Assembly (NCBI GenBank): GCA_963769425.1 | Contig: CAVYLP010000004.1 | Span: 352,494 to 416,493 of the forward strand | Direction of reading: 5' to 3' | DNA: 64,000 nucleotides | Source: Candidatus Bathyarchaeota archaeon | GTDB taxonomy: Archaea; Thermoproteota; Bathyarchaeia; TCS64 | Program-made: the position numbers and the translations under genes | The notes under the pieces: generated by a model | Database searches by the model: none | Told to the model about the DNA's origin: nothing | Seen by the model: the letters and a program-made list of their open reading frames with translations, nothing else | Shown: positions 1 to 64,000 of the stretch, in pieces | Position numbering within the stretch: position 1 is the first letter of the stretch | Layout of the letters: the number at the start of each line of letters is the position of its first letter

Positions 1-173
1 TGTTGGACAATTCCTTTGGAAAAGTGTTTTGATGTATTGGAAGAGATTATTAAATAATATTTTTAATAACAATATAGGAGTAGTCCCACTTTACTTGCGA
101 GCAAGATTTCGATCACTCTCTGAGTAAATTTTGGAAAAAAGTTAAAAGATAGTTCAGGGCGTGCATCATTAGA

Positions 174-542
174 ATGAACGGACTAGAATTCGACACGTCA
201 CAATCAGGCTTCAATGCTGTTCTGAAGGACTGGCAGCTCAAGGCTATGAAGGTTGTCTGGGCTTCTCCAGAGGGCGCTAATAGTAGGACGGTTTGGATTA
301 AGGTGAACCAAGCTCTTCACGGCGAGACCATCTCTAGAGCCAGCATCATCAACTTCCTCGAGGCGATGCGAGAGATGGGTGTGATCTCGGGTGAGGAGAA
401 GACGGGTAAGGGTGGCCATCACTGGGTCTACTTCCCTAAGCTGGATGAGACCGGGTTCAAGAAGTATATTGTAGAGAAGATGTTAGAAATCCTGATGCGC
501 GACTTCCCAGATGAGACTAGGCAGATTATTAAAAAACTTTAA
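174..542 (+). CDS. BlaI/MecI/CopY-like winged-helix regulator (paralog A)
   Basis: 122-aa ORF with a wHTH-like core (SRASIINFLEAMREMGVISGEEKTGKGGHHWVY). Roughly 60% aa identity by eye to the inverted ORF 17415..17786. Confidence 0.55.
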   Translation: MNGLEFDTSQSGFNAVLKDWQLKAMKVVWASPEGANSRTVWIKVNQALHGETISRASIINFLEAMREMGVISGEEKTGKGGHHWVYFPKLDETGFKKYIVEKMLEILMRDFPDETRQIIKKL

Positions 543-1219
543 ACCTGAACGGCGCAGAAGCAGAGTACGCCGTGGTCGGATTATTAAGCTCGATCTGCGA
601 GTAACATATCAGGCCTCGCCGAATCGGCAAGGACCCCGGGTCATCGTGAGGTATGGAACAGTCGTGGAACTATGGTTGTTGCTCTCGATCACAGTCGTAG
701 TGATACTCGTCCCCTTCCTCAAGGGCAGGAAGGACAGAAAATTCGCTCGACGAAAGGCGGCGGCTATCATAGCGGCAGCCTGATCTTGTTCGTCCTCAGT
801 GGCCTCTTTTTAGCAAACATCCTCCTCAATCTCGTCGAGAGCTTCCCATACCAATTAGGTGCAGCCCTGACCTTAATTACCTCCCCGACGCTTATGTTGT
901 CAGGAATCGTCACATACATCGCATCTCCATAAAAAAAGAAGCCCGATGTTCACATCATCTCGACGATAAAACACAGTGTGAAGAGCCCGCCTTGAATGGT
1001 GAGAAAGGCCTATGTGTTTTTCATAATGAGGCTGGGAAAACATACGCCACTGACATCAGGAGCAGAGTTTTGATCCTTCTTAAAGTACAAAGTTTTGGAG
1101 TGAAGGATTATAATTTTATAATAATTAGTTAAATATACTAAAAAAAGTAATTAGAAACCGATATATTCTATCATATTTCAGAAGTACATAGCCAGGATAT
1201 TTAGTCACAATATTCCAAG

Positions 1220-1630
1220 ATGGAGAGAATCGACTTGACTTGGGGAAATACTGACAATCTCAAAGATCTAGTTTGGTTATTATGCGACCTACAACCTCAT
1301 AGTAAAACCATTATTAGGCATGGATGGAGAACAGGTCTTCCCCAGGAAAAGGCTCCGATATGGGTTTTTTGCCCTCTTCTAAGATCAAACTTCCCAAGAG
1401 ATCGAGAGTTAATCGAAAAATGTGAAAAGTGTTCTCATTGTAAAGGCCTAGGATTTCCCAATAGCGGAGTGGAAGATAACTCGAGAATGACATCGAATCT
1501 AAAAACGATTAAAAAAGAAACGAGTACTTCTAAAAGAGTATTCAGTAAAGAAGAGCTGGAGAGAGCCGAGCACCTCAGCAAGATAGAAGATCAGGAATGG
1601 CTCGATGAGGAGAAGAAGCTGCAGGGATAA
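1220..1630 (+). CDS. Hypothetical Cys-containing protein
   Basis: 136-aa ORF with a CEKCSHC motif and a Lys/Glu-rich tail. No family recognised. Confidence 0.3.
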   Translation: MERIDLTWGNTDNLKDLVWLLCDLQPHSKTIIRHGWRTGLPQEKAPIWVFCPLLRSNFPRDRELIEKCEKCSHCKGLGFPNSGVEDNSRMTSNLKTIKKETSTSKRVFSKEELERAEHLSKIEDQEWLDEEKKLQG

Positions 1631-1716
1631 CTTTTTCATTGCAGCAACGTCAGTGGTTTAATGATTAGAATAATATAACGTAAATTTTCGATAGGCTACA
1701 GTCACATTTTAATGGA

Positions 1717-1959
1717 TCAAGTTGTCGTAGACTGTTCGCATGGAATTTTCTTAGTAACTCGACTCCTTATTTTGGCGTCCCACTCCTCCATGACACCATA
1801 GTCAATCATTGTCGTCATACCCGCAATTGCTGCTCTCAAACTGACACCAACCAAGGGTATTTCGGCCACCGTTATAATGAGGTCAGCGTGCAAGATCACT
1901 CCTTTTTCCAGGATCAAATCTAAGAGATCTACCAAAGCTCCTTCTCTTGTAGGCTCCAT
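1717..1959 (-). CDS. gvpM: Gas vesicle protein GvpM (GvpA/J/M family)
   Basis: 80 aa. LVDLLDLILEKGVILHADLIITVAEIPLVGVSLRAAIAGMTTM matches the GvpA-family core and the GvpM-type LRAAIAGMTTM segment. It is the last gene of the minus-strand gvp operon. Confidence 0.8.
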   Translation of the reverse strand: MEPTREGALVDLLDLILEKGVILHADLIITVAEIPLVGVSLRAAIAGMTTMIDYGVMEEWDAKIRSRVTKKIPCEQSTTT

Positions 1960-1963
1960 GGTT

Positions 1964-3883
1964 TTAGGCCTCCTCCTCGAGTTCTAGCATTAATAGCGCC
2001 TCCCTGAGATGCTTAACCTCAGATTCAACTTTCCTGCCAGATTCTGTCTTAATCTTCCTAATTGAATTCTCAATTAGAGTCCGGTTTTTATTCGACTTAC
2101 CGCTTGGAAATCTGAGTGCTGAGGAAGCTAGAAGACTCATACGTTCCACAGTATTCGCCTTTGACTTTGAGACTTCAACTATGTTAGTCAGTGCATCTGA
2201 TGATTTTTTCATTTCCTTAATGTTTTCGTTTGTAATGGAGATCTCTAGTCTGCTCATAGCCTCCAAATAACCTATCTTCTCCTTCTCAGTGAGGGATTTT
2301 TCTACATCCTCGAATAGCCTTTTAGCACCGAATAAAATAGCCTTGGCATTTTCCGCGGATTTAATATCTGCCACTACTTTAGAGTCTGCATCATCGAATT
2401 TTGTAGCCTCGATGATTTTTAAAGCAATTTCACTCTCTGTAATCTCTTTTGCACTTCTGACGGGGACATCATAACATAACCCGGTCGATAGTACCTCAGC
2501 GGAGACTTTGAGGATACCATCCGCGTCGACTTTAAAGGCGACTTCAACCTCCTGTCCAAACCTAGGTGCAGGTGGGATACCATCTATCTTCAGTAATCCC
2601 AAAGAGGTATTGCCACGTGCAACATCCCTCTCACCCTGTAGAACATGGATGATCATTGTTGATTGTTGGTCTTCTTCCGTAGAAAAATTCCGTCTCGCTA
2701 ACGTCGGAATAGTTGTGTTTCTCTGGATCAACCTGGTAAATATTCCTCCAGCAGTCTCCACGCCAAGAGAGAGAGGTATAACATCCATTAGTAGCATATC
2801 CCTTATCTCGCCGCTCATGATGATACCCTGTGTTAGGGCTCCCATTGCCACAACGTTCATTGGGTCTATGCCCTCCTCCGCCTCTCTCCCGAAGATCTTG
2901 AGGATTTGTCTACGCACCACTGGCATCTTCGTAGGGCCTCCGACTAGCACCAGCTTGTCGATATCCTCGATAGATAGTGATGAGTCTTCGAGAGCTTGCA
3001 TGATTGGCTGACGCAGTCTATTGGTCAACCCAGCAACTAGTAATTCGAGTCTACTACGGGTTAAGACCAATCTTGGTTTTAGTATCTTATCTCCAATAGA
3101 CAGTATGGGGGTAACCGTGACTCTCTCAAGACTGGAGAGTTTTATCTTCATTTGTTCCGCTGCATCTCGGAGTGTGTTCAGGCTTTGGGGATCCGAGCTC
3201 AAATCTATGGAACACTTTCTCTCTATTTCCTTGATGAGGTAGTTGAGGATGGCATCGTCCATATCCTTCCCTCCGAGAACAGTGTCTCCACAGGTTGATC
3301 GAACTTTGAAGATCCCCTGCCTCATCTCCAGTATTGTGATGTCGAAGGTTCCGGCTCCGAGATCGAGCACGGCGATGTCAAGATCTGCGTCTCTTTGGTT
3401 AAGGCCGTAAGCAAGTGCCGCTGCTGTGGGTTCGCTCACGATCCTTAGTACATTGAATCCGGCGAGCTCCCCCGCCTGTCTAGTCGCATTACGCTGACTA
3501 TTATTGAAGTAGGCGGGCACCGTGATCACAGCCTGGTTAATTGTCTCCCCGATGAATCTCTCGGAGTCGAGCTTAATCTTCTTCAAGATGAACGAGGAAA
3601 TTACCTGTGGCGTATACGATACACCGTCGACATTGAAGGTGTAATCAGAGCCCATTTGTCTCTTGACCCATCGGACGACCCTATCTGAATGAACATTAGA
3701 GTATTCTAGAGCCTTCTTACCCACGACTACTTCGCCGTCCTCTCTAAAGGCTACTGCAGATAGGAACATTTTACCATGAGCAGTCTCCCCATCCTCCGAG
3801 GGCACGACCCTGATCTTTCCATCCTTTAAAATAGCGGCTGAAGAGTTGCTGGTCCCAAGATCGATACCCAACGTACGTTTCAA
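1964..3883 (-). CDS. Hsp70/DnaK-family chaperone embedded in the gvp operon
   Basis: 639 aa with a TTG start preceded by AAGGTGA. Hsp70 signatures GIDLGTSNS, DLGAGTFDITIL and LVLVGGPTKMPVV, plus a full substrate-binding domain (DVIPLSLGVETAGG...). Lies 11 nt downstream of the J-domain gene and 4 nt upstream of gvpM. Confidence 0.9.
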   Translation of the reverse strand: MKRTLGIDLGTSNSSAAILKDGKIRVVPSEDGETAHGKMFLSAVAFREDGEVVVGKKALEYSNVHSDRVVRWVKRQMGSDYTFNVDGVSYTPQVISSFILKKIKLDSERFIGETINQAVITVPAYFNNSQRNATRQAGELAGFNVLRIVSEPTAAALAYGLNQRDADLDIAVLDLGAGTFDITILEMRQGIFKVRSTCGDTVLGGKDMDDAILNYLIKEIERKCSIDLSSDPQSLNTLRDAAEQMKIKLSSLERVTVTPILSIGDKILKPRLVLTRSRLELLVAGLTNRLRQPIMQALEDSSLSIEDIDKLVLVGGPTKMPVVRRQILKIFGREAEEGIDPMNVVAMGALTQGIIMSGEIRDMLLMDVIPLSLGVETAGGIFTRLIQRNTTIPTLARRNFSTEEDQQSTMIIHVLQGERDVARGNTSLGLLKIDGIPPAPRFGQEVEVAFKVDADGILKVSAEVLSTGLCYDVPVRSAKEITESEIALKIIEATKFDDADSKVVADIKSAENAKAILFGAKRLFEDVEKSLTEKEKIGYLEAMSRLEISITNENIKEMKKSSDALTNIVEVSKSKANTVERMSLLASSALRFPSGKSNKNRTLIENSIRKIKTESGRKVESEVKHLREALLMLELEEEA

Positions 3884-3894
3884 GCAACTTCACC

Positions 3895-4881
3895 TTAAGA
3901 TAGGACCCGACGACCTGCCAGGGAGACGATCAGCCTGTCTTCAACTAGCTGGTCATCGGTATTGCAGGGATAATTCTCGCAGTACTCGACTAAGAGATCT
4001 CTAGCGCTTTTTAGGGCCCTGAACTCGTGTTCAGTATCTGGGCTTGTGTTATCGTCTGGGTGACAAAGCCGAATCAATTTCTTGAAAACGATTTCAACGT
4101 CAGATAATGAGAAAGGGTCATCTAAACCTAGGAGTTTCTTTGCCTTTGATACCTGCTCGAAACTAACTTTTTTTACACTGAGATTAACGAAATCGTAGGG
4201 AGGTAGTGGTGTAACACATCGGAATTTGAGCACCTCCTGGTAAGCATCTTCCAGTTCATCTATTTTTAAGAGGAAATCGGTTGAATCCCTGTCTTTCACT
4301 AGGAATGAGTTGTTGAAAATCATATCGCTATTTTCAATCTTTCTCTCTTTGCATCCAATCGCTAGGGCATTCAAGGAGTTAAGGATCCCTGGGATCAGCT
4401 TCCTCTCCTCTGACGTGAGAGACTCTTTTATTCTTCGACCTAGCTCAATTTTTAATGCTACGCTATTAGGTGCCTCTTTGAGTTTCTCGAAGGATAACTT
4501 CACGTTCTTCTCATTCATGACGTTGGATAGAACTTGATTATTCCAAGAAACCCTGATATCCACCTGAAATGTTCCCCTTAAACGTTCGATTGTTTCCTTG
4601 AAGGGGATTAAACCCTGCTTCAAGATGTCTTTGATATCTTTTTCGTTTCTTGCGAATAGCCCAAAACCAACGGGCACCACCGAGCCCTCTTTCATAGCTC
4701 GTAAAATGACTTTTTCATGTGTCAAAGCATCTACTGGCTTCATTTCTTCCGTGTCAGGAAATTGACTTGATAATATGCAGATTTCTTTAAATGAGATCGT
4801 TGAAACCTCGGCTCCACGAATTCCAATATTTCCTAAGCTGTGATTTCTAGGTTCACTCGCTACACAGTAGATGTAGTTCAT
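3895..4881 (-). CDS. GvpF/L-family protein with C-terminal J-domain
   Basis: 328 aa. The N-terminus (MNYIYCVAS...) and PLPPYDFV near residue 226 are typical of GvpF/L. Residues about 241-301 read LLGLDDPFSLSDVEIVFKKLIRLCHPDDN...EFRALKSARDLLVEY, a J-domain pattern with the HPD codons at 4054-4062. There is a 4-nt start/stop overlap with the upstream gvpF/L. Confidence 0.8.
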   Translation of the reverse strand: MNYIYCVASEPRNHSLGNIGIRGAEVSTISFKEICILSSQFPDTEEMKPVDALTHEKVILRAMKEGSVVPVGFGLFARNEKDIKDILKQGLIPFKETIERLRGTFQVDIRVSWNNQVLSNVMNEKNVKLSFEKLKEAPNSVALKIELGRRIKESLTSEERKLIPGILNSLNALAIGCKERKIENSDMIFNNSFLVKDRDSTDFLLKIDELEDAYQEVLKFRCVTPLPPYDFVNLSVKKVSFEQVSKAKKLLGLDDPFSLSDVEIVFKKLIRLCHPDDNTSPDTEHEFRALKSARDLLVEYCENYPCNTDDQLVEDRLIVSLAGRRVLS

Positions 4882-5669
4882 TTACCGACCACCCTATCGC
4901 TACCAGAAAAGACAAAGGAGTAGGGTGGCCAAGGGCCAGTGAACTTTACGGTTAAACCATCTTTCTCGATGAAGGTTGAGAGCATTTTTCCGAGAGGCTT
5001 GACGTTCTCCGTATTAACGAGGCATGAAATTTTTAGTATCATTTGGGATTTTTCTTCGAGTGATGGAGTCTCCTGATGAACCTCATCGGAAAAAACCTTA
5101 ATCTTCTGAAATTTCTCCTCGGCAATGGCTCGAGCTTCCACCTCCCTGAAGACTCTTGTTTTCTGCTCCAGTTTTTTTTGCAGGAGGTATGATGCACCCT
5201 TCGGTTTATTCTCTAGAGCTTCCTTGAGAGCAGATACTTCGGGGTGTTTATTGACAAGTTCTCCGAGGACGCCATCATCTATGCTGATCTTAATGCTATA
5301 CTCCGCTTTATTTTTGAACGTCTCTAGTAGACTAATCAGTCTGTCATGCTCCTCATTGAGCCAATTAATCACCTCTTCGTCTCCTCCCTTGAAGATTGTG
5401 TTAAACTTCAGGGGAACAACGGTCTCGTAACGATGCATCGCGAGGTCAACGATATTTTGGTGGGACATCACCCACTCTCTCGCAATTTTATCATCAGTGG
5501 TATCATATGGTTCGGAGCTGCATTGGTGAACGATTCCGCTGATACCGTTGGTCGAGACGGAGTGAACTTGTTGTCCGTTTATTCCAGGGAAACTCAGATC
5601 TCTCTCTTTCGGAATATGATTTGTGACACAGTAGAGATATGTTCCAAGTCCACTGGTCCCATTACCCAA
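4878..5669 (-). CDS. Gas vesicle protein GvpF/L family
   Basis: 263 aa with the GTYLYCV N-terminal motif and a C-terminal GPWPPYSF motif. Overlaps both neighbours. Confidence 0.85.
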   Translation of the reverse strand: MGNGTSGLGTYLYCVTNHIPKERDLSFPGINGQQVHSVSTNGISGIVHQCSSEPYDTTDDKIAREWVMSHQNIVDLAMHRYETVVPLKFNTIFKGGDEEVINWLNEEHDRLISLLETFKNKAEYSIKISIDDGVLGELVNKHPEVSALKEALENKPKGASYLLQKKLEQKTRVFREVEARAIAEEKFQKIKVFSDEVHQETPSLEEKSQMILKISCLVNTENVKPLGKMLSTFIEKDGLTVKFTGPWPPYSFVFSGSDRVVGK

Positions 5670-5988
5670 TTTTCCTTACCTCCCTCGAGGATTGAGGATT
5701 CACTAAGTCAATACTGTCTTCAACCAGCTTATTCAGTTCACCGCGGACATTCCTAACGACATCTGTAAGATTATTCTCAATTTTTATCAAATCTATTGCT
5801 TTATCTAACTCAATTAGACTCAATCCAAGTCTATCTATCTCATCATCAGTTAGCTGTAAACTATCCATTCTCCTTACTGCCTCTTTCTCAAGTACATCTT
5901 TTATTATCTCTACTAATGCGACAACCAATCCCAGTAGACCGGATTTAAGATTGTCCTCGTCTATTTTAATCATAGTTTTAAGCTCCAC
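5662..5988 (-). CDS. gvpK: Gas vesicle protein GvpK
   Basis: 108 aa. LKSGLLGLVVALVEIIKDVLEKEAVRRMDSLQLTDDEIDRLG matches the GvpK pattern. Confidence 0.85.
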   Translation of the reverse strand: MELKTMIKIDEDNLKSGLLGLVVALVEIIKDVLEKEAVRRMDSLQLTDDEIDRLGLSLIELDKAIDLIKIENNLTDVVRNVRGELNKLVEDSIDLVNPQSSREVRKIG

Positions 5989-6007
5989 TGTTGATTAAGA
6001 TTATTTC

Positions 6008-6355
6008 TTACTTCCAAATTTCTTGTTCTTTCCAGCCACACATACATTCATTTTTCTTTAGTGCGTTTTCGAAAATCTTTCCACAGTTGGGGCAAGCCTC
6101 TTTAGCTGCCAAAGCCTTCCAGGCTGGCGCGTTTAGGTTCGTCCCCGAAGGAAATTCGAGGCCGAATTTCGCCGCCGTCTCGAATGAAGCAAGTGCCGCC
6201 CTTATCTTAACTCCTAGAAGCTCCACACCAACGACACTTACCATAATGTCCGCGTTAATTACCAGACCTTTATCGAGGATCATACCGATAGCATCTGCAA
6301 GACCCGTTGGTCCTTCTTTTTCAGGGCTCAGGATTAGTTCATTTGTGTTCATCAA
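6008..6355 (-). CDS. gvpJ: Gas vesicle protein GvpJ (GvpA family) with Cys4 tail
   Basis: 115 aa with a GvpA-family core (LADAIGMILDKGLVINADIMVSVVGVELLGVKIRAALASFETAAKFG). The C-terminal tail reads CPNC-x12-CMC. Confidence 0.85.
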   Translation of the reverse strand: MMNTNELILSPEKEGPTGLADAIGMILDKGLVINADIMVSVVGVELLGVKIRAALASFETAAKFGLEFPSGTNLNAPAWKALAAKEACPNCGKIFENALKKNECMCGWKEQEIWK

Positions 6356-6468
6356 TCTCCCTCATCTTATTAACATTAGATTTCTATCTACTCTATCCAA
6401 GTCTATATCATACTTAAGTAATGCTAAATATTTTGATACGAATTCTGTTTCGAAATTCGAAATATTAA

Positions 6469-6783
6469 CTAATTTACTTTAACGTCGTTATGTATATCGT
6501 TAAGAAGATTAATTCTTAAAGAGTTTAAATTGTTAAGTTCTTCAATATCTCTTAATTTAAGGTTTAATTCTTTATTTTTTCTTACGTACTCTTCCCTTGT
6601 TATTTCTCCGAGCTCATAAAAGAGGCTATTTTCCTTCAAATTATCAAGTACCCATTTTTTTACTTCCTTTTGATAGGCCTCTTCTGCGTTACTCGAAATG
6701 GTTTCCATCAACCATATCATGTCAAATGGGGGAAGCGAGAGACCTACAGAGCGTAGCAGAATATCATCTATAAAAAAAACCAT
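6469..6783 (-). CDS. gvpG: Gas vesicle protein GvpG
   Basis: 104 aa. MVFFIDDILLRSVGLSLPP...GEITREEYVRKNKEL fits the GvpG pattern. Confidence 0.7.
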   Translation of the reverse strand: MVFFIDDILLRSVGLSLPPFDMIWLMETISSNAEEAYQKEVKKWVLDNLKENSLFYELGEITREEYVRKNKELNLKLRDIEELNNLNSLRINLLNDIHNDVKVN

Positions 6784-6795
6784 TCACATCAAGAC

Positions 6796-7602
6796 CTATC
6801 GCTTAAACTCTATGCCTTCTTTTCCGATCTTGATGTGAATAAAATTATAGGGTGCCCAAGGACCGCTATATAGAAGCTTCACCATCGGATACATCGATCT
6901 CAACCGAGCAACTTCCTCCGAGAACGGGGGTAAACTATCTTTCTTTACCAAGAATGATTCATTGAATAATAACCGGTCACTAAATAATTCACCAGACACC
7001 GATTTAATTGCCAAACATTTTAGAGGTTCAAGAATTTCAGTAGGTTTTAAATCTTGAGTGTCAGTTAGATCCTTCATAATTACCCCCTTAACTCCTAGCT
7101 CAACGCAATTCTCGACGGATCTAAGTGCCTCCGTGATGTGGGTACTCGCCTTTTCAAGGAGTTGCTTGAGAACTACTCCAGACTGGAGCACTGTTTCGAA
7201 CTCGGCTGGAATAACTGTATTAGATTCCAAGAGAAGTCGAAGTACCTCGTTATGTCTCTTCGCATTCGCTTCAGTGAGCTCATATTCCCCTTTTTCAGTG
7301 TCGCTTACGACGCCGGCTAAGCCTTCATATTGAATTACATAAACTTCTTCGTCGAGTATACCTATTTTCCCGAAATTCGCTTTTCCGTTATTGAATATTA
7401 TTGCGTAGAGGTATTTTCCGGATTGCATATTTCCAACATAGGTTACTTTTGCAGATCGATTTTCTTCATTAATTTTGATATCTGTTATAGTTTCAGTATC
7501 AGCAATAACTGTTCCCGATTCTTCACTTTTAGGTATTATCTTATAAGCTGTTTGTGTCTCCACCGTTGAGCTCAAAGTGAGTTCATTGTTAGGTTCAATC
7601 AA
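6796..7602 (-). CDS. Gas vesicle protein GvpF/L family with about 60-aa N-terminal extension
   Basis: 268 aa with GKYLYAIIFN and a C-terminal SGPWAPYNF. There is an 8-nt overlap with the upstream regulator gene. Confidence 0.8.
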   Translation of the reverse strand: MIEPNNELTLSSTVETQTAYKIIPKSEESGTVIADTETITDIKINEENRSAKVTYVGNMQSGKYLYAIIFNNGKANFGKIGILDEEVYVIQYEGLAGVVSDTEKGEYELTEANAKRHNEVLRLLLESNTVIPAEFETVLQSGVVLKQLLEKASTHITEALRSVENCVELGVKGVIMKDLTDTQDLKPTEILEPLKCLAIKSVSGELFSDRLLFNESFLVKKDSLPPFSEEVARLRSMYPMVKLLYSGPWAPYNFIHIKIGKEGIEFKR

Positions 7603-8491
7603 GCCATGGATCTCTCCTTCTGTTCGAATTTAGTCTTACTGTGTTGTCAACCAGTTGACCGGCTTCCATTTGAAGGTTCGATCTACTTTGAAGATAATTA
7701 TTTAACATTTTTCGGGCTTGTATTTGGTCAGAGATTAGTTGCTGTATTTCACTCTCGGATTCGCTAGTGGTTTTGTATATCCGCTCCTTTCCCATTCTCA
7801 TGGAAGAAAGTAGCCCCTTTTTCTGTAGAGAATCTAGTAGGGGATAGACGGCGCCTGGACTTAGTAGAACATTGAACTCCATATTTATCGTTTTCATTAT
7901 GTCTAACCCAGTCATCATTTTCTCCTGCATTAATGAGAGAATAATTATGTCCAAATTATCTTTCACATTCTTTTTTATGGAGTCATAAGATACCTGAAGC
8001 GATTCTATAAATTCTCCAGAAATGAGGGCCAGATCGTTCGTCGTTAGCTGTAAGAGAGTGTGAAGTTTGGAGAGTGGTTTGATCATTTGTTCAGATAAGG
8101 CGTTTATTCGATACGTGCAAAGGCATCTGATGGGATTCTTAGCGATTAATCCGATAATATTCTGTTCTCGCTCCCAGATCTGCTCATATGTCTGACTCGG
8201 TAGAGATCCTGTATCGATGATTAGACGTATCTTGGTTTTTTTATCTGATTCATCGTTCAGACTATTTAATCCATCGAAGCTAAGGACTTTCAAGTTAACA
8301 TTGGCTAAGTCTAATTCGTTTATGATTTTCCCTTGTTCGTCTGATGAAATTATTATTGCATCTTCATCGTCTTCCATAGAATCAAAAAAAGACTTGTGTA
8401 TTAGTTGTTTATTCACCTTTGATGAATATAGGTGTAAAATATGCTCTGAAGATTTAGTGTCTATAATACAACTTAAATCATTACTAATCAT
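7595..8491 (-). CDS. PadR-type wHTH regulator with N-terminal MEDS-like sensory domain
   Basis: 298 aa. The C-terminal half has the PadR signature (LLSPGAVYPLLDSLQKKGLL...ERIYKTT). The N-terminal about 170 aa (HILHLYSS...IRCLCTYRINAL...LHTLL) resembles a MEDS domain by eye only. Confidence 0.6.
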   Translation of the reverse strand: MISNDLSCIIDTKSSEHILHLYSSKVNKQLIHKSFFDSMEDDEDAIIISSDEQGKIINELDLANVNLKVLSFDGLNSLNDESDKKTKIRLIIDTGSLPSQTYEQIWEREQNIIGLIAKNPIRCLCTYRINALSEQMIKPLSKLHTLLQLTTNDLALISGEFIESLQVSYDSIKKNVKDNLDIIILSLMQEKMMTGLDIMKTINMEFNVLLSPGAVYPLLDSLQKKGLLSSMRMGKERIYKTTSESESEIQQLISDQIQARKMLNNYLQSRSNLQMEAGQLVDNTVRLNSNRRRDPWLD

Positions 8492-8566
8492 ATATATTCA
8501 TCCATCACTAGCAATTGGTTTCTCTTCCTGATATTGAATTATTAACTTTAACATTGTGAAAGTTCT

Positions 8567-8854
8567 TTATCCTGAGTAGTGATCAAAGCGTTTACGGATC
8601 AATATCTGCTTCCAGCCCAAAATCTTGCCACTTGCATTGAAGTTAACCTGGTAACGACTGAGAAGATCTTGAGAGTCGGGCATACCCTTTCTTTCGAGAG
8701 CCTCAACGATTACGTACCAGCCATCCTTGGACTCCTCGATACTTACAACCGTCTCAGCTTTACGTAGAATCGTATTTTTCACTATATCCATTGCTGACAT
8801 CACAAAAAATTCGATTGGGGGAGTATTCTGCATCATAGCTTCGTTACTTGACAA
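8567..8854 (-). CDS. gvpO: Gas vesicle protein GvpO
   Basis: 95 aa. VVSIEESKDGWYVIVEALERKGMPDSQDLLSRYQVNFNASGKILGWKQ fits the GvpO pattern. Starts 2 nt after the gvpN stop. Confidence 0.7.
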   Translation of the reverse strand: MSSNEAMMQNTPPIEFFVMSAMDIVKNTILRKAETVVSIEESKDGWYVIVEALERKGMPDSQDLLSRYQVNFNASGKILGWKQILIRKRFDHYSG

Positions 8855-8856
8855 GT

Positions 8857-9870
8857 TTATTGATCCTTCCTGTAGACATCCCTCAATACATCGTCAACTA
8901 AGGTGATGTACTTCGAATCCGATTCGGGACCTGAGATCTTTGAGGAAAGTACATCGAGGTATATCTGCTGAATGTCCTCGAACTCTCGACTCATCATTAC
9001 TCTTAGCCCCCTTCCAACCATTATAGCCGCTCGGGTTCCCGGCTTCGACTCAAGGGGCATTTTATCCCTAATATGCCTCATCGAAGTAACTACTTTTCCC
9101 GCGTCTTCGTCATTAAGCCCAGTGTGCTTCATCACAATATCGAGCTCTGTGGGGAAATCGTAATAGTCCATGTAAATGTGAATCATGCGATCCAGAAGGG
9201 CATCTTGTGGCCTGTGAACACCAGCATACTCGATGGAGTTGCTTGTGAATATTACACTGAAGTTAGGATGCACCTTCACGTAGCGTTGTGCACCAAACAT
9301 CATTGGAAGCTCGAGAATGCCCTCTTCGAGGACTGAAAGTAGCACGTTGTTGGCCATCGGCTTTGCTCGAGAAAACTCGTTATAGATTAGAGTGTAGCCA
9401 TACTTACATGCGATCGTAAGTGGGTTATCCACCCACATGTATTTACTCTTGTCCTTCGCGACGACGACGTTGTGTACGTACCTATCCCTAATTATGGATG
9501 TCTCCATCTCGGAGTACCCTCCGATCAGGTCTCCAGTTGTCATTTGATCGTCTCCGTTTACCCATAGAATGGGTTGGCCCATTTTCCTGGCTACGGCTAG
9601 CGCTAGCGTCGTCTTCCCACACCCGGTTGGACCTATTAGATGTGGAGAATACCCAACATCGGTCCACTTCACTACTCGCTCAATTATCTTGCTGACTTGT
9701 TCTGTCTCCACGAAATTCTCATTGGCTGGAACCAGAAACTCGAAATCTACTTTATCAATTTTTATAGGTTCTTCGTTTTTCACTCTTTTCTTCTTATCTG
9801 AGTGCTCCTTCATCGTGTCATGTATTTTTGACCCAATCACTCGTCGAGGATGCGCTTCCTTGTAATACAT
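8857..9870 (-). CDS. gvpN: Gas vesicle AAA+ ATPase GvpN
   Basis: 337 aa with Walker A GPTGCGKTT. The overall pattern is typical of GvpN/CbbQ-like ATPases. It is the first gene of the minus-strand operon. Confidence 0.9.
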   Translation of the reverse strand: MYYKEAHPRRVIGSKIHDTMKEHSDKKKRVKNEEPIKIDKVDFEFLVPANENFVETEQVSKIIERVVKWTDVGYSPHLIGPTGCGKTTLALAVARKMGQPILWVNGDDQMTTGDLIGGYSEMETSIIRDRYVHNVVVAKDKSKYMWVDNPLTIACKYGYTLIYNEFSRAKPMANNVLLSVLEEGILELPMMFGAQRYVKVHPNFSVIFTSNSIEYAGVHRPQDALLDRMIHIYMDYYDFPTELDIVMKHTGLNDEDAGKVVTSMRHIRDKMPLESKPGTRAAIMVGRGLRVMMSREFEDIQQIYLDVLSSKISGPESDSKYITLVDDVLRDVYRKDQ

Positions 9871-10367
9871 TCCTTTCTTATCACCTGAGAATGAGGGCTC
9901 CTTAGCCTTTTTAACTAATATTTAGAAAATAGTTATGAGTATTGAGTCGAGTTTGGAAACATTAACAATAAACGAATAAGTGAAAAAACTAAGAAATAGG
10001 TTATGTCGCCTTTTGCTTATTTTCCATATTACTCTTCAGCCATATGGTCCTTACACACTGTGGGCGAGGAACAACTGACATATGTTGAGTCATTTCTCTG
10101 AATTTCTTTGACCAGAGTAACTGTTTTATCCTTTTTGGATTCTTACTTGCTATAGACATATTTCTTAACCTTCTACACTGAGCTAAAACGATTCTCTGAA
10201 AGTATATAACAAATATTCAAGGAGATGAAACGTAAATTGTTTCGAATCCGGATGTTCCTTTTGATTAATGATAATGAAGTTTGTTTAAAAGAGTTTTTTT
10301 GATAAATCTATTGATAAATATAATATGAGTGACAAAGAGCGAGTAAATAGTTTATTTTTTGATATTT

Positions 10368-11081
10368 TTAGATTGTCTTTAACTTTTTTAAAGTTATTTC
10401 TAAAATACCATTTTCGTATTTCTTTTTAACATCAGTTTTATCGGCTTTTTCAGGGAGGTTTATTTCGATGAGGTTATTGTCATTTAGACCAGTATTTATT
10501 TTTAGCTTATCCCGATCGACTTCGACTGTTATTTTCTTTTCGTCCAAGTTTGGTAGCTCAGCTATTATGGTGATGTAGTCGACATTTTCCGTTATTTCGA
10601 TTAAGGGTTCGTTATTATCTAGGGATTTGGGTAAATCTCCGAGTTTTAAGTTGAGGGATGGCTCTTTTCCAGGACGTTTACTGTTAAGACTGCTGTGGCC
10701 AACGATATGACCTTTCAGAGGTCTGGCGTTTATTTTATATTCGAAGACACCTTTTTTTCCTGCTACCTCAAATTCCTTTTTAACATATTCCGTTTTTTCT
10801 GATAGTTCAGATAATCTGTTAATAATATCTATAAATCCGCCGTTTTTATTATTATCACTCGCCTTTCCAGAAATTCCCATAGTGTTAAAAGTTAAATTGA
10901 ATAGATCTGATACCTCATTCACCATTTTCTTTAAATCACTATTTTCATCTACTTGTTTATTTTTTTGCATCTTTTCATTTAATTCTTGTAAGCTTTTTTC
11001 AATTTTCTCGATTTCATTTTTCCTTTGTTTTACTTCTTCCGATAAGTCCTCTATTTTTTTTCTGATGTCATCATTTGACAA
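10368..11081 (-). CDS. Hsp20/alpha-crystallin small heat-shock protein with N-terminal coiled coil
   Basis: 237 aa. The C-terminal about 90 aa (IEITENVDYITIIAELPNLDEKKITVEVDRDKL...KKKYENGILEITLKK) is an alpha-crystallin domain pattern. The N-terminal half is Lys/Glu-rich coiled coil. Confidence 0.8.
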   Translation of the reverse strand: MSNDDIRKKIEDLSEEVKQRKNEIEKIEKSLQELNEKMQKNKQVDENSDLKKMVNEVSDLFNLTFNTMGISGKASDNNKNGGFIDIINRLSELSEKTEYVKKEFEVAGKKGVFEYKINARPLKGHIVGHSSLNSKRPGKEPSLNLKLGDLPKSLDNNEPLIEITENVDYITIIAELPNLDEKKITVEVDRDKLKINTGLNDNNLIEINLPEKADKTDVKKKYENGILEITLKKLKTI

Positions 11082-11096
11082 TTCATTAACACACTC

Positions 11097-11465
11097 TTAG
11101 ACATTATTCGCGTTCAAATTTTTTAATAAATGTATATTTACAAAACTGAATATTCTTTCACTATGTTTTTGATACGAATCATTAATTATATGTACCCTTA
11201 TTTGACCTTTCTCAGTGAGAGAATATAATTTTCTTCTATCCATGGAGTTAACTTCTATAAATCCCTCCTTCTCAAGATGATATAGAAGAGGGTACAGAGT
11301 CCCTGGGCTAAGTAAAACGCCGAACGACTTGTGTAATTCTCCGATTAATTTGTATCCGTATATGGGTTCGCCATTCAGCATAGCAAGTACTATTACGTCT
11401 AAAAATGTCTTGATCATGCTGTCGTTTAGTTTTTCCGAAGTATATTCTGGATACATCGTGGTCAT
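11097..11465 (-). CDS. PadR-family transcriptional regulator
   Basis: 122 aa. FLDVIVLAMLNGEPIYGYKLIGELHKSFGVLLSPGTLYPLLYHLEKEGFI is a classic PadR wHTH. Transcribed divergently from gvpA. Confidence 0.85.
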   Translation of the reverse strand: MTTMYPEYTSEKLNDSMIKTFLDVIVLAMLNGEPIYGYKLIGELHKSFGVLLSPGTLYPLLYHLEKEGFIEVNSMDRRKLYSLTEKGQIRVHIINDSYQKHSERIFSFVNIHLLKNLNANNV

Positions 11466-11655
11466 GGTAGGTACAACAGTTAGTTTGTTATTAAACAGTT
11501 ATGAATGCCATATTTATGTAAAATATACATCCAGATGAATTATCAATCTATACAAGAAAATCATGTAAATTAAACATCTATAATAAGGATATTATGTTTA
11601 ATGATTTATAGTATATTTTCTGATTTGATATAAGAAACGGATATCTAAATATTGC

Positions 11656-11664
11656 TTATATAAA
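11656..11664 (+). promoter_or_regulatory. Candidate TATA box of the gvpA promoter
   Basis: TTATATAAA lies about 75 nt upstream of the gvpA ATG. A GGAG ribosome-binding site at 11727-11730 is 6 nt before the ATG. Sequence pattern only. Confidence 0.3.
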
Positions 11665-11736
11665 GAAAGGGAATGTTCTGTGTTTAGGCGAGTCGAGAAC
11701 GAAGAGTCGCCGACAAAACAAAAAAAGGAGTAATGA

Positions 11737-11967
11737 ATGAAAATGGTAAGTCAAACCCCAGATGCAAGCAGTCTCGCAGAAGTTATCGACAGGATACTGG
11801 ACAAAGGTCTAGTCGTGGACGTATGGGCCAGGGCTTCACTGGTTGGGATAGAGATCCTGACCATCGAGGCTCGCGTGGTCGCAGCCAGCGTTGACACGTT
11901 CCTCCACTACGCTGAGGAGATGACAAAGGTCGAGCAAGCGGCCATTGCCGTTGCCCCAGCTGCGTAG
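11737..11967 (+). CDS. gvpA: Major gas vesicle structural protein GvpA
   Basis: 76 aa. [52 protein letters not shown] is the near-universal GvpA core. Confidence 0.95.
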
Positions 11968-11997
11968 AGGATACCTACCACCTACTGACCTCTTCTG

Positions 11998-12522
11998 TTG
12001 AGGTGTATGACCACGGCCGAATACAATGAAGCCAAAGAAACGTATATCAAGGAGCTAGCAAGCAACAACTCAAGGAAAAAGTTGGATGAGATAGCATCGG
12101 CTTTGGACCTTGACCCCAAGAAGTACGCGAGCAAGAGGGAGATTGCATTAGCAATCATGCTGGCTGGCAGTCAAGCTCTGTTGTATAGGTCTAACGTCGA
12201 CACCGCCGATACAGAAGAGGAAAAAAAGGAGATGAGTAAACAAATGAGTTCCGTGAAAAGCATCAGAAAAGCCATCAACGACGAAGCAGAGAGTTTCATG
12301 ACATTCTATAAGGGCGAGTTTATGACCAACATAGCAGCGTTCCATGATGCCACTCAGATGTTCAGAGAGGACATCAAAAAGCAGGTGAAGGAGAACAACG
12401 ACTTTGATCATGAATTTGGTCAGAGTGTCAAGAAATATCAGGACAGCATAGAAATCTTCAGACGCAGCATACTAGAACAGTCAAAAGAGAACCAAAAATA
12501 CATCAGACAGTTCTACGGCTAA
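11998..12522 (+). CDS. Hypothetical protein immediately downstream of gvpA (GvpC position)
   Basis: 174-aa ORF with a TTG start at 11998 and an alternative ATG at 12007. It is hydrophilic and helical-looking, with two loosely similar about 30-aa C-terminal segments. No clear similarity to GvpC. Confidence 0.5.
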   Translation: MRCMTTAEYNEAKETYIKELASNNSRKKLDEIASALDLDPKKYASKREIALAIMLAGSQALLYRSNVDTADTEEEKKEMSKQMSSVKSIRKAINDEAESFMTFYKGEFMTNIAAFHDATQMFREDIKKQVKENNDFDHEFGQSVKKYQDSIEIFRRSILEQSKENQKYIRQFYG

Positions 12523-12574
12523 TAGTCTCCCTTTTTTCACTTAATATTTTTCTTTGAGTAAATTTAACCAGGTA

Positions 12575-12917
12575 ACTAATTCGTATTTTTTTTAATAGTT
12601 TAGGAAGGGGATCAATAATTTATATAATTTAATGTGATTCTTAATAATATCTTTTAATAAGTAAATTTGTTGAATAGTATTGGAAATAATTTCCTTATTG
12701 ATATTTATTTCTTACTATCTTTTCTTATAACCTTAACGATGATTACTACTAATTCGTATTTTTTTTAATAGTTTAGGAAAGGGATCAATAATTTATATAA
12801 TTTAATGTGATTCTTATAATATCTTTTAATAAGTAAATTTGTTGAATGGTATTGGAAATAATTTCTTTATTAATATTTATTTATTACTATCTTTTCTTAT
12901 AACCTTAACGATGATTA
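12575..12917. repeat. Tandem duplication, 2 x about 173 bp, AT-rich
   Basis: Unit 12575-12747 recurs at 12748-12917 with a few substitutions and one 1-nt indel. It begins 53 nt after the stop of the gvpA-downstream gene. Confidence 0.9.
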
Positions 12918-13287
12918 TCTCACCTAATTTTAAATTGAGTTCTCTAACGATATTTACAGGTATTGTAATTATTGAGCTAGCACATTGATATCTAACTTTA
13001 CCTTCGAACTTCTTTGAGAATTCATTGATTTCGTTCTCTGTTTATAAGAACTGATGTGTGAACCTTAATTTAATATTCTTCGTGGTTTAATAACTCACAA
13101 TAATTGTAAAGGCTTTAAATTTACCTCATTTCCACTCTCCCAGTTAATTCTTAGAGCAGGATCGATTGAAACACCATTTAATCTCTTTAACCTCATACAT
13201 CCGACAAAACCATGGGAAAGTCTCGCGAGCGAGTTATCAACAGGGAACGGGCACTACTAAATAATTCTCATTGCGCGAAATATTTAA

Positions 13288-13539
13288 TCAACCATTAGCC
13301 CAGGTGTTATTTTTGGCTTTAGCCGCTTTCGCAGGAGCAAAAATCTCACTCTCTATACCAACTAAATGTTTAGCCTCTTGGAAGGAAATCAAGAAATCCT
13401 TTCCCTTCTCAGTGATCATGTAATGCTTCCTCTTCCCTATGCCTTCCTCAGCAGGGGTACGGTACTTCAAAAGTCCCTGATCTAGGGAGTCGTATAAGTG
13501 AGAACCTACTTGTTTCCAGTTGCAGCTCGCCATGTACAT
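13288..13539 (-). CDS. Small winged-helix-like protein, possibly 5'-truncated
   Basis: 83 aa. LYDSLDQGLLKY...KHYMITEKGKDFLISFQEA resembles the recognition-helix/wing part of small archaeal wHTH proteins. The N-terminal part of the fold appears to be missing. Confidence 0.35.
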   Translation of the reverse strand: MYMASCNWKQVGSHLYDSLDQGLLKYRTPAEEGIGKRKHYMITEKGKDFLISFQEAKHLVGIESEIFAPAKAAKAKNNTWANG

Positions 13540-13913
13540 GATCGATTTTTAGTGAAATCGATTAAAACTGAACCTATTTGTTTCATATCCGAAATAATAA
13601 TTGCCTCTCATTATTTATAAAAATATTTAATAAAATCGATATTAACCCGTATCGTTTTTCGATACAATTATCGATAATAATTTAGAAAATTCGAGATTAT
13701 AACATATTTGAGCAGTCTCTCAACTTCTAACGAGCGCTCTCACTAACTCCAGTTTCTGCTTCCATTCACTTCTTTTCCACGATGGAGATTATCCGATTCT
13801 TTAAAACCAATTGGTTTATAGGGTCGGTTCTCTTTCTAGTGAAAGTACTCTTCATATTATTAACTGGATAATAGTGGAGAAGTATTGATATCTTGACAAA
13901 AGCGAAGATCAAA

Positions 13914-14186
13914 TTAATTGGTTTTTTTGAATCCAATAACTGGATAGAGGTTTTTCAACTCTTTTTCTCTCTCATCTAATTGTTTTTCAATCAGTTCTAA
14001 TAGTTGTTCAGGTGAAAATGGTTTTACAATGTACTCGTGTACCCCATAGCGGATAGCCTCCTGAGCGGTCTCAATGGAAGGATAGCCTGTAATGATTAAT
14101 TTCCGGATTACTGGCTTAGTGTCCTCAATAAAACCTATTAATTTTACTCCATCCATATCAGAGAGTTTAACGTCAACAATAATCAA
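13914..14186 (-). pseudogene. 5'-truncated CheY-like receiver domain
   Basis: 90 aa starting at IIVDVKLSDMDG, the phospho-acceptor Asp region, and running through KPF to the C-terminus. The N-terminal about 50 aa with the acidic pocket are absent. The upstream in-frame sequence is closed by TAA. Confidence 0.6.
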
Positions 14187-14510
14187 TGAATAAAATTTAT
14201 GAGATGTTTAATATAATGTTTAAGAAGATCTTCAGTCTTTTCTTTTCCATATGGTGTGAGTTTATATGATATTTTTATTGCTTTCCGTCACTACTATTTT
14301 TCGTTTAAATCGGGTTTCCGTCAACTCTACTATTAATCGAATTAAATTGTCTTTTTCCATTCTGTAAAGAAGTGGATACATGGTACCCGGACTCAGTAGG
14401 ACGCCAAATTGTTTGTGCCTGCTATTATCTTTTTCCCAAATTATGTTTATGTAGAGAGAAAAAAAATAGCGTCCCAGTAGGGTTCGCGGGTAAAGTTCGA
14501 TATCAGTGTG
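14183..14510 (-). pseudogene. PadR-family gene remnant (no start codon, frameshift)
   Basis: The minus-strand frame reads ...HKQFGVLLSPGTMYPLLYRMEKDNLIRL...NII-stop (stop at 14262-14264). It continues in another frame as YKLTPYGKEKTEDLLKHYIKHL. There is no start codon after the upstream in-frame TAG at 14511-14513. Confidence 0.5.
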
Positions 14511-15130
14511 CTAGTTCTATAATTACTATACCTGTAAGTATTGTCCGAGGTCTTAACCTGAAATTAGGTGATACTGTTATGTGAGTGTCAAAAGATGATA
14601 GTAAGGATAATTTGCAGACTAAGTAAACTAGTTAGATATTTTAACCGAGATAATATGTAATAGATATCCAATAGATCACACGCCTTATCTTTCACAGTGT
14701 CATCAATCTAACCATTTAAAAAAATCATTTGATTTCAATCTAAAAAATAGTCTTAACTTCAATACTATACGATATGATACATCGATATACTTTTAAAAAA
14801 CTACATATTCAGATCTGAACGACATTACAGAACGTTAAAAATTCAAAAGTAAAAATTAATCCTCTATCCAACATTTTATTGATAGCTTCTGTCATACTGA
14901 ATGCCTCTACGGCGACTTACCGTTTTTTTCATATATATATATTTATTTTTTTCTACGAGCCTTTTTTTGACTCGCTTAAACAAATTATATTATATTTGTT
15001 TATGCACATCTGCTATTATCTTGTAACCATATGCAGGTTCGTTTTTTAATATGATGAGAATTATAATATCTAAAAGGGATTTTATAAGTTGGTCGTCGAG
15101 GTTTACTTCGATTCGATTTTGTGGATATAA

Positions 15131-15294
15131 CATTAAAGTAATACACCTTCATTGGAGGCAATGTTAAACTTTAGACACGATCTCCAAGTTAAGAAGCCTC
15201 ATCCCAAAAAAAAAAAACATTAACGTAATACACCTTCGTTGTAGGCTATGGTAAACTTTAGCACGCTCTCCACGTTAAGAAACCTGATCCCAAA
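15131..15294. repeat. Direct repeat, 2 x about 77 bp with about 87-bp period
   Basis: 15131-15207 and 15218-15294 align with roughly 80% identity by eye. They are separated by an A-run. Confidence 0.8.
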
Positions 15295-15984
15295 CATATT
15301 TACACAGTCATCTTTGATGCAACTTGGTTCTTCGACCCGAGTTAATTCGGCTCGTAATGAGTTTTCACTTATTTCCTTACCGAGTAACTCAAAACTAGGT
15401 TAATATAATTTTAACTGTTATTCATCAAGAATCTATAAATATTCACATTCTCGTTAAATAAATATTTTCTGTTAATCGATTCGAAATCGTATCGAAATCC
15501 GATAATTCAATTATATATTTATTATATATGGAGAAAAATACAACATAATATTAATGAAAAATATACTTAACGGGTTAATAATCGCCTTAGACTGAAATTT
15601 TTATACTCTCGAAGTTTTAAAGGTCTCTGCGTTGCATTGGTGACCTTGAAAGCTTTAAAGTTTAATTTAGTTTGATTTGTATAGCACCTTTGGTCGAGTT
15701 TTGATCTTGATCGTGAAATAAGTTGCGCGCGCGAATGATAGTATCGTATGAAAGTTTCAATTCCATAATCTTTAGAATAGTGATATGATTGTTGCCCGTA
15801 TGGAGATAAATAGAATCATTGTTGCGTTTACCCTTTTCAGACGGAACGAGACTTACTGGGATATTTTAGAAAGGTGAAGAGCACTAATGCGATTACATTT
15901 AGGATATGAAATTAGATAGCTATCATTTGGATAATTTCAGATTTTCTTCTAAATCGATAAATTTATACATTCACAATTCACTTT

Positions 15985-16224
15985 TTGTTTATGATTTCCG
16001 TGGTAACCTGGAGATACACCATATCCATTGTGGGACTTAACTTACTCTTTGTACATCTCCTTGAGATAAACCTACATGAATTTCAGAGTACAGTACACAT
16101 CATCTTGGTTTATTCCACAGGTGCAATTGGGTCAATTCTCGTCCTAGTTGGATCGTACTACGTGATCAAATTTTGGCTACTGCACCGCAAGTTCATGCGG
16201 GAGTTGGATAAGTTTTTTTCCTGA
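15985..16224 (+). CDS. Hypothetical small membrane protein
   Basis: 79-aa ORF with two hydrophobic segments. It sits in otherwise non-coding AT-rich DNA. Confidence 0.25.
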   Translation: MFMISVVTWRYTISIVGLNLLFVHLLEINLHEFQSTVHIILVYSTGAIGSILVLVGSYYVIKFWLLHRKFMRELDKFFS

Positions 16225-16396
16225 TATTCGTGATGGCTAGGTGTGTACACTTTATTCGACCAATAATCGATACCCCCAGAGATCCAGTCATCACGCGCTG
16301 AGTTTGTTTAGAAATTAATATTTACAAACACTCTCCTTAAAAAAGATGGTAATATGAATCGGGTATGAGGCTAGGTTTAGACATTGGCTTTTACGT

Positions 16397-16783
16397 CTAA
16401 ACTCTGCGTTTAATCAGACTTCTGATCTCCTCGGCGACAGTGTCGCGGATACGTAAGCTCTTTAAAATGAATCTATTTGCACCCGCGGATAGCGCGGCCT
16501 CCGCGACCTTATCATCGTCCACCATGCTGTAGACTATTATCGGAACATTCGAGGTACGGCGGATACTTCTCACCAACTCGATTCCATTCATTTCCTTCAT
16601 CAAACAGTCGGTCACAACGCAGTCGAACTCGTTGCGGTGGATCTCATCTACTGTCTCGTTGGGTGAGGAGCAAAATCTAACGAGCATATCGTCTTCTGGC
16701 TCGAAGAATAGCTTCATTGCTTCTAACTGATAAGCGTCGTCGTCGACGCAGAGAACTCTTATTTTTTCCTTACGTTTGGACAT
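16397..16783 (-). CDS. Stand-alone CheY-like response-regulator receiver
   Basis: 128 aa with the receiver pattern IRVLCVDDD...FDCVVTDCLMKEMNGIEL...PIIVYS...ANRFILKS. No output domain. Confidence 0.85.
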   Translation of the reverse strand: MSKRKEKIRVLCVDDDAYQLEAMKLFFEPEDDMLVRFCSSPNETVDEIHRNEFDCVVTDCLMKEMNGIELVRSIRRTSNVPIIVYSMVDDDKVAEAALSAGANRFILKSLRIRDTVAEEIRSLIKRRV

Positions 16784-16958
16784 TGGATTTCTATGTTTAT
16801 TATTTTTATCATTATATGTTAAAAGCTTTAGCCTGTGAGGATTCGATAGGGATGATTTATGCGCTTACCTATTTCGAAGCATTCAACATGATGACCTTTT
16901 CTAAACAAAGCTAGCACACTACTCTGGGTAACGGAGTCAATTTTAACCCTGCTTTTTC

Positions 16959-17303
16959 CTAACCAATTATCGCCTGGATTTGTTCCTGCAACCTCGTAAC
17001 GTTTGCCATAAGTTGCTGCAACATGGTCCCCTGAGTTTCGATGAGTATGCTCTGGGCCTGAAGTTGTGCGGCTTGAGCTTGAATCTGTACATCTTGGGCC
17101 TGAATCTGTGCATCTTTGGCCAGAAGTTGAGCGTCCTTTGCTTGAAGCAGTGCATCTTTCGCGGTTATCTCCGCGTCTTGGCTCTGAAGTCTGGCTTGAG
17201 AGGCGACGTTTTGATTTTGGATAGATGTTGAGGCAATGATGTATCCTCCAACCAGGCCCCCAGTCAAACAGATTATCGCTAGGATATAGAGTTTCGAATC
17301 CAT
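16959..17303 (-). CDS. Membrane-anchored coiled-coil protein with 7-aa (21-nt) tandem repeats
   Basis: 114 aa with an N-terminal TM helix, then AKDALLQ AKDAQLL AKDAQIQ AQDVQIQ AQAAQLQ heptads. Overlapping ORFs in other frames are repeat shadows. Confidence 0.55.
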   Translation of the reverse strand: MDSKLYILAIICLTGGLVGGYIIASTSIQNQNVASQARLQSQDAEITAKDALLQAKDAQLLAKDAQIQAQDVQIQAQAAQLQAQSILIETQGTMLQQLMANVTRLQEQIQAIIG

Positions 17304-17414
17304 GGAACTAGGTTGTGGAAGAGAAGTTAAGTTTTATGACGATTAATCTTATCAATGTTAAATCAACCGTGAACTGATCACTTTTAAAAGCTCTTGCGCC
17401 GTGTGTGCCCGTCA

Positions 17415-17786
17415 TTACAATATCTTTGAGATAGCTTTCCTCGTCTCAGCGGGGAAGTTCTCCAATAAGCAAGTCAACATTGTTTCAACTATGTATTTTC
17501 TAAATCCTTCTTCATCCAATGGAGGGTGATAGACGTAGTGATGACCACCTTTACCGGTCGCGTCATCCCCTCGTATTACCAACATTTCACGCATTGCTTC
17601 AAGGAAATTGATGATGCTCGCTTTACTGATAGGTTCATTATTGAGGGCCTTGACCACGGAGTTCCAGACAGTACTGCTGGATACTCCCTCGGGATGACTC
17701 CAAACCACCTTTATCGTCTCAAGTTGCCAGTCCTTGATGACCGCAAGGAAGCCGATCCGAGACGTATCGAATTCGATTTCGTTCAT
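17415..17786 (-). CDS. BlaI/MecI/CopY-like winged-helix regulator (paralog B)
   Basis: 123 aa, colinear with ORF 174..542 (MNxxEFDTS...KDWQL...ASIINFLEAMREM...GKGGHH.VY...GF+KYIVE). Opposite orientation. Confidence 0.55.
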   Translation of the reverse strand: MNEIEFDTSRIGFLAVIKDWQLETIKVVWSHPEGVSSSTVWNSVVKALNNEPISKASIINFLEAMREMLVIRGDDATGKGGHHYVYHPPLDEEGFRKYIVETMLTCLLENFPAETRKAISKIL

Positions 17787-18065
17787 CCTAATTAATTAAA
17801 CATCTAGGTTAGTTTTAAATATTTATCAAAATTAAATTAAGATTGCTATTTGCTTAATCGCGCATATAAAACCTGGAGGAGAACTCCTACGATTTCTTGC
17901 CAATCTATTTGGAAGTACTACGTCTGACGGGGAAAATGGGAGCCGCTAATTAATTCTGCAAAGGATCCTCTTTAACGCCACATCCAGAAAAGATTTCCTC
18001 GTAGAAAAAATCGATATATTTATTTAAAAAATATTTGACGCCCGTGCTGTCTGTTTCCTATACAA

Positions 18066-18476
18066 TCATTTATAGTCCTTCATATGGGGCAGAGGTAGTG
18101 GATGTATCTCATATTTTGGTTCGTTTTCTTCTGCTGTTGGTTCGCTGCTCTGCTGATTGATGTCTAATTCATCTAGCTTAGCCTGGCGTTCCTTAATGCA
18201 TCTCGGGCAATGGAGTATCATGTAGTGCCCACTTGGGGTTGTGATCTGGAAACCATGATCTTCGCACTCTATGAGATAACAGGGTATCTCCGACTTCCAT
18301 CCACTCATGCGAATGTAGCCAACCTCAACGTTGCCTTGGAGTCTTAGGGTGAGTCTCTGAACGACGCTCAGCTTTTCGACTACTCTTTCAATTACAAAGG
18401 GATCGAAGTTGCCGAGTTTAGCCACACCGCTGAAATCGATGCCCGAGGAGCCCCTAGCCATTCCAATCAGTATCAC
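18066..18476 (-). CDS. Hypothetical protein
   Basis: 136-aa ORF with an HCPRC motif. No family recognised. Confidence 0.4.
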   Translation of the reverse strand: MILIGMARGSSGIDFSGVAKLGNFDPFVIERVVEKLSVVQRLTLRLQGNVEVGYIRMSGWKSEIPCYLIECEDHGFQITTPSGHYMILHCPRCIKERQAKLDELDINQQSSEPTAEENEPKYEIHPLPLPHMKDYK

Positions 18477-18611
18477 ATTTTAGTGTACAAGTAAACCAAT
18501 TGCGGATCGTGACTCCATATCAATAATATGTACTAATTTGTGCTTCGTGGATTAATATAGAAGCCCAATTCATACGACCCCATCAACCCAGTTCCAAATA
18601 TTAACCATGGA

Positions 18612-19763
18612 TTAGCGAAGATAGTTGTCATTGACCTTTTTTACGCCGTCTATGATGGATTCGAGTTCGCTGTAGGATAGATATGGGTGCATAGGTAGGC
18701 TTAGTATCATCTTAGACAGGTCCTCCGAGATGGGGCAACTCACGGGCTTCAGTAGTTCCTCGATTATGGGCTGCTTGTTGAGGGGCGTCGGGTAATGGAC
18801 TCCGCAGTCGATGTTCTCAGCTTGGAGTGCCTTCATGAATTCGTCTCGGGTACATTTGAGGTGGTCCAGATCCAGCCTGATGCTGAAGTAGCTGTAGCTG
18901 GGGTTTGTGGATGGTGTAATCTTCTGTGGATGGACTGCCTCAGAGTTGCTGAGACCTTTGATGAGGGTCTTCGCGTTAGCTCTTCGCTTAGCTAGGAATT
19001 CGTTTAGCTGGGCCAGCTGGTTTAGGCCGATCACCGACATTATGTCGGTGATCCTGTAGTTCAACCCCAGAATAACATGGTGGTACCTGCCGTCATCGCC
19101 GTGGCTGCGTATAAGCGAGCCCAGTCGATGTAGCTCGTCGTCGTTTGTTGTGACAATGCCTCCCTCTCCGGTGGTCAGTGTCTTCGTGGGGTAGAAGCTG
19201 TAGCAGCTTATGTCTGGCCATGAGCCAAGGTCTTTGCTCATGTATTCGGTGCCGTGGGCCTGTGCGCAGTCGTTGATTATTCTGAGGTTGTGATCCTTAG
19301 CGATCTCCGCTAGTGCCTTCATGTCGCAGCTGTTACCGAAGAGGTGAACTGGGGCTATTGCCTTCGTCTTGTTACTGATCTTTTCTTTAACTTTCTCCGG
19401 GTCGAGGAGGAAGGTTTCGGGGTCGACGTCGGCTAGGATGGGCTTAGCGTTGCTGTAGATTATGGTGCTGATGGTGGCGATGAATGTGAAGGCGGGGGCG
19501 ATGACCTCATCTCCGGGTTTTAGGGTGGATAGGTATGCGCAGTGGAGAGCCGCTGTGCCGTTGGAGACGGCGTAGGCGTGCTTCGCACCTACCCTCTCTG
19601 CGAATGTGTCTTCGAATTGTTTCGTGTATGGTCCTTGGCGGACATAGCCCGATTTCAGGACCTTTGCGATGTCGTCCGCGTCCTTCTGGCTGAAGAGGGG
19701 TTTGGCGAGGGGGATCTTGTGATCGGAGGCGGGTCTCCCGCCGTCGATGGCTAGTTTATCCAT
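18612..19763 (-). CDS. DegT/DnrJ/EryC1/StrS-family PLP-dependent sugar aminotransferase
   Basis: 383 aa. The family pattern runs throughout (GPYTKQFE...SNGTAALH...DEVIAPAFTFIAT...HLFGNSCDM...AQAHG...SFYPTKTLTTGEGG). Confidence 0.9.
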   Translation of the reverse strand: MDKLAIDGGRPASDHKIPLAKPLFSQKDADDIAKVLKSGYVRQGPYTKQFEDTFAERVGAKHAYAVSNGTAALHCAYLSTLKPGDEVIAPAFTFIATISTIIYSNAKPILADVDPETFLLDPEKVKEKISNKTKAIAPVHLFGNSCDMKALAEIAKDHNLRIINDCAQAHGTEYMSKDLGSWPDISCYSFYPTKTLTTGEGGIVTTNDDELHRLGSLIRSHGDDGRYHHVILGLNYRITDIMSVIGLNQLAQLNEFLAKRRANAKTLIKGLSNSEAVHPQKITPSTNPSYSYFSIRLDLDHLKCTRDEFMKALQAENIDCGVHYPTPLNKQPIIEELLKPVSCPISEDLSKMILSLPMHPYLSYSELESIIDGVKKVNDNYLR

Positions 19764-20314
19764 GTTAACTTCTTGATCATCGGATGATTTAATAGATGTA
19801 GTCTTACCAAACCATTTCTTCAGACTTCGGGATTGTTGGAGAGGACCAGTGTGCTGGCGAGTGTTAATCTAATCATGTTTGACTTGGAGCACATGAGTTA
19901 CAGAAAATCACTCAAACTTAATTAGCTCAATTCTCTTGATATCTTTGTATTAGTACACTGGAGGCAAAAAAGATTCTGAAAATCACTCCAGAGCAAGAAG
20001 AGGAGCTCGGCATCGTAACGGATAGGAATATCTTCGAGTTTTGGAAGGAGGAGGTTTTAAGACTCTACCAGAAGGGGTGAAAGGAACCCCATGCCGGAAA
20101 TCTCAAGCGGGCACTCCAAAGAAGCACGTAGATTGATGGTGGGAAGAATCAATATACTTGGAGTGAGAGGGGATTGGCGCTCATCGAGGCAGAGTTGAGG
20201 AGTAAGGATATTGTTGTCGAGCGCACAGGTCATTCCGCTGGAGATAGATATTGCACACTTACAAATTTCTACGTGCAGGGCCTGTGATTTTAATTACGGG
20301 TAGTTCACCTACCC

Positions 20315-21544
20315 TCAGATTAGAATCATCGAGGCTCCAGCTGCCAATGGGATGAGCAGGTTATCATCGATTGGTAGGGGGATTGTCTCGATCAGGAGAC
20401 CAGATGCTGCGCCCATTATGGCGGTAACCGGATCCACGAATAACAGCGCGCCCAAGAGTGCGAAGACGAAGCCGAATATTGAGCCTTCGACACTCTTTCC
20501 CCGATTGAAGGGGATCTTCGTTTTCCCAAATCTCTTGCCGAGTATTGAGGCTGAGCTGTCGCCGAGCGTTAGCACGGCTATCGCGGCGTATCCTATCCTC
20601 GCCGGAAATATTAGTAGGGCTAGAGCTATACCCATTGCATGGAATATTGGTGCGGTGTTGAACTCCTGAAGCTCTGATCTGTCAGCGGCCCAAAGGGTGA
20701 TCCTTGAGATTAAGGGTACATTGGTTCCATGGATTCTAAGCAGCTCGGAGGCGGAGTAGATTAGCGCCGCTACGATTAGTAGCGCCGCTACTGTCTGGTT
20801 GTTGAGCAGATAGATGCAGAGGAATGGGATTAACAGTCCGCTGGTGTGGATCGCCTCTCGAATCACGTTGCCTGTGGTTATTTGGGTGTCATGCATAGCC
20901 TCTCCTGTTAGTATTCGCGGGATCTCTGAGAGGTCCTCCTTCACAACGTAATCTGCCCCTCTACCAATCACATAGTCTGGGTTGAAGCCGATGCTGAGCC
21001 CGCAGATCCTCAGCAGTTGCATGTTGTTTAGGTCGTCTACGACGATTGCGCAGTTCTCTGAGGAGAGACCCTCACTAGCAATTATCTCCTCGAGGGCAGC
21101 AACCTTGCCTTTCTCCTTGATCACATTCCCTGATATTTCGCCTGTGAGTACGCCGTCTCGAGTCTCTACACGTATCCCGGTAGAGTAGTCCGCTCCGAGA
21201 TGCCTCGCTAAGTCAGCTACCATCTCATCGGGGAGACCCGAGCTTATTAACGCGGTTTTAAACCCCAGGCTCTTTAAATCGGTAAAGAGCTTCTCGGACC
21301 CCGGCATGAGTGGGATGTCTTCGAAGGCCGTTGATAGTTCTCCAATCTGTGTTCCCTTGAGTGATCTGAAGACGGATCTTAGAGAACGCTCCAGCGAGAG
21401 GAGCCCCATCGAGTAGAGAGCCCCGATTGTTGCGAACTTAATGAAGGATGTAATTGCGTGACCTCTTCGTGCCCCGAATAGTAGGAAGCGTCTCTTTGGT
21501 ATGAGCACTCCCTCTACGTCGAATACTACTAGTTTGATGGGCAA
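20315..21544 (-). CDS. Fusion of HAD (SerB-like) phosphatase domain and polyprenol/dolichol-kinase-family (CTP_transf_1-like) membrane domain
   Basis: 409 aa. The N-terminus has HAD motif I (VVFDVEGVL) and later HAD motifs. The C-terminal about 190 aa is multi-TM and carries LGDSSASILGKRFGKTKIPFNRGKSVEGS, typical of dolichol/phytol kinases. Confidence 0.7.
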   Translation of the reverse strand: MPIKLVVFDVEGVLIPKRRFLLFGARRGHAITSFIKFATIGALYSMGLLSLERSLRSVFRSLKGTQIGELSTAFEDIPLMPGSEKLFTDLKSLGFKTALISSGLPDEMVADLARHLGADYSTGIRVETRDGVLTGEISGNVIKEKGKVAALEEIIASEGLSSENCAIVVDDLNNMQLLRICGLSIGFNPDYVIGRGADYVVKEDLSEIPRILTGEAMHDTQITTGNVIREAIHTSGLLIPFLCIYLLNNQTVAALLIVAALIYSASELLRIHGTNVPLISRITLWAADRSELQEFNTAPIFHAMGIALALLIFPARIGYAAIAVLTLGDSSASILGKRFGKTKIPFNRGKSVEGSIFGFVFALLGALLFVDPVTAIMGAASGLLIETIPLPIDDNLLIPLAAGASMILI

Positions 21545-22258
21545 TTCGCTCTTCTCTAGTCTGGTCGCGTAGTATCTTTTAAAACGTACAGTGCTCTATA
21601 TCCACTTCTCTAGGACCGTTGGGTAAGATTTCAATTTGTAATAATCTGAGTTCGGAAATTATTGATGGGAAATGTGCAGTAGTTATTTCAAAGATTTTGT
21701 CTTCTTAAGGCTGCTTAAGATTAATACACGTGAATTGTATGATTCTAATTAGGATGCTGTTATTGAGTCGACTAAGTTGGCGCGAATTTTAATAGCACCA
21801 CTCATTAATCTATGAATTAGCTGGGGATATTAATTGCACTACTAAAGCACGGATTCCAGAGATAAGGTTAAGATTATGTGGATTTGCATCGTATTAAGTA
21901 TTTAACGTCTCAAACTAGTAGCGTCGTCTTCGCAGTCGATTTCCTACATCTGGGAGTTGTAGCGGTTTTCTTGATTATTACTTTGTTTTTAGCTGTTCTC
22001 CTTCGTAGGAGAGGCGGAAACAGGGAGACCTCTTCAGAGAAGAAGTAGGAGCAGACGTTACCTCAACCTTAAACCCTCCAAATGGACTGTTCCACAATCT
22101 ACTCCAGAATCTTCAGAAAGAAGGAGTGGATAGTCTTCTGCGCCAACGTGGCGATTGAGGTTTACGAAGTGGATGATCGTGATTAGGATCGCGCATGTGG
22201 TCAGGTAGGTGCCGCCCAACTAGGAATTGGATCAATGCGGCATTAATCACAAGTTGTT

Positions 22259-22516
22259 TTAAAGATTAGTTTTTCTTCCCCAGTAACTGCACCAGTTTTT
22301 TTGTCGCATCTCTCCATATTGATCTTTATTTATACATGAAATCTCAAAGTAATCTTTGGTTAGCTTTTCTCCGTTATTAAACCTGCATCTCAAGCAAATC
22401 AAAATTGTTGTATCCCAATCTGGATCGTGGTAACCAACCCGTACAAACATAGATTTGCTATTCGGGGCCTCATGGAAGCGTTCTAATGGTATGTATGCCC
22501 CCGAACCAGACTCCAT
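22259..22516 (-). CDS. Hypothetical protein
   Basis: 85-aa ORF, no family recognised. Confidence 0.3.
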   Translation of the reverse strand: MESGSGAYIPLERFHEAPNSKSMFVRVGYHDPDWDTTILICLRCRFNNGEKLTKDYFEISCINKDQYGEMRQKNWCSYWGRKTNL

Positions 22517-22627
22517 AGAAAAAATAAATTAACCTATTTTTATAAACACGACTCTTTGAATCCTTAATTTATTTGACTAAAGACTAATTTTTTAAACTGA
22601 TGTTTCTGTGTCGATTTCAAGCGCCAA

Positions 22628-22822
22628 TTAAGGTCGAGGGAAAATCGTTTTGCATTTAATACACTTTAAAATCTGTTTTCTCTTGTTGTCGACATCGACA
22701 CTTGCAAAGATTGATTTCTTGGCTCCGCATATCGGACAATCACCGCCCCATTCGACTTTCTTATCACTATGAGAATTGGACAATTCGAAAACCACCCGGA
22801 TGAGGTGTACGATACTTTTCAC
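22628..22822 (-). CDS. Small zinc-ribbon protein
   Basis: 64 aa with CPICG...CIKCK pairs. Confidence 0.4.
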   Translation of the reverse strand: MKSIVHLIRVVFELSNSHSDKKVEWGGDCPICGAKKSIFASVDVDNKRKQILKCIKCKTIFPRP

Positions 22823-23134
22823 CGGAGTTTATATTAGTTTAGCTAAGTAAGCACGGGCAAGTGCTAGATGCGATTACAACGTCCCGTTAAGCATTCTTCA
22901 CTAAGGAACGGATATCGTGCATTGTAGGTCTCATCGGATATCGTCAATGTTCTATGACCCTGTGTATGCACATACGTGGCGCTCGCTGTATACAAAATTC
23001 CGTATCATATTTTGAAATAATTACAATATATTGGATTATACGGATATATTTTTTGTAATTATTGTGAGTTTTTTCATAATAAATTTATTAACCTCAACTA
23101 CGTACGCTGTGGAAGAACAAGTATCTTAGCGGAC

Positions 23135-24142
23135 TTGAACACGAGGAAGCATCCATTGAAAACGGAACTAACCACAGGCGGAAGCCAAGTCGCGTCAGAC
23201 ATCCCGAGGCCTCTTGATCAGCTCTCTGAAGTGGAGCTTGAGAGAAAGTCCTGCATCGGCAGGGTAATGACATACACATTGAGTAATCTCACCAATTACT
23301 TCACAGTGAACGGATTCCAGTGGCTACTTCCCGTCGCCCTCTCCAGATCGACGGACCCGCTTTGGCCCGACCCAGGGGCATCGATCGATAAGCGGATCGA
23401 GGTGGACATCTATGGTGAGACGGTCCGGACAACTTCGAGCATGATCGTTCACAAGTTAATTGCCGCCTCCCTCGCTTATCCTAAACTATTCATCCTGTCC
23501 CCAAACATCAGGATCGAGAAGGCTGAGCGTGCGAAGACGGGGAAGCACGTCTACGAGTTCACTCAATTGGACTTCGAAGCCAGAGACGCCACGTCCGCGG
23601 ATGTCATGAGGCTCGTGGAGGGCGCTGTCTGTGGGCTGGTTGAAAATCTGAGGAGATATGAGGCGGAGGACCTAAGACGCCTTGAGAGATTCGACGAGCT
23701 GAGTGTTCCCAAGAAGCCGTTCACCGTTTACGACGCTGCTCAGTTGGAGGCTGAGTTCGGTGCTGGATGGGAGACGAAGCTGGTCGGTGAGATCAAGGCG
23801 CCTGTGTGGTTAACTAACATCCCCCGTGAGTTCTACGACTTTGAGGACTTCGAGTCGGGGAGGTGGGATAATTACGATCTTCTGATGCCGGGTTACGGTG
23901 AGGTTCTCTCGGGCGCCAAGAGGGAGTGGGAGTACCAGAAGATGCTGAGGAAGATGGAGAGGGACGGCGTCAGGAAGGAAAACTTTGCATTGATACTGAG
24001 GCTGGCGAAGGAGGGAAGGATCAAGCCTACCGCGGGCGCCGGCATCGGGGTTGAGAGAATCGTAGGCTGGATAACGGGGGCTAAACACATCGGGGAGACC
24101 CAGCCATTCCCGAAGGTCCCTGGCACGGTTTATGAACTATAA
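23135..24142 (+). CDS. Class II aminoacyl-tRNA-synthetase-like catalytic core (AsnRS paralog / archaeal AsnA-type asparagine synthetase candidate)
   Basis: 335-aa ORF with an uncertain TTG start. Motif-2-like IRIEKAERAKTGKHVYEFTQLDFE and motif-3 GAGIGVERIV are present. No anticodon-binding domain. Confidence 0.7.
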   Translation: MNTRKHPLKTELTTGGSQVASDIPRPLDQLSEVELERKSCIGRVMTYTLSNLTNYFTVNGFQWLLPVALSRSTDPLWPDPGASIDKRIEVDIYGETVRTTSSMIVHKLIAASLAYPKLFILSPNIRIEKAERAKTGKHVYEFTQLDFEARDATSADVMRLVEGAVCGLVENLRRYEAEDLRRLERFDELSVPKKPFTVYDAAQLEAEFGAGWETKLVGEIKAPVWLTNIPREFYDFEDFESGRWDNYDLLMPGYGEVLSGAKREWEYQKMLRKMERDGVRKENFALILRLAKEGRIKPTAGAGIGVERIVGWITGAKHIGETQPFPKVPGTVYEL

Positions 24143-24341
24143 TCTCCGAGTTTTTTTGTGTGGGTGGAAGTCTAGGTAGTTTTACCCTTACTCGTGCGTG
24201 CTGAGATTAGATGATTACTAGCAGGAAATACTTGTTAAGCAGATTAGGTGTATAAAACGAGGATTTCCATCCCACAAACGGGATCGTTATGTTATACTAG
24301 TAAGAGCAGAGTTCATCGAGTAGACCCTGGCTGGTAGGCCA

Positions 24342-24599
24342 ATGAAGGAGTCCATGAGCTGGATAGAGGAGGTAATCCACCCGAGCATTGGAATGCTCGA
24401 GAAGGCGTCTATGGACAAGAAGCTGCTAAGAGGCACGCTCGCAGGTGGACGAGAAGGTGTTTTCGTATTGGAGGCTTCCTCAAATGAGGAAGTCGGAAAA
24501 TTCCTTCGAAATTTGCCCTTTTGGTTTGCCATGAAGTGGTCGATTATTCCTCTCCAGTCCTTCAGGAGCACCGAGACTATTGTTCGGATTTTTCATTGA
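24342..24599 (+). CDS. Hypothetical small protein
   Basis: 85 aa. Preferred over the antisense ORF 24287..24571 on composition. It loosely resembles small alpha/beta-barrel proteins. Confidence 0.35.
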   Translation: MKESMSWIEEVIHPSIGMLEKASMDKKLLRGTLAGGREGVFVLEASSNEEVGKFLRNLPFWFAMKWSIIPLQSFRSTETIVRIFH

Positions 24600-24651
24600 A
24601 CTGTTAACATCCGCATAAAATTAAAGTTATTAACACGACCGGCGCGCGCCG

Positions 24652-25263
24652 CCTTGTCCCTTTATTGGATAATACCGGTTTTAAACGGTCATACCCCCCA
24701 TCACCGGCTGAGAGGATCAACTGAATCCCTTCCCCGAGTTATCCCCCCGCCAACCCACCCGCCACGACGTTTCCCTGTAAGTGGTAACCACTAATAAGGT
24801 GTTTCCACGGGACACCCTTCACACCGATGAATGAACACATCCAAACCGGGTTACGCCTACGATTGAATAGCGTCCACCCACCCCGCCTCTATTCACATCG
24901 TTCAATGAAGCGCGATCCACGCCCTTCAATGGATTGTTGAAGGCACACGGAATGCAACGGTTTTCAATCGATATTCAACGGTTTTTAACACGTTTCAGGT
25001 GGTTCCGGCGACGCGTCCCCGATGACGTCGCTATATATAGCTGAGTCTGTGGAGGAGAATGCAACGGGATTTTTTTGAGAAGCCTATGTGATTGCGGGTG
25101 AGGGGAAAGGAAGCCGTTGAATTAGTTTTAAGGTACCTCGCTAATTTTGTCGTTTCTTTGGTGGTTCAGGATCTCGGTGTCAGAAGGGTCTATTTGGTGC
25201 CTTATTTGGCGTGATGGTGTTTAGGACCGTTTTAAACCGTCTGTTATCAATTTAGGGACAAGG
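24652..25263. repeat. ORF-free 612-bp element bounded by imperfect about 40-bp inverted repeats
   Basis: The left arm 24652-24690 (ccttgtccctttattggataataccggttttaaacggtc) pairs with the reverse complement of the right arm 25224-25263. No ORF of 60 aa or more lies between 24600 and 25506. There are four internal copies of a (A/T)T(G/T)CAACGG motif. Confidence 0.7.
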
Positions 25264-25506
25264 CAGAGTGGGGGTTCGGCCCAATCGGTAGGCTCGTTCA
25301 ATGTTTAGGTGATTCGGGCATGGATTATGCCTTCATTTGGGCGTTGGCTATGAGCCTAGAACCACTCGTGGTGTTGACGTGATTATCACCATAAGCGACA
25401 ATGACCTTAGGATGGTCATTGATTTTTTCCACTGCGTGTCCCTCGATATAGGTGAGCGAATGATGAATGAAGTAACCTTATCGGGCTAAAACATCGCCAC
25501 ATTGGT

Positions 25507-27126
25507 TTAGAAATTAGTGAGTAGGTTTTCGACGCCTCTTCTGCAGAAGACGTAGGATAGGACGAGGATAACGCAACCAACTATCAATGAGATGATGAAT
25601 AATGTTATGGTCGAGAAACCCAGTGTCGAGGTACCGATTAAGAATCCCAGTACCACAGGTGTAAACACGAGGAGGGATGTCAACCCGGCTAATAGGAAGC
25701 CGATGAGGAAACCCTTCAAGGAAACGTATCTGCTCCTCGCCCCAACGTTATAATCCGGCCACCTCGAACCCACTCCGAGACCTATGAAGCTGTTGATCAC
25801 TATGACAAGAATCGCCGTCACCAAGATCTCCGAGGCATCGATTAAGCTGATAGGTGTGATGAACTCTAGGCCAAGCATCACGCCGATGGTGGCTACACCT
25901 GATATCAGCCATGCGGGGGCCAGCTTTCCCTTAATCAACTCCGTCGGCTTGATGGGTAGTGTGAGTAGGTTCATCACCGATTTACCTTCTTGGCCTATCA
26001 CAATTGTTGAAAACATCAGAGGCGTTATGTAGGGTATCATCAAAGTGATAATGAACACCGGCTCCCCTAGGTCCCCCCCACCCGGAGTGAGGAGTATCGG
26101 GAGGATTGAGGAGATGATGATGACGATCGGTATCGCGATGAATCTTGCCATATCCTTTCTACGCAGCAGGGCCCTGAACTCCTTCAAGGCGAGAGCGGCC
26201 TCAAGGGGGTTGTATCCGAGCCTAAGCTTACTCGAGGAGTGGGGTATGTACTTCGTGGAGGAGTCGAAGGAGATTGAAATTGGGATGGGGGACCAGTAGA
26301 TTCGCCTCAGTTGAGAGGCGGCTTCGTAGACTAGGAGGGTGAACCCCACCGATAACCCGGAGAAGAGTGCTGCTCTTAGGAGGTCTCTACCCGTGAAGCT
26401 GATCAAAGCTATGGCTGGCCAGACGATTGGTAAAACCCATATCGTTTCGACTCCGGCGGTTAACTGTCCCAGAACGTAGTATAGTAAGTAGGGTTGAAAG
26501 GCGATCTGAATAACTACGAATAGTAGGATCAGGGCCACTAGCCTCGAAATCATTCCTAGTCGGCTACTCTTCCTGTAGACGGTCGATGAAACCCTGTTCA
26601 TCACCGATCTGAGTATCTCGATGATGAGCGCCCCGAGTATTAGGGAGAGCAGGGATAGCATCATAGCCGGTGACCAGAGGTCAAACAACCCAGTTCGCAG
26701 GGCCAGGGGGAGTGTGAGCCCAGCCGTGATCGCCAGAATCTCGGAGTAGACGAAGGAGGTCGATAACGCTGAGGCGACGACGTATTCGCCGGGGGTGAGG
26801 GGAAGCCAGTTCACCGCCTCGCTGGAAGATATGGCCGACCCTTGACTGAGTTCAAACATGAGGCCGGCGACGATCACAGCGGAGGTCATCAGGACTGGTA
26901 TGCCGATCATTGCTTGGGTGAGGAGCCCCGCTAACACCGTAGTCATTGATTCCGGTATCATTCCCACAATATACCACATGAATGCCAGTGGAGCCGCAAA
27001 TAACGCTGCATCGACCAGGAGCATAACCCTCGGCTTAGAAAAGAATGTTATCCTACCGCCCCGACTTGATCGAAGATAGGACTTGAAGAGAGCTGAGGAC
27101 AGGGCAGCAACTAGGCTGAGCCTCAC
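25507..27126 (-). CDS. ABC-2-type transporter permease (multi-TM)
   Basis: 539 aa and highly hydrophobic throughout. There is a 4-nt overlap with the upstream ATPase gene. Confidence 0.7.
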   Translation of the reverse strand: MRLSLVAALSSALFKSYLRSSRGGRITFFSKPRVMLLVDAALFAAPLAFMWYIVGMIPESMTTVLAGLLTQAMIGIPVLMTSAVIVAGLMFELSQGSAISSSEAVNWLPLTPGEYVVASALSTSFVYSEILAITAGLTLPLALRTGLFDLWSPAMMLSLLSLILGALIIEILRSVMNRVSSTVYRKSSRLGMISRLVALILLFVVIQIAFQPYLLYYVLGQLTAGVETIWVLPIVWPAIALISFTGRDLLRAALFSGLSVGFTLLVYEAASQLRRIYWSPIPISISFDSSTKYIPHSSSKLRLGYNPLEAALALKEFRALLRRKDMARFIAIPIVIIISSILPILLTPGGGDLGEPVFIITLMIPYITPLMFSTIVIGQEGKSVMNLLTLPIKPTELIKGKLAPAWLISGVATIGVMLGLEFITPISLIDASEILVTAILVIVINSFIGLGVGSRWPDYNVGARSRYVSLKGFLIGFLLAGLTSLLVFTPVVLGFLIGTSTLGFSTITLFIISLIVGCVILVLSYVFCRRGVENLLTNF

Positions 27127-27887
27127 AGCCTAAGGGCCTCCACAAGCTTCGCCGTGTCCTCTCCACCGGTTAGCTTCAGGAAGACGTCCTCGAGGCTCGA
27201 ACCCTTTAGGCCAGCCATATCCTTGATCTCCTGAGGGGTTCCTTTGGCTACGACTGAACCGTCGCCAATTATGGTAATCGCGTTGCAGATCGCGTCCGCA
27301 ATCTCCAGCACGTGTGTGCTGAAGAGGACTGAGACCCCCTCTGTGGCTAACCGGTGCAGGATCTCCTTTACTATTCTCGCTGATCTGGGGTCGAGTCCAT
27401 TCAGGGGCTCGTCCAGTATCAGGACCTTAGGTCGGTGCATGAGCGCTGAGATCAATGCAACTTTCTGTCTCATGCCCTGCGAGTAGCCACTCATCACCTC
27501 GTTGACGTGCTTGTCCATCTGGAGGACTTGGAGGAGCTCACCCACTCTATCCTTCCGCTCCTCCGAGGATAGCCCATACGCTATACCAACGAGGTCAAGG
27601 TACTCGGCCGCGGAGAGGTACTCGTAGAGAAATGGGGTCTCAGGGACATAGCCTATCTGTTTTCTCGCCTCGACCGGATGAGCTCCGACGTCCACCCCAC
27701 ACACGGTGACGCTGCCCGAGTCGGGTTTGATTACTCCCATTATAATCTTCATAGTTGTGCTCTTGCCTGAGCCGTTTGGGCCAAGTAGCCCCATGATCTC
27801 GCCGGGCTCGACGCTGAGGCTGAAGTTGTTGACTGCCTTTAACTCTCCAAAGGACTTTGACACATCCACGACCGAGATATTTACCAA
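27123..27887 (-). CDS. ABC transporter ATP-binding protein
   Basis: 254 aa with Walker A GPNGSGKST, signature SGYSQGMRQK and Walker B LILDEP. Confidence 0.92.
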   Translation of the reverse strand: MVNISVVDVSKSFGELKAVNNFSLSVEPGEIMGLLGPNGSGKSTTMKIIMGVIKPDSGSVTVCGVDVGAHPVEARKQIGYVPETPFLYEYLSAAEYLDLVGIAYGLSSEERKDRVGELLQVLQMDKHVNEVMSGYSQGMRQKVALISALMHRPKVLILDEPLNGLDPRSARIVKEILHRLATEGVSVLFSTHVLEIADAICNAITIIGDGSVVAKGTPQEIKDMAGLKGSSLEDVFLKLTGGEDTAKLVEALRL

Positions 27888-28062
27888 GATTTACCCCTGC
27901 GATGCTCGCTGATTCAGGGTTGCATTTATTAACCTTTGTCATAACCCACCTCTGACACATGTTTATTTTAAAAATAAGTTCAAGAGGCCACGTCGAGCGC
28001 CATCCCGAGAGACGCAACTAGTACATCATATAAATGTACACACCAAACTTTAATCGAATATA

Positions 28063-29037
28063 ATGTACAAGCCAACCCTCAAAGACGTATTAGATGCCAG
28101 GAAACGAATACAACTCTACCTGGCGAAGACCCCTCTACGCGATTATGGTGCACTCTCCGAGGCAGTAGGCTGTGAGATGTATGTTAAACATGAAAACTAC
28201 CAGCCCACGTGTGCATTCAAGATCAGAGGCGGGATCAACCTAGTCAGCCAACTGAGCCCCGAGGAGAAGCGCCTCGGAGTAGTAACCGCTTCCACCGGTA
28301 ATCACGGTCAATCGATAGCTTTAGCGTCGAAGATGTTCGGCGTGAAGGCGATCATATGCGTGCCAAGGAACCCTAACCCCGATAAGGTCCGTGCTATCAA
28401 GGGCTACGGGGCTGAGATCGTCGAGGAGGGGGCGGATTTTGAGGAGGCTAAGAATAACGCTGAGAGGCTCGCTCATGAACATGGCTACAGGTACATACAC
28501 AGCGGAAATGAGCCTCACCTCATCGCGGGTGTCGGGACGATCGGCCTCGAGATGATTGAGGATCAGCCGGCACTCGACGCTGTTATTGTTCCGGTGGGGG
28601 GAGGCTCTGGCGCCTCAGGGGTCTCAACCGTCTATAAGACGATGTCTCCTGAGACGAGAATTATCGGTGTTCAGGCCGAGGAGGCGCAGAGCGTCTTCCT
28701 GAGCTGGAGGAGCGGCAGGATGGAGAGCACGGGGAAGTCGAGGACCTTCGCCGATGGGTTAGCGACGAGGAGTGCCTTCGAGCTCCCGCTGGAGATTATG
28801 AGGGAGAATCTAGACGACTTCGTGCTGGTCTCTGAGGATGAGATGAAGGCGGCCATCAGGCTCTACGTTGAGAAGGCTCATACGATAGCCGAGGGGGCTG
28901 GGGCCGCCTCTCTCGCGGCGGCTATTAAGATGCGTGATATGCTGAGGGGTAAAAAAGTGGGTGTTGTTCTCAGTGGTGGAAATCTCACCGCGGATATGCT
29001 CCGAGACATATTGAATGGTTCGAACCCGACTCCATGA
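28063..29037 (+). CDS. PLP-dependent threonine/serine dehydratase family enzyme
   Basis: 324 aa with the FKIRGG lysine motif, TASTGNHGQSIA and a GGGS(G) loop. Confidence 0.85.
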   Translation: MYKPTLKDVLDARKRIQLYLAKTPLRDYGALSEAVGCEMYVKHENYQPTCAFKIRGGINLVSQLSPEEKRLGVVTASTGNHGQSIALASKMFGVKAIICVPRNPNPDKVRAIKGYGAEIVEEGADFEEAKNNAERLAHEHGYRYIHSGNEPHLIAGVGTIGLEMIEDQPALDAVIVPVGGGSGASGVSTVYKTMSPETRIIGVQAEEAQSVFLSWRSGRMESTGKSRTFADGLATRSAFELPLEIMRENLDDFVLVSEDEMKAAIRLYVEKAHTIAEGAGAASLAAAIKMRDMLRGKKVGVVLSGGNLTADMLRDILNGSNPTP

Positions 29038-29287
29038 AAATTTCGATCCAATGAATATGGAAACCATATTCCTTTTATTCAATTCTTAGTTTAAAAGTAA
29101 ACTGTAAAATTCATCACAGGGGTAGAATGAGAGATTAAGCGTGACTTAGTAAAAAGGGGATTTGATATTCACCACATAGACGGTAAAAGCCCGAGGGAGA
29201 TCCTCAGAATTTGAATGACCCTGAAATATGTAGACATGTTCATGAAGCGCATCAGAAGAATAGAAGCACTTCGAAGCGTCGCCGTCT

Positions 29288-30403
29288 GTGGGGTTAAAAA
29301 GAAATCATTTGATTCTAGTTGTGGTAGTTCTAATTGCCGCTTTCAGTGTCGCCATCTTTCTGAAGATGCCACTCTTACATGAGCAGTTTACCCAGAGCAC
29401 AGCCGATGCGTTGAATGAACAGATAATTAATACCCCGCCGGGGAGTAGCTCGGAGAGCCGCAGAGACCTGCTTCTGAGCTTTGACGACTTCATCTCGAAG
29501 AATTTTCCAGTCACACTCACTCAGGGCGCGGTGGCGAATCTACTCGAACTCAGAACAAAGCGAGCCATTGAGGAGATCCGCTCCACCAGTGTCCAGGAGG
29601 GGAGCATGAGGGTCTGGTACATATACAACATGGGGGTTGTCATCAAGACGGCGAACGCCACTATAGGCATAGACGTAGCAGGCACGTATGTGGCCCCCTC
29701 CATCGCCGACGTCGGAGGGCTCCTCGACGTGCTCATCGTGACCCACCCCCACGGAGACCATCTCGACGCGAAGGTCGCAGCCGCCGCGGCGAAGGCCGGG
29801 GCTAAGATTGTCGTAGCTGACGAGAGGGTAAGGGTCGACTACCTGAATCAGAATAACCTAGTGAGGGACCCTAATGGGGAGAGTATGGTCAAGGTCCTCA
29901 CCGGGTCAGCCTTGGCAGCTCAGGCATTGGTCGGTTTGGAGCCGGGGGGGACAATTGACGTGAAGGGTGTCAGGATCACGGCGTACCCCGCGGAGCACAG
30001 TACTCCGAATGACACTGAGGACGCCTTCTCGGCGACGCCTACGGATTGGTTCTACGTCGAGGTCTCGGGTTTCTGCATCCTTCATACCGGGGACGGCTTC
30101 TTCAATGGCTTAAAGCCTGATTTCTCGGGTAAACGTGTGGACCTCTACATTATTCACTACGTTGACGGGATGATCACAGAGGACTACTATAAGCTGGTTC
30201 CGCAGAGCCGCGTCATGTTCCCGCTTCATCTCCATGAGCTCGGCCACGGTAGGGGGATACTTGACTATGCGATGTTCAGTAACGCCCTCGGGCAGGAGAG
30301 GAATGGTGATCTCTGGCTCAGCCATACAGTGCCTCAGGATACGGGGATGCGCTACGTCCCTCTCGTCTGGGGTGAGAGCTTGGAAATGAGTGTCGGCAAA
30401 TGA
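29288..30403 (+). CDS. Membrane-anchored metallo-beta-lactamase-fold protein
   Basis: 371 aa with a GTG start, an N-terminal TM helix and the THPHGDHLD metal-binding motif. Confidence 0.7.
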   Translation: MGLKRNHLILVVVVLIAAFSVAIFLKMPLLHEQFTQSTADALNEQIINTPPGSSSESRRDLLLSFDDFISKNFPVTLTQGAVANLLELRTKRAIEEIRSTSVQEGSMRVWYIYNMGVVIKTANATIGIDVAGTYVAPSIADVGGLLDVLIVTHPHGDHLDAKVAAAAAKAGAKIVVADERVRVDYLNQNNLVRDPNGESMVKVLTGSALAAQALVGLEPGGTIDVKGVRITAYPAEHSTPNDTEDAFSATPTDWFYVEVSGFCILHTGDGFFNGLKPDFSGKRVDLYIIHYVDGMITEDYYKLVPQSRVMFPLHLHELGHGRGILDYAMFSNALGQERNGDLWLSHTVPQDTGMRYVPLVWGESLEMSVGK

Positions 30404-30495
30404 GAGAACGTGTTTTCTAACTACGCACTTATACTTCTCCACTTCTCCTGCATATTATCAGCAGTTTCAAAACCTTTCACAGGAAAAATTCTACG

Positions 30496-31014
30496 TTACT
30501 TTAACTCGGGTTTAATTGCCTTGTTTCGACCGTCGCCGTGGACTCTGTCCCCAAGAGCTGCCTTTAGGACTCTCATGTCCTGCGGGTCTGCGTCAAAGAC
30601 ATACTTGTATTCACCCTGATTGGATACCAGGGTTAACAAGTACCTGTCCACTTGGATGTGGGAGTCCTCATCTTTTCCCTCATTCTCGTAGTCTACGTAG
30701 GCTCTTGTTACCTCTGGTAGATCTAAGGCAATGTTTCCTGGTGTTTCAGCTAAGATTTGTTCGGGGCTCATCTTAAGATATTTGCGTGAATACTCCACTA
30801 TGTCCTGGGGAAGCAGAACCTTACCGGCTAATAGTTTACCCATGAACCCTTTCGCACGGACTTTAGACATTGCTAAAGCCTCCTGCATCTGTGGGCCGCC
30901 GAACTGAGTAAGTAGAATCCTATGCTCCGTGGTGACCAACATCCAGCCTTTTGTGGTGGGTTTTCCGGTTGCCTGTATGAGATGTTGGATGACACCTACT
31001 ACTTGTTCGACCAT
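30496..31014 (-). CDS. Hypothetical protein
   Basis: 172-aa ORF with coding-like composition. No family recognised. Confidence 0.45.
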   Translation of the reverse strand: MVEQVVGVIQHLIQATGKPTTKGWMLVTTEHRILLTQFGGPQMQEALAMSKVRAKGFMGKLLAGKVLLPQDIVEYSRKYLKMSPEQILAETPGNIALDLPEVTRAYVDYENEGKDEDSHIQVDRYLLTLVSNQGEYKYVFDADPQDMRVLKAALGDRVHGDGRNKAIKPELK

Positions 31015-31073
31015 GGTTATAGTTACATCCAGATATAAAAAAAATTTCTTAGAAAAAGCAATAATTTTCGCTA

Positions 31074-31634
31074 TTATCGTCTCTGCCGGAGGTATAGACC
31101 GAATATGATTCCTATGACCAGACCTCCTAGGTGAGCGCCATGTGCGATGGTGTCAGGGGTGAATAATCCCAGCAGGTCGAGTAATGCGTAGGCTGGAACG
31201 ATTACGATTATTGGCAGGGGGAGGATGAAGCCGAGGTACACGACCTGTAGGGGGTCGAGGACGGCGAGGGCTCCCATTATGCCGTAGATTGACCCGGAGG
31301 CCCCGAGACCCGGTATATATGGGCTGAATGATGTGATCTGGTACCCGATGTTTCCGATTATTCCGGCGAGTATGAAGATTATTAGGAAAAGTTTCGGTCC
31401 TAGGATCCGCTCAAGGTAGGTCCCGAAGATTAGAAGCACGACCATGTTTACGATTAAGTGTTCGAGGCTCGCGTGCAGGAAGATTGAGGTGATATAAACC
31501 CAGGGGTATTGTGAGGCGTATGCGGGTATGAAGGTGAAGTAGATCCATCTCGTCGTGAGGTTCTGCAGGATGAAGATGACGACCATTAATGCGATTAGAA
31601 TATAGGTCCATCGCACTGGATGCGCTTCGGCCAT
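31074..31634 (-). CDS. Rhomboid-family intramembrane serine protease
   Basis: 186 aa with HASLEHLIVNM, the catalytic GASGSIYG and AHGAHLGG motifs. Multi-TM. Confidence 0.85.
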   Translation of the reverse strand: MAEAHPVRWTYILIALMVVIFILQNLTTRWIYFTFIPAYASQYPWVYITSIFLHASLEHLIVNMVVLLIFGTYLERILGPKLFLIIFILAGIIGNIGYQITSFSPYIPGLGASGSIYGIMGALAVLDPLQVVYLGFILPLPIIVIVPAYALLDLLGLFTPDTIAHGAHLGGLVIGIIFGLYLRQRR

Positions 31635-32190
31635 TGTGAGTCGATTTCTCTTTCTTTACGTATTTTAACCATCGCTTACAGGAGGGAAAATCCGGCGACT
31701 CGACCTTTATGACCTCTGCCACTACATCAGCTAACGGTATCATGCAGAATGGCCCAGTTGGATATTGTCAGTGGTCGATTATCCTAGAGTTGGGAAGTGT
31801 CTTCGCCGGATAATTCACCTAAAAAGGCTAATTTATGTTATTAAAAGACACTGGTCCTAAGCAACCTCGGTTATCAATGTAGACCAGAGATGAATACCTC
31901 GGGTGAGAAACCCGTTTTAAATAGATTGCCGATTCAAGATCCGGTGAAAAGATGGATACAAAGACGAAAGCTCTGGGACTTCTACTAATCGCACTTGTGG
32001 CCGGCGGGGCATTTGTAATCGTTCATGCTCAGGCTGAAGACGCAGCCGTACCACAGCAGGCCAAGAATCTGTATAAACAAGTTGTTGCGGGTAGATGGTG
32101 GCTGGTCAGGGCTCTGATTCGCCATAATGCATTATGATATCGTGCTCGCCTTAGATTTTTCAAGTTAAAATTGAGAATTCTTACCCGATT

Positions 32191-32340
32191 TCATGCCCTT
32201 ATTTTCTTAGTTGCCTTTCTCATTGCCTCTACATTTGGGTACTTTGCACATTCGTCGCAAAGCTCGTTATCCGGGTTAGTGGTGTTTAGGGTCTTGTTGC
32301 ACAACTTGCAGTGGCCCAGTTTTGGCGTCTTCGTGCTCAT
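32191..32340 (-). CDS. Small zinc-ribbon protein (short form of ORF 32191..32517)
   Basis: An internal ATG at 32340 gives a 49-aa product with CKLC...CDEC. The longer ORF overlaps the divergent 32477..32890 gene. Confidence 0.3.
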   Translation of the reverse strand: MSTKTPKLGHCKLCNKTLNTTNPDNELCDECAKYPNVEAMRKATKKIRA

Positions 32341-32476
32341 GTTTGGTTCAAATAGCAATTTGAAATTGTGATTAATATAGTTCCCCCTTAGAGAGTATAT
32401 GCGCTTCTCTGTTTTACCGCGGTCGATGTTGAGGTTTTTATTCAAGTAATTTATTTCAGAGGATGTGTGAAAGACT

Positions 32477-32890
32477 TTGAGCGAGGAGATGAGGCCGCCC
32501 CTAGAGTTTGATGTCAAGGACCTGAGGACGGGTAAGCCTATTCACTTCAAGATAAATCTGGGAAAGGTTACCCTTCCTCATCACATTGATCTCGTAATTC
32601 CTCCGTTCAAGTACAGCGTCGACTTCGCCGAGAGCGCCATCGATGGGGATAAGTCATATGGTGGTTTGAATTATTACGCGGCCAAGGAGCTAAAAATGGC
32701 TTTCAAGTACCCACCCGATGTCGTGATTGTGGCTAAGCAGACTACGGGGGATCCCTCGAATCGTGAGAACAAGCTCGAGAGCACAATTGCTCACGAGATC
32801 ATTGAGGCGGAGCTTATGAAGACTGGGTTACCGTACCATATCGCTCACATGTACGCAATGGAGTACGAGAAGGGCGTCTACACGGAGTAA
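32477..32890 (+). CDS. Hypothetical protein with HExxE-like motif
   Basis: 137 aa with an AHEIIEAE segment. No family recognised. Confidence 0.4.
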   Translation: MSEEMRPPLEFDVKDLRTGKPIHFKINLGKVTLPHHIDLVIPPFKYSVDFAESAIDGDKSYGGLNYYAAKELKMAFKYPPDVVIVAKQTTGDPSNRENKLESTIAHEIIEAELMKTGLPYHIAHMYAMEYEKGVYTE

Positions 32891-33295
32891 CGTCGCAACT
32901 CTTTTTAAAGGCAAATTTAGCTTAGGGGAAGTGCAAATTTTCAAGCGCTCTGTTCCCCGTCAGCACCTTATCAAACGCGATTAATACGTTTTTACTTGAA
33001 GGTTTTTCTTTTTGTTTTTCTTTTTATTGTACAATAAGTTCTGATCGAAGACTTGCATTTATTACAATTTTTTACCGTACTTACTCTTAAAATACACAAA
33101 AACTTCCCTTCCTATCTATAGGGTGCTAAGTCGCTTAAGAAGGATGGCTTTCGTCGGCTTTAATAAGCAAAGAAAATCGTTTATTCGAACTTATTTGATG
33201 CTGCTCAATAACCAGTATATTACCCAAATATGAGTGCAATACCCCAATATATGCGTGCACTATTTGGATTAGGATTTGTGATTGTGTTATAATGG

Positions 33296-33550
33296 CTATT
33301 TTTCTACTTCTATCAAGATGATTTTAAATCCATTTATCTCCCCTGCTGATACCTGTGATTCAAGTTTCGTTGTCATTATCTCCTCCGCCTCTTCTTTCGA
33401 ATAGGCGTGCACCTTCTGTTTCTTGGATCTGGATCCCTCCACTTCATAAGTTACAATGAAATCGATTCTCTTACTATTTGCCGTCTTATCCAGTGTATCT
33501 TTCGCCTTGTTGCGTACCTTCTTTGACCCTTGTTGCTCTTCTTTCATCAT
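33296..33550 (-). CDS. Hypothetical Lys-rich small protein
   Basis: 84-aa ORF. Confidence 0.35.
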   Translation of the reverse strand: MMKEEQQGSKKVRNKAKDTLDKTANSKRIDFIVTYEVEGSRSKKQKVHAYSKEEAEEIMTTKLESQVSAGEINGFKIILIEVEK

Positions 33551-33906
33551 GACCGAATTAGATTTACGGGCTATGTGGTTTAAATTTATGGTGGCGTGTA
33601 CCCATTTTTTTAGGCTTGTGTTATTATATTATGCGAATAGCTTTTTAGAATTGTTACTTCCGGTAAAAATTGCCCTTTTTGGGTTATGGGGTTGTTTTTA
33701 TCGGTATTCACGTTTTCGTGGTCGGAGCGAACCGGCGCAAATTACACCATTTTGCTCACTTATCGGATTACGAGAATGATTTCGCGCAAACTCAGTTATA
33801 GGTCGCTCTGAGAGCTAAGCGATTGCTCCTAGACATCTCACGTGCAACTCTGTGCGCGTGATTAGGGGAGGTAGAATCGTGGTGGAAGTTTCAGTTTTAT
33901 ACGACT

Positions 33907-36900
33907 TTACTTTTTAAGGTGTAGGGTTTTTCCTTCTAGATTTATTCTATTTCCCACTAGCATTTTCTCCAGCTCCGTTTCGAGTATTTTGTTGGTTTTA
34001 GGTGTCTGTCTGGCCCTGAAGGCGTTCGCGGTTTCCTGTATGAGGGATTCGCGGCTTAGACCTAAGGAGTGGCTTAGGACGTGCAGCATCATCGTCTCTA
34101 TCTCCTCTGAGGGTATGTATTCGATTGGCCTGACCTCGGCTTCGGGCCCGTTTAGGGGCACCCTCATCTTGACCGTTATGACCCCCATGGGCCATAGGTA
34201 GTCTCCGCGTTTTTCGAGTTTGCCTTTTTTTGTCATTTCCTCGACGGTTGCCCAGTACGCTTTGTGGAAGGAGGGTGGTGCTGGCTTCAGGTTCATGGCT
34301 TTGTTTAGGCGTTTGAATGCGTACTCAAGGTGTATGGGGCCCTCTACGCGGACAAGTTTGGGTAGAAGGTTTCGGATTTCGAGGAGGTAGAGGTCAAGGT
34401 AGAGTTCCCTCTGGCTAGGGGGGATCGAGTTGAAGGTCTGGCTTGATTCAAGGGATGCCCTCCGGTAGGGTTCCGACCCGGGGAGTTCATCGCTTCTTCT
34501 CTCGGTTACCTTTTCGTATTCGATGCCTTTTTTCGGAGTGGTTCCTTTGATTTGGATTTTCTCGTGGCCTTTTTCGTGTGTTTCAGCCTGCTTTAGTGCT
34601 TGTGCGAGGCGCTCCACTTCGGTGGCTCGTCTGTAGACCCACTCTGGGGACCAGATTCTGTGTAAATCCCAGCCCATTCCCTCAAGTACCTGGGCTCTGA
34701 GTCTATCCCTATCCCTCGTGGTGGCTGTTGACCAGTAGCTCTCTCCATCGAGTATGACGCCTAGAATGAATCTGTGGAGGTTCTCCGGGGTCTTTACGCC
34801 GATGTCTACTCTCAGCGAGCTTTCCCCTATTTGTGGGATCGCTACATACCCGAGTTTCCGGATCTCTTCTGCGACATCTTTCTGTATTTCCGGTAGGTTT
34901 GTCGACTCCTCATTTGGCAACTCCGGTGTTTTGGATGCCTGCTCTACATAGGTCATGTAGTCGTGCAGACACTTCACGCCGACGGATTTGGTCGTGGATA
35001 GGTCTATTTCGCTTGACTTGAAGGAGCTGACGAGTATTACTTTCTCGCGTGCCCTTGTCACGGCGACGTTTAGCCGGCGCTCCCCTCCATCCATGTTCAG
35101 CGGGCCAAAGTTCATGGTCATGACTCCTCCTTTGTCGTAGCCGTACCCGACGCTGATGACTATGACGTCTCTCTCATCGCCCTGAATATTTTCAAGGTTC
35201 TTGACGAAGAAGCCTCTGAGGCGATCCTCGTGGAGTAGATTCTTGTATTCAGGGTTCTGGGCTAGGCGGGCCTCGATTTCATCTTTGACGGTGTTCATCT
35301 GGCTTATGCTGAAGGTCATGACGCCGAGGGATTTCTCAGGGTGCTCTGTGAGATGTTTGAATACGATATCCGCTACTACCACAGCTTCCTTCGGGTTGTT
35401 ACGTGCGCCTCCTCGGTCGTAGACTCCATCCGGCACGTAGGTGAACTCTAACCCGAGCTCGCCTCCTTTATTGGCAGCGGGTGGGAAGGTGATGAGTTTG
35501 TTATCGTAGAACTCCTTGTTTGAGAAAGCTATGAGTGAGTCGTGCTTGCTCCTATAGTGCCAGCGTAGCATGCTGACGGGTAGTCCCATACCCATGCACT
35601 CGTCTAGTACGCTGTCGTATACCCCCACTTCTTGGGTTGCTTCTTCCCACTCAGTGTCGTTTTCGGCGATGTACTGGAAGAATGGAGTTGGAGGTAGTTG
35701 CTTGTTGTCGCCTGCCACTATCAGGGTGTCACCCCTGTATATGGATCCAACCGCGTCCTCGGTGAAGATCTGGGAGGCCTCGTCGAAGACGACGAGGTCG
35801 AAGTGTAGTCGTTCGGGAAGTATGAACTGGCTCACTGATATTGGGCTCATCAGGAGGCAGGGCTTTAGTCTCCTGATGAGGTTGGGTACTCTGTTGAACA
35901 GTTGGCGGAGTGGCATCTGTCTTCGCTTCTTGGCCGCTTCCTTGAGGAGAATGTTGATCTCCGAATCTGGGGCGTCGACGAAGACTCCTTGAGGTTTTTT
36001 TGCGTTTGCTGCTTCGATGACCTTTTTAGGTGACCTCTCTATCAAAGCGGAGTCGAGGGATCTGAAGTCATCGACGACTTGGTCCTGGTCTTTGGCCCTG
36101 AAGGAGCCTAGGGTCGCGTCCTCTTCCGCGAAGTAGTTTATGAGGCCGCTGTAAATTGATTTCTTGTAGACATCGATTAGAATCTCTCTGCGGTATCTCT
36201 TCTCGACGAGTTGTTCGACTAGGTTCCTGAGTCCCCCTTCGATGAGTCTAGAGGATGAATTATTGAAGTCTATCCACGCTTGTAGGTCATCTATTCTTTG
36301 GGCGAGTTTCTCCGAGACGAGTAGAACCTCGTCGACGGTGAGGCTCTGGGCTCGTTCTCCCCAAAGGGGGTTGCTGAACCTTGAGTTCAACTCGTTGATC
36401 AGGCTATGTATCTCTCGGAGGTGTTTCTGGGAGTCAAACTTCGGGGGCTCAAGGGTTGGATCTGTGGCGAAGCCGATGACTTCTGCTGTGGGCTTCGTCG
36501 GTAGGGCCTTGAGGAGGGCGCGTGTCCATTCTATTGCAGCTATCACCTTCAGCCAGTTGGTGGAGGTTCCTTGGTAGAGTCCCCCATACGTCTCTCTTAG
36601 CTGGTAGGCTTGTTCGGTCTCCTCTTCCTCGAAGCTTTGTAGTCTTTCAGTCTTCCTGATGTCTAAAAGGAGTGTAAGGAGGGTCTTAGGGTGATCTGAG
36701 GTCAATGTGATGAGGGCGGGCTGAAGGACTTCGTGGAGAGTTTCTAGTCTCTTTTTGAGCTCGGTGGCCCAATCCTTCAGCTCTCTCAGGGGGAGGTTCA
36801 CAAACCTAGTTTTACCGTTTTGGTTCCTCTCTGGAAGGATCACGCGTAACGGTTTCTGCGCTGCTCTCCAGCTTTGCAGCGAAGCGCCTAGGCTTCGGGA

Positions 36901-39444
36901 TAGGGTGAGGAGTTCATCACTTGGCTTTGTGGCTATGCAGAGGTTGTCCCTTGTCAGCTTCGGGGCTCTGGAGGAGTGTATTAGGTGCAGTATCTCTTTG
37001 GCGTTGTTGATTGCTTCTCCAGCGGCCTCTAGGTCGGGGTTTCCGTCCCGATAGTAGGCTCCAAGTCTGCTCTTAGCCTCCTCCTGCTCGGAGGCTACTG
37101 TCTTCTGCAGCTCCTTTAGCTCTAAACCCAATTTGAGATCTTGGAGAACAGTTATTGGGATTTCTCCGGTAATTGTCGCCCTTGATATTTCGTCCCTGAT
37201 ATTGTAGTAACTTGGCCTCAGGTATCTGAGGGGGGATGACCAGGTACCCTCAAGGTAGGTTATTATGGTTGGAAGATCAAGGGACGTAACCTCGTCCCTG
37301 TAAGCAGTGAGTTTTGACTTGAGTTCGTCTCTTTTTAGTCGCTGTGCCTTGGCCTTTTCGAGGTATTTCTCCGTCTGCTCAAGGTCAGCTTTATTGAGCC
37401 AGTTTCTATCAGGTTTGTTGGTACTTTCGCAGAGTTTTGTGATGCGGTGGATTCGTCTTGCCGTAGTGATTGTCAGTGTATCGGTGGGGAGACCCAGGAT
37501 CGTCGAGATCTTTTCTGTTAACTCTCCCCATTTATCTGCGTCTCTTATGGTATGATCTAGGAATTTTATTAGGTCATCGAGGTGTTTTAGGATGTCCTGG
37601 TCGCCCTTGAGATTGGGTTGGAGGAGTTCGGAGGTTTTCTTCCAGGTTTCCTCGACTCTTTCAGCTGTGCCTCTTGGGAGACTCCTGAACCTGCTATCGT
37701 ACCTACTTTCAAGGTCGGCTCTAATCGCCCAGTATTCGCCCCACTTCAGGTTATTTGCTTCAGCTACCTGTTGAACCTTGGTTAGGTCAACGTCTTGGAG
37801 CCAACGCTGTGGTGGGTGGGGGGTGGCTTCTATGATGTTCGCTAGTCTCTGGAGTGTGTCATAGCTTTCGAGGCTCTTCGGTGTATCGAGCCTGAGTTTT
37901 TCACAGTAGTCGTTTGCGTTTGAGTGTAGCTGTTTGGTTGCGTCTATTAGTGAGGTGAGTAAGTTGGTCCACTCATTGCGTACGTCTAATGTGTATGTTG
38001 TTGCTTTGCAGCCATTCCAGGGAAATTCTGCACCTTCTTCTACGACGACCCAGGAGTTTTGGAGGTAGTTGATCTGCTCTTCGAGGCTGAAGATTGTCTT
38101 CTGGTCGAGGGTGCTGAAGCTCGTGTACCCTGATGGGATTAGTGGAAGGGATCCGAGTTTTGCGACCTCGTTTAGGATCTTGTAGGCACTTGTGTTGGAG
38201 GGTTGTCTAGTCTTGTGGAGGGATTCAACGTATGTGTTTAGCTGGTTTCTCCGATGCTTGAGTCGTTCTATTTCCTCCTCGCTCATTCCTTTGCCTGGTT
38301 TCAGGTGCTCTGTTAGGGATCTGCTTAGCTCGTTGATGACCTCTCGCTTGTTTGCTTTGTAGCTGTGTAATTCGAGGCAGTACTCGTCGAGGTTCTTCTC
38401 CTTAAGGCGGTTGTATACTACCTCGAGTGCAGCCATCTTCTCGCTCACGAAGAGGACGCTTCTACCGGCGGCGATGTATTCGGATATTATGTTGGAAATT
38501 GTCTGGCTCTTTCCGGTTCCGGGTGGACCATGCATTACATAGGATTGTCCTCGGAGCGCGTATTGGATGCAGAGTTGCTGGCTGCTGTCGGCGTCCAAGA
38601 TCTGGTACGTTTTGCCTGGGTCCACGATGGCGTCAAGGTCCTCGACCTTGGGTAGGTTTCGTTGGATGAGTCCAATGTTGGAGACTCCTGCTAGGGCCTT
38701 CAGGGTTGGGTGTTCGGTGATGCGTCTTAGGTTGTCCGTCATGTCCTGGTAAATCGCGAGTTTGGCGAAGCTGAATAGGCCAAGGTATACGGTGGGCTCG
38801 ACGGTCCACCCCAGCTCTTTTACGACTGCTTTTATGGTCGCCAGGTAGCTTGACGGGGTCTGTTCCTCTTGCTCCTGGAGGTAGGAGAGGTCCAAGTCGT
38901 GCTCGTATTTCAGTTTGAGTATGAGGGCTGGGTTGACGAGCAGGTCTTCCTCTACTGGAGGTACCCTTATCTGGTATGGTTCACGCGTCGAGTCTCTTGT
39001 GAGCTCGACGGGGGTTAGGAGCAGGGGTGAGATGATCTCCTGGCTGCTATTCTTCTCGGTCCACCTCAGTTGGCCGAATGTTACGTAGAGGATCCGTATT
39101 CCACGTTCAGTGTACTCGGTTTGGGAGCGTCGGCTTAGGTTTCGGAGGGTTCTGTCGAGTTGGTTTGGGTCCGACGACTCTAAGGTGATCTCGTTGCTCT
39201 TGGGTGCCCTCTTTTTTGGTGTTGGCTCACCCGGCATCGTCGTTGGGGGTTGTTGGATCTCCCAGCTTCTCCCCCTTGTGACGAGTCGGCTGTAAACGGC
39301 CTCCATGTCGGGGGAGGTGAGGGTGAGGAGTGAGGTTTTAGTTGGTTGGAGATAGATGGCTTTGTTTCTTTTAGTGAGGTCGATTAGGCGAAGCTTCCAG
39401 TCATCTACGCGTCTGGCTACCCTCTGGGATTCGGGAGATTCCAA
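33907..39444 (-). CDS. Giant SF1 (Upf1/DNA2-like) helicase with DUF4011-like N-terminus, restriction-endonuclease-like domain and DUF3320-like C-terminus
   Basis: 1845 aa. The N-terminus reads WKLRLIDLTKRNKAIY. Walker A is HGPPGTGKSQT (nt 38506-38532). An about 800-aa helical insert follows, then VVFDEASQI, AGDNKQLPPT, RWHYRSKHDSLIAFSN and GDERDVIVIS. A PD-(D/E)xK/Vsr-like block (LRVDIGV...VILDGESYW...GWDLHRIW) lies at about nt 34630-34878, followed by a C-terminal about 185-aa domain. Confidence 0.9.
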   Translation of the reverse strand: MESPESQRVARRVDDWKLRLIDLTKRNKAIYLQPTKTSLLTLTSPDMEAVYSRLVTRGRSWEIQQPPTTMPGEPTPKKRAPKSNEITLESSDPNQLDRTLRNLSRRSQTEYTERGIRILYVTFGQLRWTEKNSSQEIISPLLLTPVELTRDSTREPYQIRVPPVEEDLLVNPALILKLKYEHDLDLSYLQEQEEQTPSSYLATIKAVVKELGWTVEPTVYLGLFSFAKLAIYQDMTDNLRRITEHPTLKALAGVSNIGLIQRNLPKVEDLDAIVDPGKTYQILDADSSQQLCIQYALRGQSYVMHGPPGTGKSQTISNIISEYIAAGRSVLFVSEKMAALEVVYNRLKEKNLDEYCLELHSYKANKREVINELSRSLTEHLKPGKGMSEEEIERLKHRRNQLNTYVESLHKTRQPSNTSAYKILNEVAKLGSLPLIPSGYTSFSTLDQKTIFSLEEQINYLQNSWVVVEEGAEFPWNGCKATTYTLDVRNEWTNLLTSLIDATKQLHSNANDYCEKLRLDTPKSLESYDTLQRLANIIEATPHPPQRWLQDVDLTKVQQVAEANNLKWGEYWAIRADLESRYDSRFRSLPRGTAERVEETWKKTSELLQPNLKGDQDILKHLDDLIKFLDHTIRDADKWGELTEKISTILGLPTDTLTITTARRIHRITKLCESTNKPDRNWLNKADLEQTEKYLEKAKAQRLKRDELKSKLTAYRDEVTSLDLPTIITYLEGTWSSPLRYLRPSYYNIRDEISRATITGEIPITVLQDLKLGLELKELQKTVASEQEEAKSRLGAYYRDGNPDLEAAGEAINNAKEILHLIHSSRAPKLTRDNLCIATKPSDELLTLSRSLGASLQSWRAAQKPLRVILPERNQNGKTRFVNLPLRELKDWATELKKRLETLHEVLQPALITLTSDHPKTLLTLLLDIRKTERLQSFEEEETEQAYQLRETYGGLYQGTSTNWLKVIAAIEWTRALLKALPTKPTAEVIGFATDPTLEPPKFDSQKHLREIHSLINELNSRFSNPLWGERAQSLTVDEVLLVSEKLAQRIDDLQAWIDFNNSSSRLIEGGLRNLVEQLVEKRYRREILIDVYKKSIYSGLINYFAEEDATLGSFRAKDQDQVVDDFRSLDSALIERSPKKVIEAANAKKPQGVFVDAPDSEINILLKEAAKKRRQMPLRQLFNRVPNLIRRLKPCLLMSPISVSQFILPERLHFDLVVFDEASQIFTEDAVGSIYRGDTLIVAGDNKQLPPTPFFQYIAENDTEWEEATQEVGVYDSVLDECMGMGLPVSMLRWHYRSKHDSLIAFSNKEFYDNKLITFPPAANKGGELGLEFTYVPDGVYDRGGARNNPKEAVVVADIVFKHLTEHPEKSLGVMTFSISQMNTVKDEIEARLAQNPEYKNLLHEDRLRGFFVKNLENIQGDERDVIVISVGYGYDKGGVMTMNFGPLNMDGGERRLNVAVTRAREKVILVSSFKSSEIDLSTTKSVGVKCLHDYMTYVEQASKTPELPNEESTNLPEIQKDVAEEIRKLGYVAIPQIGESSLRVDIGVKTPENLHRFILGVILDGESYWSTATTRDRDRLRAQVLEGMGWDLHRIWSPEWVYRRATEVERLAQALKQAETHEKGHEKIQIKGTTPKKGIEYEKVTERRSDELPGSEPYRRASLESSQTFNSIPPSQRELYLDLYLLEIRNLLPKLVRVEGPIHLEYAFKRLNKAMNLKPAPPSFHKAYWATVEEMTKKGKLEKRGDYLWPMGVITVKMRVPLNGPEAEVRPIEYIPSEEIETMMLHVLSHSLGLSRESLIQETANAFRARQTPKTNKILETELEKMLVGNRINLEGKTLHLKK

Positions 39445-39794
39445 AACGACGGACCTTCTTTAAACAAAATAGTTTTCTCACAGGTTAAGAGTTTACACAG
39501 TATCAAAACTATGTTTACCGCTAAAATGGTCGAAGCCGTGTCCCTAGGAGAAGGTGGCAACTGAATTGGAGGTATGAAGGCGTACGAGTCTACATTATAT
39601 TTAATTTAATGGGTAATTTTGCTTCATCACCGGGGCTAAAAAATGGATAGACATGACATTTGTGCATGCTACAACTGCTCAGTACAGATGCGCGTGTTTA
39701 ATGTATACTGGTGAATCACGAATAGGCTGGGTTGAGATGTGAGCGCATTTAATGAGGAGATTGTGGAAGTTGAAAGCGTGAGCTATGTCTTGAG

Positions 39795-40361
39795 TTATTC
39801 TCCCAAGAAAAGCAGATCATAATCAGTGAGGGTGGCTCTGATCTTCTCCACGGCCTCATAGACCTGCTCTTCCCTCTTGGCGCCGGTTATCACGAGCTTC
39901 CCCGAGGCGAATACCAGCAGAACTACCTTAGGCTCCGTCATCCTGTAGATGGCGCCGGGGAACTGCTCAGGCTCATACATAACATTGTCCAAGACATCGG
40001 CCATCGTCTCCAGGTCGATCTTGCCGTAGAGGTTCGCTGAGGCGACCATGTTCTGGATTACTATCTTCGGTTTCCCCAGGATGATGATCCCGTTCGTCTT
40101 CAGCTCTCTGACCACCTTCATCACCGCGCTCCTCGCCTGCTTCTCCGACTTCGCCCCCGTGCAGACCATCTTACCGCTGCCGAATACGAGGGTAGCCGTC
40201 TTCGGTCGCTTTAGCCTGAAGACTAGTCCGGGGAATTGCTTCGGCCGGTACTCCACGTTCTTAAAGACCTTCATGATGTCGAGGAGGTTTATCTTTTGGT
40301 CGAGGGTCACCGAGGCGACGACGTTCTGTATCTTCGTTTCGTATGGGCTTGGTTTGCTTAT
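39795..40361 (-). CDS. tbp: TATA-box-binding protein (TBP), probably with a non-canonical ATA start
   Basis: Two TBP repeats are present (EYRPKQFPGLVFRL...SGKMVCTGAKS and MYEPEQFPGAIYRM...SGKLVITGAKR). The tracked ORF starts at GTG 40310, but the conserved first strand KIQNVVASV is encoded in frame upstream of it. Confidence 0.88.
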   Translation of the reverse strand: MSKPSPYETKIQNVVASVTLDQKINLLDIMKVFKNVEYRPKQFPGLVFRLKRPKTATLVFGSGKMVCTGAKSEKQARSAVMKVVRELKTNGIIILGKPKIVIQNMVASANLYGKIDLETMADVLDNVMYEPEQFPGAIYRMTEPKVVLLVFASGKLVITGAKREEQVYEAVEKIRATLTDYDLLFLGE

Positions 40362-41161
40362 TTTTCAGCCCTCCTACTAAGCTCCCCTGAGACACTCTGC
40401 GTACTCGCCTCTGCCCGCCGTAAAAGCAGACATAGGACCCCATGAGGTAACGGAGTCACGTTGTGAACCAAGACTCTCGGACTCAACCTTATTCAACCCG
40501 CCTTGTAACTATGCTGGTGTTGATCTCATCTAAACGTTCCATCAGTTTAACTCTCCGGCTTTGGGTTGTGTGCAAACCTCCTGCGAGGAGATAAAGAAAG
40601 TGCAAACAGGACCCTTTTACACGCTTTTCGTTATTGTTTGATGCTAAGGGCGCCAGTTTTTTTCAGGGTTTTGGCTGCGGAAACCCTTGCTGCTACAATC
40701 GCGTCAACCCTTGTCTTGCTATGCTTCTTTTTCCGGATTTTCTGTTTGAACATTTTTCTCATTTTCTTATCAAGCTCCTTTTCTTCATTCTGTCTCTTGT
40801 ACCTTTTTAGATGAAAGCTTAGAATGGCACTTATTGTTATGCCGCCTGTGGTATAAACCCGCTTATGATTCGTACGGCGACCAAGTTGACTGAAGGTACG
40901 CGATTACATCCAGCTTACACGGTTTGGGATCCGTTATAATCGCTTGTTGGTTGGTCTGCGACCACGGTTCTGAGGAGGCTCTTCGGTACCATAACTTTAA
41001 TGTTCACTGACAAATAACTAAATATTGCTTAATGTAATGAGCAATAAATTTGGATATTGCTCAATAGAATGATCTTTAACTAATCAGGATTCTTAGTTGA
41101 CCGCTAAATTATGATACTGCAAGGCTGCAATGTTATCTAGAGTAAATCGCACGCGCGCGGA

Positions 41162-41530
41162 TCACTGTGATGGGTAATGCTTCTTCGTCCCGCGAACGGT
41201 TTTCAATGCATCTTGTAGTTTTTCGTCCCGCTTCTCGGATTCTGTCAGTAGTCTGTAACCTTTCTTCTCCTCTTTTATTTTCAATGGTTCGTCAGCTCCA
41301 TTAGATCTACTTGAGGGTGGCTTAAGAACCTCTACATTCGAACTGATCTTGTTAAAACAAACGTGTATATGATTATTGTACGTTGATAAGGAGAAGAAGA
41401 ATAAGGGATACTGTCGCCTCACTATAGAAGCGAAAATGTTATGGTGGTCTTTGTACTGTTTACTAGCCCCCGTGGATTCACTCACGAGGATTCTCAGGCT
41501 CTGTGAATAAATCCGCGAACTCACCTCCAA
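41162..41530 (-). CDS. Hypothetical protein
   Basis: 122-aa ORF, no confident family. Confidence 0.25.
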   Translation of the reverse strand: MEVSSRIYSQSLRILVSESTGASKQYKDHHNIFASIVRRQYPLFFFSLSTYNNHIHVCFNKISSNVEVLKPPSSRSNGADEPLKIKEEKKGYRLLTESEKRDEKLQDALKTVRGTKKHYPSQ

Positions 41531-41816
41531 TCAGCTCGGAAACAAAATTGCCCAAGTCTCATCAAAGCGAGACTTTCGCTACTAATTTTCTTCTATCGAT
41601 TGGGGAAGAGGCTCCGACCTGCCACCTTTGAAGGTCACCGCGGACACACCGTAGTATTCAATAGATGGGATAAAACAAAATCATCTCATCTCAGCATCCG
41701 TGAATATGTATTTTTCCGCGTTCTTTGAAAATGTTCGGTTTTTATGGTTCTCTTAGGGAAGAGAGCGTCAGTTTTTTATTCGGTTCCATGAGACCCAGGC
41801 ATAGACCTGATGTGGG

Positions 41817-42293
41817 TCAGAGCTCTAGACTACGCGAGGACTCCACGTTTACGGCGTTCAATCCCTCAGATGAAGCCGCATCTATCAACCGGTTGTCGGC
41901 CCCTAAAAATAGGTTGCATCCGACCCTTTTCCCCGCGGAGATCTGGAGTGCGTCAGCCTCGTAGATGTGATACTTGACAACATACGTCCATGATTGAGCG
42001 AGCTCCTCGGAAGATACGGGGAGCACCTCGAGGTAGCCCAATCTGCTGAGCTTCAACGTCTCGGAAACCAGGTCCGATCGGGCGTTCGCGAACTCCTTCT
42101 CGGAGATTAGCTTTCTTGTGAGGTATCTGTCGAATGCTCCGATCACTTCGCCTATGTTCCAGAGTGAGAATGCTAAGTGTATCTCTCCAGCCTCGGACTT
42201 GCTGTAAGCACTGTCTACGTAGTCTGAGCCCCTCTCCTCCAGGTACCTCTTCACGATGCAGCTACTGTCTAGGTACACTAGCTGCTCTTTCAT
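41817..42293 (-). CDS. vapC: PIN-domain toxin (VapC-like)
   Basis: 158 aa with VYLDSSCIVK, EADALQISAG and ADNRLIDAA acidic-residue segments typical of PIN domains. Confidence 0.8.
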   Translation of the reverse strand: MKEQLVYLDSSCIVKRYLEERGSDYVDSAYSKSEAGEIHLAFSLWNIGEVIGAFDRYLTRKLISEKEFANARSDLVSETLKLSRLGYLEVLPVSSEELAQSWTYVVKYHIYEADALQISAGKRVGCNLFLGADNRLIDAASSEGLNAVNVESSRSLEL

Positions 42294-42558
42294 CTCTCAT
42301 CGCCCTCACTTCCTTTCCGGCGGACCAGTCTACGGATGGTCTTCTATCCATTATCTCCGTAGACGATGGAATGACGTTGATTGGGATGCTCTCGCTTTTA
42401 GCATAGCTTGTGAGTATGGCTGTCGTGTTGTAGTTCCTCATTGCTTCGTTTATTGCTTGGCTAAGCTTCCTCGAGTCGCCGTACCGGGATGAGGCGGTCT
42501 TTTTGAACTCGCGGAGGGTCTCCTCATCTATGTTTACCGTTGTTTTCATAGAACGCAT
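42262..42558 (-). CDS. vapB: Antitoxin candidate (VapB-like, RHH-type N-terminus)
   Basis: 98 aa with MKTTVNIDEETLREFKK at the N-terminus. Overlaps the start of the downstream PIN gene. Confidence 0.55.
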   Translation of the reverse strand: MRSMKTTVNIDEETLREFKKTASSRYGDSRKLSQAINEAMRNYNTTAILTSYAKSESIPINVIPSSTEIMDRRPSVDWSAGKEVRAMRDERAASVPRQ

Positions 42559-42794
42559 GTATGGCTCACCATATATATGGTGTGGTGCTCGTCTTTATGT
42601 GGATTCCGATGGTATACAATTTAATTCATACTTCCTTTAAAGCTTCGTTCCTCCAATCGTAAAAATTCAAGGAGGCGTTTTGTCTTATGTTTTTAAGCGT
42701 GTCGTGTTCGACCTCTGTTGGCCTCGACACAATGGGGTAGGAGAAGCTGAACGGGCAGCGTTTGTTCTGGCGTTTTTCCTCACTCAAATACGGT

Positions 42795-43170
42795 TCAGAT
42801 AAATCCTAGCCTGCCGAGATGTTTCTCATCATTCGAATAGATTTTTGTAATTCCTAGGCGCTCCATTATCGCAAGGTTTACGGCGTCAAATCCACTCGCT
42901 GGGCCGCCATGAAGTTTGAGTCCATGATGAGGTCGTCTGAGTCGAAGCTGGTTACCGAAGATTGATGGATAGGATAGTATCTTCTCCAGCGTCTCTTTGA
43001 TGTCCCCCTGCCTACCCATAGCCTCCAAGACCCACGCAACCTCACAGAGAACGAGTGTCGAGGTCGCAGCCTCCTTCCCCGACTCGATCTCTCGAGGATG
43101 GTGGTCGATGTTTATTTCGAATCGGGGGTGTGGCCACGTAGATGAAGATGTTTGTGTCTATGAAAAGCAT
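42795..43170 (-). pseudogene. vapC: Frameshifted PIN-domain (vapC) gene
   Basis: ATG at 43170 gives MLFIDTNIFIYVATP. The reading frame then shifts at the G5/C5 run 43124-43128 into ...PRFEINIDHHPREIESGKEAATSTLVLCEVAWVLEAMGRQ..., which continues as ORF 42795..43028. Confidence 0.7.
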
Positions 43171-43409
43171 CCGTTAGTCCCTTCCAGCGCTTTTCTGGCA
43201 GCGTGTATTCGAGCAAGTGCTTTGAGGTTGCCTACGGGCTCTGTGACTCTCACGCTGCCGAGTAGGGACTCGGTCGGTTTAGTGTATCTCTTGATGGGTA
43301 TGAGTATTATTTATCCTCCTCTTTCCCTAACTCTGATTCGAGTCTTTTCCTCGATCTCCTTTTTTTCCCTTATTTCCTTGGGGAGTAAGATTCGACCCTC
43401 TTTTCCCAT
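43158..43409 (-). pseudogene. vapB: AbrB/SpoVT-type vapB antitoxin with in-frame TAA
   Basis: The sequence reads MGKEGRILLPKEIREK...VRERGG-TAA(43311-43313)-IILIPIKRYTKP...ARKALEG. It is 84 codons in one frame, interrupted at codon 33. Its stop overlaps the vapC ATG. Confidence 0.65.
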
Positions 43410-43523
43410 TTCGACATACGTTTGAATTTATTTAGAAAACGATGATATTTACCATTAATAAATTTATTCGACATTTATTCCTCCGAAGTAGAGAATATCT
43501 AATTATAGATACAATCCCGCGCG

Positions 43524-44185
43524 GATACCTGCCACTAGGAACCGGATTCCTACTAGGATGGTATCTCGCGCACCTGTGGGTAGGAATCCCATTCCTAGTA
43601 GGGTGGAACCGCGGAGTGCTCACCACGACCCCTCCATACCTGCCACTAGGAATCTGATTCCTAGTAGGGTGGTATCCCGGAAATTCGTCACTTTTTGCAC
43701 CTGCCACTAGGAATCATCATCTTTGTACAAGTTGATCCGATAGCGGGATCAAATGATCCTGCCACTGGATCAGTTGATCCCACTAGGGGGGTATACGCTG
43801 ATCCAAGTAGCTGTATCATATGATCCAGTAGGGGGGTACAGGTGTACACGATCTCCTGTCCATCTGATCCCAGTAGGTGGGGATCCAATTCCCAGTAGGT
43901 GGGATCGGTGTACCCAGTAGGGGGGTATAACGTTTTTTAAGCGTGTTTGATCCAAGTAGGATGGATCAGTGGTACCTAGTAGTAGGGTGCTTGGTACCAA
44001 GTAGGAGGGTACCGTCGGTACCCAGTAGCATGGTACCGGTGCTCGGATTTCGTGCATCTTGGTACCGTGTAGCTGGGAACTCGGTACCATGTGGCGTGGA
44101 TTATGGTACCCTGTAGGGTGGTTCGGGGTACCCATGTAGGGTGGTATAAGGTTTTTTCATCGCGTCGGTACCATGTAGCAGGTAC
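43524..44185. repeat. Array of more than 20 short hairpin/iteron units with conserved (A/T)GTAGG or CACTAGG core
   Basis: Units have the form G(G)WWCC-N1-2-AGTAGG-N2-3-GGWWC(C), for example tgatccAAGTAGGatggatca, gatcccAGTAGGtggggatc and ggtaccAAGTAGGagggtacc. GTAG cores at 43807, 43828, 43873, 43895, 43917, 43956, 43982, 44001, 44025, 44069, 44091, 44113, 44136 and 44175 give a 21-24 bp period. Three blocks use ATACC/ATTCC, GATCC and GGTACC stems respectively. T6 tracts lie at 43933-43938 and 44152-44157. Confidence 0.85.
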
Positions 44186-44370
44186 AACGTCTTCGATACA
44201 TCTTTTTACTCTTCCCAATGGAAATAGGTCTTTGATTGGCGAGAACTGCTAGGGTTTCAAAGCTATATGCGAGTAGGTCGGGTTCCTGCCTGTTTAGCTA
44301 GGAAGCTATCTCCAGGAGCCGTATATAGGTCCTGTAGGGGCTCCCTATATACTGCGGATACTGAGAAAGG

Positions 44371-44841
44371 TTACGCCTTGAGGTAATGGATCATCAGCTG
44401 ATTGTATTTGCTGGTTAACCGGAACATATCTAATCTTTCAGCGAGATTACGCCTTGAGACAAGGTCCCTAACCCTCGCGGCTAATACGTTGAAGGAAGAG
44501 AGGTTCTGCGACTTCACGCAGCACTCGTCGGCGCCGACCTTGAGCGCCCTCTCCGCGATCATGTCGTCGTCGTGGCAGGTGAATAATACGAAGGGCGCCT
44601 TGTATCCATCGCTCCTCAGCTTCTTACAGAGCTCCACACCGTTCATCTGGGGCATCTGGTAGTCGCTTACGACGCAGTCGAATTGTCTGTCTCTGAGGAG
44701 TTCAAGTGCCTTATCCGCGGAGTTGGCATTCTCGAAGCTGAAGTTCTCGTCCTCTCGGCTTAAGGATAGGTTGATTAGTTCTAGCTGTCCAGGGTCGTCG
44801 TCGACTAGTAGGACTCGTATAGCCTTGTTTGTCTGGCTCAT
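44371..44841 (-). CDS. Stand-alone CheY-like response-regulator receiver
   Basis: The pattern is IRVLLVDDD...FDCVVSDYQMPQMNGVEL...PFVLFT...ADECCVKS. The start is taken at the internal ATG 44841 (MSQTNKAIRV); the tracked ORF extends to 44898. Confidence 0.8.
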   Translation of the reverse strand: MSQTNKAIRVLLVDDDPGQLELINLSLSREDENFSFENANSADKALELLRDRQFDCVVSDYQMPQMNGVELCKKLRSDGYKAPFVLFTCHDDDMIAERALKVGADECCVKSQNLSSFNVLAARVRDLVSRRNLAERLDMFRLTSKYNQLMIHYLKA

Positions 44842-45061
44842 CCCCCCAAGATTGGGAATCGCGGAATATAATACACTAAGCATTTTTCGCTGGTGCATTC
44901 AAAATTAGTGATTCTCATTCCTCTGTGCTCATGGGCGATAATTGAAAGCGGAGCGTTGAGGGTACAGGAGGGCAAAGATGATGAGGCTGCGCGCATGCTG
45001 TCGTATAGCCACTTGGCTTAAGCATTCAAGCAGAGGATACGACATAAATCAATCGATGGGT

Positions 45062-45457
45062 TCACCATGAGTCAACACGGAGCCCTTCGACCCTTTCAAA
45101 GTGCTTCCGGTTAGATGTGACGATTCCCTCGCCGTGGGTTAAGGCAAGGCTTGCGATCATGGCGTCGAGGTCCCCGATTGGGGCTCCTCGTAGTCCCTCG
45201 CTCGCCATCAGTCTACCGTAGCGTTCGGAGGCTTCGACCGTGAAGCTTAACATCTCGAGGAAGCTTAGGGTCGTCTTCACCTTGTGAAGCTCCTTCTCCC
45301 TCTTTGTTGACCTGTAGGCTCCTTTGAACAATTCGCATGCAGTGATGGGGGTCGTAGTCAGCCTCGTCTCTGAGGCGGTGTATTCCTCGAGCTTGGCGAG
45401 CGCTCTCTCATCTCGCCTTATCAAGGCGATGATGAAGCTCGTGTCCAGACACACCAT
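45062..45457 (-). CDS. vapC: PIN-domain toxin VapC
   Basis: 131 aa with the pattern MVCLDTSFIIALIR...ACELFKG...GDLDAMIASLAL...IVTSNRKHF. Confidence 0.9.
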   Translation of the reverse strand: MVCLDTSFIIALIRRDERALAKLEEYTASETRLTTTPITACELFKGAYRSTKREKELHKVKTTLSFLEMLSFTVEASERYGRLMASEGLRGAPIGDLDAMIASLALTHGEGIVTSNRKHFERVEGLRVDSW

Positions 45458-45466
45458 AAGCAGCGC

Positions 45467-45697
45467 CTAGTCTTCGAGAGGCCTCGATGATATGTTGCTG
45501 CGATCCTTGAGCACTGTCTCTAGGGTCGCTGTGAACTCCTCGTCTGGTTCCAGAGTTTTTATGTAGTCCAGCAGGGTTCCTTTTTCGGTTCGCTTGGTTA
45601 GCCTGAGTATGGTCTCTGTGAATGACTCGCGTTCCTTCTTCATCTTGGATAGTGCGTTATAGGCCTCATCGGATACGGTGAGTGTTCTATGACCCAT
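45467..45697 (-). CDS. vapB: VapB-type antitoxin (short archaeal family)
   Basis: MGHRTLTVSDEAYNALSKMKKERESFTETILRLTK is the same family as ORF 63530..63772. The start is taken at ATG 45697. It ends 9 nt upstream of the vapC start. Confidence 0.7.
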   Translation of the reverse strand: MGHRTLTVSDEAYNALSKMKKERESFTETILRLTKRTEKGTLLDYIKTLEPDEEFTATLETVLKDRSNISSRPLED

Positions 45698-45851
45698 ATT
45701 TGAGAATACACATACGTGTGTTATTAATATTTTGCCAGCTCCACGATCCAATCAGACGAGGGGGTTTAACTGAGTTATATCGTAATCTTAGAGAGTATCC
45801 TAGACTACAAGCCGAATGCGAGGCACTCAACATCCTTGAGGTGAATGAGTT

Positions 45852-46286
45852 ATGTGGGGAGTCAATCTCAAGGATCCTAGTCAACAATCTATCAAAAATC
45901 CCCATGAAGAGGGCGCGAATAGAGACATCAGTATAGAAGATATGTACGAGCAACAAGCTGTCATGATCAACCCTACTGCAATAGACACGGAACGGGCAAC
46001 GCTCTATGAGAAAGCCGCCTCCATCAAGCCGAAGAGGCTGTTTGAGGGTCCCTTAAACTCCGATTACGACAGACAACGATACGTCTGGGACGAAATAGGG
46101 GAGAGACTCGGGGCTGACAGGGCCGATTGGTATGATAAAAATGAGGGCCTCTCAGAGGAGAGCAAAGAGTCGAAGGTGTTCGAGATCTGTAATCTCATGA
46201 ATGGTGAGAGAACCTTGCTGGATATCAGAAACATTGTGTCACTTGAGTATGATGAGACTGACATCGACTTCGTGCTATCTAGTTGA
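45852..46286 (+). CDS. Hypothetical protein, possibly a gene fragment
   Basis: 144-aa ORF. The C-terminal ICNLMNGERTLLDIRNIVSLEYDETDIDFV looks like a wHTH tail. A plausible continuation (VEDLFDIGLVSK) lies in another frame after the stop. Confidence 0.3.
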   Translation: MWGVNLKDPSQQSIKNPHEEGANRDISIEDMYEQQAVMINPTAIDTERATLYEKAASIKPKRLFEGPLNSDYDRQRYVWDEIGERLGADRADWYDKNEGLSEESKESKVFEICNLMNGERTLLDIRNIVSLEYDETDIDFVLSS

Positions 46287-46377
46287 GGACCTCTTCGACA
46301 TCGGGTTAGTCTCCAAAAATAGATTGAAACTTCACTACTTAAGATCTCTTCACAGAATTTTTACGGATTAATGTGGG

Positions 46378-47673
46378 ATGTATGGAAACCTATGTATAAT
46401 AGTTTTTATCTTCACAAATATGATAAAGATGGTTTCAAAATTGATTTTTATCAAGAGTAAAGTGATAGTCGACTCAAATGGAGTCAGGGAAGGGCAAAAT
46501 GTTTTGATCGATGGGGACACCATCAAGGAGGTCGGCGAGGGGTTGACTCCACCGAGTGGAGCACAGGTCATCGACGCCTCTGCCCAGATTCTGATGCCGG
46601 GTATGATCGATTGTCATGTCCACTTCAGCGGATCAGTCACTGGAGGCATACAGAAGTTCACCGAGAGTTTTGAGGTTCGACTCATCAGGTCGGCTACCTT
46701 GGAGGCACGAGCCTTGTTGATGGCCGGCTTCACATCAGTGATGGACGCAGGCGGCTTGGTTGGATTCCATGTGAGAAACGCAATCGAGGAGGGTGTTGTC
46801 CCTGGTCCGAGGGTGATGGCCGCCGGTAGATACATAGGGATAACAGGCGGTCACGGTGATACCCACTATCTTCCCCTTGAGTGGGTTAAGGAGGGTAGGC
46901 CATTCGGCTGGGGGATGGATGGAAGGATCGCGGACGGAGTCGATGAATGTGTTCGAGCGGTTAGGGAGCAGCTCAGGGAGGGGGTTGACTTCATAAAGAT
47001 ACTGACAAGCGGCGGAGGGGGGAGCCTTCGTGACCCACCTTGGGTGCCCGAGTATAGCTATGAGGAGATCAAGGCGATGGTTGACGAGGCCCACAGTTGG
47101 GGGCGGCGGGTGATGGCCCATTGCTATAACCCAGAGGCGATTAAGCGTTCAGTTGAGGGTGGGGTGGACATCATCGCGCATGGAAACATGGCTAACGAGG
47201 ATTCGATTAGATTAATGAGGGGTAGGAATGTGACGGTTGTCCCCACGATGTCGATCTACCAGGCCATTGCTGACAGGATCTCCTTGGGTGGCAGTCATCC
47301 GGGGGGTAATGTGACTGGTGGCTTATACTCCACGTTGTATGAGGATGTGAAGCGGTTATACGATGGGGGTTTGAACTTGGCTCTGGGGACTGACACTATG
47401 GGTGATCCGCTTCCATTCGGTAAGGATGCGAGGGAGCTTCAGCTCTACGTTGAGAAGGTTGGCCTCTCACCGCTCTCGGCGATTAAAATCGGTACCTTGA
47501 ATGGGGCAAAGGTGATGGGTAGAGGCGACTTGGGTTTGATTGAGGCGGGGATGAAGGCGGACATAATCGCGCTTGAAAGAAACCCTATTGAAGATATCCG
47601 CTGCCTACAGGACGAGGATAATGTTAAACTCGTGATTAAGGGTGGGATCGTCTATAAGAATGGTCTTCTTTGA
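46378..47673 (+). CDS. Metal-dependent amidohydrolase-family enzyme
   Basis: 431-aa ORF with PGMIDCHVHF, further His/Asp metal ligands and a GTD motif. The true start is probably an internal ATG near 46420-46429. Confidence 0.85.
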   Translation: MYGNLCIIVFIFTNMIKMVSKLIFIKSKVIVDSNGVREGQNVLIDGDTIKEVGEGLTPPSGAQVIDASAQILMPGMIDCHVHFSGSVTGGIQKFTESFEVRLIRSATLEARALLMAGFTSVMDAGGLVGFHVRNAIEEGVVPGPRVMAAGRYIGITGGHGDTHYLPLEWVKEGRPFGWGMDGRIADGVDECVRAVREQLREGVDFIKILTSGGGGSLRDPPWVPEYSYEEIKAMVDEAHSWGRRVMAHCYNPEAIKRSVEGGVDIIAHGNMANEDSIRLMRGRNVTVVPTMSIYQAIADRISLGGSHPGGNVTGGLYSTLYEDVKRLYDGGLNLALGTDTMGDPLPFGKDARELQLYVEKVGLSPLSAIKIGTLNGAKVMGRGDLGLIEAGMKADIIALERNPIEDIRCLQDEDNVKLVIKGGIVYKNGLL

Positions 47674-47723
47674 GTTGACCGGTTCTAAGTAGCATCGTCG
47701 TCAAGCTAAGATTAGGGCTCAAG

Positions 47724-48110
47724 TTAAGGAAATCCAAAGATAATTATGACTACTCCAAGAATTATTACAAGCATTATTAAAAGTAGAAGAGTCGTTCGAA
47801 AAACTCCCATCGGTTTTTTTTCGGTATTCCCCTCAGATTCAAAGTCCCTGGGATGATTTCCTGCTAATCCCGCTCCTATCCCCTCTGGAGCTGGCATCCA
47901 CTCTGTACCGCAATCTGAACACTTCAGCACTGGCACTAGTATGGTAAGATCAATTATCTTTGTGTTCTTTGAGCCACACTTCGGACACGTGAGAGAACTC
48001 TTCTCTCCAGTTGAATCCATTTCAGACAAACGGACTACTGTATCCTTAAGGGTGATTGAGATAAAAAAAGTGTGTGTCTTTATTGTATACGACCCTTTGA
48101 GGCCTTTCAA
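47724..48110 (-). CDS. Zinc-ribbon protein with C-terminal TM anchor
   Basis: Contains CPKCGSK...CSDCGTEW and a hydrophobic C-terminus. The start may be the internal ATG at about 48020. Confidence 0.45.
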   Translation of the reverse strand: MKGLKGSYTIKTHTFFISITLKDTVVRLSEMDSTGEKSSLTCPKCGSKNTKIIDLTILVPVLKCSDCGTEWMPAPEGIGAGLAGNHPRDFESEGNTEKKPMGVFRTTLLLLIMLVIILGVVIIIFGFP

Positions 48111-48248
48111 AATTCATATTATTCGCGAGAAGGCATTGAATATTCGCCCGTTAAGGGCGTCCGATTAAGTCGCGACAAGTTATCAGAACCCATTTACCCT
48201 ACATTTATTATCTACAAACAATAAAATCAGATCTGGGTGAGTTGACTG

Positions 48249-48611
48249 TTGAGGACCTATGTGAAGATTCAAGCGAGCGTGGAAGAGGTTAAGGAAGCTA
48301 TCAAGAAGCTTGAGAGAATAGCTGTTGAGACACCGAGGATTTGTGTAATGGATACGATCATTGACCAGGAAATGCCGCCTATTACGAGCACGGATGTGAA
48401 TGAGCAGTGGACGCGATCATACTTCAATCTCGAGGCCGCAGATGTAGAACGGTGTTCCACAATTGTTGCTAAGACCGATAAAGATCTGGGTGGATCAGAC
48501 CTCTACTTCGAGTGGCTTTCGACTCCCGACTCTCGTGAGATCGAGGAACTGAGAAAGAAGATATCATCCGCCCTGAGGCCATTAAAATTCACGATAACAA
48601 ATAAAAAATGA
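48249..48611 (+). CDS. Hypothetical protein
   Basis: 120-aa ORF, no family recognised. Confidence 0.4.
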   Translation: MRTYVKIQASVEEVKEAIKKLERIAVETPRICVMDTIIDQEMPPITSTDVNEQWTRSYFNLEAADVERCSTIVAKTDKDLGGSDLYFEWLSTPDSREIEELRKKISSALRPLKFTITNKK

Positions 48612-48867
48612 CCCTTTGTTTTGGGCGGTAAAAGGTTATATCAGCCCTTAAGTAGCCTAATTTGGGCGGATATTTTGGTTACGAGGACGGAGGCATTCCT
48701 ATTCCTGAGTAATGTCGCTGTGTTTATTCTCGTGCCAATCGACATCGCCTTTTTAGCAGGATTTTTCAAATTACCCGGCGATTACCTGTTCCTAGCTAAC
48801 CTGTTTGGAGTAGCCCTAACCCTCGTTGCCTTTAGGATAAAGAGGAGGATCAGGATGGAGAATGAGG

Positions 48868-49197
48868 CTAGGGCGGAGAGACCTGTGGTGAAGGCTGAGT
48901 CTTCTTAGTTTTCTTCTCGTTCTCCGCTTTGTCGAGTCGAGAGATGAGTCCCTCGACGTTTCTCTTCTTCCTGAGTAGGGCCATGTACCTGTCGATGCCG
49001 ATGAAGTCAAAGTATGGACCATACAGTCCCATCCATAGCTCCGCGAATAGGTTTGTTAACGGACCACCGCTTTCGAGAAGCATGAGTGCGAGTGTTCCAA
49101 GCCTGCGTTTGACGAGTCTCTTAACGATCTCGTCTATTAGCCGCTCCTCCTCCTCTGGGGGAAGGTCCTCCCACTGTTTCCACTCGCTGTCACTCAT
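48868..49197 (-). CDS. Hypothetical protein, last gene of the five-gene membrane operon
   Basis: 109 aa with an acidic N-terminus, one hydrophobic segment and a basic tail. Confidence 0.5.
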   Translation of the reverse strand: MSDSEWKQWEDLPPEEEERLIDEIVKRLVKRRLGTLALMLLESGGPLTNLFAELWMGLYGPYFDFIGIDRYMALLRKKRNVEGLISRLDKAENEKKTKKTQPSPQVSPP

Positions 49198-49244
49198 TCA
49201 GCCTCATCCTCATAATAAAGAAGATAAAATATAAAAAAAGGGAG

Positions 49245-49955
49245 TCACTCTTCAGGCGTCAATCTTTCCAGTAGCTTCATCCTATCTAGCAGCATCACTG
49301 CGCCGAATACGATGATCAGGCTACCTAGTAAGTAGGGTATCTTCCAAGGCGGAACCATGTAGTTCTGCATGAAGCCGACGAAGAGGCTTAGTCTGCCCAT
49401 GAAGGTCTGTGCGAAGATGGCTCCAAATGCCGCGTACATCAGGTACTCCCCTATCTTGGAACTCACGCCGAGTGCACCCTTCATCTCCGTTGAGTAGAAG
49501 AAGAAGGTGAGCATGAGGATCGTCGACAGGGCGATTGTCCAGTTGTATAGTAGTCCTTGGGCTGAACCCGTGAGTAGGGGAAGGATTGTCCCCCTGATTT
49601 GGTCTAGGAAGCCTGTGAAGATCGTTGTACGCAGGGCTAACCCGAGCTGGGCCCCTATCGTGATGGCTATGGGTATCCTAGCTATGTAGTTGTACTTTGG
49701 GTGTAATCTGGTGAGTGTTACTAGTCCGAGTATGATGCCGAATACTAGAATCGTGTCACCTGCTTGTACGCCGAGTATTCCGGTGTTGTAGATGAAGAGG
49801 AGGTTCACTACTACTGTGAGCCCCGTCGCGAAGCCTATGTATGACTCCTCTGCTAAGGCGTAGAGTGGGTTGCTCTTGCCGTACAGGGTGGTAAACATGC
49901 AGATTGCTATGAAGGCGCCTACTGCGACTGTCGAAATCTCAAATATGTCTGTCAT
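49245..49955 (-). CDS. Hypothetical polytopic membrane protein (operon gene 4)
   Basis: 236 aa and multi-TM. There is a 4-nt overlap with gene 3. Confidence 0.65.
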   Translation of the reverse strand: MTDIFEISTVAVGAFIAICMFTTLYGKSNPLYALAEESYIGFATGLTVVVNLLFIYNTGILGVQAGDTILVFGIILGLVTLTRLHPKYNYIARIPIAITIGAQLGLALRTTIFTGFLDQIRGTILPLLTGSAQGLLYNWTIALSTILMLTFFFYSTEMKGALGVSSKIGEYLMYAAFGAIFAQTFMGRLSLFVGFMQNYMVPPWKIPYLLGSLIIVFGAVMLLDRMKLLERLTPEE

Positions 49956-50818
49956 TTTTGTCCCTCCTTCTTCTTCATCTCGCTCCTGTATCCGAAGTAG
50001 CCGATGTTTCCGAGGAGTATCGCTATCATCAGCATGTAGTGACCTAAGGTAAACGAGTTCATGGCTGTGAGGCCTGGCCCAGGTGCCGATATTAGGTACT
50101 CGAGCTCAGCTCCGCCTCTCATGCTCTGAAGCACTGCTTTGTATAATCCGGCTTGTAGGTAGGGTAACGAACTTGATATCATGACACCAATTACGTTCAC
50201 GATGATTGGCGTTCCGCTCTGGCCGAAGTGCCTGACTATGGCCTCCGACTGTACTCCGGTTGTGTACTCTGATATGAGTGTCCAATCTTGCCATGTGTTA
50301 ACATTGTCTAAAAATGTGCCCTGTATAGAGTTGCCGTTTCTGTCCTGCCGTATCATGTTATGGAAGTTCTGAGACATTGATGCCACGGCCGCTTCGTTGG
50401 GGAAGACGTAGCCAAGATCGATGTAGTTTACACCGTAGACGTAGTTGTTCTCGGTCATTACACTGCTAAGCTGGTCGTAGAGGAGCTGCGGTATCCCTGT
50501 GGCTTCTGGGTGTGATTCTATGATGCATAGATTCACATGTTTTGATAGCATCACCCTCATGGACGCGATTATTCCGGACTGTAACTCCATGTAGCCGCTG
50601 AACTCGGTGTCGAGGAGGAGCATGACTGTGTCACCGCTCTTGAGATTGTTGAGCTGGTCATCGTATAATTTGGTGTCTGCACTTACCTCAATTGGTAGTA
50701 TGAAGGGCTGCAATAGGGGTGCTAGGACCAGTATGAAGATTAGTAGGTATATTATTCGTCTGTCGTATTCAACTAGGAATCTGTACATGCTTCTGTTCCC
50801 CTCCTTTTGCTGGGTCAT
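49952..50818 (-). CDS. Hypothetical bitopic membrane protein with large extracytoplasmic domain (operon gene 3)
   Basis: 288 aa with N- and C-terminal TM helices. Its start is 1 nt after the stop of gene 2. Confidence 0.65.
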   Translation of the reverse strand: MTQQKEGNRSMYRFLVEYDRRIIYLLIFILVLAPLLQPFILPIEVSADTKLYDDQLNNLKSGDTVMLLLDTEFSGYMELQSGIIASMRVMLSKHVNLCIIESHPEATGIPQLLYDQLSSVMTENNYVYGVNYIDLGYVFPNEAAVASMSQNFHNMIRQDRNGNSIQGTFLDNVNTWQDWTLISEYTTGVQSEAIVRHFGQSGTPIIVNVIGVMISSSLPYLQAGLYKAVLQSMRGGAELEYLISAPGPGLTAMNSFTLGHYMLMIAILLGNIGYFGYRSEMKKKEGQK

Positions 50819-50819
50819 T

Positions 50820-51467
50820 TTAGCTGGATTCCTCCTTTTGTATGCCGATAACGTTCGGCTCCTTACCCATTAGGACCCTCATGCCGAAGACGATTGCACC
50901 AACGGTTACGCTGATTAGGAACATTGTCCCTGCCGCTGTGACTATCGTTGTCCTGAGGTAATCTGCCGTTGGGGTGAGCTGGGGGAAGAATGCCCCGGTT
51001 AGGGGGGCCTGATAGAATAGCACGATGAAGCCGGTTATGAGGAGAAGCAGTGCCCTAAGATTCCTTGCTCTGAAAGCCCTTGCCCCAGTCGATGCCATGT
51101 AGAAGACCAGTATACTGTAGTTTACCGAGCTGAGTGGGGTGATTATTGAGTACATTACCCATGCATAGGGTCCTGTGTTCTCACCCCATAATGCGTAGAA
51201 GATGAGCATCAGGACCAGTGTGACGAGCATATAGGCTTTGAATATCCAGCCTCGACTTCTCCGGTTGATGAACGAGAAACCGCGTCTGAACTGCGAATAC
51301 ACGGCGAGCGCTATGGTGAAGGCGCTTACGACGGCGGTTATTGTGATTAACTCGTTTGAGAACCAGTCAAGTGAGGGTATTGGGATGAAGTAGGGGATGA
51401 AAACGACGAGGAAGGCAAGGATCAGTAATGCGAGCTGAAGTTCTCTACTTTTTAGGAATGCTGACAT
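50820..51467 (-). CDS. Hypothetical polytopic membrane protein (operon gene 2)
   Basis: 215 aa and multi-TM. Confidence 0.65.
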   Translation of the reverse strand: MSAFLKSRELQLALLILAFLVVFIPYFIPIPSLDWFSNELITITAVVSAFTIALAVYSQFRRGFSFINRRSRGWIFKAYMLVTLVLMLIFYALWGENTGPYAWVMYSIITPLSSVNYSILVFYMASTGARAFRARNLRALLLLITGFIVLFYQAPLTGAFFPQLTPTADYLRTTIVTAAGTMFLISVTVGAIVFGMRVLMGKEPNVIGIQKEESS

Positions 51468-51479
51468 TCATTTTACCTC

Positions 51480-52280
51480 CTAGGTGAGCAGGAGGCGAAC
51501 AATGAAGTCGCTTCCTGCCGCGAAAAGTATCAAGCCCACGATCATCAAACCTAGGGCCAAGGCCTTGTAGATGTCTTGGACTCGAATGCTTCCCCTCTGA
51601 GCTGGGTCCTTGGAGAGGTATGCACCCGCTGCGGGTGATTCCTCGCCGATTAGGATATAGTCCGAGGCGCATGCTAGCGCTGCCGTGTTCGAGATGTATG
51701 CCCCTGACGAGATTGTGATTGCCCCGATTGCGTTTGAGGTCTCGGCGATGTTCATGGCGTCCGACGCGTGGTAGCCAGCCATGATCACGGCCGCGGGTCT
51801 TGCCCTTTGGAGTATGCCCACGTATCCTCCTACGTAGGCGTACTGTTGCCCACTTAGGAATGGGACATCATCCGGGTTGAACTCCTCGGGTTTACCCTGT
51901 ACGACGTAGGCAGTCTTCACGATCTCCTCGGCTACGGGTCTGACGATTAGTGAGGCATCTGATCCTCCGGTTGGCACTATTATCCTCACGCCGGTTTTAA
52001 CACACGTCTCCGCGACGTGTGAGAGGATAGCCAACCCTGCCAGCGTCCAGTAGTCGAAGCCTGACCCCGCGATTCCGAAGGATGTTACTACGGGTTTACC
52101 CATCTCGGCTGCCCTGCCGACGGCCTCCTCGATCGCGTCGAGGCCGGCCACCCTTCGGATGTGTATTGGCGTCTTTGACCTCATGTAATAGATAACTAAT
52201 AGTAAAAGCGCTATGTTTAGAATTAGACCAAGTACTCTTCCTGAACTAACGCCTGGAACCTCGAAAAGTGCTGTTGCCAT
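51480..52280 (-). CDS. Hypothetical membrane-anchored protein (operon gene 1)
   Basis: 266 aa with an N-terminal TM helix, a soluble core (RRVAGLDAIEEAVGRAAEMGKPVV...IIVPTGGSDA...) and a C-terminal TM helix. Confidence 0.65.
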   Translation of the reverse strand: MATALFEVPGVSSGRVLGLILNIALLLLVIYYMRSKTPIHIRRVAGLDAIEEAVGRAAEMGKPVVTSFGIAGSGFDYWTLAGLAILSHVAETCVKTGVRIIVPTGGSDASLIVRPVAEEIVKTAYVVQGKPEEFNPDDVPFLSGQQYAYVGGYVGILQRARPAAVIMAGYHASDAMNIAETSNAIGAITISSGAYISNTAALACASDYILIGEESPAAGAYLSKDPAQRGSIRVQDIYKALALGLMIVGLILFAAGSDFIVRLLLT

Positions 52281-52474
52281 TTTCTTAGTCCGAATTAACT
52301 GTTAGTCTTCATAATCTATATTAAACTTTAGACCATAATAAATGAAAAAATGGTTATTTAATTGTTTTTTTAAGGAAAAATAGTTAATAAAAACTTAATT
52401 TATTTTAACGCCACAGGTCGCATTTCCGATCACTTATTTATTCTTCCAGATAACTGTCTTATGGGTGTGTAGTA

Positions 52475-53224
52475 GTGGAGAACTTTTTGTATAAGCTGAC
52501 TCGACCCGAGATCGAGGAGTACCTCAAGAAAAGTGATGTTGTGCTCTTTCCAGCTGGCTCGACGGAGCAGCATGGAAAACACATCGCGATCGATAATGAC
52601 GCGTTTACGGCCCTGGAGATATCTAGGAGGGTTGCAGAGAAGACTGGTGTCTTGGTTGCGCCTGTGATGCCTTTTGGTTACTCGATCCACCACATGAATT
52701 TCCCCGGTTCAATCACGTTAAAGTTTGACACCTTGGTCGCCGTGTACAAGGAGGTCTGCGAGAGCCTGATTCACCACGGCTTCAAGAAGATAGTCATCAT
52801 GAATGGACATGGCGGAAACATCAGTGCGGTTAACCAGGCTCTTCGAGAAGTCAGAACTGAGGATAGGATCATCGTCTACAACGTTATGGTTTTCCCGATG
52901 GAGAAGGGATTCGGATCAGATTCTTTAACTGTGTGCAAGCAGGAGTCCGGCGGGCACGCTTGCGAGATGGAGACGAGTATCGGTATGGCACTTGGTCAGA
53001 GGATCCTCATCGGGCAAGCTGAGAAGTGGAAGCCCCCGGCGGGGATGACTGAGTTCGATAAGAAATATGGCCACAAGGTCTCTACGGCGAGGGACTTCGA
53101 TGAGATCACTGAGATTGGCTCACTGGGTGACCCAACCATCGCCTCTAAGGAAAAGGGAGAGGCTATGGTGAACGCGGTTGTTAGGGACATCTCGGAGTTC
53201 GTCGAGGATCTGAAGAAGCTCTAA
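52475..53224 (+). CDS. Creatininase-family amidohydrolase
   Basis: 249 aa with the family pattern PAGSTEQHGKHIAIDND...NGHGGN...GGHACEMETS. Confidence 0.85.
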   Translation: MENFLYKLTRPEIEEYLKKSDVVLFPAGSTEQHGKHIAIDNDAFTALEISRRVAEKTGVLVAPVMPFGYSIHHMNFPGSITLKFDTLVAVYKEVCESLIHHGFKKIVIMNGHGGNISAVNQALREVRTEDRIIVYNVMVFPMEKGFGSDSLTVCKQESGGHACEMETSIGMALGQRILIGQAEKWKPPAGMTEFDKKYGHKVSTARDFDEITEIGSLGDPTIASKEKGEAMVNAVVRDISEFVEDLKKL

Positions 53225-53625
53225 ATACTTTGGCTTTTTCTTTCTAGTTAATAAGCGATATTTATAGGCGTTTTTCCTCACTCAATTTCCGGAATATAAG
53301 ATATGCTGACAGTTTTACGGTAATTACGGACCTTATAAATACTTTATTCTGAGCGGTCTCCCTCATGAACTTGTCCAACTAGGGATGCTTTGACTGGAGC
53401 GGGGCATCATTTATGTCGTTCAATTGGGGTGCGAAGTCGTATCTCTCCCGATCCTCCCTTCTCCCTTTCTTTGTGTCGCGGAAGTTGTTGGTATCGGTGT
53501 CTCGCCGAGAATAGGTGTACTCGTCCTTTCAGCAACTTTCGTTGTGAGAATAGTGTAGTTCATTCTGATATTCGGGATGGAGACGAGTACTCCAAGGAGT
53601 AATACTAGGAAATATTCAACTGACA

Positions 53626-53955
53626 TTAAACTAGTTGCGTACCCATTAATTCCGAATGATATGAAATCCGCTTTTGGGTGTTTGTGACTTCGTCGATTAG
53701 GAGGTAGCCTTCTCCGAACCATCTGAGGGCTTCGTCGAGTATGTCCGGGGTGTTCCTGAGGCGTGTGTCTTCGGCGTTGACGTATACGGCTTTCTGGTTT
53801 TTCTCGTTCAGTCTTTGTAGTAGGAGCATGAGGATGCTGGATTTTCCGGAGCGTCTTATTCCCGTAAGGGCGACGATCTTATGTTCTGCGTCTTTTATAA
53901 TGGAGTCGAGGTCGATGTCCCTATTCTTTAGTCTGATTCTCTGGGCATATGTCAT
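53626..53955 (-). pseudogene. 3'-truncated AAA-type ATPase (AAA_14/DUF4143-like)
   Basis: 109 aa with Walker A GIRRSGKSS and Walker B LLIDEV, then it ends. Family members are usually several-fold longer. Confidence 0.55.
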
Positions 53956-54153
53956 TCATCGAAGACATTAGGGGCAGCCATGAATCGTTCTCTAAGAAGA
54001 CGATTGTTAAAGATTATCGTTCCCTCTGAGAACGATTAATCGCGTGTTTCGCCCCGGGACCGCCTCAACGGCATGCTTTGAGAGCTTAGCGTCGTTCAAT
54101 AAAGCCATCTCACTTGAGATGAAGCTTTGACCCGGTTTCGCTTGCCGAGTTAT

Positions 54154-54879
54154 TTAGTCTGATCCGTGACTGTGGGCGAGGGCGGGTACGAGGAAGTCCA
54201 AGACGTCGGGGAAAGCCTTCACGAAGATGGTGAAGTGGTCTGCCTCGGGATAGACGCGCCGTCGTATCCTGAGACCTTTATGACCTCTGGATTCCATGGT
54301 CTCGGTGAGTTCTCGCGCCGCCTCGGATTCGTCGGGGGTGGACCCATCCGATGCTATGAAGAGTGAGCCACGAGTTTGAAGACTCATCCTACTAGCGAGG
54401 AGCTTCATGTATGCTACGTAGGGGGTGAGGGTCGGACTCATCGCGACCCACGCATCGAAGAGGGAGCCGCCTCTTAGCATGGAGGTCAGAGCGTAGAGGC
54501 CTCCTAGAGAGTGCCCAATTAGGGTCTTGTGATGAATGGGTGTTCCCAATCCCTCGACTCTCGGGAGAATCTCCTCTCTCAGGCACCTTGTGAAGGATGG
54601 TTCGGCCCCATCAGCGGTGGGTGTGAAAATCCTCTTCCGGTCCTCGAACTCTACGCCTACTATGAGGAGGGGTGGAGCCTTCAGCGACTTTATGTAATAG
54701 TCTACGGTCGCCGACGTGTAGGCGAAGAAGGCGTCGCCGTCGAGGATGATGAATGCGTCACGGGTTTCGTTGGTATCGTCTGCGTTTGGGGTGTAGAGGC
54801 TTAGATGGATGTCATCTCCGAGGATGGTGGAGTGGAGAGTCGTCCTCTCGATTGTGTAGTCGAGGTCGCAGTTCCTCAC
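54154..54879 (-). CDS. Alpha/beta-hydrolase esterase (enterochelin-esterase-like)
   Basis: 241 aa with the nucleophile elbow GHSLGG and a downstream Asp/His. Confidence 0.8.
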   Translation of the reverse strand: MRNCDLDYTIERTTLHSTILGDDIHLSLYTPNADDTNETRDAFIILDGDAFFAYTSATVDYYIKSLKAPPLLIVGVEFEDRKRIFTPTADGAEPSFTRCLREEILPRVEGLGTPIHHKTLIGHSLGGLYALTSMLRGGSLFDAWVAMSPTLTPYVAYMKLLASRMSLQTRGSLFIASDGSTPDESEAARELTETMESRGHKGLRIRRRVYPEADHFTIFVKAFPDVLDFLVPALAHSHGSD

Positions 54880-55420
54880 ATCGGCTTCGCTCCTCTCCGT
54901 GTGTTCTAGTTATTCGCGCCTTTGCTTATATCTTGGGGAAAAAATGTGGCATTCTATCGAAGTTGCTTATAGAGATGTGCGATGGTTTGTCAATAATTGG
55001 TCGGGGTCTTGTTTCCCCACTGATGGATCGGAGTAGCGGAGAAATGTGTTTGTTCCTCATTTTCTTATAAAACCGTGTCAGAGAGAATGTTACACCATAA
55101 TGTCATAATTTCACTTTTTTTCAGGCGAAAAAAAAATTCGTTTTTAGGGGGATTGGGCCTTGGAATTACGTTTTGTTTTAGTGCCTCTTTTTGGTTAAGG
55201 TGTTATTTTATCAGTCCTCTATTTCTTAGGGTTGAGGTTACCCGCTCATAACTGTTCAATTTTGTTCAATTTTTATTTATTTTTTATTATCTGTTAAGAA
55301 ATTTTCGTATAATCATTCATTTTACTTTTCTTTTACCCACTCTAAATATCAATTAGTCTAATGGAGCGGTTTCGGTGGCGCGCGCGGTCGCTTCCATCTC
55401 CCCCCGTCCTTTAATATAGG

Positions 55421-56413
55421 TTGAGAGTCACTCTTCTGAGCATGGGGGAAGTCTCCGATCTTGACAGGATCCTCTTCTGGTCCTCGTACCTTACAGCCGA
55501 GGAGAAGATGCACTTCGATGTTATGAACGTCGATTTCATGAGTGATTATTTCTGGGCCCCCGAGTTCAGGGACTTCGTGGAGAGGTTGACTGTGGACGCT
55601 CCGAGTCTCATCTTCCTCGTTGGGCTCCAGGGATCAGGTAAAACGAGCGCCCTTAGGGCGATTGAGGATTACCTCTCCGGGAAAGCAGAGGCTTATTACT
55701 GGAGATGGCACCGTGAGCTACCGCAGCCCTGGGAGGAGATCAAACACCGTCGGTTCTTCCTTGTGGACCTCCCCGATTACAGGACGGGATCCAGCAGCAG
55801 GATGGCCAGGGACCTGGACGGGATCGATAAACTCTGGTACGATATGCGGTACGGTGAGGATTATGGTAAGAAGCACCTCATCGTGGCGGTTCAGAAGGAG
55901 ATGTTCAGGGGCCACTATCTGTTTGGTAAGGGACAGGTATTCTGGTTGAGGCCGCTTAGATCGGATGAGCTCTTGACTTTCTACTGGAGGAGGTTTGGCT
56001 CGGGTTATCCGTTTAGCAGGGATTCTCTGACTTTGGTTGCGGTGCTGAGTCGCGGGGTCTTCAGGCGATTCATACGTTACATTCGCCTCTGCTTGCAGGA
56101 TATGAAGGGCAGTGGAGTTGAGTCGGTGAACGTGGATGATGTGAGGAGGGTGATCAGCCTCGACGTCGTCGCGGGGGACATGGACCTGGAGCTGTCGGGT
56201 CTGCTGCGGGGAGCGGAGAAGGGGTACGCCGTTGCGGTGATCTCGGCGCTGATGAGGGTGGGGGAGATGAATCAGAAGGACCTCTCGCTTCGCCTCGGCG
56301 TGTCGGAGACGATTATGAGTCGGCTCTTGGGTAAGCTGGAGGGTCTAGGATACGTTAAGAGGGTGCATGGGGATAGGAAGGAGCTCAGGGTCTCGCTTAG
56401 TAACGTCACATAG
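55421..56413 (+). CDS. AAA+/P-loop ATPase with C-terminal MarR/ArsR-like wHTH (minimal Orc1/Cdc6-like architecture)
   Basis: 330 aa with Walker A GLQGSGKTS, Walker B-like FFLVDLPD and a lid-like LRPLRSDELLTFYWRRFG. The C-terminal wHTH reads NQKDLSLRLGVSETIMSRLLGKLEGLGYVKRV. Confidence 0.7.
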   Translation: MRVTLLSMGEVSDLDRILFWSSYLTAEEKMHFDVMNVDFMSDYFWAPEFRDFVERLTVDAPSLIFLVGLQGSGKTSALRAIEDYLSGKAEAYYWRWHRELPQPWEEIKHRRFFLVDLPDYRTGSSSRMARDLDGIDKLWYDMRYGEDYGKKHLIVAVQKEMFRGHYLFGKGQVFWLRPLRSDELLTFYWRRFGSGYPFSRDSLTLVAVLSRGVFRRFIRYIRLCLQDMKGSGVESVNVDDVRRVISLDVVAGDMDLELSGLLRGAEKGYAVAVISALMRVGEMNQKDLSLRLGVSETIMSRLLGKLEGLGYVKRVHGDRKELRVSLSNVT

Positions 56414-56648
56414 AGCCTATTATTGAAAAATGTGTGTTTAATCGGGTTTATAACATCTTGTTATGAATTATCTTTTGAGTTCGCGTGCGCGACATCGATT
56501 GCTTCGGTGAAGTCGTTTAGCATTGCTGTTCTTTTCTTCCATTTGGGGCTTATGGTTTAATTATCAATGACTTTTAGTCGTTGGTGGCTTAAGCGAGTTC
56601 ATTCAATGTCTTTTCGGGGGCTCATCTTGAGTCTTCCTGGTTCGGAGG

Positions 56649-56995
56649 TTAATCAATTAGGGTGCGGGGTTCTACCCTCTTGAGTCCGGGTATCCTGTCG
56701 AAGACGTGATCCGTGGATATGATGGTGTGGTCCTCCACTTGGTTGAGTGTAGTTGCGGCGTGGAAGGCGTCGAATATGGAGCTTAAGCCATTCTGTCTCA
56801 TCAGGGTCAGTGCTAGGAGGTCGGTCTCTGAGGTCGTCGGGAGGAACTTCAGGTTGGCTATGGATGTTAGTGCCGCGGCTCGTGCTATGTACTCGTCTAG
56901 TGTGACCCCCTCCTTCATAGGACATAGTAGAGTTCGTGGAGGACTTCGCGCGACGCCGCGACTTCTTCCAGCTCGCCCTCCTTGATCCTCCAGAT
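56649..56995 (-). pseudogene. vapC: 5'-truncated, frameshifted PIN-domain gene
   Basis: One frame reads EPIWRIKEGELEEVAASREVLHELYYVL-stop. The next frame continues MKEGVTLDEYIA...FDAFHAATTL...IISTDHVFDRIPGL. The N-terminal strand with the first catalytic Asp is missing. The upstream frame is closed by a TAG inside the repeat element. Confidence 0.6.
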
Positions 56996-57240
56996 GGGTT
57001 CCTAGTAGGATAGGATAACAATTTTCCACGCACCTGTGCCCGTTGGGATGGTGGAGCATTCACCTTGCCATGGACCGATTCCTAGTAGAGTGGAATCACA
57101 AGGCGATCTGCAATAACCCTGATACCTGCCACTTGGAATCAGATTCCTACTAGTGTGGTATAGCACACTAGCTGGCTGGGCGTATGTGCCTCGCTAGTAG
57201 GGATAAGGAAAAACACCACTTTTTGCACCTGCCACTAGGT
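56996..57240. repeat. Second copy of the hairpin-repeat module (homologous to about 43550-43712)
   Basis: Shares gcacctgtg, gattccTAGTAG(G/A)gtggaa and gataccTGCCACT(A/T)GGaatc.gattccTA(G/C)TAG(G/T)gtggtat with the first locus. It also has an identical 23-mer cactttttgcacctgccactagg (57217-57239 versus 43689-43711). Confidence 0.8.
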
Positions 57241-57452
57241 ATAGTTGTTTCGGAGGAGGCTCTAAGGTGAAGGTCTACCAGATCCCCGAGGCATCATCCG
57301 GGCGGGTTGCTTTGACTGTTGAGTTGTAGAGAAGGCTCAAGAATTCGAAGTATAGGCAGGTTATTCGTACTAAGATGCTATTAATTCAAGTAAATCGAAT
57401 CCACCTTGATCACTATGAGTTACCATTCAACGAGTTGGTGGTAGTTTATTCG

Positions 57453-57992
57453 TTAACGCCTCCTGATCTCCACCAACAGAGGATACACGCCGTATCTTTT
57501 TGCCCTCAACTCGAGGTAATCTTGGTCAAGCTTCGAAGCCATTCTGACCAGAACACTCTTAACATCCAGTTCGTCCTGCTCCATCCTATCTGGCCGAGTG
57601 AGTTTGGAGACTATGAAGTCCTCCGGAGATATAACCCAAAAAGCATTGTCACCGACAGTAAAACGCCTTCGTCTACGAAGCGTCTCCCCGTCCCAAACCA
57701 CACCGTCGGGGCGGATCCAGAGCTCAACCTCTAACTCCGTTTTTTCATCCACGAAGACGCAGACGGGATTCACATATTTGCAGAGAGTTGGACGAAACCC
57801 GAACACCCTTGAGGAAGTTAGTAGTTGATCGAACGCCTCCTCAGATGGAACGTTGACGGCGACATCGACGTCGAGGGTGGACCTGATCCTGCCATAGAAC
57901 GGGAGGGCAAAGCCGCCGAGTACCATATAGTCTAGGCCCTCTCCATCTAGAAATGCGACGAGGTTACTCAGTGCCTCGAGCAGCACGGACAT
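57453..57992 (-). CDS. Nucleotidyltransferase-fold protein (AbiEii/MNT-like toxin candidate)
   Basis: 179 aa with the NTase motif LGGFALPFYGRIRSTLDVDVAV. Overlaps the upstream wHTH gene by 29 nt. Confidence 0.7.
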   Translation of the reverse strand: MSVLLEALSNLVAFLDGEGLDYMVLGGFALPFYGRIRSTLDVDVAVNVPSEEAFDQLLTSSRVFGFRPTLCKYVNPVCVFVDEKTELEVELWIRPDGVVWDGETLRRRRRFTVGDNAFWVISPEDFIVSKLTRPDRMEQDELDVKSVLVRMASKLDQDYLELRAKRYGVYPLLVEIRRR

Positions 57993-58353
57993 AATCGTTC
58001 AACTCCAAGAAGAGGAGAAAAGGATCACGCCCATTCTCCACTAACCTGAGGACGTACTCAGCTTCAAATGATGCATGGTTGAAGCCCGTACCCTTCACCC
58101 TTAGTGGTAACACGTCTAGGCGAGATACGATTCGAAGGTACTCTCTCCCTAACTCAGTGGCGGAGATAACTGATCTGGGCCTGCCCTTTGAAACACTCTT
58201 CTCTATTTTTCGCTCCAGGAGGCCGCTTTCCTCCATGTCGACGATCGATTCCAAGATGACCTTACTCCGCTTCCTCACTGTGGCCACGATCTCGGATACC
58301 GTCTTCGGAGTCTCTACGGCTTGAAGTATGTCCCTCGAAATATCGACATACAT
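57964..58353 (-). CDS. wHTH protein (AbiEi-like antitoxin/regulator candidate)
   Basis: 129 aa. KTVSEIVATVRKRSKVILESIVDMEESGLLERK is a winged-helix pattern. Confidence 0.6.
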   Translation of the reverse strand: MYVDISRDILQAVETPKTVSEIVATVRKRSKVILESIVDMEESGLLERKIEKSVSKGRPRSVISATELGREYLRIVSRLDVLPLRVKGTGFNHASFEAEYVLRLVENGRDPFLLFLELNDYVRAARGTE

Positions 58354-58998
58354 TATATTTCCCTAGGGAAATATAATGTTAAGTAGTTTTTAAGCCTTCC
58401 CAAGTCATCATATGGAAACACTTCGTACCAGGCATCTACCAGGGGTGCATGAACATGACATACTTCTCATTCACACCAAATATACTGCAGGCCAGGAAGT
58501 TGAAGGACGTGATAGTATTCATCTATGACACTTTCAGGTTCGAAATCTGGCTGGCGGGGCACAATAGCGTCGAAGACAAGTACTGGGCGCTGTTCAGGGA
58601 AAGCGGCTGGGATAAGTACTGGGTCGTACAATTTCCATCTCTTTAATCCAATATTATTGATCTCCTCTTGATAGCGGTCAGGGGTTTCCCACTCTAGGCC
58701 TTCTCTCTCGATGTAGAGAAGAGCCTTGGCCGATGCGCGCGCAGTAGTTTGCAGGTTGCGAGTGGTTGGGGGTAGGTGAATGTGCCCCGTATATTGTATG
58801 CATAAATATGCGGTGCGCGTGTCCCCATGTGCAGGGTATAGCCTTATGCTCACTTCCACCTGATACTAATCCATACTTTTATAATTGAGTTTTCTGTGCA
58901 ACTCAGCGATAGAAAGATGCATGTGTGCATGGTTTATTAGCCATAAAATTTGCGCATTACTTGCTTTGCAGGTAATCTACTCCTAAGGAGTAGGAAGG

Positions 58999-59073
58999 TG
59001 GAGCCGGGCGAAGGATTTGAACCTCCGTGCACTGCTTTGCAGGCAGTTGCCTAATCCACTCAGCCAACCCGGC
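58999..59073 (-). tRNA. tRNA-Cys: tRNA-Cys (anticodon GCA) with genomically encoded CCA
   Basis: Manual cloverleaf. Acceptor GCCGGGT/GCCCGGC; D-arm GCTG-AGTGGATT-AGGC; anticodon arm ACTGC-CTGCAAA-GCAGT; variable loop GCAC; T-arm GGAGG-TTCAAAT-CCTTC; discriminator U, then CCA. Confidence 0.92.
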
Positions 59074-59137
59074 GCAGATGTGGGATACTTCTCTCGATTA
59101 TATCTTATTTAGGAACTTTAGATCAGAACAAAAAGTC

Positions 59138-59797
59138 TTAATCGAACTTATGCACTCGCATGCGCCCAATTAATGCTTTGCCGAGGGAGTACGCGAACAG
59201 CAGCACAAGCACCGTGTGCCCAACCGTGATCACCACGAGGGGTAAGGCATTCGAGCCAAGCGAGATATTCGATAAACCCCTACGAAGCACAAACATCCTT
59301 GAAGCCGCTATCAACAAAGAGCCGGTCAGGAACACAAGCGGAGCAACCATCCCGATGTTCTCGCTGCTACCCCCGACGAGTCTCCTCAAGTCACCGCTTC
59401 TCCACATCAAAACAACCATAAGAACCAGAAGACCCGCCTCTAATACCGCATCCACGCCCGAACTCATCCCGAAGCGCAGACCGTAGGTGACCTTACTTAG
59501 AGGGAAAAAGATTGACTCACCCTCAATCATCATATCCGCCGCAACATGTGAAAGCAGAGCAACCACGTAGGGGAAAGCCTGCCTTCTCCAATACACCAGG
59601 ATAACCGCTATCGGGACGAGGAAGATAAGAGAGTGGGTGTATGTGCCGTGAGCGATGCCTGCTCTGGCGAAGAACTCGTCGAAATCAGGTATGACTGAGA
59701 CTAGGAACACGGCCCATAACACAAGGCTCTGCCTTCTACGCCCCGCCGACAATCTGGCTAGAGAATAGCCGATCGCCATGTGTCCCAGCAGATACAC
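59138..59797 (-). CDS. Membrane-bound metal-dependent hydrolase (DUF457/YdjM-like)
   Basis: 219 aa with MYLLGHMAIGY, PDFDEF and HGTYTHSL motifs. Multi-TM. Confidence 0.7.
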   Translation of the reverse strand: MYLLGHMAIGYSLARLSAGRRRQSLVLWAVFLVSVIPDFDEFFARAGIAHGTYTHSLIFLVPIAVILVYWRRQAFPYVVALLSHVAADMMIEGESIFFPLSKVTYGLRFGMSSGVDAVLEAGLLVLMVVLMWRSGDLRRLVGGSSENIGMVAPLVFLTGSLLIAASRMFVLRRGLSNISLGSNALPLVVITVGHTVLVLLFAYSLGKALIGRMRVHKFD

Positions 59798-59851
59798 GGT
59801 GGACCTAAAACATGAACCCTGATAAGAAGTGTCCGTATCAAGCGCTCACAC

Positions 59852-60122
59852 GTGGAGGGTGATCAGCCTCGACGTCATCATGGTGGACATGGATCTTGAG
59901 CTGTCGGGTTTCCTGAGGGGATCGGAGAAGGGTTATGCTGTCGCCGTGATCTCGGCGCTGATGGGGTAGGGTGAGATGAATCAGAAGGACCTCGCGAATC
60001 GCCTCGGCGTCTCTGAGACTATTATGAGTCGACTGATGGGTAAGATGGAGGGAATAGGCTATGTCAGGAGGGTGCGCGGGGACCGGAAGGAATTACGGGT
60101 CTCGCTGGTTAATGATACCTAG
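59852..60122 (+). pseudogene. Fragment paralogous to the wHTH C-terminus of ORF 55421..56413
   Basis: Aligns to 56143-56413 at roughly 80% nt identity by eye (RVISLDV...GEMNQKDLANRLGVSETIMSRLMGKMEGIGYVRRV). It has an in-frame TAG at 59967-59969 where the full copy has GTG. No N-terminal ATPase part is present. Confidence 0.75.
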
Positions 60123-60445
60123 GCGCGCGCGACCCGTTGGAGAGCCGATGACTATCAGAACGAAGGGGATTAGTAGGAAAGCGTTGTGTAGCATCGCCCG
60201 GTTTAATGTATAGAACACCTCGAGGTGGTCGACAGTTTGCACCTGCGTCAGCGGTGTCAGGGTGTGATGATCCAGTTGATGTATTTTCGGTTGTAGAACG
60301 CGAGGAGCGCGATCCCGGGTACGATCAGGTGCAGCAGGAGGTCAGCTAAGGTTTTTCACCGAAGGTAGCCGGTGAGGAATTCTAGAATGTTAAGTTAAAG
60401 GAATTAGGGTAATCTGTTATGATCTAAATTAGGATTAATCTTATT

Positions 60446-61197
60446 TTATTTAATCACTTCGATGAAGTCGTTTAACATTGTTGTCCTTCTCTTCCATTCA
60501 TTAATTGTTTGAAATTCTTGCCTCCAATTCTCTAGTCCTTGCTGCTTGATTTCCTCTTGATAGCGGTCAGGTGTTTCCCACTCTAGGCCTTCTCTCTCGA
60601 TATAGTGGGGAGTCTTAGCCGATGACCAGAGTTTCATTGGCCACTGTGTGTAGAAGCCGAACTCGTTAACATGTTTCTGTTTTAGGATCATTGTCGCCAG
60701 TTGTGGTGTCATTATCCACGTTATTCCGAGGACGTCGAGGGTGTTTTTGAAGCCGAGGGCCTTCGATGAGACTAAGTTTCCTATTCCCTCAGTTAGCCTC
60801 TGTGTCTCAGGGTGCGTGTCGAAGGCTCGCTTCGTCCTCCCGATGAGTGTGAAGTCGTTTTCATGAGGCGTTTCGGTTATCTGCTTGAGTTCATCCGGGT
60901 AGCTCCTCATCCAATGGAGGGCTCGGTCTAGGTCGCAGTAGAATAATGTTTCTAAATCAGGAACTAGGGCCCTCTTCAAGGCTGTTTGATAGGTGTTGAT
61001 TACTGTGTTCCCTGCTTTGGAGACCTTGTATCCTTTCTTTACGAGGAGTCTGATGGTGTCGGGATTGGTCCTCGTGGTATAGGCTATGTCGCCGATTCAA
61101 ACAGATCTCTTATTGGGTCACCGACTTCCTCGATTAGGTATCCTAGTCGGTTCTCTGGGTCGTGGATGGTCGAGGTGAAGGCTAGAATAAGCGTCAC
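60446..61197 (-). pseudogene. Frameshifted hypothetical gene (family with FTSTIHDPENRLGY N-terminus)
   Basis: The tracked ORF 60446..60979 continues upstream in frame (IGDIAYTTRTNPDTIRLLVKKGYKV...) to a TGA. A second frame (GTG 61197: TLILAFTSTIHDPENRLGYLIEEVGDPIRDLFE) abuts it near 61095. Confidence 0.5.
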
Positions 61198-61320
61198 TTC
61201 CTTAGAGTTACCTTGAATGAGTCTCCCATTGTTACTATGGCTTTTCGGATGTGAAGTTATTGTCGAACAGCATTACGGATCGTGTAATTTGTCTTGAGGA
61301 ATTATTACGTTTAATAGAGT

Positions 61321-61704
61321 TCATTTCGTCTCTATTCGTAGGTCTGGGCCCTCTATCTCTAAAAGTGTATTACCTTGAATACCAGCTTCTCTGAGGGAAT
61401 GCGCCTTCTCGATGCCCCTCAGGTATCTGACGGTGAGGCTCTCCCTGTTTATCCTGTACAACTTGGCTCTCCCGATTTTACGGGACACGACTACTATGCC
61501 CTCTTCCTCGAGCTTGGGTAGAACCCTGTAGAGGGTCCTCTTGTTCATCCCCAGATCTTCGATGATCTCTCTTTTCGTGAAGTCGAACAGAGGGTTGTCC
61601 ATGAAGAAGTCGATCAGCCTGATCTCGGGGGTCTCCCCGAAGAGCTCTAATAGTATTGATTTACCTTCTGTCGTCATCTCGCTCTTGGCTTGTATTCGAC
61701 TCAC
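61321..61704 (-). CDS. wHTH transcriptional regulator
   Basis: 127 aa. FTKREIIEDLGMNKRTLYRVLPKLEEEGIVVVSRKIGRAKLYRIN is a winged-helix pattern. Confidence 0.7.
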   Translation of the reverse strand: MSRIQAKSEMTTEGKSILLELFGETPEIRLIDFFMDNPLFDFTKREIIEDLGMNKRTLYRVLPKLEEEGIVVVSRKIGRAKLYRINRESLTVRYLRGIEKAHSLREAGIQGNTLLEIEGPDLRIETK

Positions 61705-61769
61705 CTAATCCCTGTGTTTCCGTAAAAGGATATAAAGGTGTCCCATTCAATGGTGTATCAGGTGCCCCT

Positions 61770-62048
61770 ATGCCCGTTCACGAGGTGACCGATGATGAGA
61801 TTAAGGCGGATATCCTCAACAGGTTGGCGAGGCGGAGATGTTGGGGTTAGAGATACGCTCAGACCCAGAAGATCACGGGCTCCCTAGGGAAGCGGATTAA
61901 AAGAGACGGCGTAAGGGTAACTAAAATCGTTGGAGAACTCGTTGACGCTGGTTTTACTCTCATCCATAAGAGAGGTAGAACCATTTCACTTAACCCACAT
62001 AGATCACGGGAGATAAGTGAGTTCATCGAGAGGCATCTCGGGTTTTAA
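61770..62048 (+). pseudogene. Small ORF interrupted by an in-frame TAG
   Basis: 93 codons in one frame: MPVHEVTDDEIKADILNRLARRRCWG-TAG(61848-61850)-RYAQTQKITGSLGKRIK...EFIERHLGF. Confidence 0.4.
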
Positions 62049-62290
62049 GCGTCAACAGACCTACCCTTCGATTGGGTATCCGAGTCTGTTCTCTGGGTCA
62101 TGGATGGTCGAGGTGAAGTCTAGGATCTTGATCGCCTCGGTTCCGAACTATAGTGTCACTCTCGAAGCATCTCCGAGGATGAGCTTGTGGTCCTTCGGAA
62201 CTGTGAGGCTGGAGTCGGTTATCTCCACGTTCACACCTACTTGATAGACGTGTTACGCTCAAATAAGGGCGAAAGGCTGTTACACAAGCT

Positions 62291-62553
62291 TCACTTATAG
62301 GCCGATGATCTCGTCGGAACCACCAGGATATTGATCTCCTCGCCCTGAAGGTTTCTAAATCCTATATTACTCTGAGGTCGCCTATTCTCACCCTGTATGA
62401 GGAGTCCTTCTCCTCCATCTTTATGATGTCATATGTAGAGGGAATTGGATCCGATTGAAAGGTGACGAAGAGCTATTTTATCCGCTTGATGTACTGCGGG
62501 TCTATGCTTCTCAGCTGTTTCCTGGCCCTCACCGAGACGTAGACTCGGAACAT
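62291..62553 (-). pseudogene. relE: Decayed RelE/ParE-type toxin gene
   Basis: The sequence reads MFRVYVSVRARKQLRSIDPQYIKRIK-TAG-LFVTFQSDPIPSTYDIIKMEEKDSSYRVRIGDLRVI-TAG-... A frameshift then leads into EEINILVVPTRSSAYK-stop. There are two in-frame stops plus one frameshift. Confidence 0.55.
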
Positions 62554-62558
62554 TCTCC

Positions 62559-62720
62559 TCAACCCACCTCTATCAAGATTTCATCGAGGGGGATTCTTCG
62601 GCCCTCTGATATCTCTGCCCTAGCTTTCTCTACCTCAGCTTCCTCCTCCGGAGTCGGCTTTTCCTCGGGCAAAAGCATCACCCTGATGCGGATGAGCTCC
62701 CTCTCTATCTCATCCAGCTT
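62559..62720 (-). pseudogene. Antitoxin-like 3' fragment upstream of the relE remnant
   Basis: The open frame reads KLDEIERELIRIRVMLLPEEKPTPEEEAEVEKARAEISEGRRIPLDEILIEVG and ends 6 nt before the relE ATG. There is no start codon apart from the internal ATG at 62678. Confidence 0.35.
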
Positions 62721-62770
62721 CTAACCTTCACGAGAGGCGGCGGGAGCTCCTTCAGCTTCGGAGCTACGGC

Positions 62771-63094
62771 GTGCACCTGAGCGTAGCCGTGAAGCAGTTG
62801 GCTGAGGAGCACGGCGTCTCGCCGAGTGCCGTCTACGAGGACTGGTCGTGGAGGGGTGAGTGGGCCGGGGCCTTTGTCGACCTGAGGGGCTCCGGGACGA
62901 TGCTCATCGACCTCGTCACGCGGCACGAGGAGCTGTACAGCCGAGCCTTCAACGCCTACGCTCGGGCGGATAACAGCAGCGCGAGGGTGGGGGCGCTTCG
63001 GCTTCTCCGCGAGCTGATCCATCACCGGGGCCAAAGGCGGCTTGAAGTGAGCTATTATCTAGGAGGTCGCGAGTCTCAGCGATTTCTCGAGTAA
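62771..63094 (+). CDS. Hypothetical HTH-like protein
   Basis: 107 aa with a GTG start. VKQLAEEHGVSPSAVYEDWS looks like an HTH. The antisense ORF 62705..63034 is Pro/Arg-rich and judged spurious. Confidence 0.35.
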   Translation: MHLSVAVKQLAEEHGVSPSAVYEDWSWRGEWAGAFVDLRGSGTMLIDLVTRHEELYSRAFNAYARADNSSARVGALRLLRELIHHRGQRRLEVSYYLGGRESQRFLE

Positions 63095-63143
63095 CGAGTT
63101 TAACCCATCGCGATACTTGAATGTGTCGGGTTGAGGACCTGAG

Positions 63144-63543
63144 TTAGTGTGTCTCGGTTTTTAAGTCGTCTATCCTCTCGAAGTGTGAGATGTTTCTCGT
63201 TATCAGAGAATCGGCGCCGTTGACCAACGCTATGGCTGCGATGAGTGAGTCAAATGGATCGAATCCCTATTCCCCTTCTCTCGAGTTCCCCTGATATCCT
63301 GGCGGCTCTCAGCGTCGCCCTGTAGTCTAGGTTGAAGATGTCGAGGCTTTGGAGGACTCGCTCGAGCTCGAGAAGTCTCCTCGGGGGGTCCGATGTGCTT
63401 CTGTAGACGCCGTAGGCCGTCTCATAGACGTTTATGACGGTTGTTGCTGCTCCGCCTTCGGAGTTTAGTTGTTCGGCTTTCTCCATGGTGGGTTTGTCGC
63501 CGCGGAGGAGGGAGATGATGAAGGTTGTGTCAACGAACTTCAA
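63144..63543 (-). pseudogene. vapC: Frameshifted PIN-domain (vapC) gene
   Basis: MKFVDTTFIISLL...ELERRGIGI is followed by a 1-nt frame change near 63266 into GFDPFDSLIAAIALVNGADSLITRNISHFERIDDL, with a stop at 63144-63146. Confidence 0.7.
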
Positions 63544-63772
63544 GGTATTTTTCCCTCAGGGATTGAGTGATCTTTTCTCTGAGTTCGTGGAGTTCGCTGT
63601 TGAATGCCTGGATCTCGTTCCCCGTCATGTCTTCCCAGGCTCCTGCGAATTCGTTGAGGTCGCGTCGTTTGGCTAGGCGTCTTATTGTGTCGGAGAAGCT
63701 CTCGTTCTTTAGCTTCATCTTGGAGAGGAGTTCATAGACGTCGTCGGTTACGGAGATGTTCTTGGACGTCAT
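63530..63772 (-). CDS. vapB: VapB-type antitoxin (same family as 45467..45697)
   Basis: 80 aa. NISVTDDVYELLSKMKLKNESFSDTIRRLAK matches the family. Overlaps the vapC start. Confidence 0.7.
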   Translation of the reverse strand: MTSKNISVTDDVYELLSKMKLKNESFSDTIRRLAKRRDLNEFAGAWEDMTGNEIQAFNSELHELREKITQSLREKYLEVR

Positions 63773-63846
63773 GTGTATACATATGTATATGTGGAATATA
63801 TACGTTGGCTGCCACGGGAGCGTGTAGATTCGCGGAGCGCGCGCAC

Positions 63847-64000
63847 TTACCTTTTACGCCTACTCTTCCTGCTGGGCTCCGGTTCCTCCTCTATGAGGAG
63901 TTCACTCGCCCCCATAGTGAAGAGATTCGTGACGAAGGGAACTATCATCAGGAAAACCTTATGCCGTTCCTCAGGTGAAAGCTCAGAGAATTGATCCTCC
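63847..64000 (-). CDS. Partial hypothetical CDS running off the window end
   Basis: The open minus-strand frame reads ...EDQFSELSPEERHKVFLMIVPFVTNLFTMGASELLIEEEPEPSRKSRRKR with a stop at 63847-63849. The 5' end lies outside the window. Confidence 0.25.
   Translation of the reverse strand, partial: EDQFSELSPEERHKVFLMIVPFVTNLFTMGASELLIEEEPEPSRKSRRKR

What the first reader, a model, noticed from the sequence alone, without database searches (positions are those of the whole stretch)
1717..11081. Gas-vesicle operon with a built-in Hsp70 / J-domain / Hsp20 chaperone set
Eleven co-directional minus-strand genes run gvpN, gvpO, MEDS-like/PadR regulator, gvpF/L, gvpG, gvpJ, gvpK, gvpF/L, gvpF/L::J, hsp70, gvpM. 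Start/stop overlaps occur at 7595-7602, 5662-5669 and 4878-4881, and the gaps around the Hsp70 gene are only 11 nt and 4 nt. The Hsp70 therefore sits between assembly and structural gvp genes rather than in a dnaK-dnaJ-grpE context. It has the full set of Hsp70 ATPase and substrate-binding signatures. An alpha-crystallin Hsp20 lies just upstream of gvpN. The canonical gvp gene sets I know (haloarchaeal gvpACNO/DEFGHIJKLM, Bacillus megaterium, Serratia, cyanobacteria) contain no Hsp70/J pair, and no grpE-like gene is visible here. My inference is that this is a dedicated chaperone module handling the very aggregation-prone GvpA/J/M proteins during vesicle nucleation or growth.
Basis: partly seen in the sequence, partly recalled or inferred. 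Interest (0 to 1): 0.85.

Follow-up and report, generated by a model that had tools for sequence, protein, structure and literature searches.

The report
Gas-vesicle operon with dedicated Hsp70/J pair
A Bathyarchaeia gas-vesicle gene cluster carries its own specialised Hsp70 chaperone, sitting next to a gas-vesicle assembly protein (GvpF) that has a fused J-domain; the pairing is conserved across many related genomes, which points to an undescribed ATP-driven chaperone step in building gas vesicles.

Summary
All eleven minus-strand genes, the overlaps and the 11-nt and 4-nt gaps are as stated, and profile searches confirm every call. The window comes from a Bathyarchaeia genome.

The GvpF::J-domain gene is followed directly by the Hsp70 gene in all 23 other Bathyarchaeia loci examined. 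The HPD motif is invariant, and dN/dS is about 0.12, like the core gvp genes.

This Hsp70 is not a housekeeping DnaK. It fails NCBI's DnaK and HscA cut-offs. It keeps every catalytic, allosteric and J-contact residue. It has lost the GrpE-signature loop and the cleft salt bridges, and its substrate cleft is remodelled: V436M as in HscA, with arch residues S/A404 and E429. The nearest canonical relatives sit in grpE-dnaK-dnaJ operons.

Homologous GvpF::J fusions are abundant in Bacteroidota gvp clusters. One Flavobacterium cluster independently embeds a DnaK-type Hsp70. A Thermoplasmatota MAG has a sister J-domain + Hsp70 + GvpM arrangement. In 49 other gvp clusters I found no J-domain and only one Hsp70, at the locus edge.

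Hsp20 in gvp clusters is already known. I found no paper linking Hsp70 or J-domains to gas vesicles.

Best reading: a client-dedicated, GrpE-independent Hsp70/J machine, analogous to HscA/HscB, aimed at GvpA-family proteins through GvpF. This function is inferred, not tested.

The parts
1964..3883 (-). Specialised Hsp70 (639 aa, TTG start). It has a complete NBD, linker, SBD-beta and lid, but is not a DnaK or HscA equivalog.
   Evidence: Pfam HSP70 at 528 bits. NCBIfam DnaK models score 576 and 567 bits against cut-offs of 648 and 822; HscA scores 449 against 708. Residue audit. Closest solved structure is G. kaustophilus DnaK 2v7y.
3895..4881 (-). GvpF/L-family protein with a C-terminal J-domain (328 aa).
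   Evidence: Pfam GvpL_GvpF at 154 bits plus DnaJ at 26.4 bits. The AF2 model matches GvpF crystal structures 6l5d and 4qsg (E 1e-13) and J-domains (T. thermophilus DnaJ, rmsd 1.0-1.5 A).
3967..4149 (-). J-domain (about residues 245-305). The HPD motif is residues 274-276, at nt 4054-4062.
   Evidence: In Bathyarchaeia sequences H and D are 26/26 and P is 24/26. In Bacteroidota they are 114-115/115.
1717..1959 (-). GvpM-like small GvpA-family protein (80 aa). It lacks the C-terminal PH-like extension found in most relatives.
   Evidence: Pfam Gas_vesicle at 52 bits. Relatives are 189-217 aa with weak bPH_3 / Vps36-GLUE hits.
4878..5669 (-). GvpL/F paralogue (263 aa).
   Evidence: Pfam, 201 bits.
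5662..5988 (-). GvpK.
   Evidence: Pfam, 63 bits.
6008..6355 (-). GvpJ-like GvpA-family protein with a Cys-rich tail.
   Evidence: Pfam Gas_vesicle, 49 bits.
6469..6783 (-). GvpG.
   Evidence: Pfam, 32 bits.
6796..7602 (-). GvpF/L paralogue (268 aa).
   Evidence: Pfam, 130 bits.
7595..8491 (-). MEDS-like + PadR regulator. It is conserved at this position in Bathyarchaeia and methanogen gvp clusters.
8567..8854 (-). GvpO.
   Evidence: Pfam, 56 bits.
8857..9870 (-). GvpN AAA+ ATPase.
   Evidence: NCBIfam TIGR02640 at 325 bits against a cut-off of 267.
10368..11081 (-). Hsp20 / alpha-crystallin protein with an N-terminal coiled-coil region. It lies 497 nt upstream of gvpN.
   Evidence: Pfam HSP20 at 22.4 bits against 20.8. 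NCBIfam archaeal Hsp20 at 59 bits, below its cut-off. Orthologue in L002.
11097..11465 (-). PadR regulator, 15 nt upstream of hsp20.
   Evidence: Pfam, 56 bits.
11737..11967 (+). GvpA, the major shell protein, transcribed divergently.
   Evidence: Pfam, 47 bits. 72-82% identical to haloarchaeal, methanogen and Bathyarchaeia GvpA.
11998..12522 (+). 174-aa protein after gvpA with no family hit. It is weakly similar to the post-gvpA ORFs of other archaeal clusters and may be a GvpC-like analogue.

Best explanation
This is a client-dedicated Hsp70/J-protein machine built into the gas-vesicle operon.

Proposed mechanism:
1. The GvpF domain of the fusion protein binds a GvpA-family shell or nucleation protein. 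This is inferred from published GvpF-GvpA binding.
2. The C-terminal J-domain, with an intact HPD, docks on the ATP form of the adjacent Hsp70 and triggers hydrolysis. This is inferred from the conserved R167, Q378, P419, L391 and D393.
3. The Hsp70 clamps a restricted motif in its shallow, remodelled cleft. This is inferred from V436M, S/A404 and E429.
4. The Hsp70 recycles without GrpE, because the GrpE-signature loop and the cleft salt bridges are lost. This is inferred by analogy with HscA.

The net effect would be ATP-driven holding and hand-over of aggregation-prone GvpA/J/M subunits to the growing vesicle.

Shown here: gene content, synteny conservation, fusion architecture, residue patterns and purifying selection. 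Not shown: client, stage, ATPase behaviour or necessity.
For: - gvpF::J is followed by hsp70 in all 23 other Bathyarchaeia loci. Where both ORFs are intact the gap is at most 30 nt. The position of gvpM varies, but this adjacency does not.
- All of the 18 species-representative genomes that carry the Bathyarchaeia-type fusion have the Hsp70 downstream.
- HPD is invariant. The J fold and the GvpF fold are both recovered from the model.
- In the 120-sequence clade audit, the catalytic residues D8, K70, E171, D194, T199 and D201 are 120/120. R167 is also 120/120.
- In the same audit V436M is 120/120, A429E is 104/120 and M404 is S or A in 114/120. R56 is lost and the GrpE-signature loop is replaced, with a 2-aa deletion. 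The review PMC8215388 lists these as hallmarks of the specialised HscA and HscC.
- The protein fails the DnaK and HscA equivalog cut-offs, while the comparators pass.
- The nearest canonical relatives lie in grpE-dnaK-dnaJ operons.
- There is a gap of more than 100 bits between the gvp clade and all other Hsp70 representatives.
- dN/dS is 0.12-0.13.
- Independent parallels exist. Bacteroidota have a homologous GvpF::J. A Flavobacterium gvp cluster embeds a DnaK-type Hsp70 between gvpK and a conserved gvp-cluster gene. A Thermoplasmatota MAG has J + Hsp70 + GvpM.
- Background rate: 0 J-domains and 1 Hsp70 (at the locus edge) in 49 other gvp clusters.
- GvpF is the primary GvpA binder and a proposed chaperone (PMC11445434, PMC10903477).
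- GvpA is proteotoxic when not chaperoned (PMC12848028).
Against: - There is no expression or functional data.
- Gas vesicles have not been reported in Bathyarchaeia in the searchable literature.
- Model organisms build vesicles without any in-cluster Hsp70, so the module is not universally required.
- 3 of 4 Bacteroidota clusters with GvpF::J lack an in-cluster Hsp70. The J-domain can therefore presumably use a housekeeping Hsp70.
- One Bathyarchaeia MAG (L005) has a frameshifted hsp70. This may be a long-read assembly error or a pseudogene.
- The window's own J-domain scores just below Pfam's cut-off.
- The idea of a private J-Hsp70 interface is only half-consistent. Helix II and NBD charges change together, but K48 is retained opposite a now-basic residue 477.
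Confidence: 0.7

Rival explanations
1. This is an uncoating or quality-control machine rather than an assembly chaperone. GvpF::J would bind assembled or mis-assembled GvpA lattice, or GvpF-GvpA complexes, and recruit Hsp70 to extract subunits. That could serve vesicle turnover, removal of off-pathway aggregates, or release of GvpF from GvpA. The analogy is auxilin/Hsc70 on clathrin.
For: - The architecture is a lattice- or client-binding domain with a C-terminal J-domain, as in auxilin.
- Bacteroidota and Thermoplasmatota clusters pair the same fusion with a Cdc48-type unfoldase.
- GvpF binding to GvpA must be displaced by GvpG (PMC11445434).
- How vesicles are degraded is an open question (PMC10903477).
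Against: - Nothing in the sequence distinguishes extraction from delivery.
- The tight translational coupling with the nucleation genes gvpK, gvpL and gvpM fits biogenesis at least as well.
Confidence: 0.17
2. The pair has a regulatory or thermosensing role. It would control the activity or stability of the cluster's MEDS/PadR regulators, or of another Gvp protein, coupling vesicle formation to temperature or proteotoxic stress. The analogy is DnaK and sigma-32.
For: - Two PadR-type regulators and an Hsp20 are in the locus.
- DnaK is known to regulate native clients (PMC8215388).
Against: - The J-domain is fused to a GvpF structural or assembly fold, not to a regulator.
- The fusion is conserved in Bacteroidota clusters that use different regulators (sigma-54 activators).
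Confidence: 0.07
3. The adjacency is coincidental: a housekeeping DnaK happens to lie next to the gvp genes.
For: - Sources annotate the protein as 'molecular chaperone DnaK'.
- In two haloarchaeal loci a housekeeping-type dnaK lies within 10 kb of gvpA.
- Whether this genome has another Hsp70 is unknown. The window has none.
Against: - Synteny is conserved across 24 loci down to 42% identity.
- No grpE or type-I dnaJ is adjacent.
- The protein fails the DnaK equivalog cut-offs.
- The GrpE signature is lost and the substrate cleft is altered.
- The partner J-domain is fused to a Gvp protein.
Confidence: 0.03

Closest known systems
HscA-HscB (Hsc66/Hsc20) of the isc Fe-S cluster operon
   Same: - A specialised Hsp70 encoded in the operon of its client pathway, with a dedicated J-protein.
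- No GrpE requirement.
- Loss of the GrpE-signature motif and of the K55-E267 / R56-E264 salt bridges.
- V436-to-M, which makes the binding pocket shallow.
- A restricted client range (PMC8215388).
   Different: - It is not an HscA orthologue: TIGR01991 scores 449 against a cut-off of 708.
- It is of the archaeal, Gram-positive-like DnaK type lacking the 76-101 insertion.
- The arch is S/A404 with E429, not M with F.
- The J-protein is a fusion to GvpF rather than HscB.
- The main Bathyarchaeia clade keeps K55.
Canonical DnaK-DnaJ-GrpE system
   Same: - The Hsp70 fold.
- All catalytic and allosteric residues.
- The conserved interdomain linker.
- An HPD J-domain partner.
   Different: - No grpE and no type-I DnaJ (G/F region, zinc finger, C-terminal domains).
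- Fails the DnaK equivalog thresholds.
- GrpE signature and salt bridge lost.
[quoted passage not shown]
GvpF / GvpL assembly proteins of classical gvp clusters (Halobacterium, Anabaena, Microcystis, Priestia)
   Same: The N-terminal 235 residues have the GvpF fold (6l5d, 4qsg). The cluster otherwise holds the classical A, N, O, F, G, J, K, L, M set.
   Different: The classical proteins have no J-domain. There were 0 J-domain hits in 49 surveyed clusters.
Bacteroidota gvp clusters (for example Flavobacterium sp. LS1P28, and Bacteroidales MAGs)
   Same: - A homologous GvpF::J fusion that aligns end to end, with HPD invariant.
- An Hsp20-like gene in the cluster.
- One cluster embeds an Hsp70.
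   Different: - The Hsp70 is usually absent from the cluster (3 of 4).
- When present it is a canonical DnaK type. It passes the DnaK cut-offs, is 52% identical to a canonical archaeal DnaK and only 37% to the window protein, and is not adjacent to the J gene.
- These clusters add ArsA/Get3-like and Cdc48-like ATPases.
Auxilin/GAK-Hsc70 clathrin uncoating
   Same: An adaptor that recognises a self-assembling protein shell and carries a C-terminal J-domain that recruits Hsp70.
   Different: It is eukaryotic, with no homology beyond the J-domain, and it acts in disassembly. The direction of action here is unknown.

Membership tests
Hsp70 superfamily (PF00012) | Full-length match to the HSP70 profile, and the ATP-binding and catalytic residues D8, K70, E171, D194, T199 and D201 | tested here: met
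   528 bits. All six residues are conserved in the window protein and in 120/120 clade members.
DnaK (prokaryotic housekeeping Hsp70) | Score above the NCBIfam DnaK equivalog cut-offs (NF001413 at 648; TIGR02350 at 822.55) | tested here: not met
   576 and 567 bits. The Altiarchaeales DnaK and the Flavobacterium in-cluster Hsp70 pass both.
DnaK (prokaryotic housekeeping Hsp70) | GrpE-signature loop (PYITAD..GPKH, residues about 284-295) and the cleft salt bridges K55-E267 and R56-E264 | tested here: not met
   The loop is replaced and shortened by 2 aa. In the window protein K55 is L and R56 is E. R56 is lost clade-wide. Criteria are from PMC8215388.
DnaK (prokaryotic housekeeping Hsp70) | Arch M/L404 with A429, and the V436 pocket | tested here: not met
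   A404, E429 and M436 in the window protein. In the clade these are S/A404, E429 in 104/120 and M436 in 120/120.
DnaK (prokaryotic housekeeping Hsp70) | Genomic context with grpE and a type-I dnaJ | tested here: not met
   No GrpE or DnaJ_C homologue in the window or in any Bathyarchaeia locus. The comparators L004 and L116 do have grpE-dnaK-dnaJ.
HscA | Score above the TIGR01991 cut-off (708.55), and isc operon context | tested here: not met
   449 bits. The context is gvp, not isc.
J-domain protein | HPD tripeptide between helices II and III | tested here: met
   H274-P275-D276. Invariant in the 8-sequence and 9-sequence alignments, and near-invariant in 141 sequences.
J-domain protein | Match to PF00226 above the gathering score | tested here: inconclusive
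   The window protein scores 26.4 against 27.8. Orthologues score 44-50 bits.
J-domain protein | Helical J fold | tested here: met
   The AF2 model has helices at 241-251, 259-273 and 283-303. Foldseek matches DnaJ J-domains at rmsd 1.0-1.5 A over 52-57 columns with probability 1.0. Model pLDDT in this region is 63-85.
Type-I DnaJ | G/F region, CXXCXGXG zinc finger and DnaJ_C domains | tested here: not met
   Only the GvpL_GvpF and DnaJ domains are found.
GvpL/GvpF | PF06386 match and the GvpF fold | tested here: met
   154 bits. Foldseek matches 6l5d and 4qsg at E 1e-13 over 234 columns.
Gas-vesicle gene cluster | Presence of gvpA plus N, O, F, G, J, K, L and M homologues | tested here: met
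   All are found. Whether vesicles are actually made cannot be tested with these tools.
Small heat-shock protein (Hsp20) | Alpha-crystallin domain, PF00011 above its cut-off | tested here: met
   22.4 against 20.8, which is marginal. NCBIfam archaeal Hsp20 scores 59 against 140, so that is not met.

The most novel reading that the evidence does not exclude
The Bathyarchaeia protein, together with the sister Thermoplasmatota protein, would define a further class of specialised prokaryotic Hsp70 beside DnaK, HscA and HscC. It would be GrpE-independent and have a narrowed substrate cleft. It would have a co-evolved J-partner whose client-binding module is GvpF. Together they would form the first ATP-driven chaperone cycle known to load, or to extract, gas-vesicle shell proteins. 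Independent recruitment of Hsp70 into a Flavobacterium cluster, and of ArsA and Cdc48 ATPases elsewhere, would mean that many lineages solve GvpA proteotoxicity with operon-encoded proteostasis modules.
Probability: 0.5. Interest if true: 0.8.

Novelty: new variant of a known kind. Interest (0 to 1): 0.72.

Why it matters
How the extremely hydrophobic GvpA is kept soluble and delivered to the growing shell is an open question in the field. Which steps use energy beyond GvpN is also open (PMC10903477, PMC11445434).

A GvpF domain physically fused to a J-domain, next to a dedicated Hsp70, is direct genomic evidence for two things. GvpF acts as a client adaptor, and an Hsp70 cycle can be part of vesicle biogenesis. 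Both are testable with HPD mutants and with ATPase and peptide-binding assays.

For Hsp70 biology, it adds an archaeal example of a pathway-dedicated Hsp70 that appears independent of a nucleotide-exchange factor, with HscA-like convergent changes.

For biotechnology, GvpA proteotoxicity limits acoustic-reporter expression (PMC12848028). A cognate J/Hsp70 module is an obvious part to try.

It also suggests that gas vesicles exist in Bathyarchaeia from peat, soil and sediment. I found no report of this.

Tried and rejected
1. Housekeeping dnaK in the same genome. tblastn of the Hsp70 against the 64-kb window finds no second copy. No tool lets me read the rest of the 425-kb contig or the 2-Mb Bathyarchaeia contigs, so this stays untested. 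The only support is the literature statement that mesophilic Bathyarchaeia commonly have DnaK-DnaJ-GrpE (PMC8407382).

2. A hidden nucleotide-exchange factor in the cluster.
- tblastn with an Altiarchaeales GrpE finds nothing in any gvp locus.
- The conserved 176-aa unknown of other Bathyarchaeia clusters turned out to be Hsp20-like.
- The 230-aa gene after the Flavobacterium Hsp70 also occurs in clusters without Hsp70, so it is not an Hsp70 cofactor.

3. A clean charge-swap between the J-domain and the Hsp70. Helix II loses its positive charges (R22 and K26 become N, E or D), and the NBD has E206Q and E217K, which is suggestive. But K48 and K51 are retained opposite D477-to-K/R/Q, so I do not claim a proven private interface.

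4. Same-clade origin of the Flavobacterium and Bathyarchaeia in-cluster Hsp70s. Rejected: they are 37-46% identical, against 52% between the Flavobacterium protein and a canonical DnaK, and the Flavobacterium protein keeps the canonical signatures.

I redid it with A4.

6. Barriot et al. 2020, the survey of bacterial J-proteins, is not held. That paper or another subscription paper may already list the GvpL/F + DnaJ architecture.

7. Sigma-70 promoter scans were not used, because the organism is an archaeon. Operon structure is inferred from spacing only.

Full report
**Observation**

Eleven co-directional minus-strand genes run from 9870 to 1717. The overlaps are at 7595-7602, 5662-5669 and 4878-4881. 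The gaps on either side of the 639-aa ORF at 1964-3883 are 11 nt and 4 nt.

Pfam confirms the order GvpN, GvpO, MEDS(weak)/PadR, GvpL/F, GvpG, a GvpA-family protein (GvpJ-like), GvpK, GvpL/F, GvpL/F+DnaJ, HSP70 (528 bits), and a GvpA-family protein (GvpM-like). NCBIfam confirms GvpN at 325 bits against a cut-off of 267.

Upstream lie a marginal Hsp20 (22.4 bits against 20.8) and a PadR gene. gvpA and a 174-aa ORF of unknown family are transcribed divergently. The Hsp20 is 497 nt from gvpN across an AT-rich spacer, so it is probably not in the same transcript.

**Source and conservation**

The closest genomes are Bathyarchaeia MAGs. The window Hsp70's best 120 relatives in a 5.8-billion-protein database are all 50-100% identical and 630-665 aa long.

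I looked up the context of six of them. They include Bathyarchaeota BA2 and contigs of 1.15 and 2.2 Mb. All six are gvp clusters with a GvpL/F+DnaJ gene immediately upstream of hsp70.

A scan of species-representative genomes with an alignment of the fusion protein returned 18 loci. 15 are labelled Bathyarchaeia, one Thermoproteota, and two lie on contigs of 6-20 kb labelled Micrarchaeota and Pseudomonadota. All 18 have the Hsp70 directly downstream.

Across the loci where both ORFs are intact, the stop-to-start distance is at most 30 nt. The position of gvpM varies: it lies after hsp70 in most loci and before gvpF::J in L029 and L030. The J-Hsp70 adjacency never varies.

One MAG (L005) has a frameshift in hsp70. 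It is a long-read assembly, so an assembly error and a pseudogene cannot be told apart.

Between the window and its 81%-identical relative, dN/dS is 0.12 for hsp70 and 0.13 for gvpF::J. The values for gvpN, gvpL and hsp20 are 0.08-0.24.

**The J-domain fusion**

HPD is invariant in alignments of the fusion. In 26 Bathyarchaeia sequences H and D are 26/26 and P is 24/26. In 115 Bacteroidota sequences the three residues are 114-115/115.

The window copy scores 26.4 bits on PF00226, just under the cut-off. Orthologues score 44-50 bits.

An AlphaFold2 model has a mean pLDDT of 72. Residues 1-235 match the GvpF crystal structures 6l5d and 4qsg at E 1e-13. The C-terminal helices match DnaJ J-domains at rmsd 1.0-1.5 A.

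**The Hsp70 is specialised, not housekeeping**

I aligned 120 clade members against E. coli DnaK.

Conserved residues:
- Catalytic: D8, K70, E171, D194, T199 and D201.
- Allosteric and J-contact: P143, Y145, R151, R167, Q378, P419, L391, D393 and L484.

Altered features:
- The lower cleft salt bridge is lost, because R56 is not conserved. In the window lineage K55 is also lost.
- The GrpE-signature loop PYITAD..GPKH is replaced and is 2 residues shorter.
- The arch residues are S/A404 and E429, instead of M/L404 and A429.
- The central pocket residue V436 is M in 120/120 sequences.

Mayer's review (PMC8215388) gives exactly these elements as what separates the client-dedicated, GrpE-independent HscA and HscC from DnaK. 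The review attributes the shallow, selective pocket of HscA to the same V-to-M change.

NCBIfam agrees. The window protein fails both DnaK cut-offs (576 and 567 bits against 648 and 822) and the HscA cut-off (449 against 708). An Altiarchaeales DnaK passes both DnaK cut-offs.

The closest non-gvp relatives sit in textbook grpE-dnaK-dnaJ operons. They are 43-45% identical and come from an Altiarchaeales MAG and from the best canonical representative in a 1.84-billion-protein library. In that library the whole Bathyarchaeia gvp clade collapses to one representative at 626 bits, and the next hit scores 517 bits.

No GrpE homologue is detectable in the window or in any related locus.

**Beyond Bathyarchaeia**

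I surveyed 80 gvpA loci from methanogens, DPANN archaea, haloarchaea, Bacillota, cyanobacteria, Desulfobacterales, Acidobacteriota and others.

Among 49 non-Bathyarchaeia, non-Bacteroidota loci of at least 10 kb with at least two accessory gvp genes:
- 0 had a J-domain.
- 1 had an Hsp70, at the extreme edge of the locus.
- 8 had an Hsp20.

Bacteroidota clusters were the surprise. They carry a homologous GvpF::J of 346-350 aa that aligns end to end with the Bathyarchaeia protein. It is preceded by an Hsp20-like gene, an ArsA/Get3-like ATPase and a Cdc48-like double AAA+ ATPase.

A profile search found 531 relatives at E<1e-10. All of the top 120 have the architecture PF06386+PF00226, and most are from Bacteroidota.

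In Flavobacterium sp. LS1P28, a 601-aa Hsp70 is embedded between gvpK and a conserved gvp-cluster gene. It is DnaK-like: it passes the DnaK cut-offs, keeps the canonical signatures, and is only 37% identical to the window protein. I therefore read it as an independent recruitment. Three other Bacteroidota clusters have no in-cluster Hsp70.

A Thermoplasmatota MAG has a J-domain C-terminus with HPD, an Hsp70 43% identical to the window protein, a long GvpM and a Cdc48.

**Mechanism (inferred)**

GvpF is reported as the primary, transient binder of GvpA's hydrophobic face, and as a likely chaperone (PMC11445434, PMC10903477). Unchaperoned GvpA is proteotoxic (PMC12848028).

Fusing a J-domain to GvpF makes it a targeting co-chaperone. 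It would present a GvpA-family client to the adjacent Hsp70 and trigger ATP hydrolysis. The client would then be trapped in a cleft tuned to a narrow motif. Nucleotide exchange would be spontaneous, as in HscA.

I cannot tell from sequence whether the outcome is delivery to the growing shell, release of GvpF, or extraction of mis-assembled subunits.

Both docking surfaces are remodelled. The J-domain has R22, K23 and K26 replaced by N, E, S, I or D. The Hsp70 has E206Q, E217K and D477 replaced by K, R or Q. This hints at a private pairing, but the K48-477 pair does not fit a simple charge swap.

**Literature**

- Searches for gas vesicle with Hsp70, DnaK or J-domain, and for Bathyarchaeia with gas vesicle, found no paper describing this.
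- Hsp20 and ArsA in gvp clusters are known (PMC2963123).
- Public databases annotate the proteins generically. One JGI entry reads 'GvpL/GvpF/DnaJ domain'.
- Subscription papers such as Barriot et al. 2020 could not be checked.

**Verdict**

I class it as a new variant of the known kind 'pathway-dedicated Hsp70/J pair', and it is new for gas-vesicle biology.

Untested here: function, client, co-transcription, and whether a separate housekeeping dnaK exists in the same genome.

Noticed in passing
window 174-542 (+) and 17415-17786 (-): Two 65%-identical winged-helix proteins of 122 and 123 aa (one gives a weak Penicillinase_R hit) lie in inverted orientation and bracket the whole gvp region. 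Windows spanning 10-16 kb inside the bracket have GC 0.32-0.34, against about 0.5 in the rest of the window. This may mark island-like boundaries.
   Followed up: partly
window 12575-12917; 12920-13009 and 14482-14571: A tandem duplication of about 172 bp (96-99% identical) lies directly downstream of the gvpA-orf174 pair. It is followed by a 90-nt inverted repeat (81% complementary) whose arms are 1.5 kb apart.
   Followed up: no
window 13914-14186 (-), 14334-14417 (-): These look like decayed regulators next to the cluster. One is a response-regulator receiver missing its N-terminal half. The other is a 28-aa fragment 68% identical to the PadR at 11097-11465.
   Followed up: no
window 33907-39444 (-): An 1845-aa protein combines DUF4011, an AAA_11/AAA_12 superfamily-1 helicase and a REase_MTES_1575 nuclease domain. 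The architecture is defence-like or repair-like.
   Followed up: no
window 6008-6355 (-): The GvpJ-like protein ends in a Cys-rich tail (CPNCG...CMCGW) resembling a zinc ribbon. The orthologue in L005 gives a weak HypA hit.
   Followed up: no
window 1717-1959 (-) compared with L009 11953-12537, L115 4640-5218: In most Bathyarchaeia clusters and in the Thermoplasmatota cluster, GvpM is 189-217 aa with a C-terminal PH/GLUE-like domain (weak bPH_3 and Vps36 hits). The window lineage has only the 80-aa GvpA-like core.
   Followed up: partly
L009 7344-7874 and equivalents in most Bathyarchaeia loci: The conserved 'unknown' gene of about 176 aa just upstream of gvpK is a divergent Hsp20-like protein. 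Methanoperedens and Methanosarcina clusters have an hsp20 in the same position. The window lineage lacks it there and instead has the 237-aa Hsp20 upstream of gvpN.
   Followed up: partly
L008 561-2537 and 3774-5372: One Bathyarchaeia gvp cluster also contains a tandem ArsA/Get3-like ATPase (658 aa), an acetyltransferase and a histone-deacetylase-family gene between gvpG and the gvpJ genes.
   Followed up: no
L089 7278-10916; L112 6101-9879: Bacteroidota gvp clusters encode an Hsp20-like protein, a single-domain ArsA/Get3-like ATPase and a Cdc48/VAT-like double AAA+ ATPase immediately upstream of gvpF::J. This is a whole proteostasis toolkit inside the operon.
   Followed up: partly
L059 3491-4714 (-) and 13527-15530 (-): In a Halobacteriales MAG the gvp cluster lies between a dnaJ-type gene and a dnaK-type gene on the same strand, as if inserted into the housekeeping chaperone locus.
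   Followed up: no
L005 / L025 about 10001-11927: The hsp70 of one Bathyarchaeia MAG is split by a frameshift near codon 216. It is either a long-read assembly error or a pseudogene.
   Followed up: no

Follow-up and report, generated by a model that had tools for sequence, protein, structure and literature searches.

A GvpF-like protein with a C-terminal J-domain, encoded beside an Hsp70 in a bathyarchaeotal gas-vesicle cluster, and its relatives across Archaea and Bacteria

The GvpA-family proteins of gas vesicles are very hydrophobic and prone to aggregation, and how they are kept soluble and inserted into the growing vesicle is an open question, in which GvpF and GvpL figure only as presumed chaperones or scaffolds. 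In haloarchaea, GvpF binds monomeric GvpA and has been discussed as a GvpA chaperone, and GvpA, GvpJ and GvpM aggregate without chaperones (PMC9501494). A 2010 analysis recorded that gvp clusters with several L/F paralogues contain genes for ArsA and Hsp20; it mentions neither Hsp70 nor DnaJ (PMC2963123). Our search of the full-text literature retrieved no description of a GvpF/L–J fusion or of a gvp-linked Hsp70. A preliminary description of the locus reported here had likewise named no precedent for such a fusion; this stands for the literature, but the combination already appears in automatic annotation, as IMG names for some family members include ‘Gas vesicle synthesis protein GvpL/GvpF/DnaJ domain’. 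The NCBI label for family members is ‘GvpL/GvpF family gas vesicle protein’.

The locus lies in a 64,000-nucleotide stretch of a Candidatus Bathyarchaeota contig, termed the window below. The fused gene sits within a complete gas-vesicle cluster, with GvpA, N, O, F, G, J, K, L and M all present, and ten related loci likewise place it among gas-vesicle genes; loci of related sequences on other contigs carry our L numbers (L001, L002 and so on).

1717..1959, minus strand: small hydrophobic protein of the GvpM/GvpA family, 80 aa, last gene of the operon and candidate client (PF00741, E=7.6e-14)
1964..3883, minus strand: Hsp70, 639 aa, divergent DnaK-like paralogue and proposed partner (PF00012, E=3e-158)
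3895..4881, minus strand: GvpF-like::J-domain protein, complete gene, 328 aa (ORF list, sequence, two Pfam domains, AF2)
4878..5669, minus strand: GvpL, 263 aa (PF06386, E=3e-59; NCBIfam GvpL 202.7 bits, cut-off 200)
5662..5988, minus strand: GvpK (PF05121, E=2.6e-17)
6008..6355, minus strand: GvpJ-like protein with a C-terminal Cys motif (PF00741, E=6e-13; motif conserved in L001, L002 and L010)
6469..6783, minus strand: GvpG (PF05120, 32.1 bits)
6796..7602, minus strand: unfused GvpF/L paralogue in the gvpF position (PF06386, E=2.6e-37; with the GvpF-type proteins in a neighbour-joining (NJ) tree)
7595..8491, minus strand: PadR/MEDS regulator within the cluster (PF03551, 34.7 bits; MEDS match weak)
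8567..8854, minus strand: GvpO (PF05800, E=4e-15)
8857..9870, minus strand: GvpN AAA+ ATPase (PF07728, E=7e-19)
10368..11081, minus strand: small heat-shock protein, Hsp20 domain at residues 164-235 after an N-terminal coiled coil (PF00011, 22.4 bits, cut-off 20.8)
11737..11967, plus strand: GvpA, major shell protein, transcribed divergently (PF00741, E=3e-12)

The minus-strand genes follow the order PadR, Hsp20-type protein, GvpN, GvpO, PadR/MEDS, GvpF, GvpG, GvpJ, GvpK, GvpL, the J-fused paralogue, Hsp70 and the GvpM-like protein, while transcription of gvpA and of a conserved 174-aa ORF diverges from theirs. No GrpE match was obtained among the Pfam-scanned ORFs of the cluster, a result that we count against the recruitment of Hsp70 proposed below.

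Several further features of the cluster were recorded. The C-terminal motif of the GvpJ-like protein, CPxCG...C(x1-2)CGW, resembles a zinc ribbon, reading CMC in the window copy (6008..6355, minus strand) and CxxC in its relatives (L001 5184-5525, L002 8523-8870 and L010 7594-7968). The 174-aa ORF right after gvpA (11998..12522, plus strand) has no Pfam match and encodes a helical, charged protein ending in ...FYG, possibly a GvpC-like outer-surface protein; its relatives lie at L002 2329-2850 and L010 1926-2669, the latter with internal repeats. Three PadR-type regulators are encoded in or beside the cluster (7595..8491, 11097..11465 and 13288..13539, all on the minus strand), and the one located within the operon gives a weak match to MEDS (methanogen/methylotroph sensory). 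Nearly all related clusters also contain Hsp20 genes. Elsewhere in the window, an ORF of 1845 aa occupies 33907..39444 on the minus strand.

The fused gene is the third GvpF/L paralogue of its operon. Its ATG start overlaps the TGA stop of the upstream GvpL gene by 4 nt (ATGA), its TAA stop occupies positions 3895-3897, and the Hsp70 ORF (1964..3883) begins 11 nt beyond, the spacing first noted from the DNA alone. A Pfam scan returned only two matches in the 328-aa protein, GvpL_GvpF and DnaJ, and an AF2 model of the full protein, built from a 100-sequence alignment, reached a pLDDT of 94.6 and a pTM of 0.87. The features within the gene are as follows.

4183..4875, minus strand: GvpL/GvpF domain, residues 3-233 (PF06386, Foldseek, NCBIfam)
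3973..4161, minus strand: J-domain, helices I-III, residues 241-303 (PF00226, PDB matches, AF2, Foldseek, dN/dS)
4054..4062, minus strand: HPD tripeptide, H274 P275 D276 (codons CAC CCA GAC)
3919..3933, minus strand: beta-strand following the J-domain, as predicted by AF2 and assigned by DSSP, residues 317-321 (RLIVS)

The GvpF/L hallmarks reported for this protein were all recovered, namely an N-terminal MNYIYCVA and a PLPPYDFV near residue 230, the counterpart of the GPWPPYSF that ends the neighbouring protein (4878..5669). PF06386 matched residues 3-233 with 154.3 bits (cut-off 23.6; E=7.3e-45), covering profile positions 3-245 of 245. When the model was compared with the PDB using Foldseek, the top matches were the GvpF crystal structures 6l5d and 4qsg (E ~1e-14, TM 0.76-0.84), with Anabaena GvpF (6l5d_B) aligned at E=5.2e-15, a target TM of 0.84 and an RMSD of 2.7 Å over 242 columns; in the predicted structure, the body has the two-domain alpha/beta fold of GvpF. 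Residues 1 to ~238 share this fold with GvpF from Microcystis (4QSG) and Anabaena (6L5D) and with haloarchaeal GvpF and GvpL, to whose Pfam family the protein belongs, and its gene likewise stands in a gvp operon beside GvpK and GvpL. It differs from them in adding a C-terminal J-domain of ~90 aa and a terminal strand, and in coexisting with an ordinary GvpF and an ordinary GvpL in a single operon. Against the NCBIfam models, the fused protein scored 79.9 bits for GvpF (NF052351; cut-off 350) and 26.5 for GvpL (NF045778; cut-off 200), so it is nearer GvpF than GvpL yet far below both equivalog cut-offs. When the N-terminal domains alone were placed in an NJ tree—a crude reconstruction without bootstrap support—all fused members grouped in a clade of their own, distinct from the GvpF-type and GvpL-type paralogues of the same clusters, a pattern suggestive of a single ancient fusion with later spread, as opposed to recurrent fusion events.

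By sequence and predicted fold, the tail is a genuine J-domain, as the preliminary description had proposed from residues 241-301 (nt 3979-4161) and the HPD at 4054-4062, positions that agree with the sequence. Searched alone, the 92-aa tail scored 29.1 bits against Pfam DnaJ (PF00226; E=1e-6), above the gathering cut-off of 27.8. In the context of the whole protein, residues 249-297 scored 26.4 bits (E=7.6e-6), and we counted this near-threshold value (26.4 against 27.8) against a role in recruiting Hsp70; the match spans only profile positions 4-53 of 63 and leaves helix IV uncovered. Among aligned homologs of the fused protein, 99 of 100 matched Pfam DnaJ at E<=1e-3, the best at 7e-18. A phmmer comparison of the tail with sequences of solved structures retrieved 31 J-domain sequences (best E=3e-4). 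The AF2 model places helix I at 241-250, helix II at 259-273, the HPD at 274-276 and a long helix III at 281-303, followed by a short helix IV at 310-314 and the final strand at 317-321. Foldseek matched this predicted tail to more than 30 J-domain structures at probability 1.00, with RMSDs of 1.0-2.3 Å over 50-61 columns; for the DnaK-bound J-domain of DnaJ (5nro_B), the RMSD was 1.0 Å over 53 columns. A chance HPD in a helical tail was ruled out by the agreement of profile, PDB-sequence and fold matches, and once the family is included, the J-domain identity is, judged by sequence, far beyond chance. The L/I/V hydrophobic pattern of strand 317-321 is kept across the family alignment, and the strand would presumably dock on the GvpF sheet.

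Scanning mutagenesis of E. coli DnaJ reportedly identified six essential residues, including P34 of the HPD. By our hand alignment, in which we take F266/K267 to pair with DnaJ Y25/K26 and F287 with F47, five of these six are identical here (K26, H33, P34, D35 and F47), with Y25 replaced by F. In comparisons of the window with the two sequenced relatives nearest to it, dN/dS was 0.076-0.097 for the J-domain, showing purifying selection, against 0.12-0.15 for the GvpF body; the tail is constrained at least as much as the body. Relative to DnaJ (class A) and CbpA (class B), the helix II–HPD–helix III layout is common, and the modelled tail superposes on 5nro_B, 4j7z and 3ucs at 1.0-2.3 Å. In those proteins, however, the J-domain is N-terminal, whereas here it is C-terminal, and the fused protein has no G/F region, zinc-finger domain or DnaJ C-terminal domains. 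With a single C-terminal J-domain and none of the other DnaJ domains, it is placed by exclusion among the class C (type III) J-proteins.

Other genomes carry the fusion as well. A single-protein genome scan matched only a Bathyarchaeota MAG; an exhaustive phmmer/HMMER search of 1.84 billion representatives gave 1758 matches and revealed a large subfamily combining GvpL_GvpF and DnaJ domains, comprising at least 130 fused representatives (50%-identity clusters) from both Bacteria and Archaea. Members occur in Bathyarchaeota, Methanocellales (MAG protein MDI6903659.1), Chloroflexota (MAG protein MBI4298080.1) and Desulfobacterota, and include the cultured Desulfoluna butyratoxydans. The 100 aligned members are 21-37% identical to the query, save two close relatives at 73-78%. 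A word-indexed profile search, which scored the 8000 candidates with the most words in common, added few members. Four close relatives (73-89% identity), one of them from a MAG named ‘Candidatus Bathyarchaeota archaeon’, all encode 328 aa on independent contigs and retain the gene order and Hsp70 of the window. We therefore ruled out an assembly or frameshift artefact joining two genes—the danger acknowledged when the fusion was first proposed—since orthologs of the same length, with shared gene order, lie on at least five independent contigs from different samples (those of L001/L008, L002, L003 and L004 among them), and the at least 130 diverse full-length fused proteins exclude it further.

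The conservation of the HPD, which the original proposal required, holds across the family but fails in the closest sister lineage. Among the best 150 of the 1758 matches, 137 are at least 300 aa long and aligned through the J-domain, and the tripeptide is present in 130 of these 137, leaving a degenerate motif in ~5% of long members. In the sister lineage, 89% identical to the window protein, a single codon change (CCA to ACA) turns HPD into HTD on three contigs (L002 10001-10987, L003 5036-6022 and L004 946-1932), with the downstream Hsp70 gene intact; as P34 is reportedly essential in E. coli DnaJ, this counts against recruitment of Hsp70. On another reading, the tail might have ceased to signal to Hsp70 and, like the J-like domain of Pam16/Tim16, serve a structural purpose, being kept for folding or for protein contacts inside the Gvp machinery. 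Such a role would suit the continuing purifying selection on the J-domain between the window and the HTD-bearing L002 (dN/dS 0.076), the retention of the domain in the ~5% of members without HPD, and the atypical helix IV outside the Pfam match. It sits poorly with an HPD retained here and in 95% of long members at only 23-37% overall identity, and with the retention of the further residues said to be essential in DnaJ, and it leaves the linkage to Hsp70 unexplained; we regard it as very improbable.

The Hsp70 gene downstream of the fusion starts with TTG, preceded by GGTGA, and its product has the full Hsp70 architecture by Pfam and 45% identity to Geobacillus DnaK. It retains the interdomain linker MLLMD and the R of VLRIVSEPT (equivalent to DnaK R167). 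NCBIfam scores favor DnaK (576 bits) over HscA (449 bits), and the protein falls under both DnaK equivalog cut-offs (NF001413, 576.4 against 648; TIGR02350, 566.7 against 822.55), which points to a specialised paralogue. Three of the five other gvp-linked Hsp70s examined are also below both cut-offs, and the remaining two (L009 and L013) pass one. A special monophyletic lineage of gvp-linked Hsp70s was considered and is not supported: the archaeal and Desulfobacterota proteins share 40-42% identity with each other and 45-53% with Geobacillus DnaK, so that these identities do not demonstrate a co-evolving lineage. What does hold is the more modest statement that most gvp-linked Hsp70s score under the DnaK equivalog cut-offs. 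In a Chloroflexota cluster (L011 14089-15597), the Hsp70 has only 502 aa and covers DnaK profile positions 1-491 of 625; from its sequence, it appears to lack most of the helical lid.

An Hsp70 gene occurs in the same gvp cluster at nine of the ten fusion loci examined. It lies directly downstream of the fusion in five (the window, L001, L002, L010 and L009 from Methanocellales), with spacings in the archaeal loci ranging from a 4-nt overlap to a 23-nt gap, and a few kb downstream, behind a GvpM-like gene, in L005 (Desulfoluna butyratoxydans), L006, L011 (Chloroflexota) and L013. The tenth locus, L012, has no Hsp70 within 10 kb of the fusion, and a cluster-encoded partner is therefore not obligatory. 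Its fused member (L012 10001-11104), which lies in a full gvp cluster, is abundant, representing a cluster of 121 sequences and found on 21 contigs.

These loci bear on the choice of partner. The J-domain could be functional and work with a housekeeping DnaK/Hsp70, the cluster Hsp70 having a separate task, such as general holdase activity toward GvpA-family proteins. The full gvp cluster of L012, with a fusion and no Hsp70 nearby, fits this arrangement, as do the pairwise identities, by which gvp-linked Hsp70s are not an obviously distinct lineage, and the L009 and L013 proteins that pass one DnaK cut-off. We nevertheless consider a housekeeping partner unlikely, given an Hsp70 in the cluster at nine of ten loci and directly downstream in all archaeal ones, and given that most cluster Hsp70s fall under the DnaK thresholds.

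Our preferred reading, to which we assign a probability of roughly 65%, is that the fused protein is a class C J-protein whose GvpF body binds GvpA-family clients and hands them to the cluster-encoded Hsp70. By analogy with the haloarchaeal GvpF–GvpA interaction (PMC9501494), the GvpF-like body would bind a gas-vesicle component, most likely an aggregation-prone protein of the GvpA/J/M family, or alternatively the nascent vesicle or nucleation complex. The HPD loop would then dock on the ATP-bound Hsp70 translated from the adjoining gene—the J-domain tail serving, as originally suggested, as a physical adaptor that recruits Hsp70—and would stimulate ATP hydrolysis, upon which Hsp70 would clamp the client and either keep it soluble or pass it on so that it enters the shell in an ordered manner. 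We infer the client, the use of the adjacent Hsp70 and not of a housekeeping DnaK, and the holding, delivery or remodelling role from these domain assignments and gene associations.

A remodelling role could also take an auxilin-like form, in which GvpF-J, positioned on an assembled Gvp complex (the nucleation complex or the vesicle surface), would bring in Hsp70 so that accessory proteins are stripped off or recycled, instead of attending to monomers ahead of assembly. GvpF/L proteins act as hubs of interaction in the nucleation complex that has been proposed (PMC9501494), the pTM of 0.87 and the conserved post-J strand suggest from the model a rigidly mounted J-domain, as would be expected of a lattice-bound adaptor, and CDC48-like AAA+ unfoldases are encoded in many fusion clusters. 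The evidence gathered here is compatible both with this form and with a holdase or delivery role; we hold this variant to be improbable beside the delivery of GvpA-family clients to the cluster Hsp70. The gene neighborhoods of J-fused GvpF in bacteria and Methanocellales include both CDC48-like double-AAA+ and two-domain ArsA-like ATPases (L005 7882-10011 and 18617-20536; L006; L009 10593-12554; L012 13216-15408; L013 1383-3569), which amount to an extended chaperone/ATPase toolkit around the gas-vesicle genes. In addition, a 169-aa ORF in the gvp cluster of L013 (7369-7878) gives faint matches to the DnaJ zinc finger (CXXCXGXG).

The conserved GvpF::J fusion, together with an Hsp70 in the same operon, provides an evolutionary argument for the GvpF fold as a client-binding module and argues that Hsp70 ATP cycles join gas-vesicle assembly in many lineages; it also suggests a dedicated Hsp70 chaperone for gas-vesicle construction in many microbes. 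On a broader reading, for which we judge the odds to be even, gas-vesicle biogenesis would be Hsp70-driven across a wide range of mostly anaerobic bacteria and archaea, with a GvpF-derived J-protein targeting the cluster Hsp70 to amyloid-like GvpA-family proteins, often together with a small heat-shock protein, a CDC48-like AAA+ ATPase and an ArsA-like ATPase. Heterologous expression of gas vesicles as acoustic reporter genes suffers from proteotoxic stress, with host chaperone capacity named as limiting (PMC12848028), and co-expression of the J-GvpF/Hsp70 pair could therefore be of practical use.

If the broader reading is true, the GvpF fold would be identified as a client-recognition module, and the pair would constitute an organelle-specific chaperone system that has so far gone unrecognised and that parallels HscB/HscA in the assembly of Fe-S clusters. 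As proposed here for GvpF-J, HscB, encoded in the isc operon, is a class C J-protein with a non-J domain for one class of client, and it works with a divergent Hsp70 paralogue from the same operon in a single assembly pathway. The client-binding domains, in contrast, are unrelated (a GvpF fold here, a helical bundle in HscB), and the Hsp70 here is DnaK-like rather than HscA-like. The second parallel is auxilin/GAK with Hsc70, where a J-domain carried on a lattice-recognising module draws Hsp70, as GvpF-J would, to a self-assembling shell; auxilin/GAK is eukaryotic, unrelated in sequence and acts in clathrin disassembly, whereas GvpF-J could act in assembly or in remodelling.

Follow-up and report, generated by a model that had tools for sequence, protein, structure and literature searches.

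An orphan array of hairpin-forming repeats with a constant core in a bathyarchaeal genome, and its resemblance to REP and TIGR elements

Several described systems built from short repeats can be compared with the array reported here. In CsrB the motif is GGA, which is bound by CsrA, and in the iteron arrays of F sopC, R6K and the lambda ori the whole site is constant and lies beside rep or par genes. The repeats of type III toxin-antitoxin (TA) systems are 34-45 nt long, occur in 2-5.5 copies, and are located directly upstream of a co-directional gene for an endoRNase of the ToxN/AbiQ family (PMC3401426). REP elements usually sit between co-directional genes, are rarely arranged in head-to-tail runs, and have as their hallmark a conserved GTAG (or CGTC) tetranucleotide at the tail of the palindrome (PMC3733652). 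Of the published arrays that combine a variable palindromic stem with conserved motifs in the loop, those made of TIGR stem-loops come closest; their units contain two variable spacers of 8-12 nt flanked by box C/D motifs, and a Nop-domain Tas gene is adjacent to them (PMC12045711). A literature search found no description of an archaeal array like the one considered here, in agreement with an earlier note on this DNA, which knew of no described archaeal element with such an organisation.

The window analysed is the whole 64-kb stretch of DNA. Within it, the non-coding 660-base stretch 43524-44185 (locus A) is made of ~20 copies of a hairpin-forming unit of 21-22 bases (Table 1). The unit has the form arm-(N)(A/T)GTAG(G/C)NN-arm', in which a ~6-nt arm and its complementary arm enclose a centre of 7-9 nt that carries (A/T)GTAG(G/C), or GTGGCA in the oppositely oriented units. 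On its plus strand the region has 15 occurrences of the motif [ACT]GTAG[GC], with a single one on the minus strand; exact AGTAGG is found nine times. Complementarity is retained in six arm types: GATACC/GGTATC, GATTCC/GGAATC, TGATCC/GGATCA, GATCCC/GGGATC, TACCC/GGGTA, and GGTACC/GGTACC. Many units are degenerate, and the blocks are homogenised internally; inside a block the left arms hardly vary (GGTACC ten times, TGATCC eight times) and many right arms are degenerate.

Table 1. Positions of the repeat units and neighbouring genes in the window
Feature	Position	Strand	Details
TBP gene	39795-40310		
Presumed PIN (vapC) remnants	42795-43170	-	42-aa N-terminal (MLFIDTNIF...) and 77-aa C-terminal fragments in different frames
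Decayed vapB, MazE/AbrB-type antitoxin	43160-43414	-	in-frame TAA stop after codon 32
Composite unit U1	43524-43568	+	covariance-model matches 43523-43543 (-) and 43545-43565 (+)
Composite unit U2, variant	43569-43613	+	outer stem CACC/GGTG, inner stem TAGGAAT/ATTCCTA, core TAGTAGGGT
Composite unit U3	43630-43679	+	outer stem ATACC/GGTAT, internal loop TGCCA/TAGGGT
Tail of element E	43680-43714	+	T5 linker (T5 at 43692-43696), then half composite unit GCACCTGCCACTAGGAAT
Block 2	43732-43930	+	~9 units of 21-23 nt, TGATCC-type left arms
Linker with T6 (43933-43938)	43931-43946	+	GTACCCAGTAGGGGGGTATAACGTTTTTT, ~86% identical to block 3 end
Block 3	43947-44148	+	8 units, TGATCC arm in the first and GGTACC arms in the others
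Linker with T6 (44152-44157), then last unit	44149-44185	+	last unit CGGTACCATGTAGCAGGTAC
Response-regulator receiver gene	44371-44898	-	3' end faces array
Amidohydrolase gene	46378-47673		
AAA+-wHTH protein	55421-56413		generic AAA_16 and MarR/Csa3-type HTH matches only
5'-truncated PIN gene	56649-57059	-	only profile positions 54-119 matched
Locus B, second copy of element E	56997-57242	+	

The region contains ~24 unit slots of 20-25 nt plus a few linkers of 16-23 nt, and its cores are spaced either 18-26 bp or 39-48 bp apart. All coordinates given in the earlier note were confirmed, including those of the two T6 tracts and of the TATA-like aattataga at 43501-43509, and so were its ~22-bp phasing and its gene context, with a decayed vapBC on one side and a receiver gene on the other. 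Good hairpins, with stems of at least 5 bp, are formed by only ~12-13 units, about half. The overlapping open reading frames that it had dismissed as repeat artefacts are just that, their translations being without relatives.

Units occur in two arrangements, as an inverted dimer that makes a 44-nt long hairpin and as a head-to-tail run. The composite unit U1 is an inverted dimer in which a minus-oriented GATACC-TGCCACTA-GGAAC is joined to a plus-oriented GATTCC-TACTAGGAT-GGTATC, and it folds as a 44-nt long hairpin; the inner stem of U3 is 9 bp long (CTAGGAATC/GATTCCTAG). When a covariance model derived from 18 copies of the 21-nt unit was run on the 64 kb, it recognised ~20 units in 43524-44185, and all of its matches with E<0.3 fell in the array or in 56997-57242. 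From its minus-strand matches (43523-43543, 43753-43772, 57120-57140, and 57224-57243) it follows that TGCCAC is the reverse complement of the variant core GTGGCA, and therefore that each 44-nt unit is a dimer of two simple units in inverted orientation. The earlier note had described these units as nested; they are present at the places now called U1 and U3, but their build is that of a dimer. Unit orientation in the array is not entirely uniform, with at least 5-6 minus-strand units carrying the GTGGCA core.

Blocks 2 and 3 run head-to-tail. The exceptions in block 2 are the unit 43754-43774, which is minus-oriented with a GTGGCA core and belongs to a further inverted dimer at 43754-43797, and an irregular 23-nt piece at 43842-43864. 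Block 3 is interrupted by a 21-nt linker at 44039-44059. The ends of the two blocks are ~86% identical (GTACCC..GTAGGG.GGTATAA.GTTTTTT), suggesting that the array also grew by higher-order duplication.

The hairpin potential of the array is very significant. Perfect stems of at least 5 bp surround 6 of the 15 strict cores inside the array, where 0.3 would be expected; outside the arrays they were found at 2 of 92 cores, which equals the chance rate of 0.021 taken as the background for stems around any 6-mer. When partners were permuted, the mean contiguous stem was 4.05 bp within units and 3.25 bp across units, the observed mean being reached in 204 of 20000 permutations (p ~0.01); at random genomic positions the mean was 2.03 bp. 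Covariation of the arms, which the earlier note had also proposed, is real and above the controls, but modest. In the alignment of 18 units, 75% of the cells are paired compared with 68% in shuffles (9 of 500), and the covariation score is 0.272 compared with 0.186 (7 of 500). With the registers slid by 1-3 columns, 60% of the cells or fewer were paired. Neither the core stem test nor the covariance model detected singleton units beyond chance elsewhere in the 64-kb window.

The earlier note had missed a second locus (locus B, 13 kb from the first), as well as the inverted dimers, the resemblance to REP/BIME and TIGR elements, and the way in which the second copy is bounded by hairpin apexes. 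Locus B opens with the 3' half of a unit of U1 type. A U2-type unit follows at 57077-57097, its GATTCC/GGAATC stem perfect, and after it come a composite of U3 type at 57120-57163, ~42 nt of inserted sequence, a T5 (57220-57224), and a terminal half unit that stops at the apex. It is roughly 80% identical to the first block of the array, and the shared unit and tail segments are ~80-90% identical between the two loci; a 23-nt tail, CACTTTTTGCACCTGCCACTAGG, is identical in both. Because the second locus has the same 44-nt composite, the first block of the array can be regarded as one copy of a repeated element, which we call element E. The element is ~190-250 nt long and consists of three long hairpins and a T-rich linker. 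It is present in at least two copies, two being seen in the window. The divergence of the second copy makes an assembly artefact a less likely source of the array.

The homology between the copies begins in locus B at the apex of the U1-type hairpin and ends at the apex of the U4-type hairpin. When the two ends of locus B are joined, they rebuild a full composite unit with 36 of 41 positions matching. In locus A the homology of the tail with locus B stops at 43714, likewise a hairpin apex, so that element E ends there at the same apex as in locus B. The apex ends, together with the rebuilding of a unit from the joined ends, indicate that the copies are bounded by hairpin tips. In its sequence, locus B corresponds to exactly one circularly permuted higher-order unit. 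The left junction of locus B truncates a PIN gene, whose apparent N-terminus runs into the first locus B unit, and the copy is without the promoter-proximal part and upstream promoter region. No similarity could be detected between the PIN genes at the two loci, which suggests that element E was copied independently of its neighbours.

Both copies of element E lie 5' of vapBC/PIN loci and between co-directional genes. At locus A the start of the decayed vapB is ~110 nt from U1 and its transcription diverges from the plus strand of the array; neither of the presumed vapC fragments (42 aa and 77 aa) has a Pfam match. Intact PIN proteins are encoded elsewhere in the window, at 41817-42293 and 45062-45457. 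The adjacent genes (receiver, vapB, and PIN) are all on the minus strand, and the next plus-strand open reading frame is 1.7 kb from the array, the left flank of which is AT-rich for 100 bp. Both loci are in strain-specific islands with TA genes, gene fragments, decayed paralogues, and candidate defence genes, a PDC-S37/Hhe-type helicase-nuclease among them. When the open reading frames of the window were scanned with Pfam, no Rep, Par, Orc1/Cdc6, transposase, integrase, reverse transcriptase, Cas, Nop/Tas, or ToxN-like protein was found among them, and no Y1/HUH transposase or other mobilising enzyme.

That the DNA comes from a Bathyarchaeia-type archaeon is indicated by the best named matches of the amidohydrolase and by the TBP gene. 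Three relatives have an amidohydrolase 81-86% identical to that of the window, with a different gene order upstream of it. They have neither the vapBC/receiver/array segment nor any unit, and the sole close homologue of the receiver (62% identity) has no array downstream; the array is not conserved in the relatives examined. A look-up of the PIN protein returned one 1.1-kb contig, which ends short of the array. In an Rfam scan of the window tRNA-Cys alone passed the gathering threshold, with nothing better than E=0.57 at either locus. A blastn search of plasmid and phage collections returned nothing, and a strict pattern for the 44-nt composite unit had 0 matches in 596 Gb of genomes, JGI metagenomes, and IMG/VR. 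Looser patterns (AGTAGGNNGG three times, ACCTGCCACT twice) retrieved unrelated tandem repeats, with nothing related among the matches listed (240 loci); as these searches were swamped by unrelated repeats, absence applies to the strict pattern only. The other patterns run on the viral collection gave chance matches only.

Several other identities for the region were considered and rejected. For a mimic of the 3' end of 16S rRNA (helix 45 or anti-SD), the local alignment score of a generic archaeal 16S tail in the array does not exceed that reached in other parts of the window. A decoy made of clustered restriction or methylation sites (GGTACC, GATC, CTAG) is not borne out, as the remainder of the window does not avoid such sites. 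The repeats do not encode protein: their period is not a multiple of 3, a 91-aa open reading frame has no homologue, and a 121-aa frame has one weak low-complexity match among 1.84 billion representatives. Segmental duplication of a module of vapBC and element E is at odds with the dissimilarity of the PIN remnants at the two loci. Inspection, Rfam, and Pfam found the defining features of integron attC sites, CRISPR, retrons, k-turns, hammerheads, and tRNA fragments to be absent.

We tentatively favour, with rather less than even confidence, the reading that the region is lineage-specific short palindromic repeat DNA, organised like the bacterial REP/BIME or REPIN elements and spreading or expanding at the DNA level. 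The six arm types stay complementary within palindromic units, the composites are inverted dimers, and the second copy, lying beside non-homologous genes, was copied independently of them. Locus B is bounded by apexes, and element E of locus A ends at the same one. Both loci have the position between co-directional genes that is typical of REPs (PMC3733652), in strain-specific islands with decayed TA and candidate defence genes, and the three relatives without the island are also without any unit. The degenerate units and homogenised blocks are as in tandem repeat DNA, and the lack of an Rfam family and of a strand-specific G-U signal points the same way.

If the region is such palindromic repeat DNA, its units would fold as hairpins in single-stranded DNA, extruded in vivo, or in RNA if transcribed. 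The folding itself may be what is propagated, through selection on the element, correction templated by the hairpins, or an enzyme acting in trans, and the hairpin tips would be the sites where copies get cut and rejoined. At locus A, element E could have been extended by serial tandem duplication of a 3' half-unit and of modules consisting of the last unit plus T6, giving blocks that were each homogenised in their arms. This reading calls for no sequence-specific benefit to the cell, and any terminator or mRNA-end effect would be incidental.

Some features of the locus sit poorly with this REP-like reading. The GTAG of the array is inside the loop or internal loop rather than at the foot of the palindrome where REPs have it, and blocks 2 and 3 are head-to-tail, a rare arrangement for REPs (PMC3733652). 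Only two copies were seen in the 64-kb window, which has no dispersed single units elsewhere and no Y1/HUH transposase or mobilising enzyme. The combination of compensated arms with an invariant asymmetric core resembles the outcome of selection on a folded structure that is recognised by a protein. In addition, the T5-6 tracts at the block ends, present on the plus strand only, and the TATA-like box upstream would fit a transcription unit.

The last two points lead to an RNA reading, which we consider unlikely on balance: the array would be transcribed from the TATA-like box near 43501 as a hairpin-array RNA whose AGUAGG loops titrate an RNA-binding protein or an RNase, for example a PIN/VapC nuclease, with partial stops at T5 or T6 giving RNAs of roughly 165, 405, and 625 nt. 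The TATA-like element resembles promoter-like boxes upstream of other genes in the window, the loop is constant with variable but complementary stems, and locus A has four runs of at least five T on the plus strand, coinciding with the block ends, and none on the minus strand. The T5 is retained in both copies of element E, both copies are divergently 5' of mutually unrelated PIN/vapBC loci, and the predicted fold of the plus strand is more stable (-290 kcal/mol, compared with -254 for the minus strand), although the self-complementarity of GGTACC makes the global fold ambiguous. The loops hold GGUG/GGGG, which are reportedly sites of Pyrobaculum VapCs. Against transcription as the purpose of the array, G-U pairs and A-C mismatches in the stems number 5 and 3, which is no strand bias, and the predicted exposure of the core is lower on the plus strand, at 0.42 compared with 0.65 for its minus-strand complement. 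Stems are poor in half of the units, the blocks leave no room between them for separate promoters, no co-directional toxin gene follows, and neither conservation in relatives nor an Rfam match was found. Locus B abuts a truncated gene and is without the promoter-proximal part. Both neighbouring toxin genes are dead, leaving such an RNA nothing to antagonise. The plus-strand sponge or decoy RNA suggested in the earlier note thus agrees with the T tracts and the TATA-like element but not with the strand symmetry, the core exposure, or the absence of conservation. A narrower version, in which element E and the expanded array form a vapBC-linked RNA whose AGUAGG(G/U)GG loops act as decoy or sponge for PIN-domain RNases or another RNA-binding protein, would make this RNA an archaeal counterpart of CsrB or ToxI and would account for the divergent placing of two independent copies upstream of two unrelated vapBC/PIN loci. 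We regard this version as improbable.

A functionless minisatellite is about as improbable as that narrower version. An operator-like palindrome near the vapBC promoter would have been expanded by replication slippage and would now be drifting, with no mobility, in keeping with the degenerate units, the block-wise homogenisation, the decayed surroundings, and the absence from relatives; such an origin does not account for a second copy 13 kb off beside non-homologous genes, for arm changes that are compensated more often than in shuffles, or for a core conserved across blocks and both loci. Still less probable, in our estimate, is a DNA iteron platform, in which multiple copies of a single protein would bind G[GA]T[AT]CC-N-AGTAGG-NN-GG, a sequence recurring at intervals of two helical turns. 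Such a platform could work in partition, as an origin of plasmid or virus type, or in silencing, for a mobile element now integrated and decaying. The earlier note had offered this platform, as iteron, centromere, or origin, and nothing beyond the ~22-bp period was found in support of it. Features compatible with it are that period (21-24 bp), the much stronger conservation, inside blocks, of left arm and core than of the right arm, the AT-rich left flank, TA modules and wHTH genes nearby as on plasmids, and the location in a strain-specific island. The window nevertheless has no Rep, Par, or Orc1/Cdc6 gene; by its family matches the AAA+-wHTH protein is not Orc1/Cdc6. Cumulative GC skew rises smoothly through 43-45 kb with no turn or inflection at the site, the more than 20 sites are far beyond usual origins, and no similar array is in the plasmid or phage collections. 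A single protein reading duplex DNA would not need, and would not tolerate, arms that differ yet stay complementary around a fixed, non-palindromic core, and inverted dimers with a different core also occur. Both functional readings in the earlier note are putative.

The array is an orphan, found in a single genome, in a decaying island, and with no associated protein, and its importance therefore depends on more copies or transcripts. If the REP/BIME-like reading is true, the array would be a clear case of a palindromic repeat family in Bathyarchaeia, unusual in its build, with a constant loop, a variable stem, and copies cut at hairpin tips, and it would suggest that an archaeal lineage not yet cultured has an activity that mobilises or processes hairpins. 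If instead the RNA reading is true, this would be the first multi-hairpin RNA from archaea to act as a protein sponge or decoy, and RNA and PIN-domain toxins would be linked in a new way. Discrete-ended transcripts or a loop-binding protein would sharply raise the interest of the array.

The array shares with iterons its direct repeats of ~20 bp in helical phase, and some iterons also have internal dyad symmetry. Unlike in iterons, only a core of 6-10 nt is constant here, the arms co-vary, and there is no rep or par gene. The resemblance to CsrB and RsmZ consists in the many small hairpins with variable stems, the shared loop motif of 6-7 nt, and the end in a U tract; the core of the array, however, is AGTAGG plus a variable base, GGA being found in few of the units, the window showed no CsrA, the array is not conserved across relatives, and its transcription is only putative. 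The type III antitoxins ToxI, CptI, and TenpI are likewise tandem structured repeats in a TA neighbourhood followed by a terminator-like T tract (PMC3401426). The units here differ in being ~22 nt long and in at least 20 copies, with no co-directional gene after the array, and the neighbouring toxins are decayed PIN domains encoded on the other strand.

TIGR-Tas systems resemble the array in having tandem stem-loops with variable palindromic stems and conserved short loop motifs, in being organised in sub-arrays, and in their mobile or defence contexts, which include archaea (PMC12045711). Unlike those of TIGR arrays, the loops here are near-constant, 7-9 nt long, and without spacers, the composites share ~80-90% identity, and the scanned open reading frames of at least 100 aa in the window include no Nop-domain gene. 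From REP and BIME elements the array departs in the place of its GTAG, which is in the hairpin loop or internal loop instead of the stem's foot, in the long head-to-tail runs that dominate it, in the two loci seen with no dispersed singletons in 64 kb and no RAYT or Y1 protein seen in the window, and in its archaeal host. Inverted dimers are found in element E and at 43754-43797; blocks 2 and 3 otherwise run head-to-tail. The units nevertheless fall within the 20-40 nt of REP palindromes, being 21-22 nt long with arms of ~6 bp and 75% of cells paired. Like REP, BIME, and REPIN elements, they are short imperfect palindromes with a GTAG-containing motif, they are found both as inverted dimers folding into long hairpins and as clusters with sub-families, and they are intergenic, species-specific, and variable (PMC3733652, PMC2817692, PMC3116915).

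The left part of the island is defence-related: PDC-S37 and Hhe, candidate defence models of PADLOC, are matched there by an 1845-aa protein (window 33907-39444) in which DUF4011 and DUF3320 are combined with a superfamily-1 helicase and an MTES_1575 nuclease. The antitoxin gene vapB, which is of the MazE/AbrB type, is broken by an in-frame TAA at 43316-43318. Because the frame is otherwise well preserved, its sequence suggests that the inactivation was recent.

Locus B, the second copy of element E, lies among diverged duplicated segments (56145-56543, 58634-58735 and 59854-60624; 81-88% identity). Part of the duplicated sequence is the C-terminal wHTH region of the AAA+-wHTH gene, and the beginning of a 177-aa gene is duplicated too. 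The segments indicate that paralogous, partly decayed gene copies surround the locus. A tRNA-Cys gene (58999-59073, minus strand), 1.8 kb away from locus B and bordering a segment that relatives lack, may have served as the island's integration site.

Directly downstream of the receiver gene (the response-regulator gene whose 3' end faces the array), positions 44300-44350 hold a nested inverted repeat, GGAGCC..GGCTCC enclosing CCGTATATAGG..CCTATATAC, with the core-like motif TGTAGGGG inside it. This may be a further degenerate hairpin unit or the 3' structure of the receiver gene. Other repeats in the window include a 172-nt tandem duplication with 96% identity and a 46-nt repeat with 87-nt spacing (12575-12917 and 15129-15261), both in an AT-rich stretch at 10-16 kb (GC about 32%) and neither related to the hairpin units. 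A 21-nt repeat in five tandem copies (70% matches) occurs at 17055-17159, within an ORF (16959-17303, minus strand) that has no Pfam match.

The window also carries a gas-vesicle gene cluster, which is notable in a Bathyarchaeia-type genome.

Gas-vesicle cluster of the window and tandem arrays on foreign contigs
Feature	Position	Strand	Content
Gas-vesicle cluster	1964-11081	-	three GvpL/GvpF genes, GvpK, GvpG, PadR regulators
Gas-vesicle cluster, further members	1964-11081	-	AAA_5 (GvpN-like) ATPase, Hsp70-like protein, Hsp20
Tandem arrays on unrelated contigs	L011 1150-1550; L065 500-1000	-; -	pattern matches

On the viral contig L122, about ten direct TAGGTACC iterons at 100-450 are followed downstream by an AT-rich stretch; the region looks origin-like, and its iterons bear no relation to the hairpin array of the window. 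Among the matches listed, 22-24-nt tandem arrays were found on two unrelated contigs, L011 and L065, from a bacterial MAG and Arthrospira. Small hairpins are formed by their units as well, and in these AGTAGG falls on the border of loop and stem (CCCCAAAAGTAGGGGGG, CCCAACAGAGTAGGTTGGG). Since the search pattern behind these matches itself selected for AGTAGG, their likeness to the hairpin units is probably coincidence.
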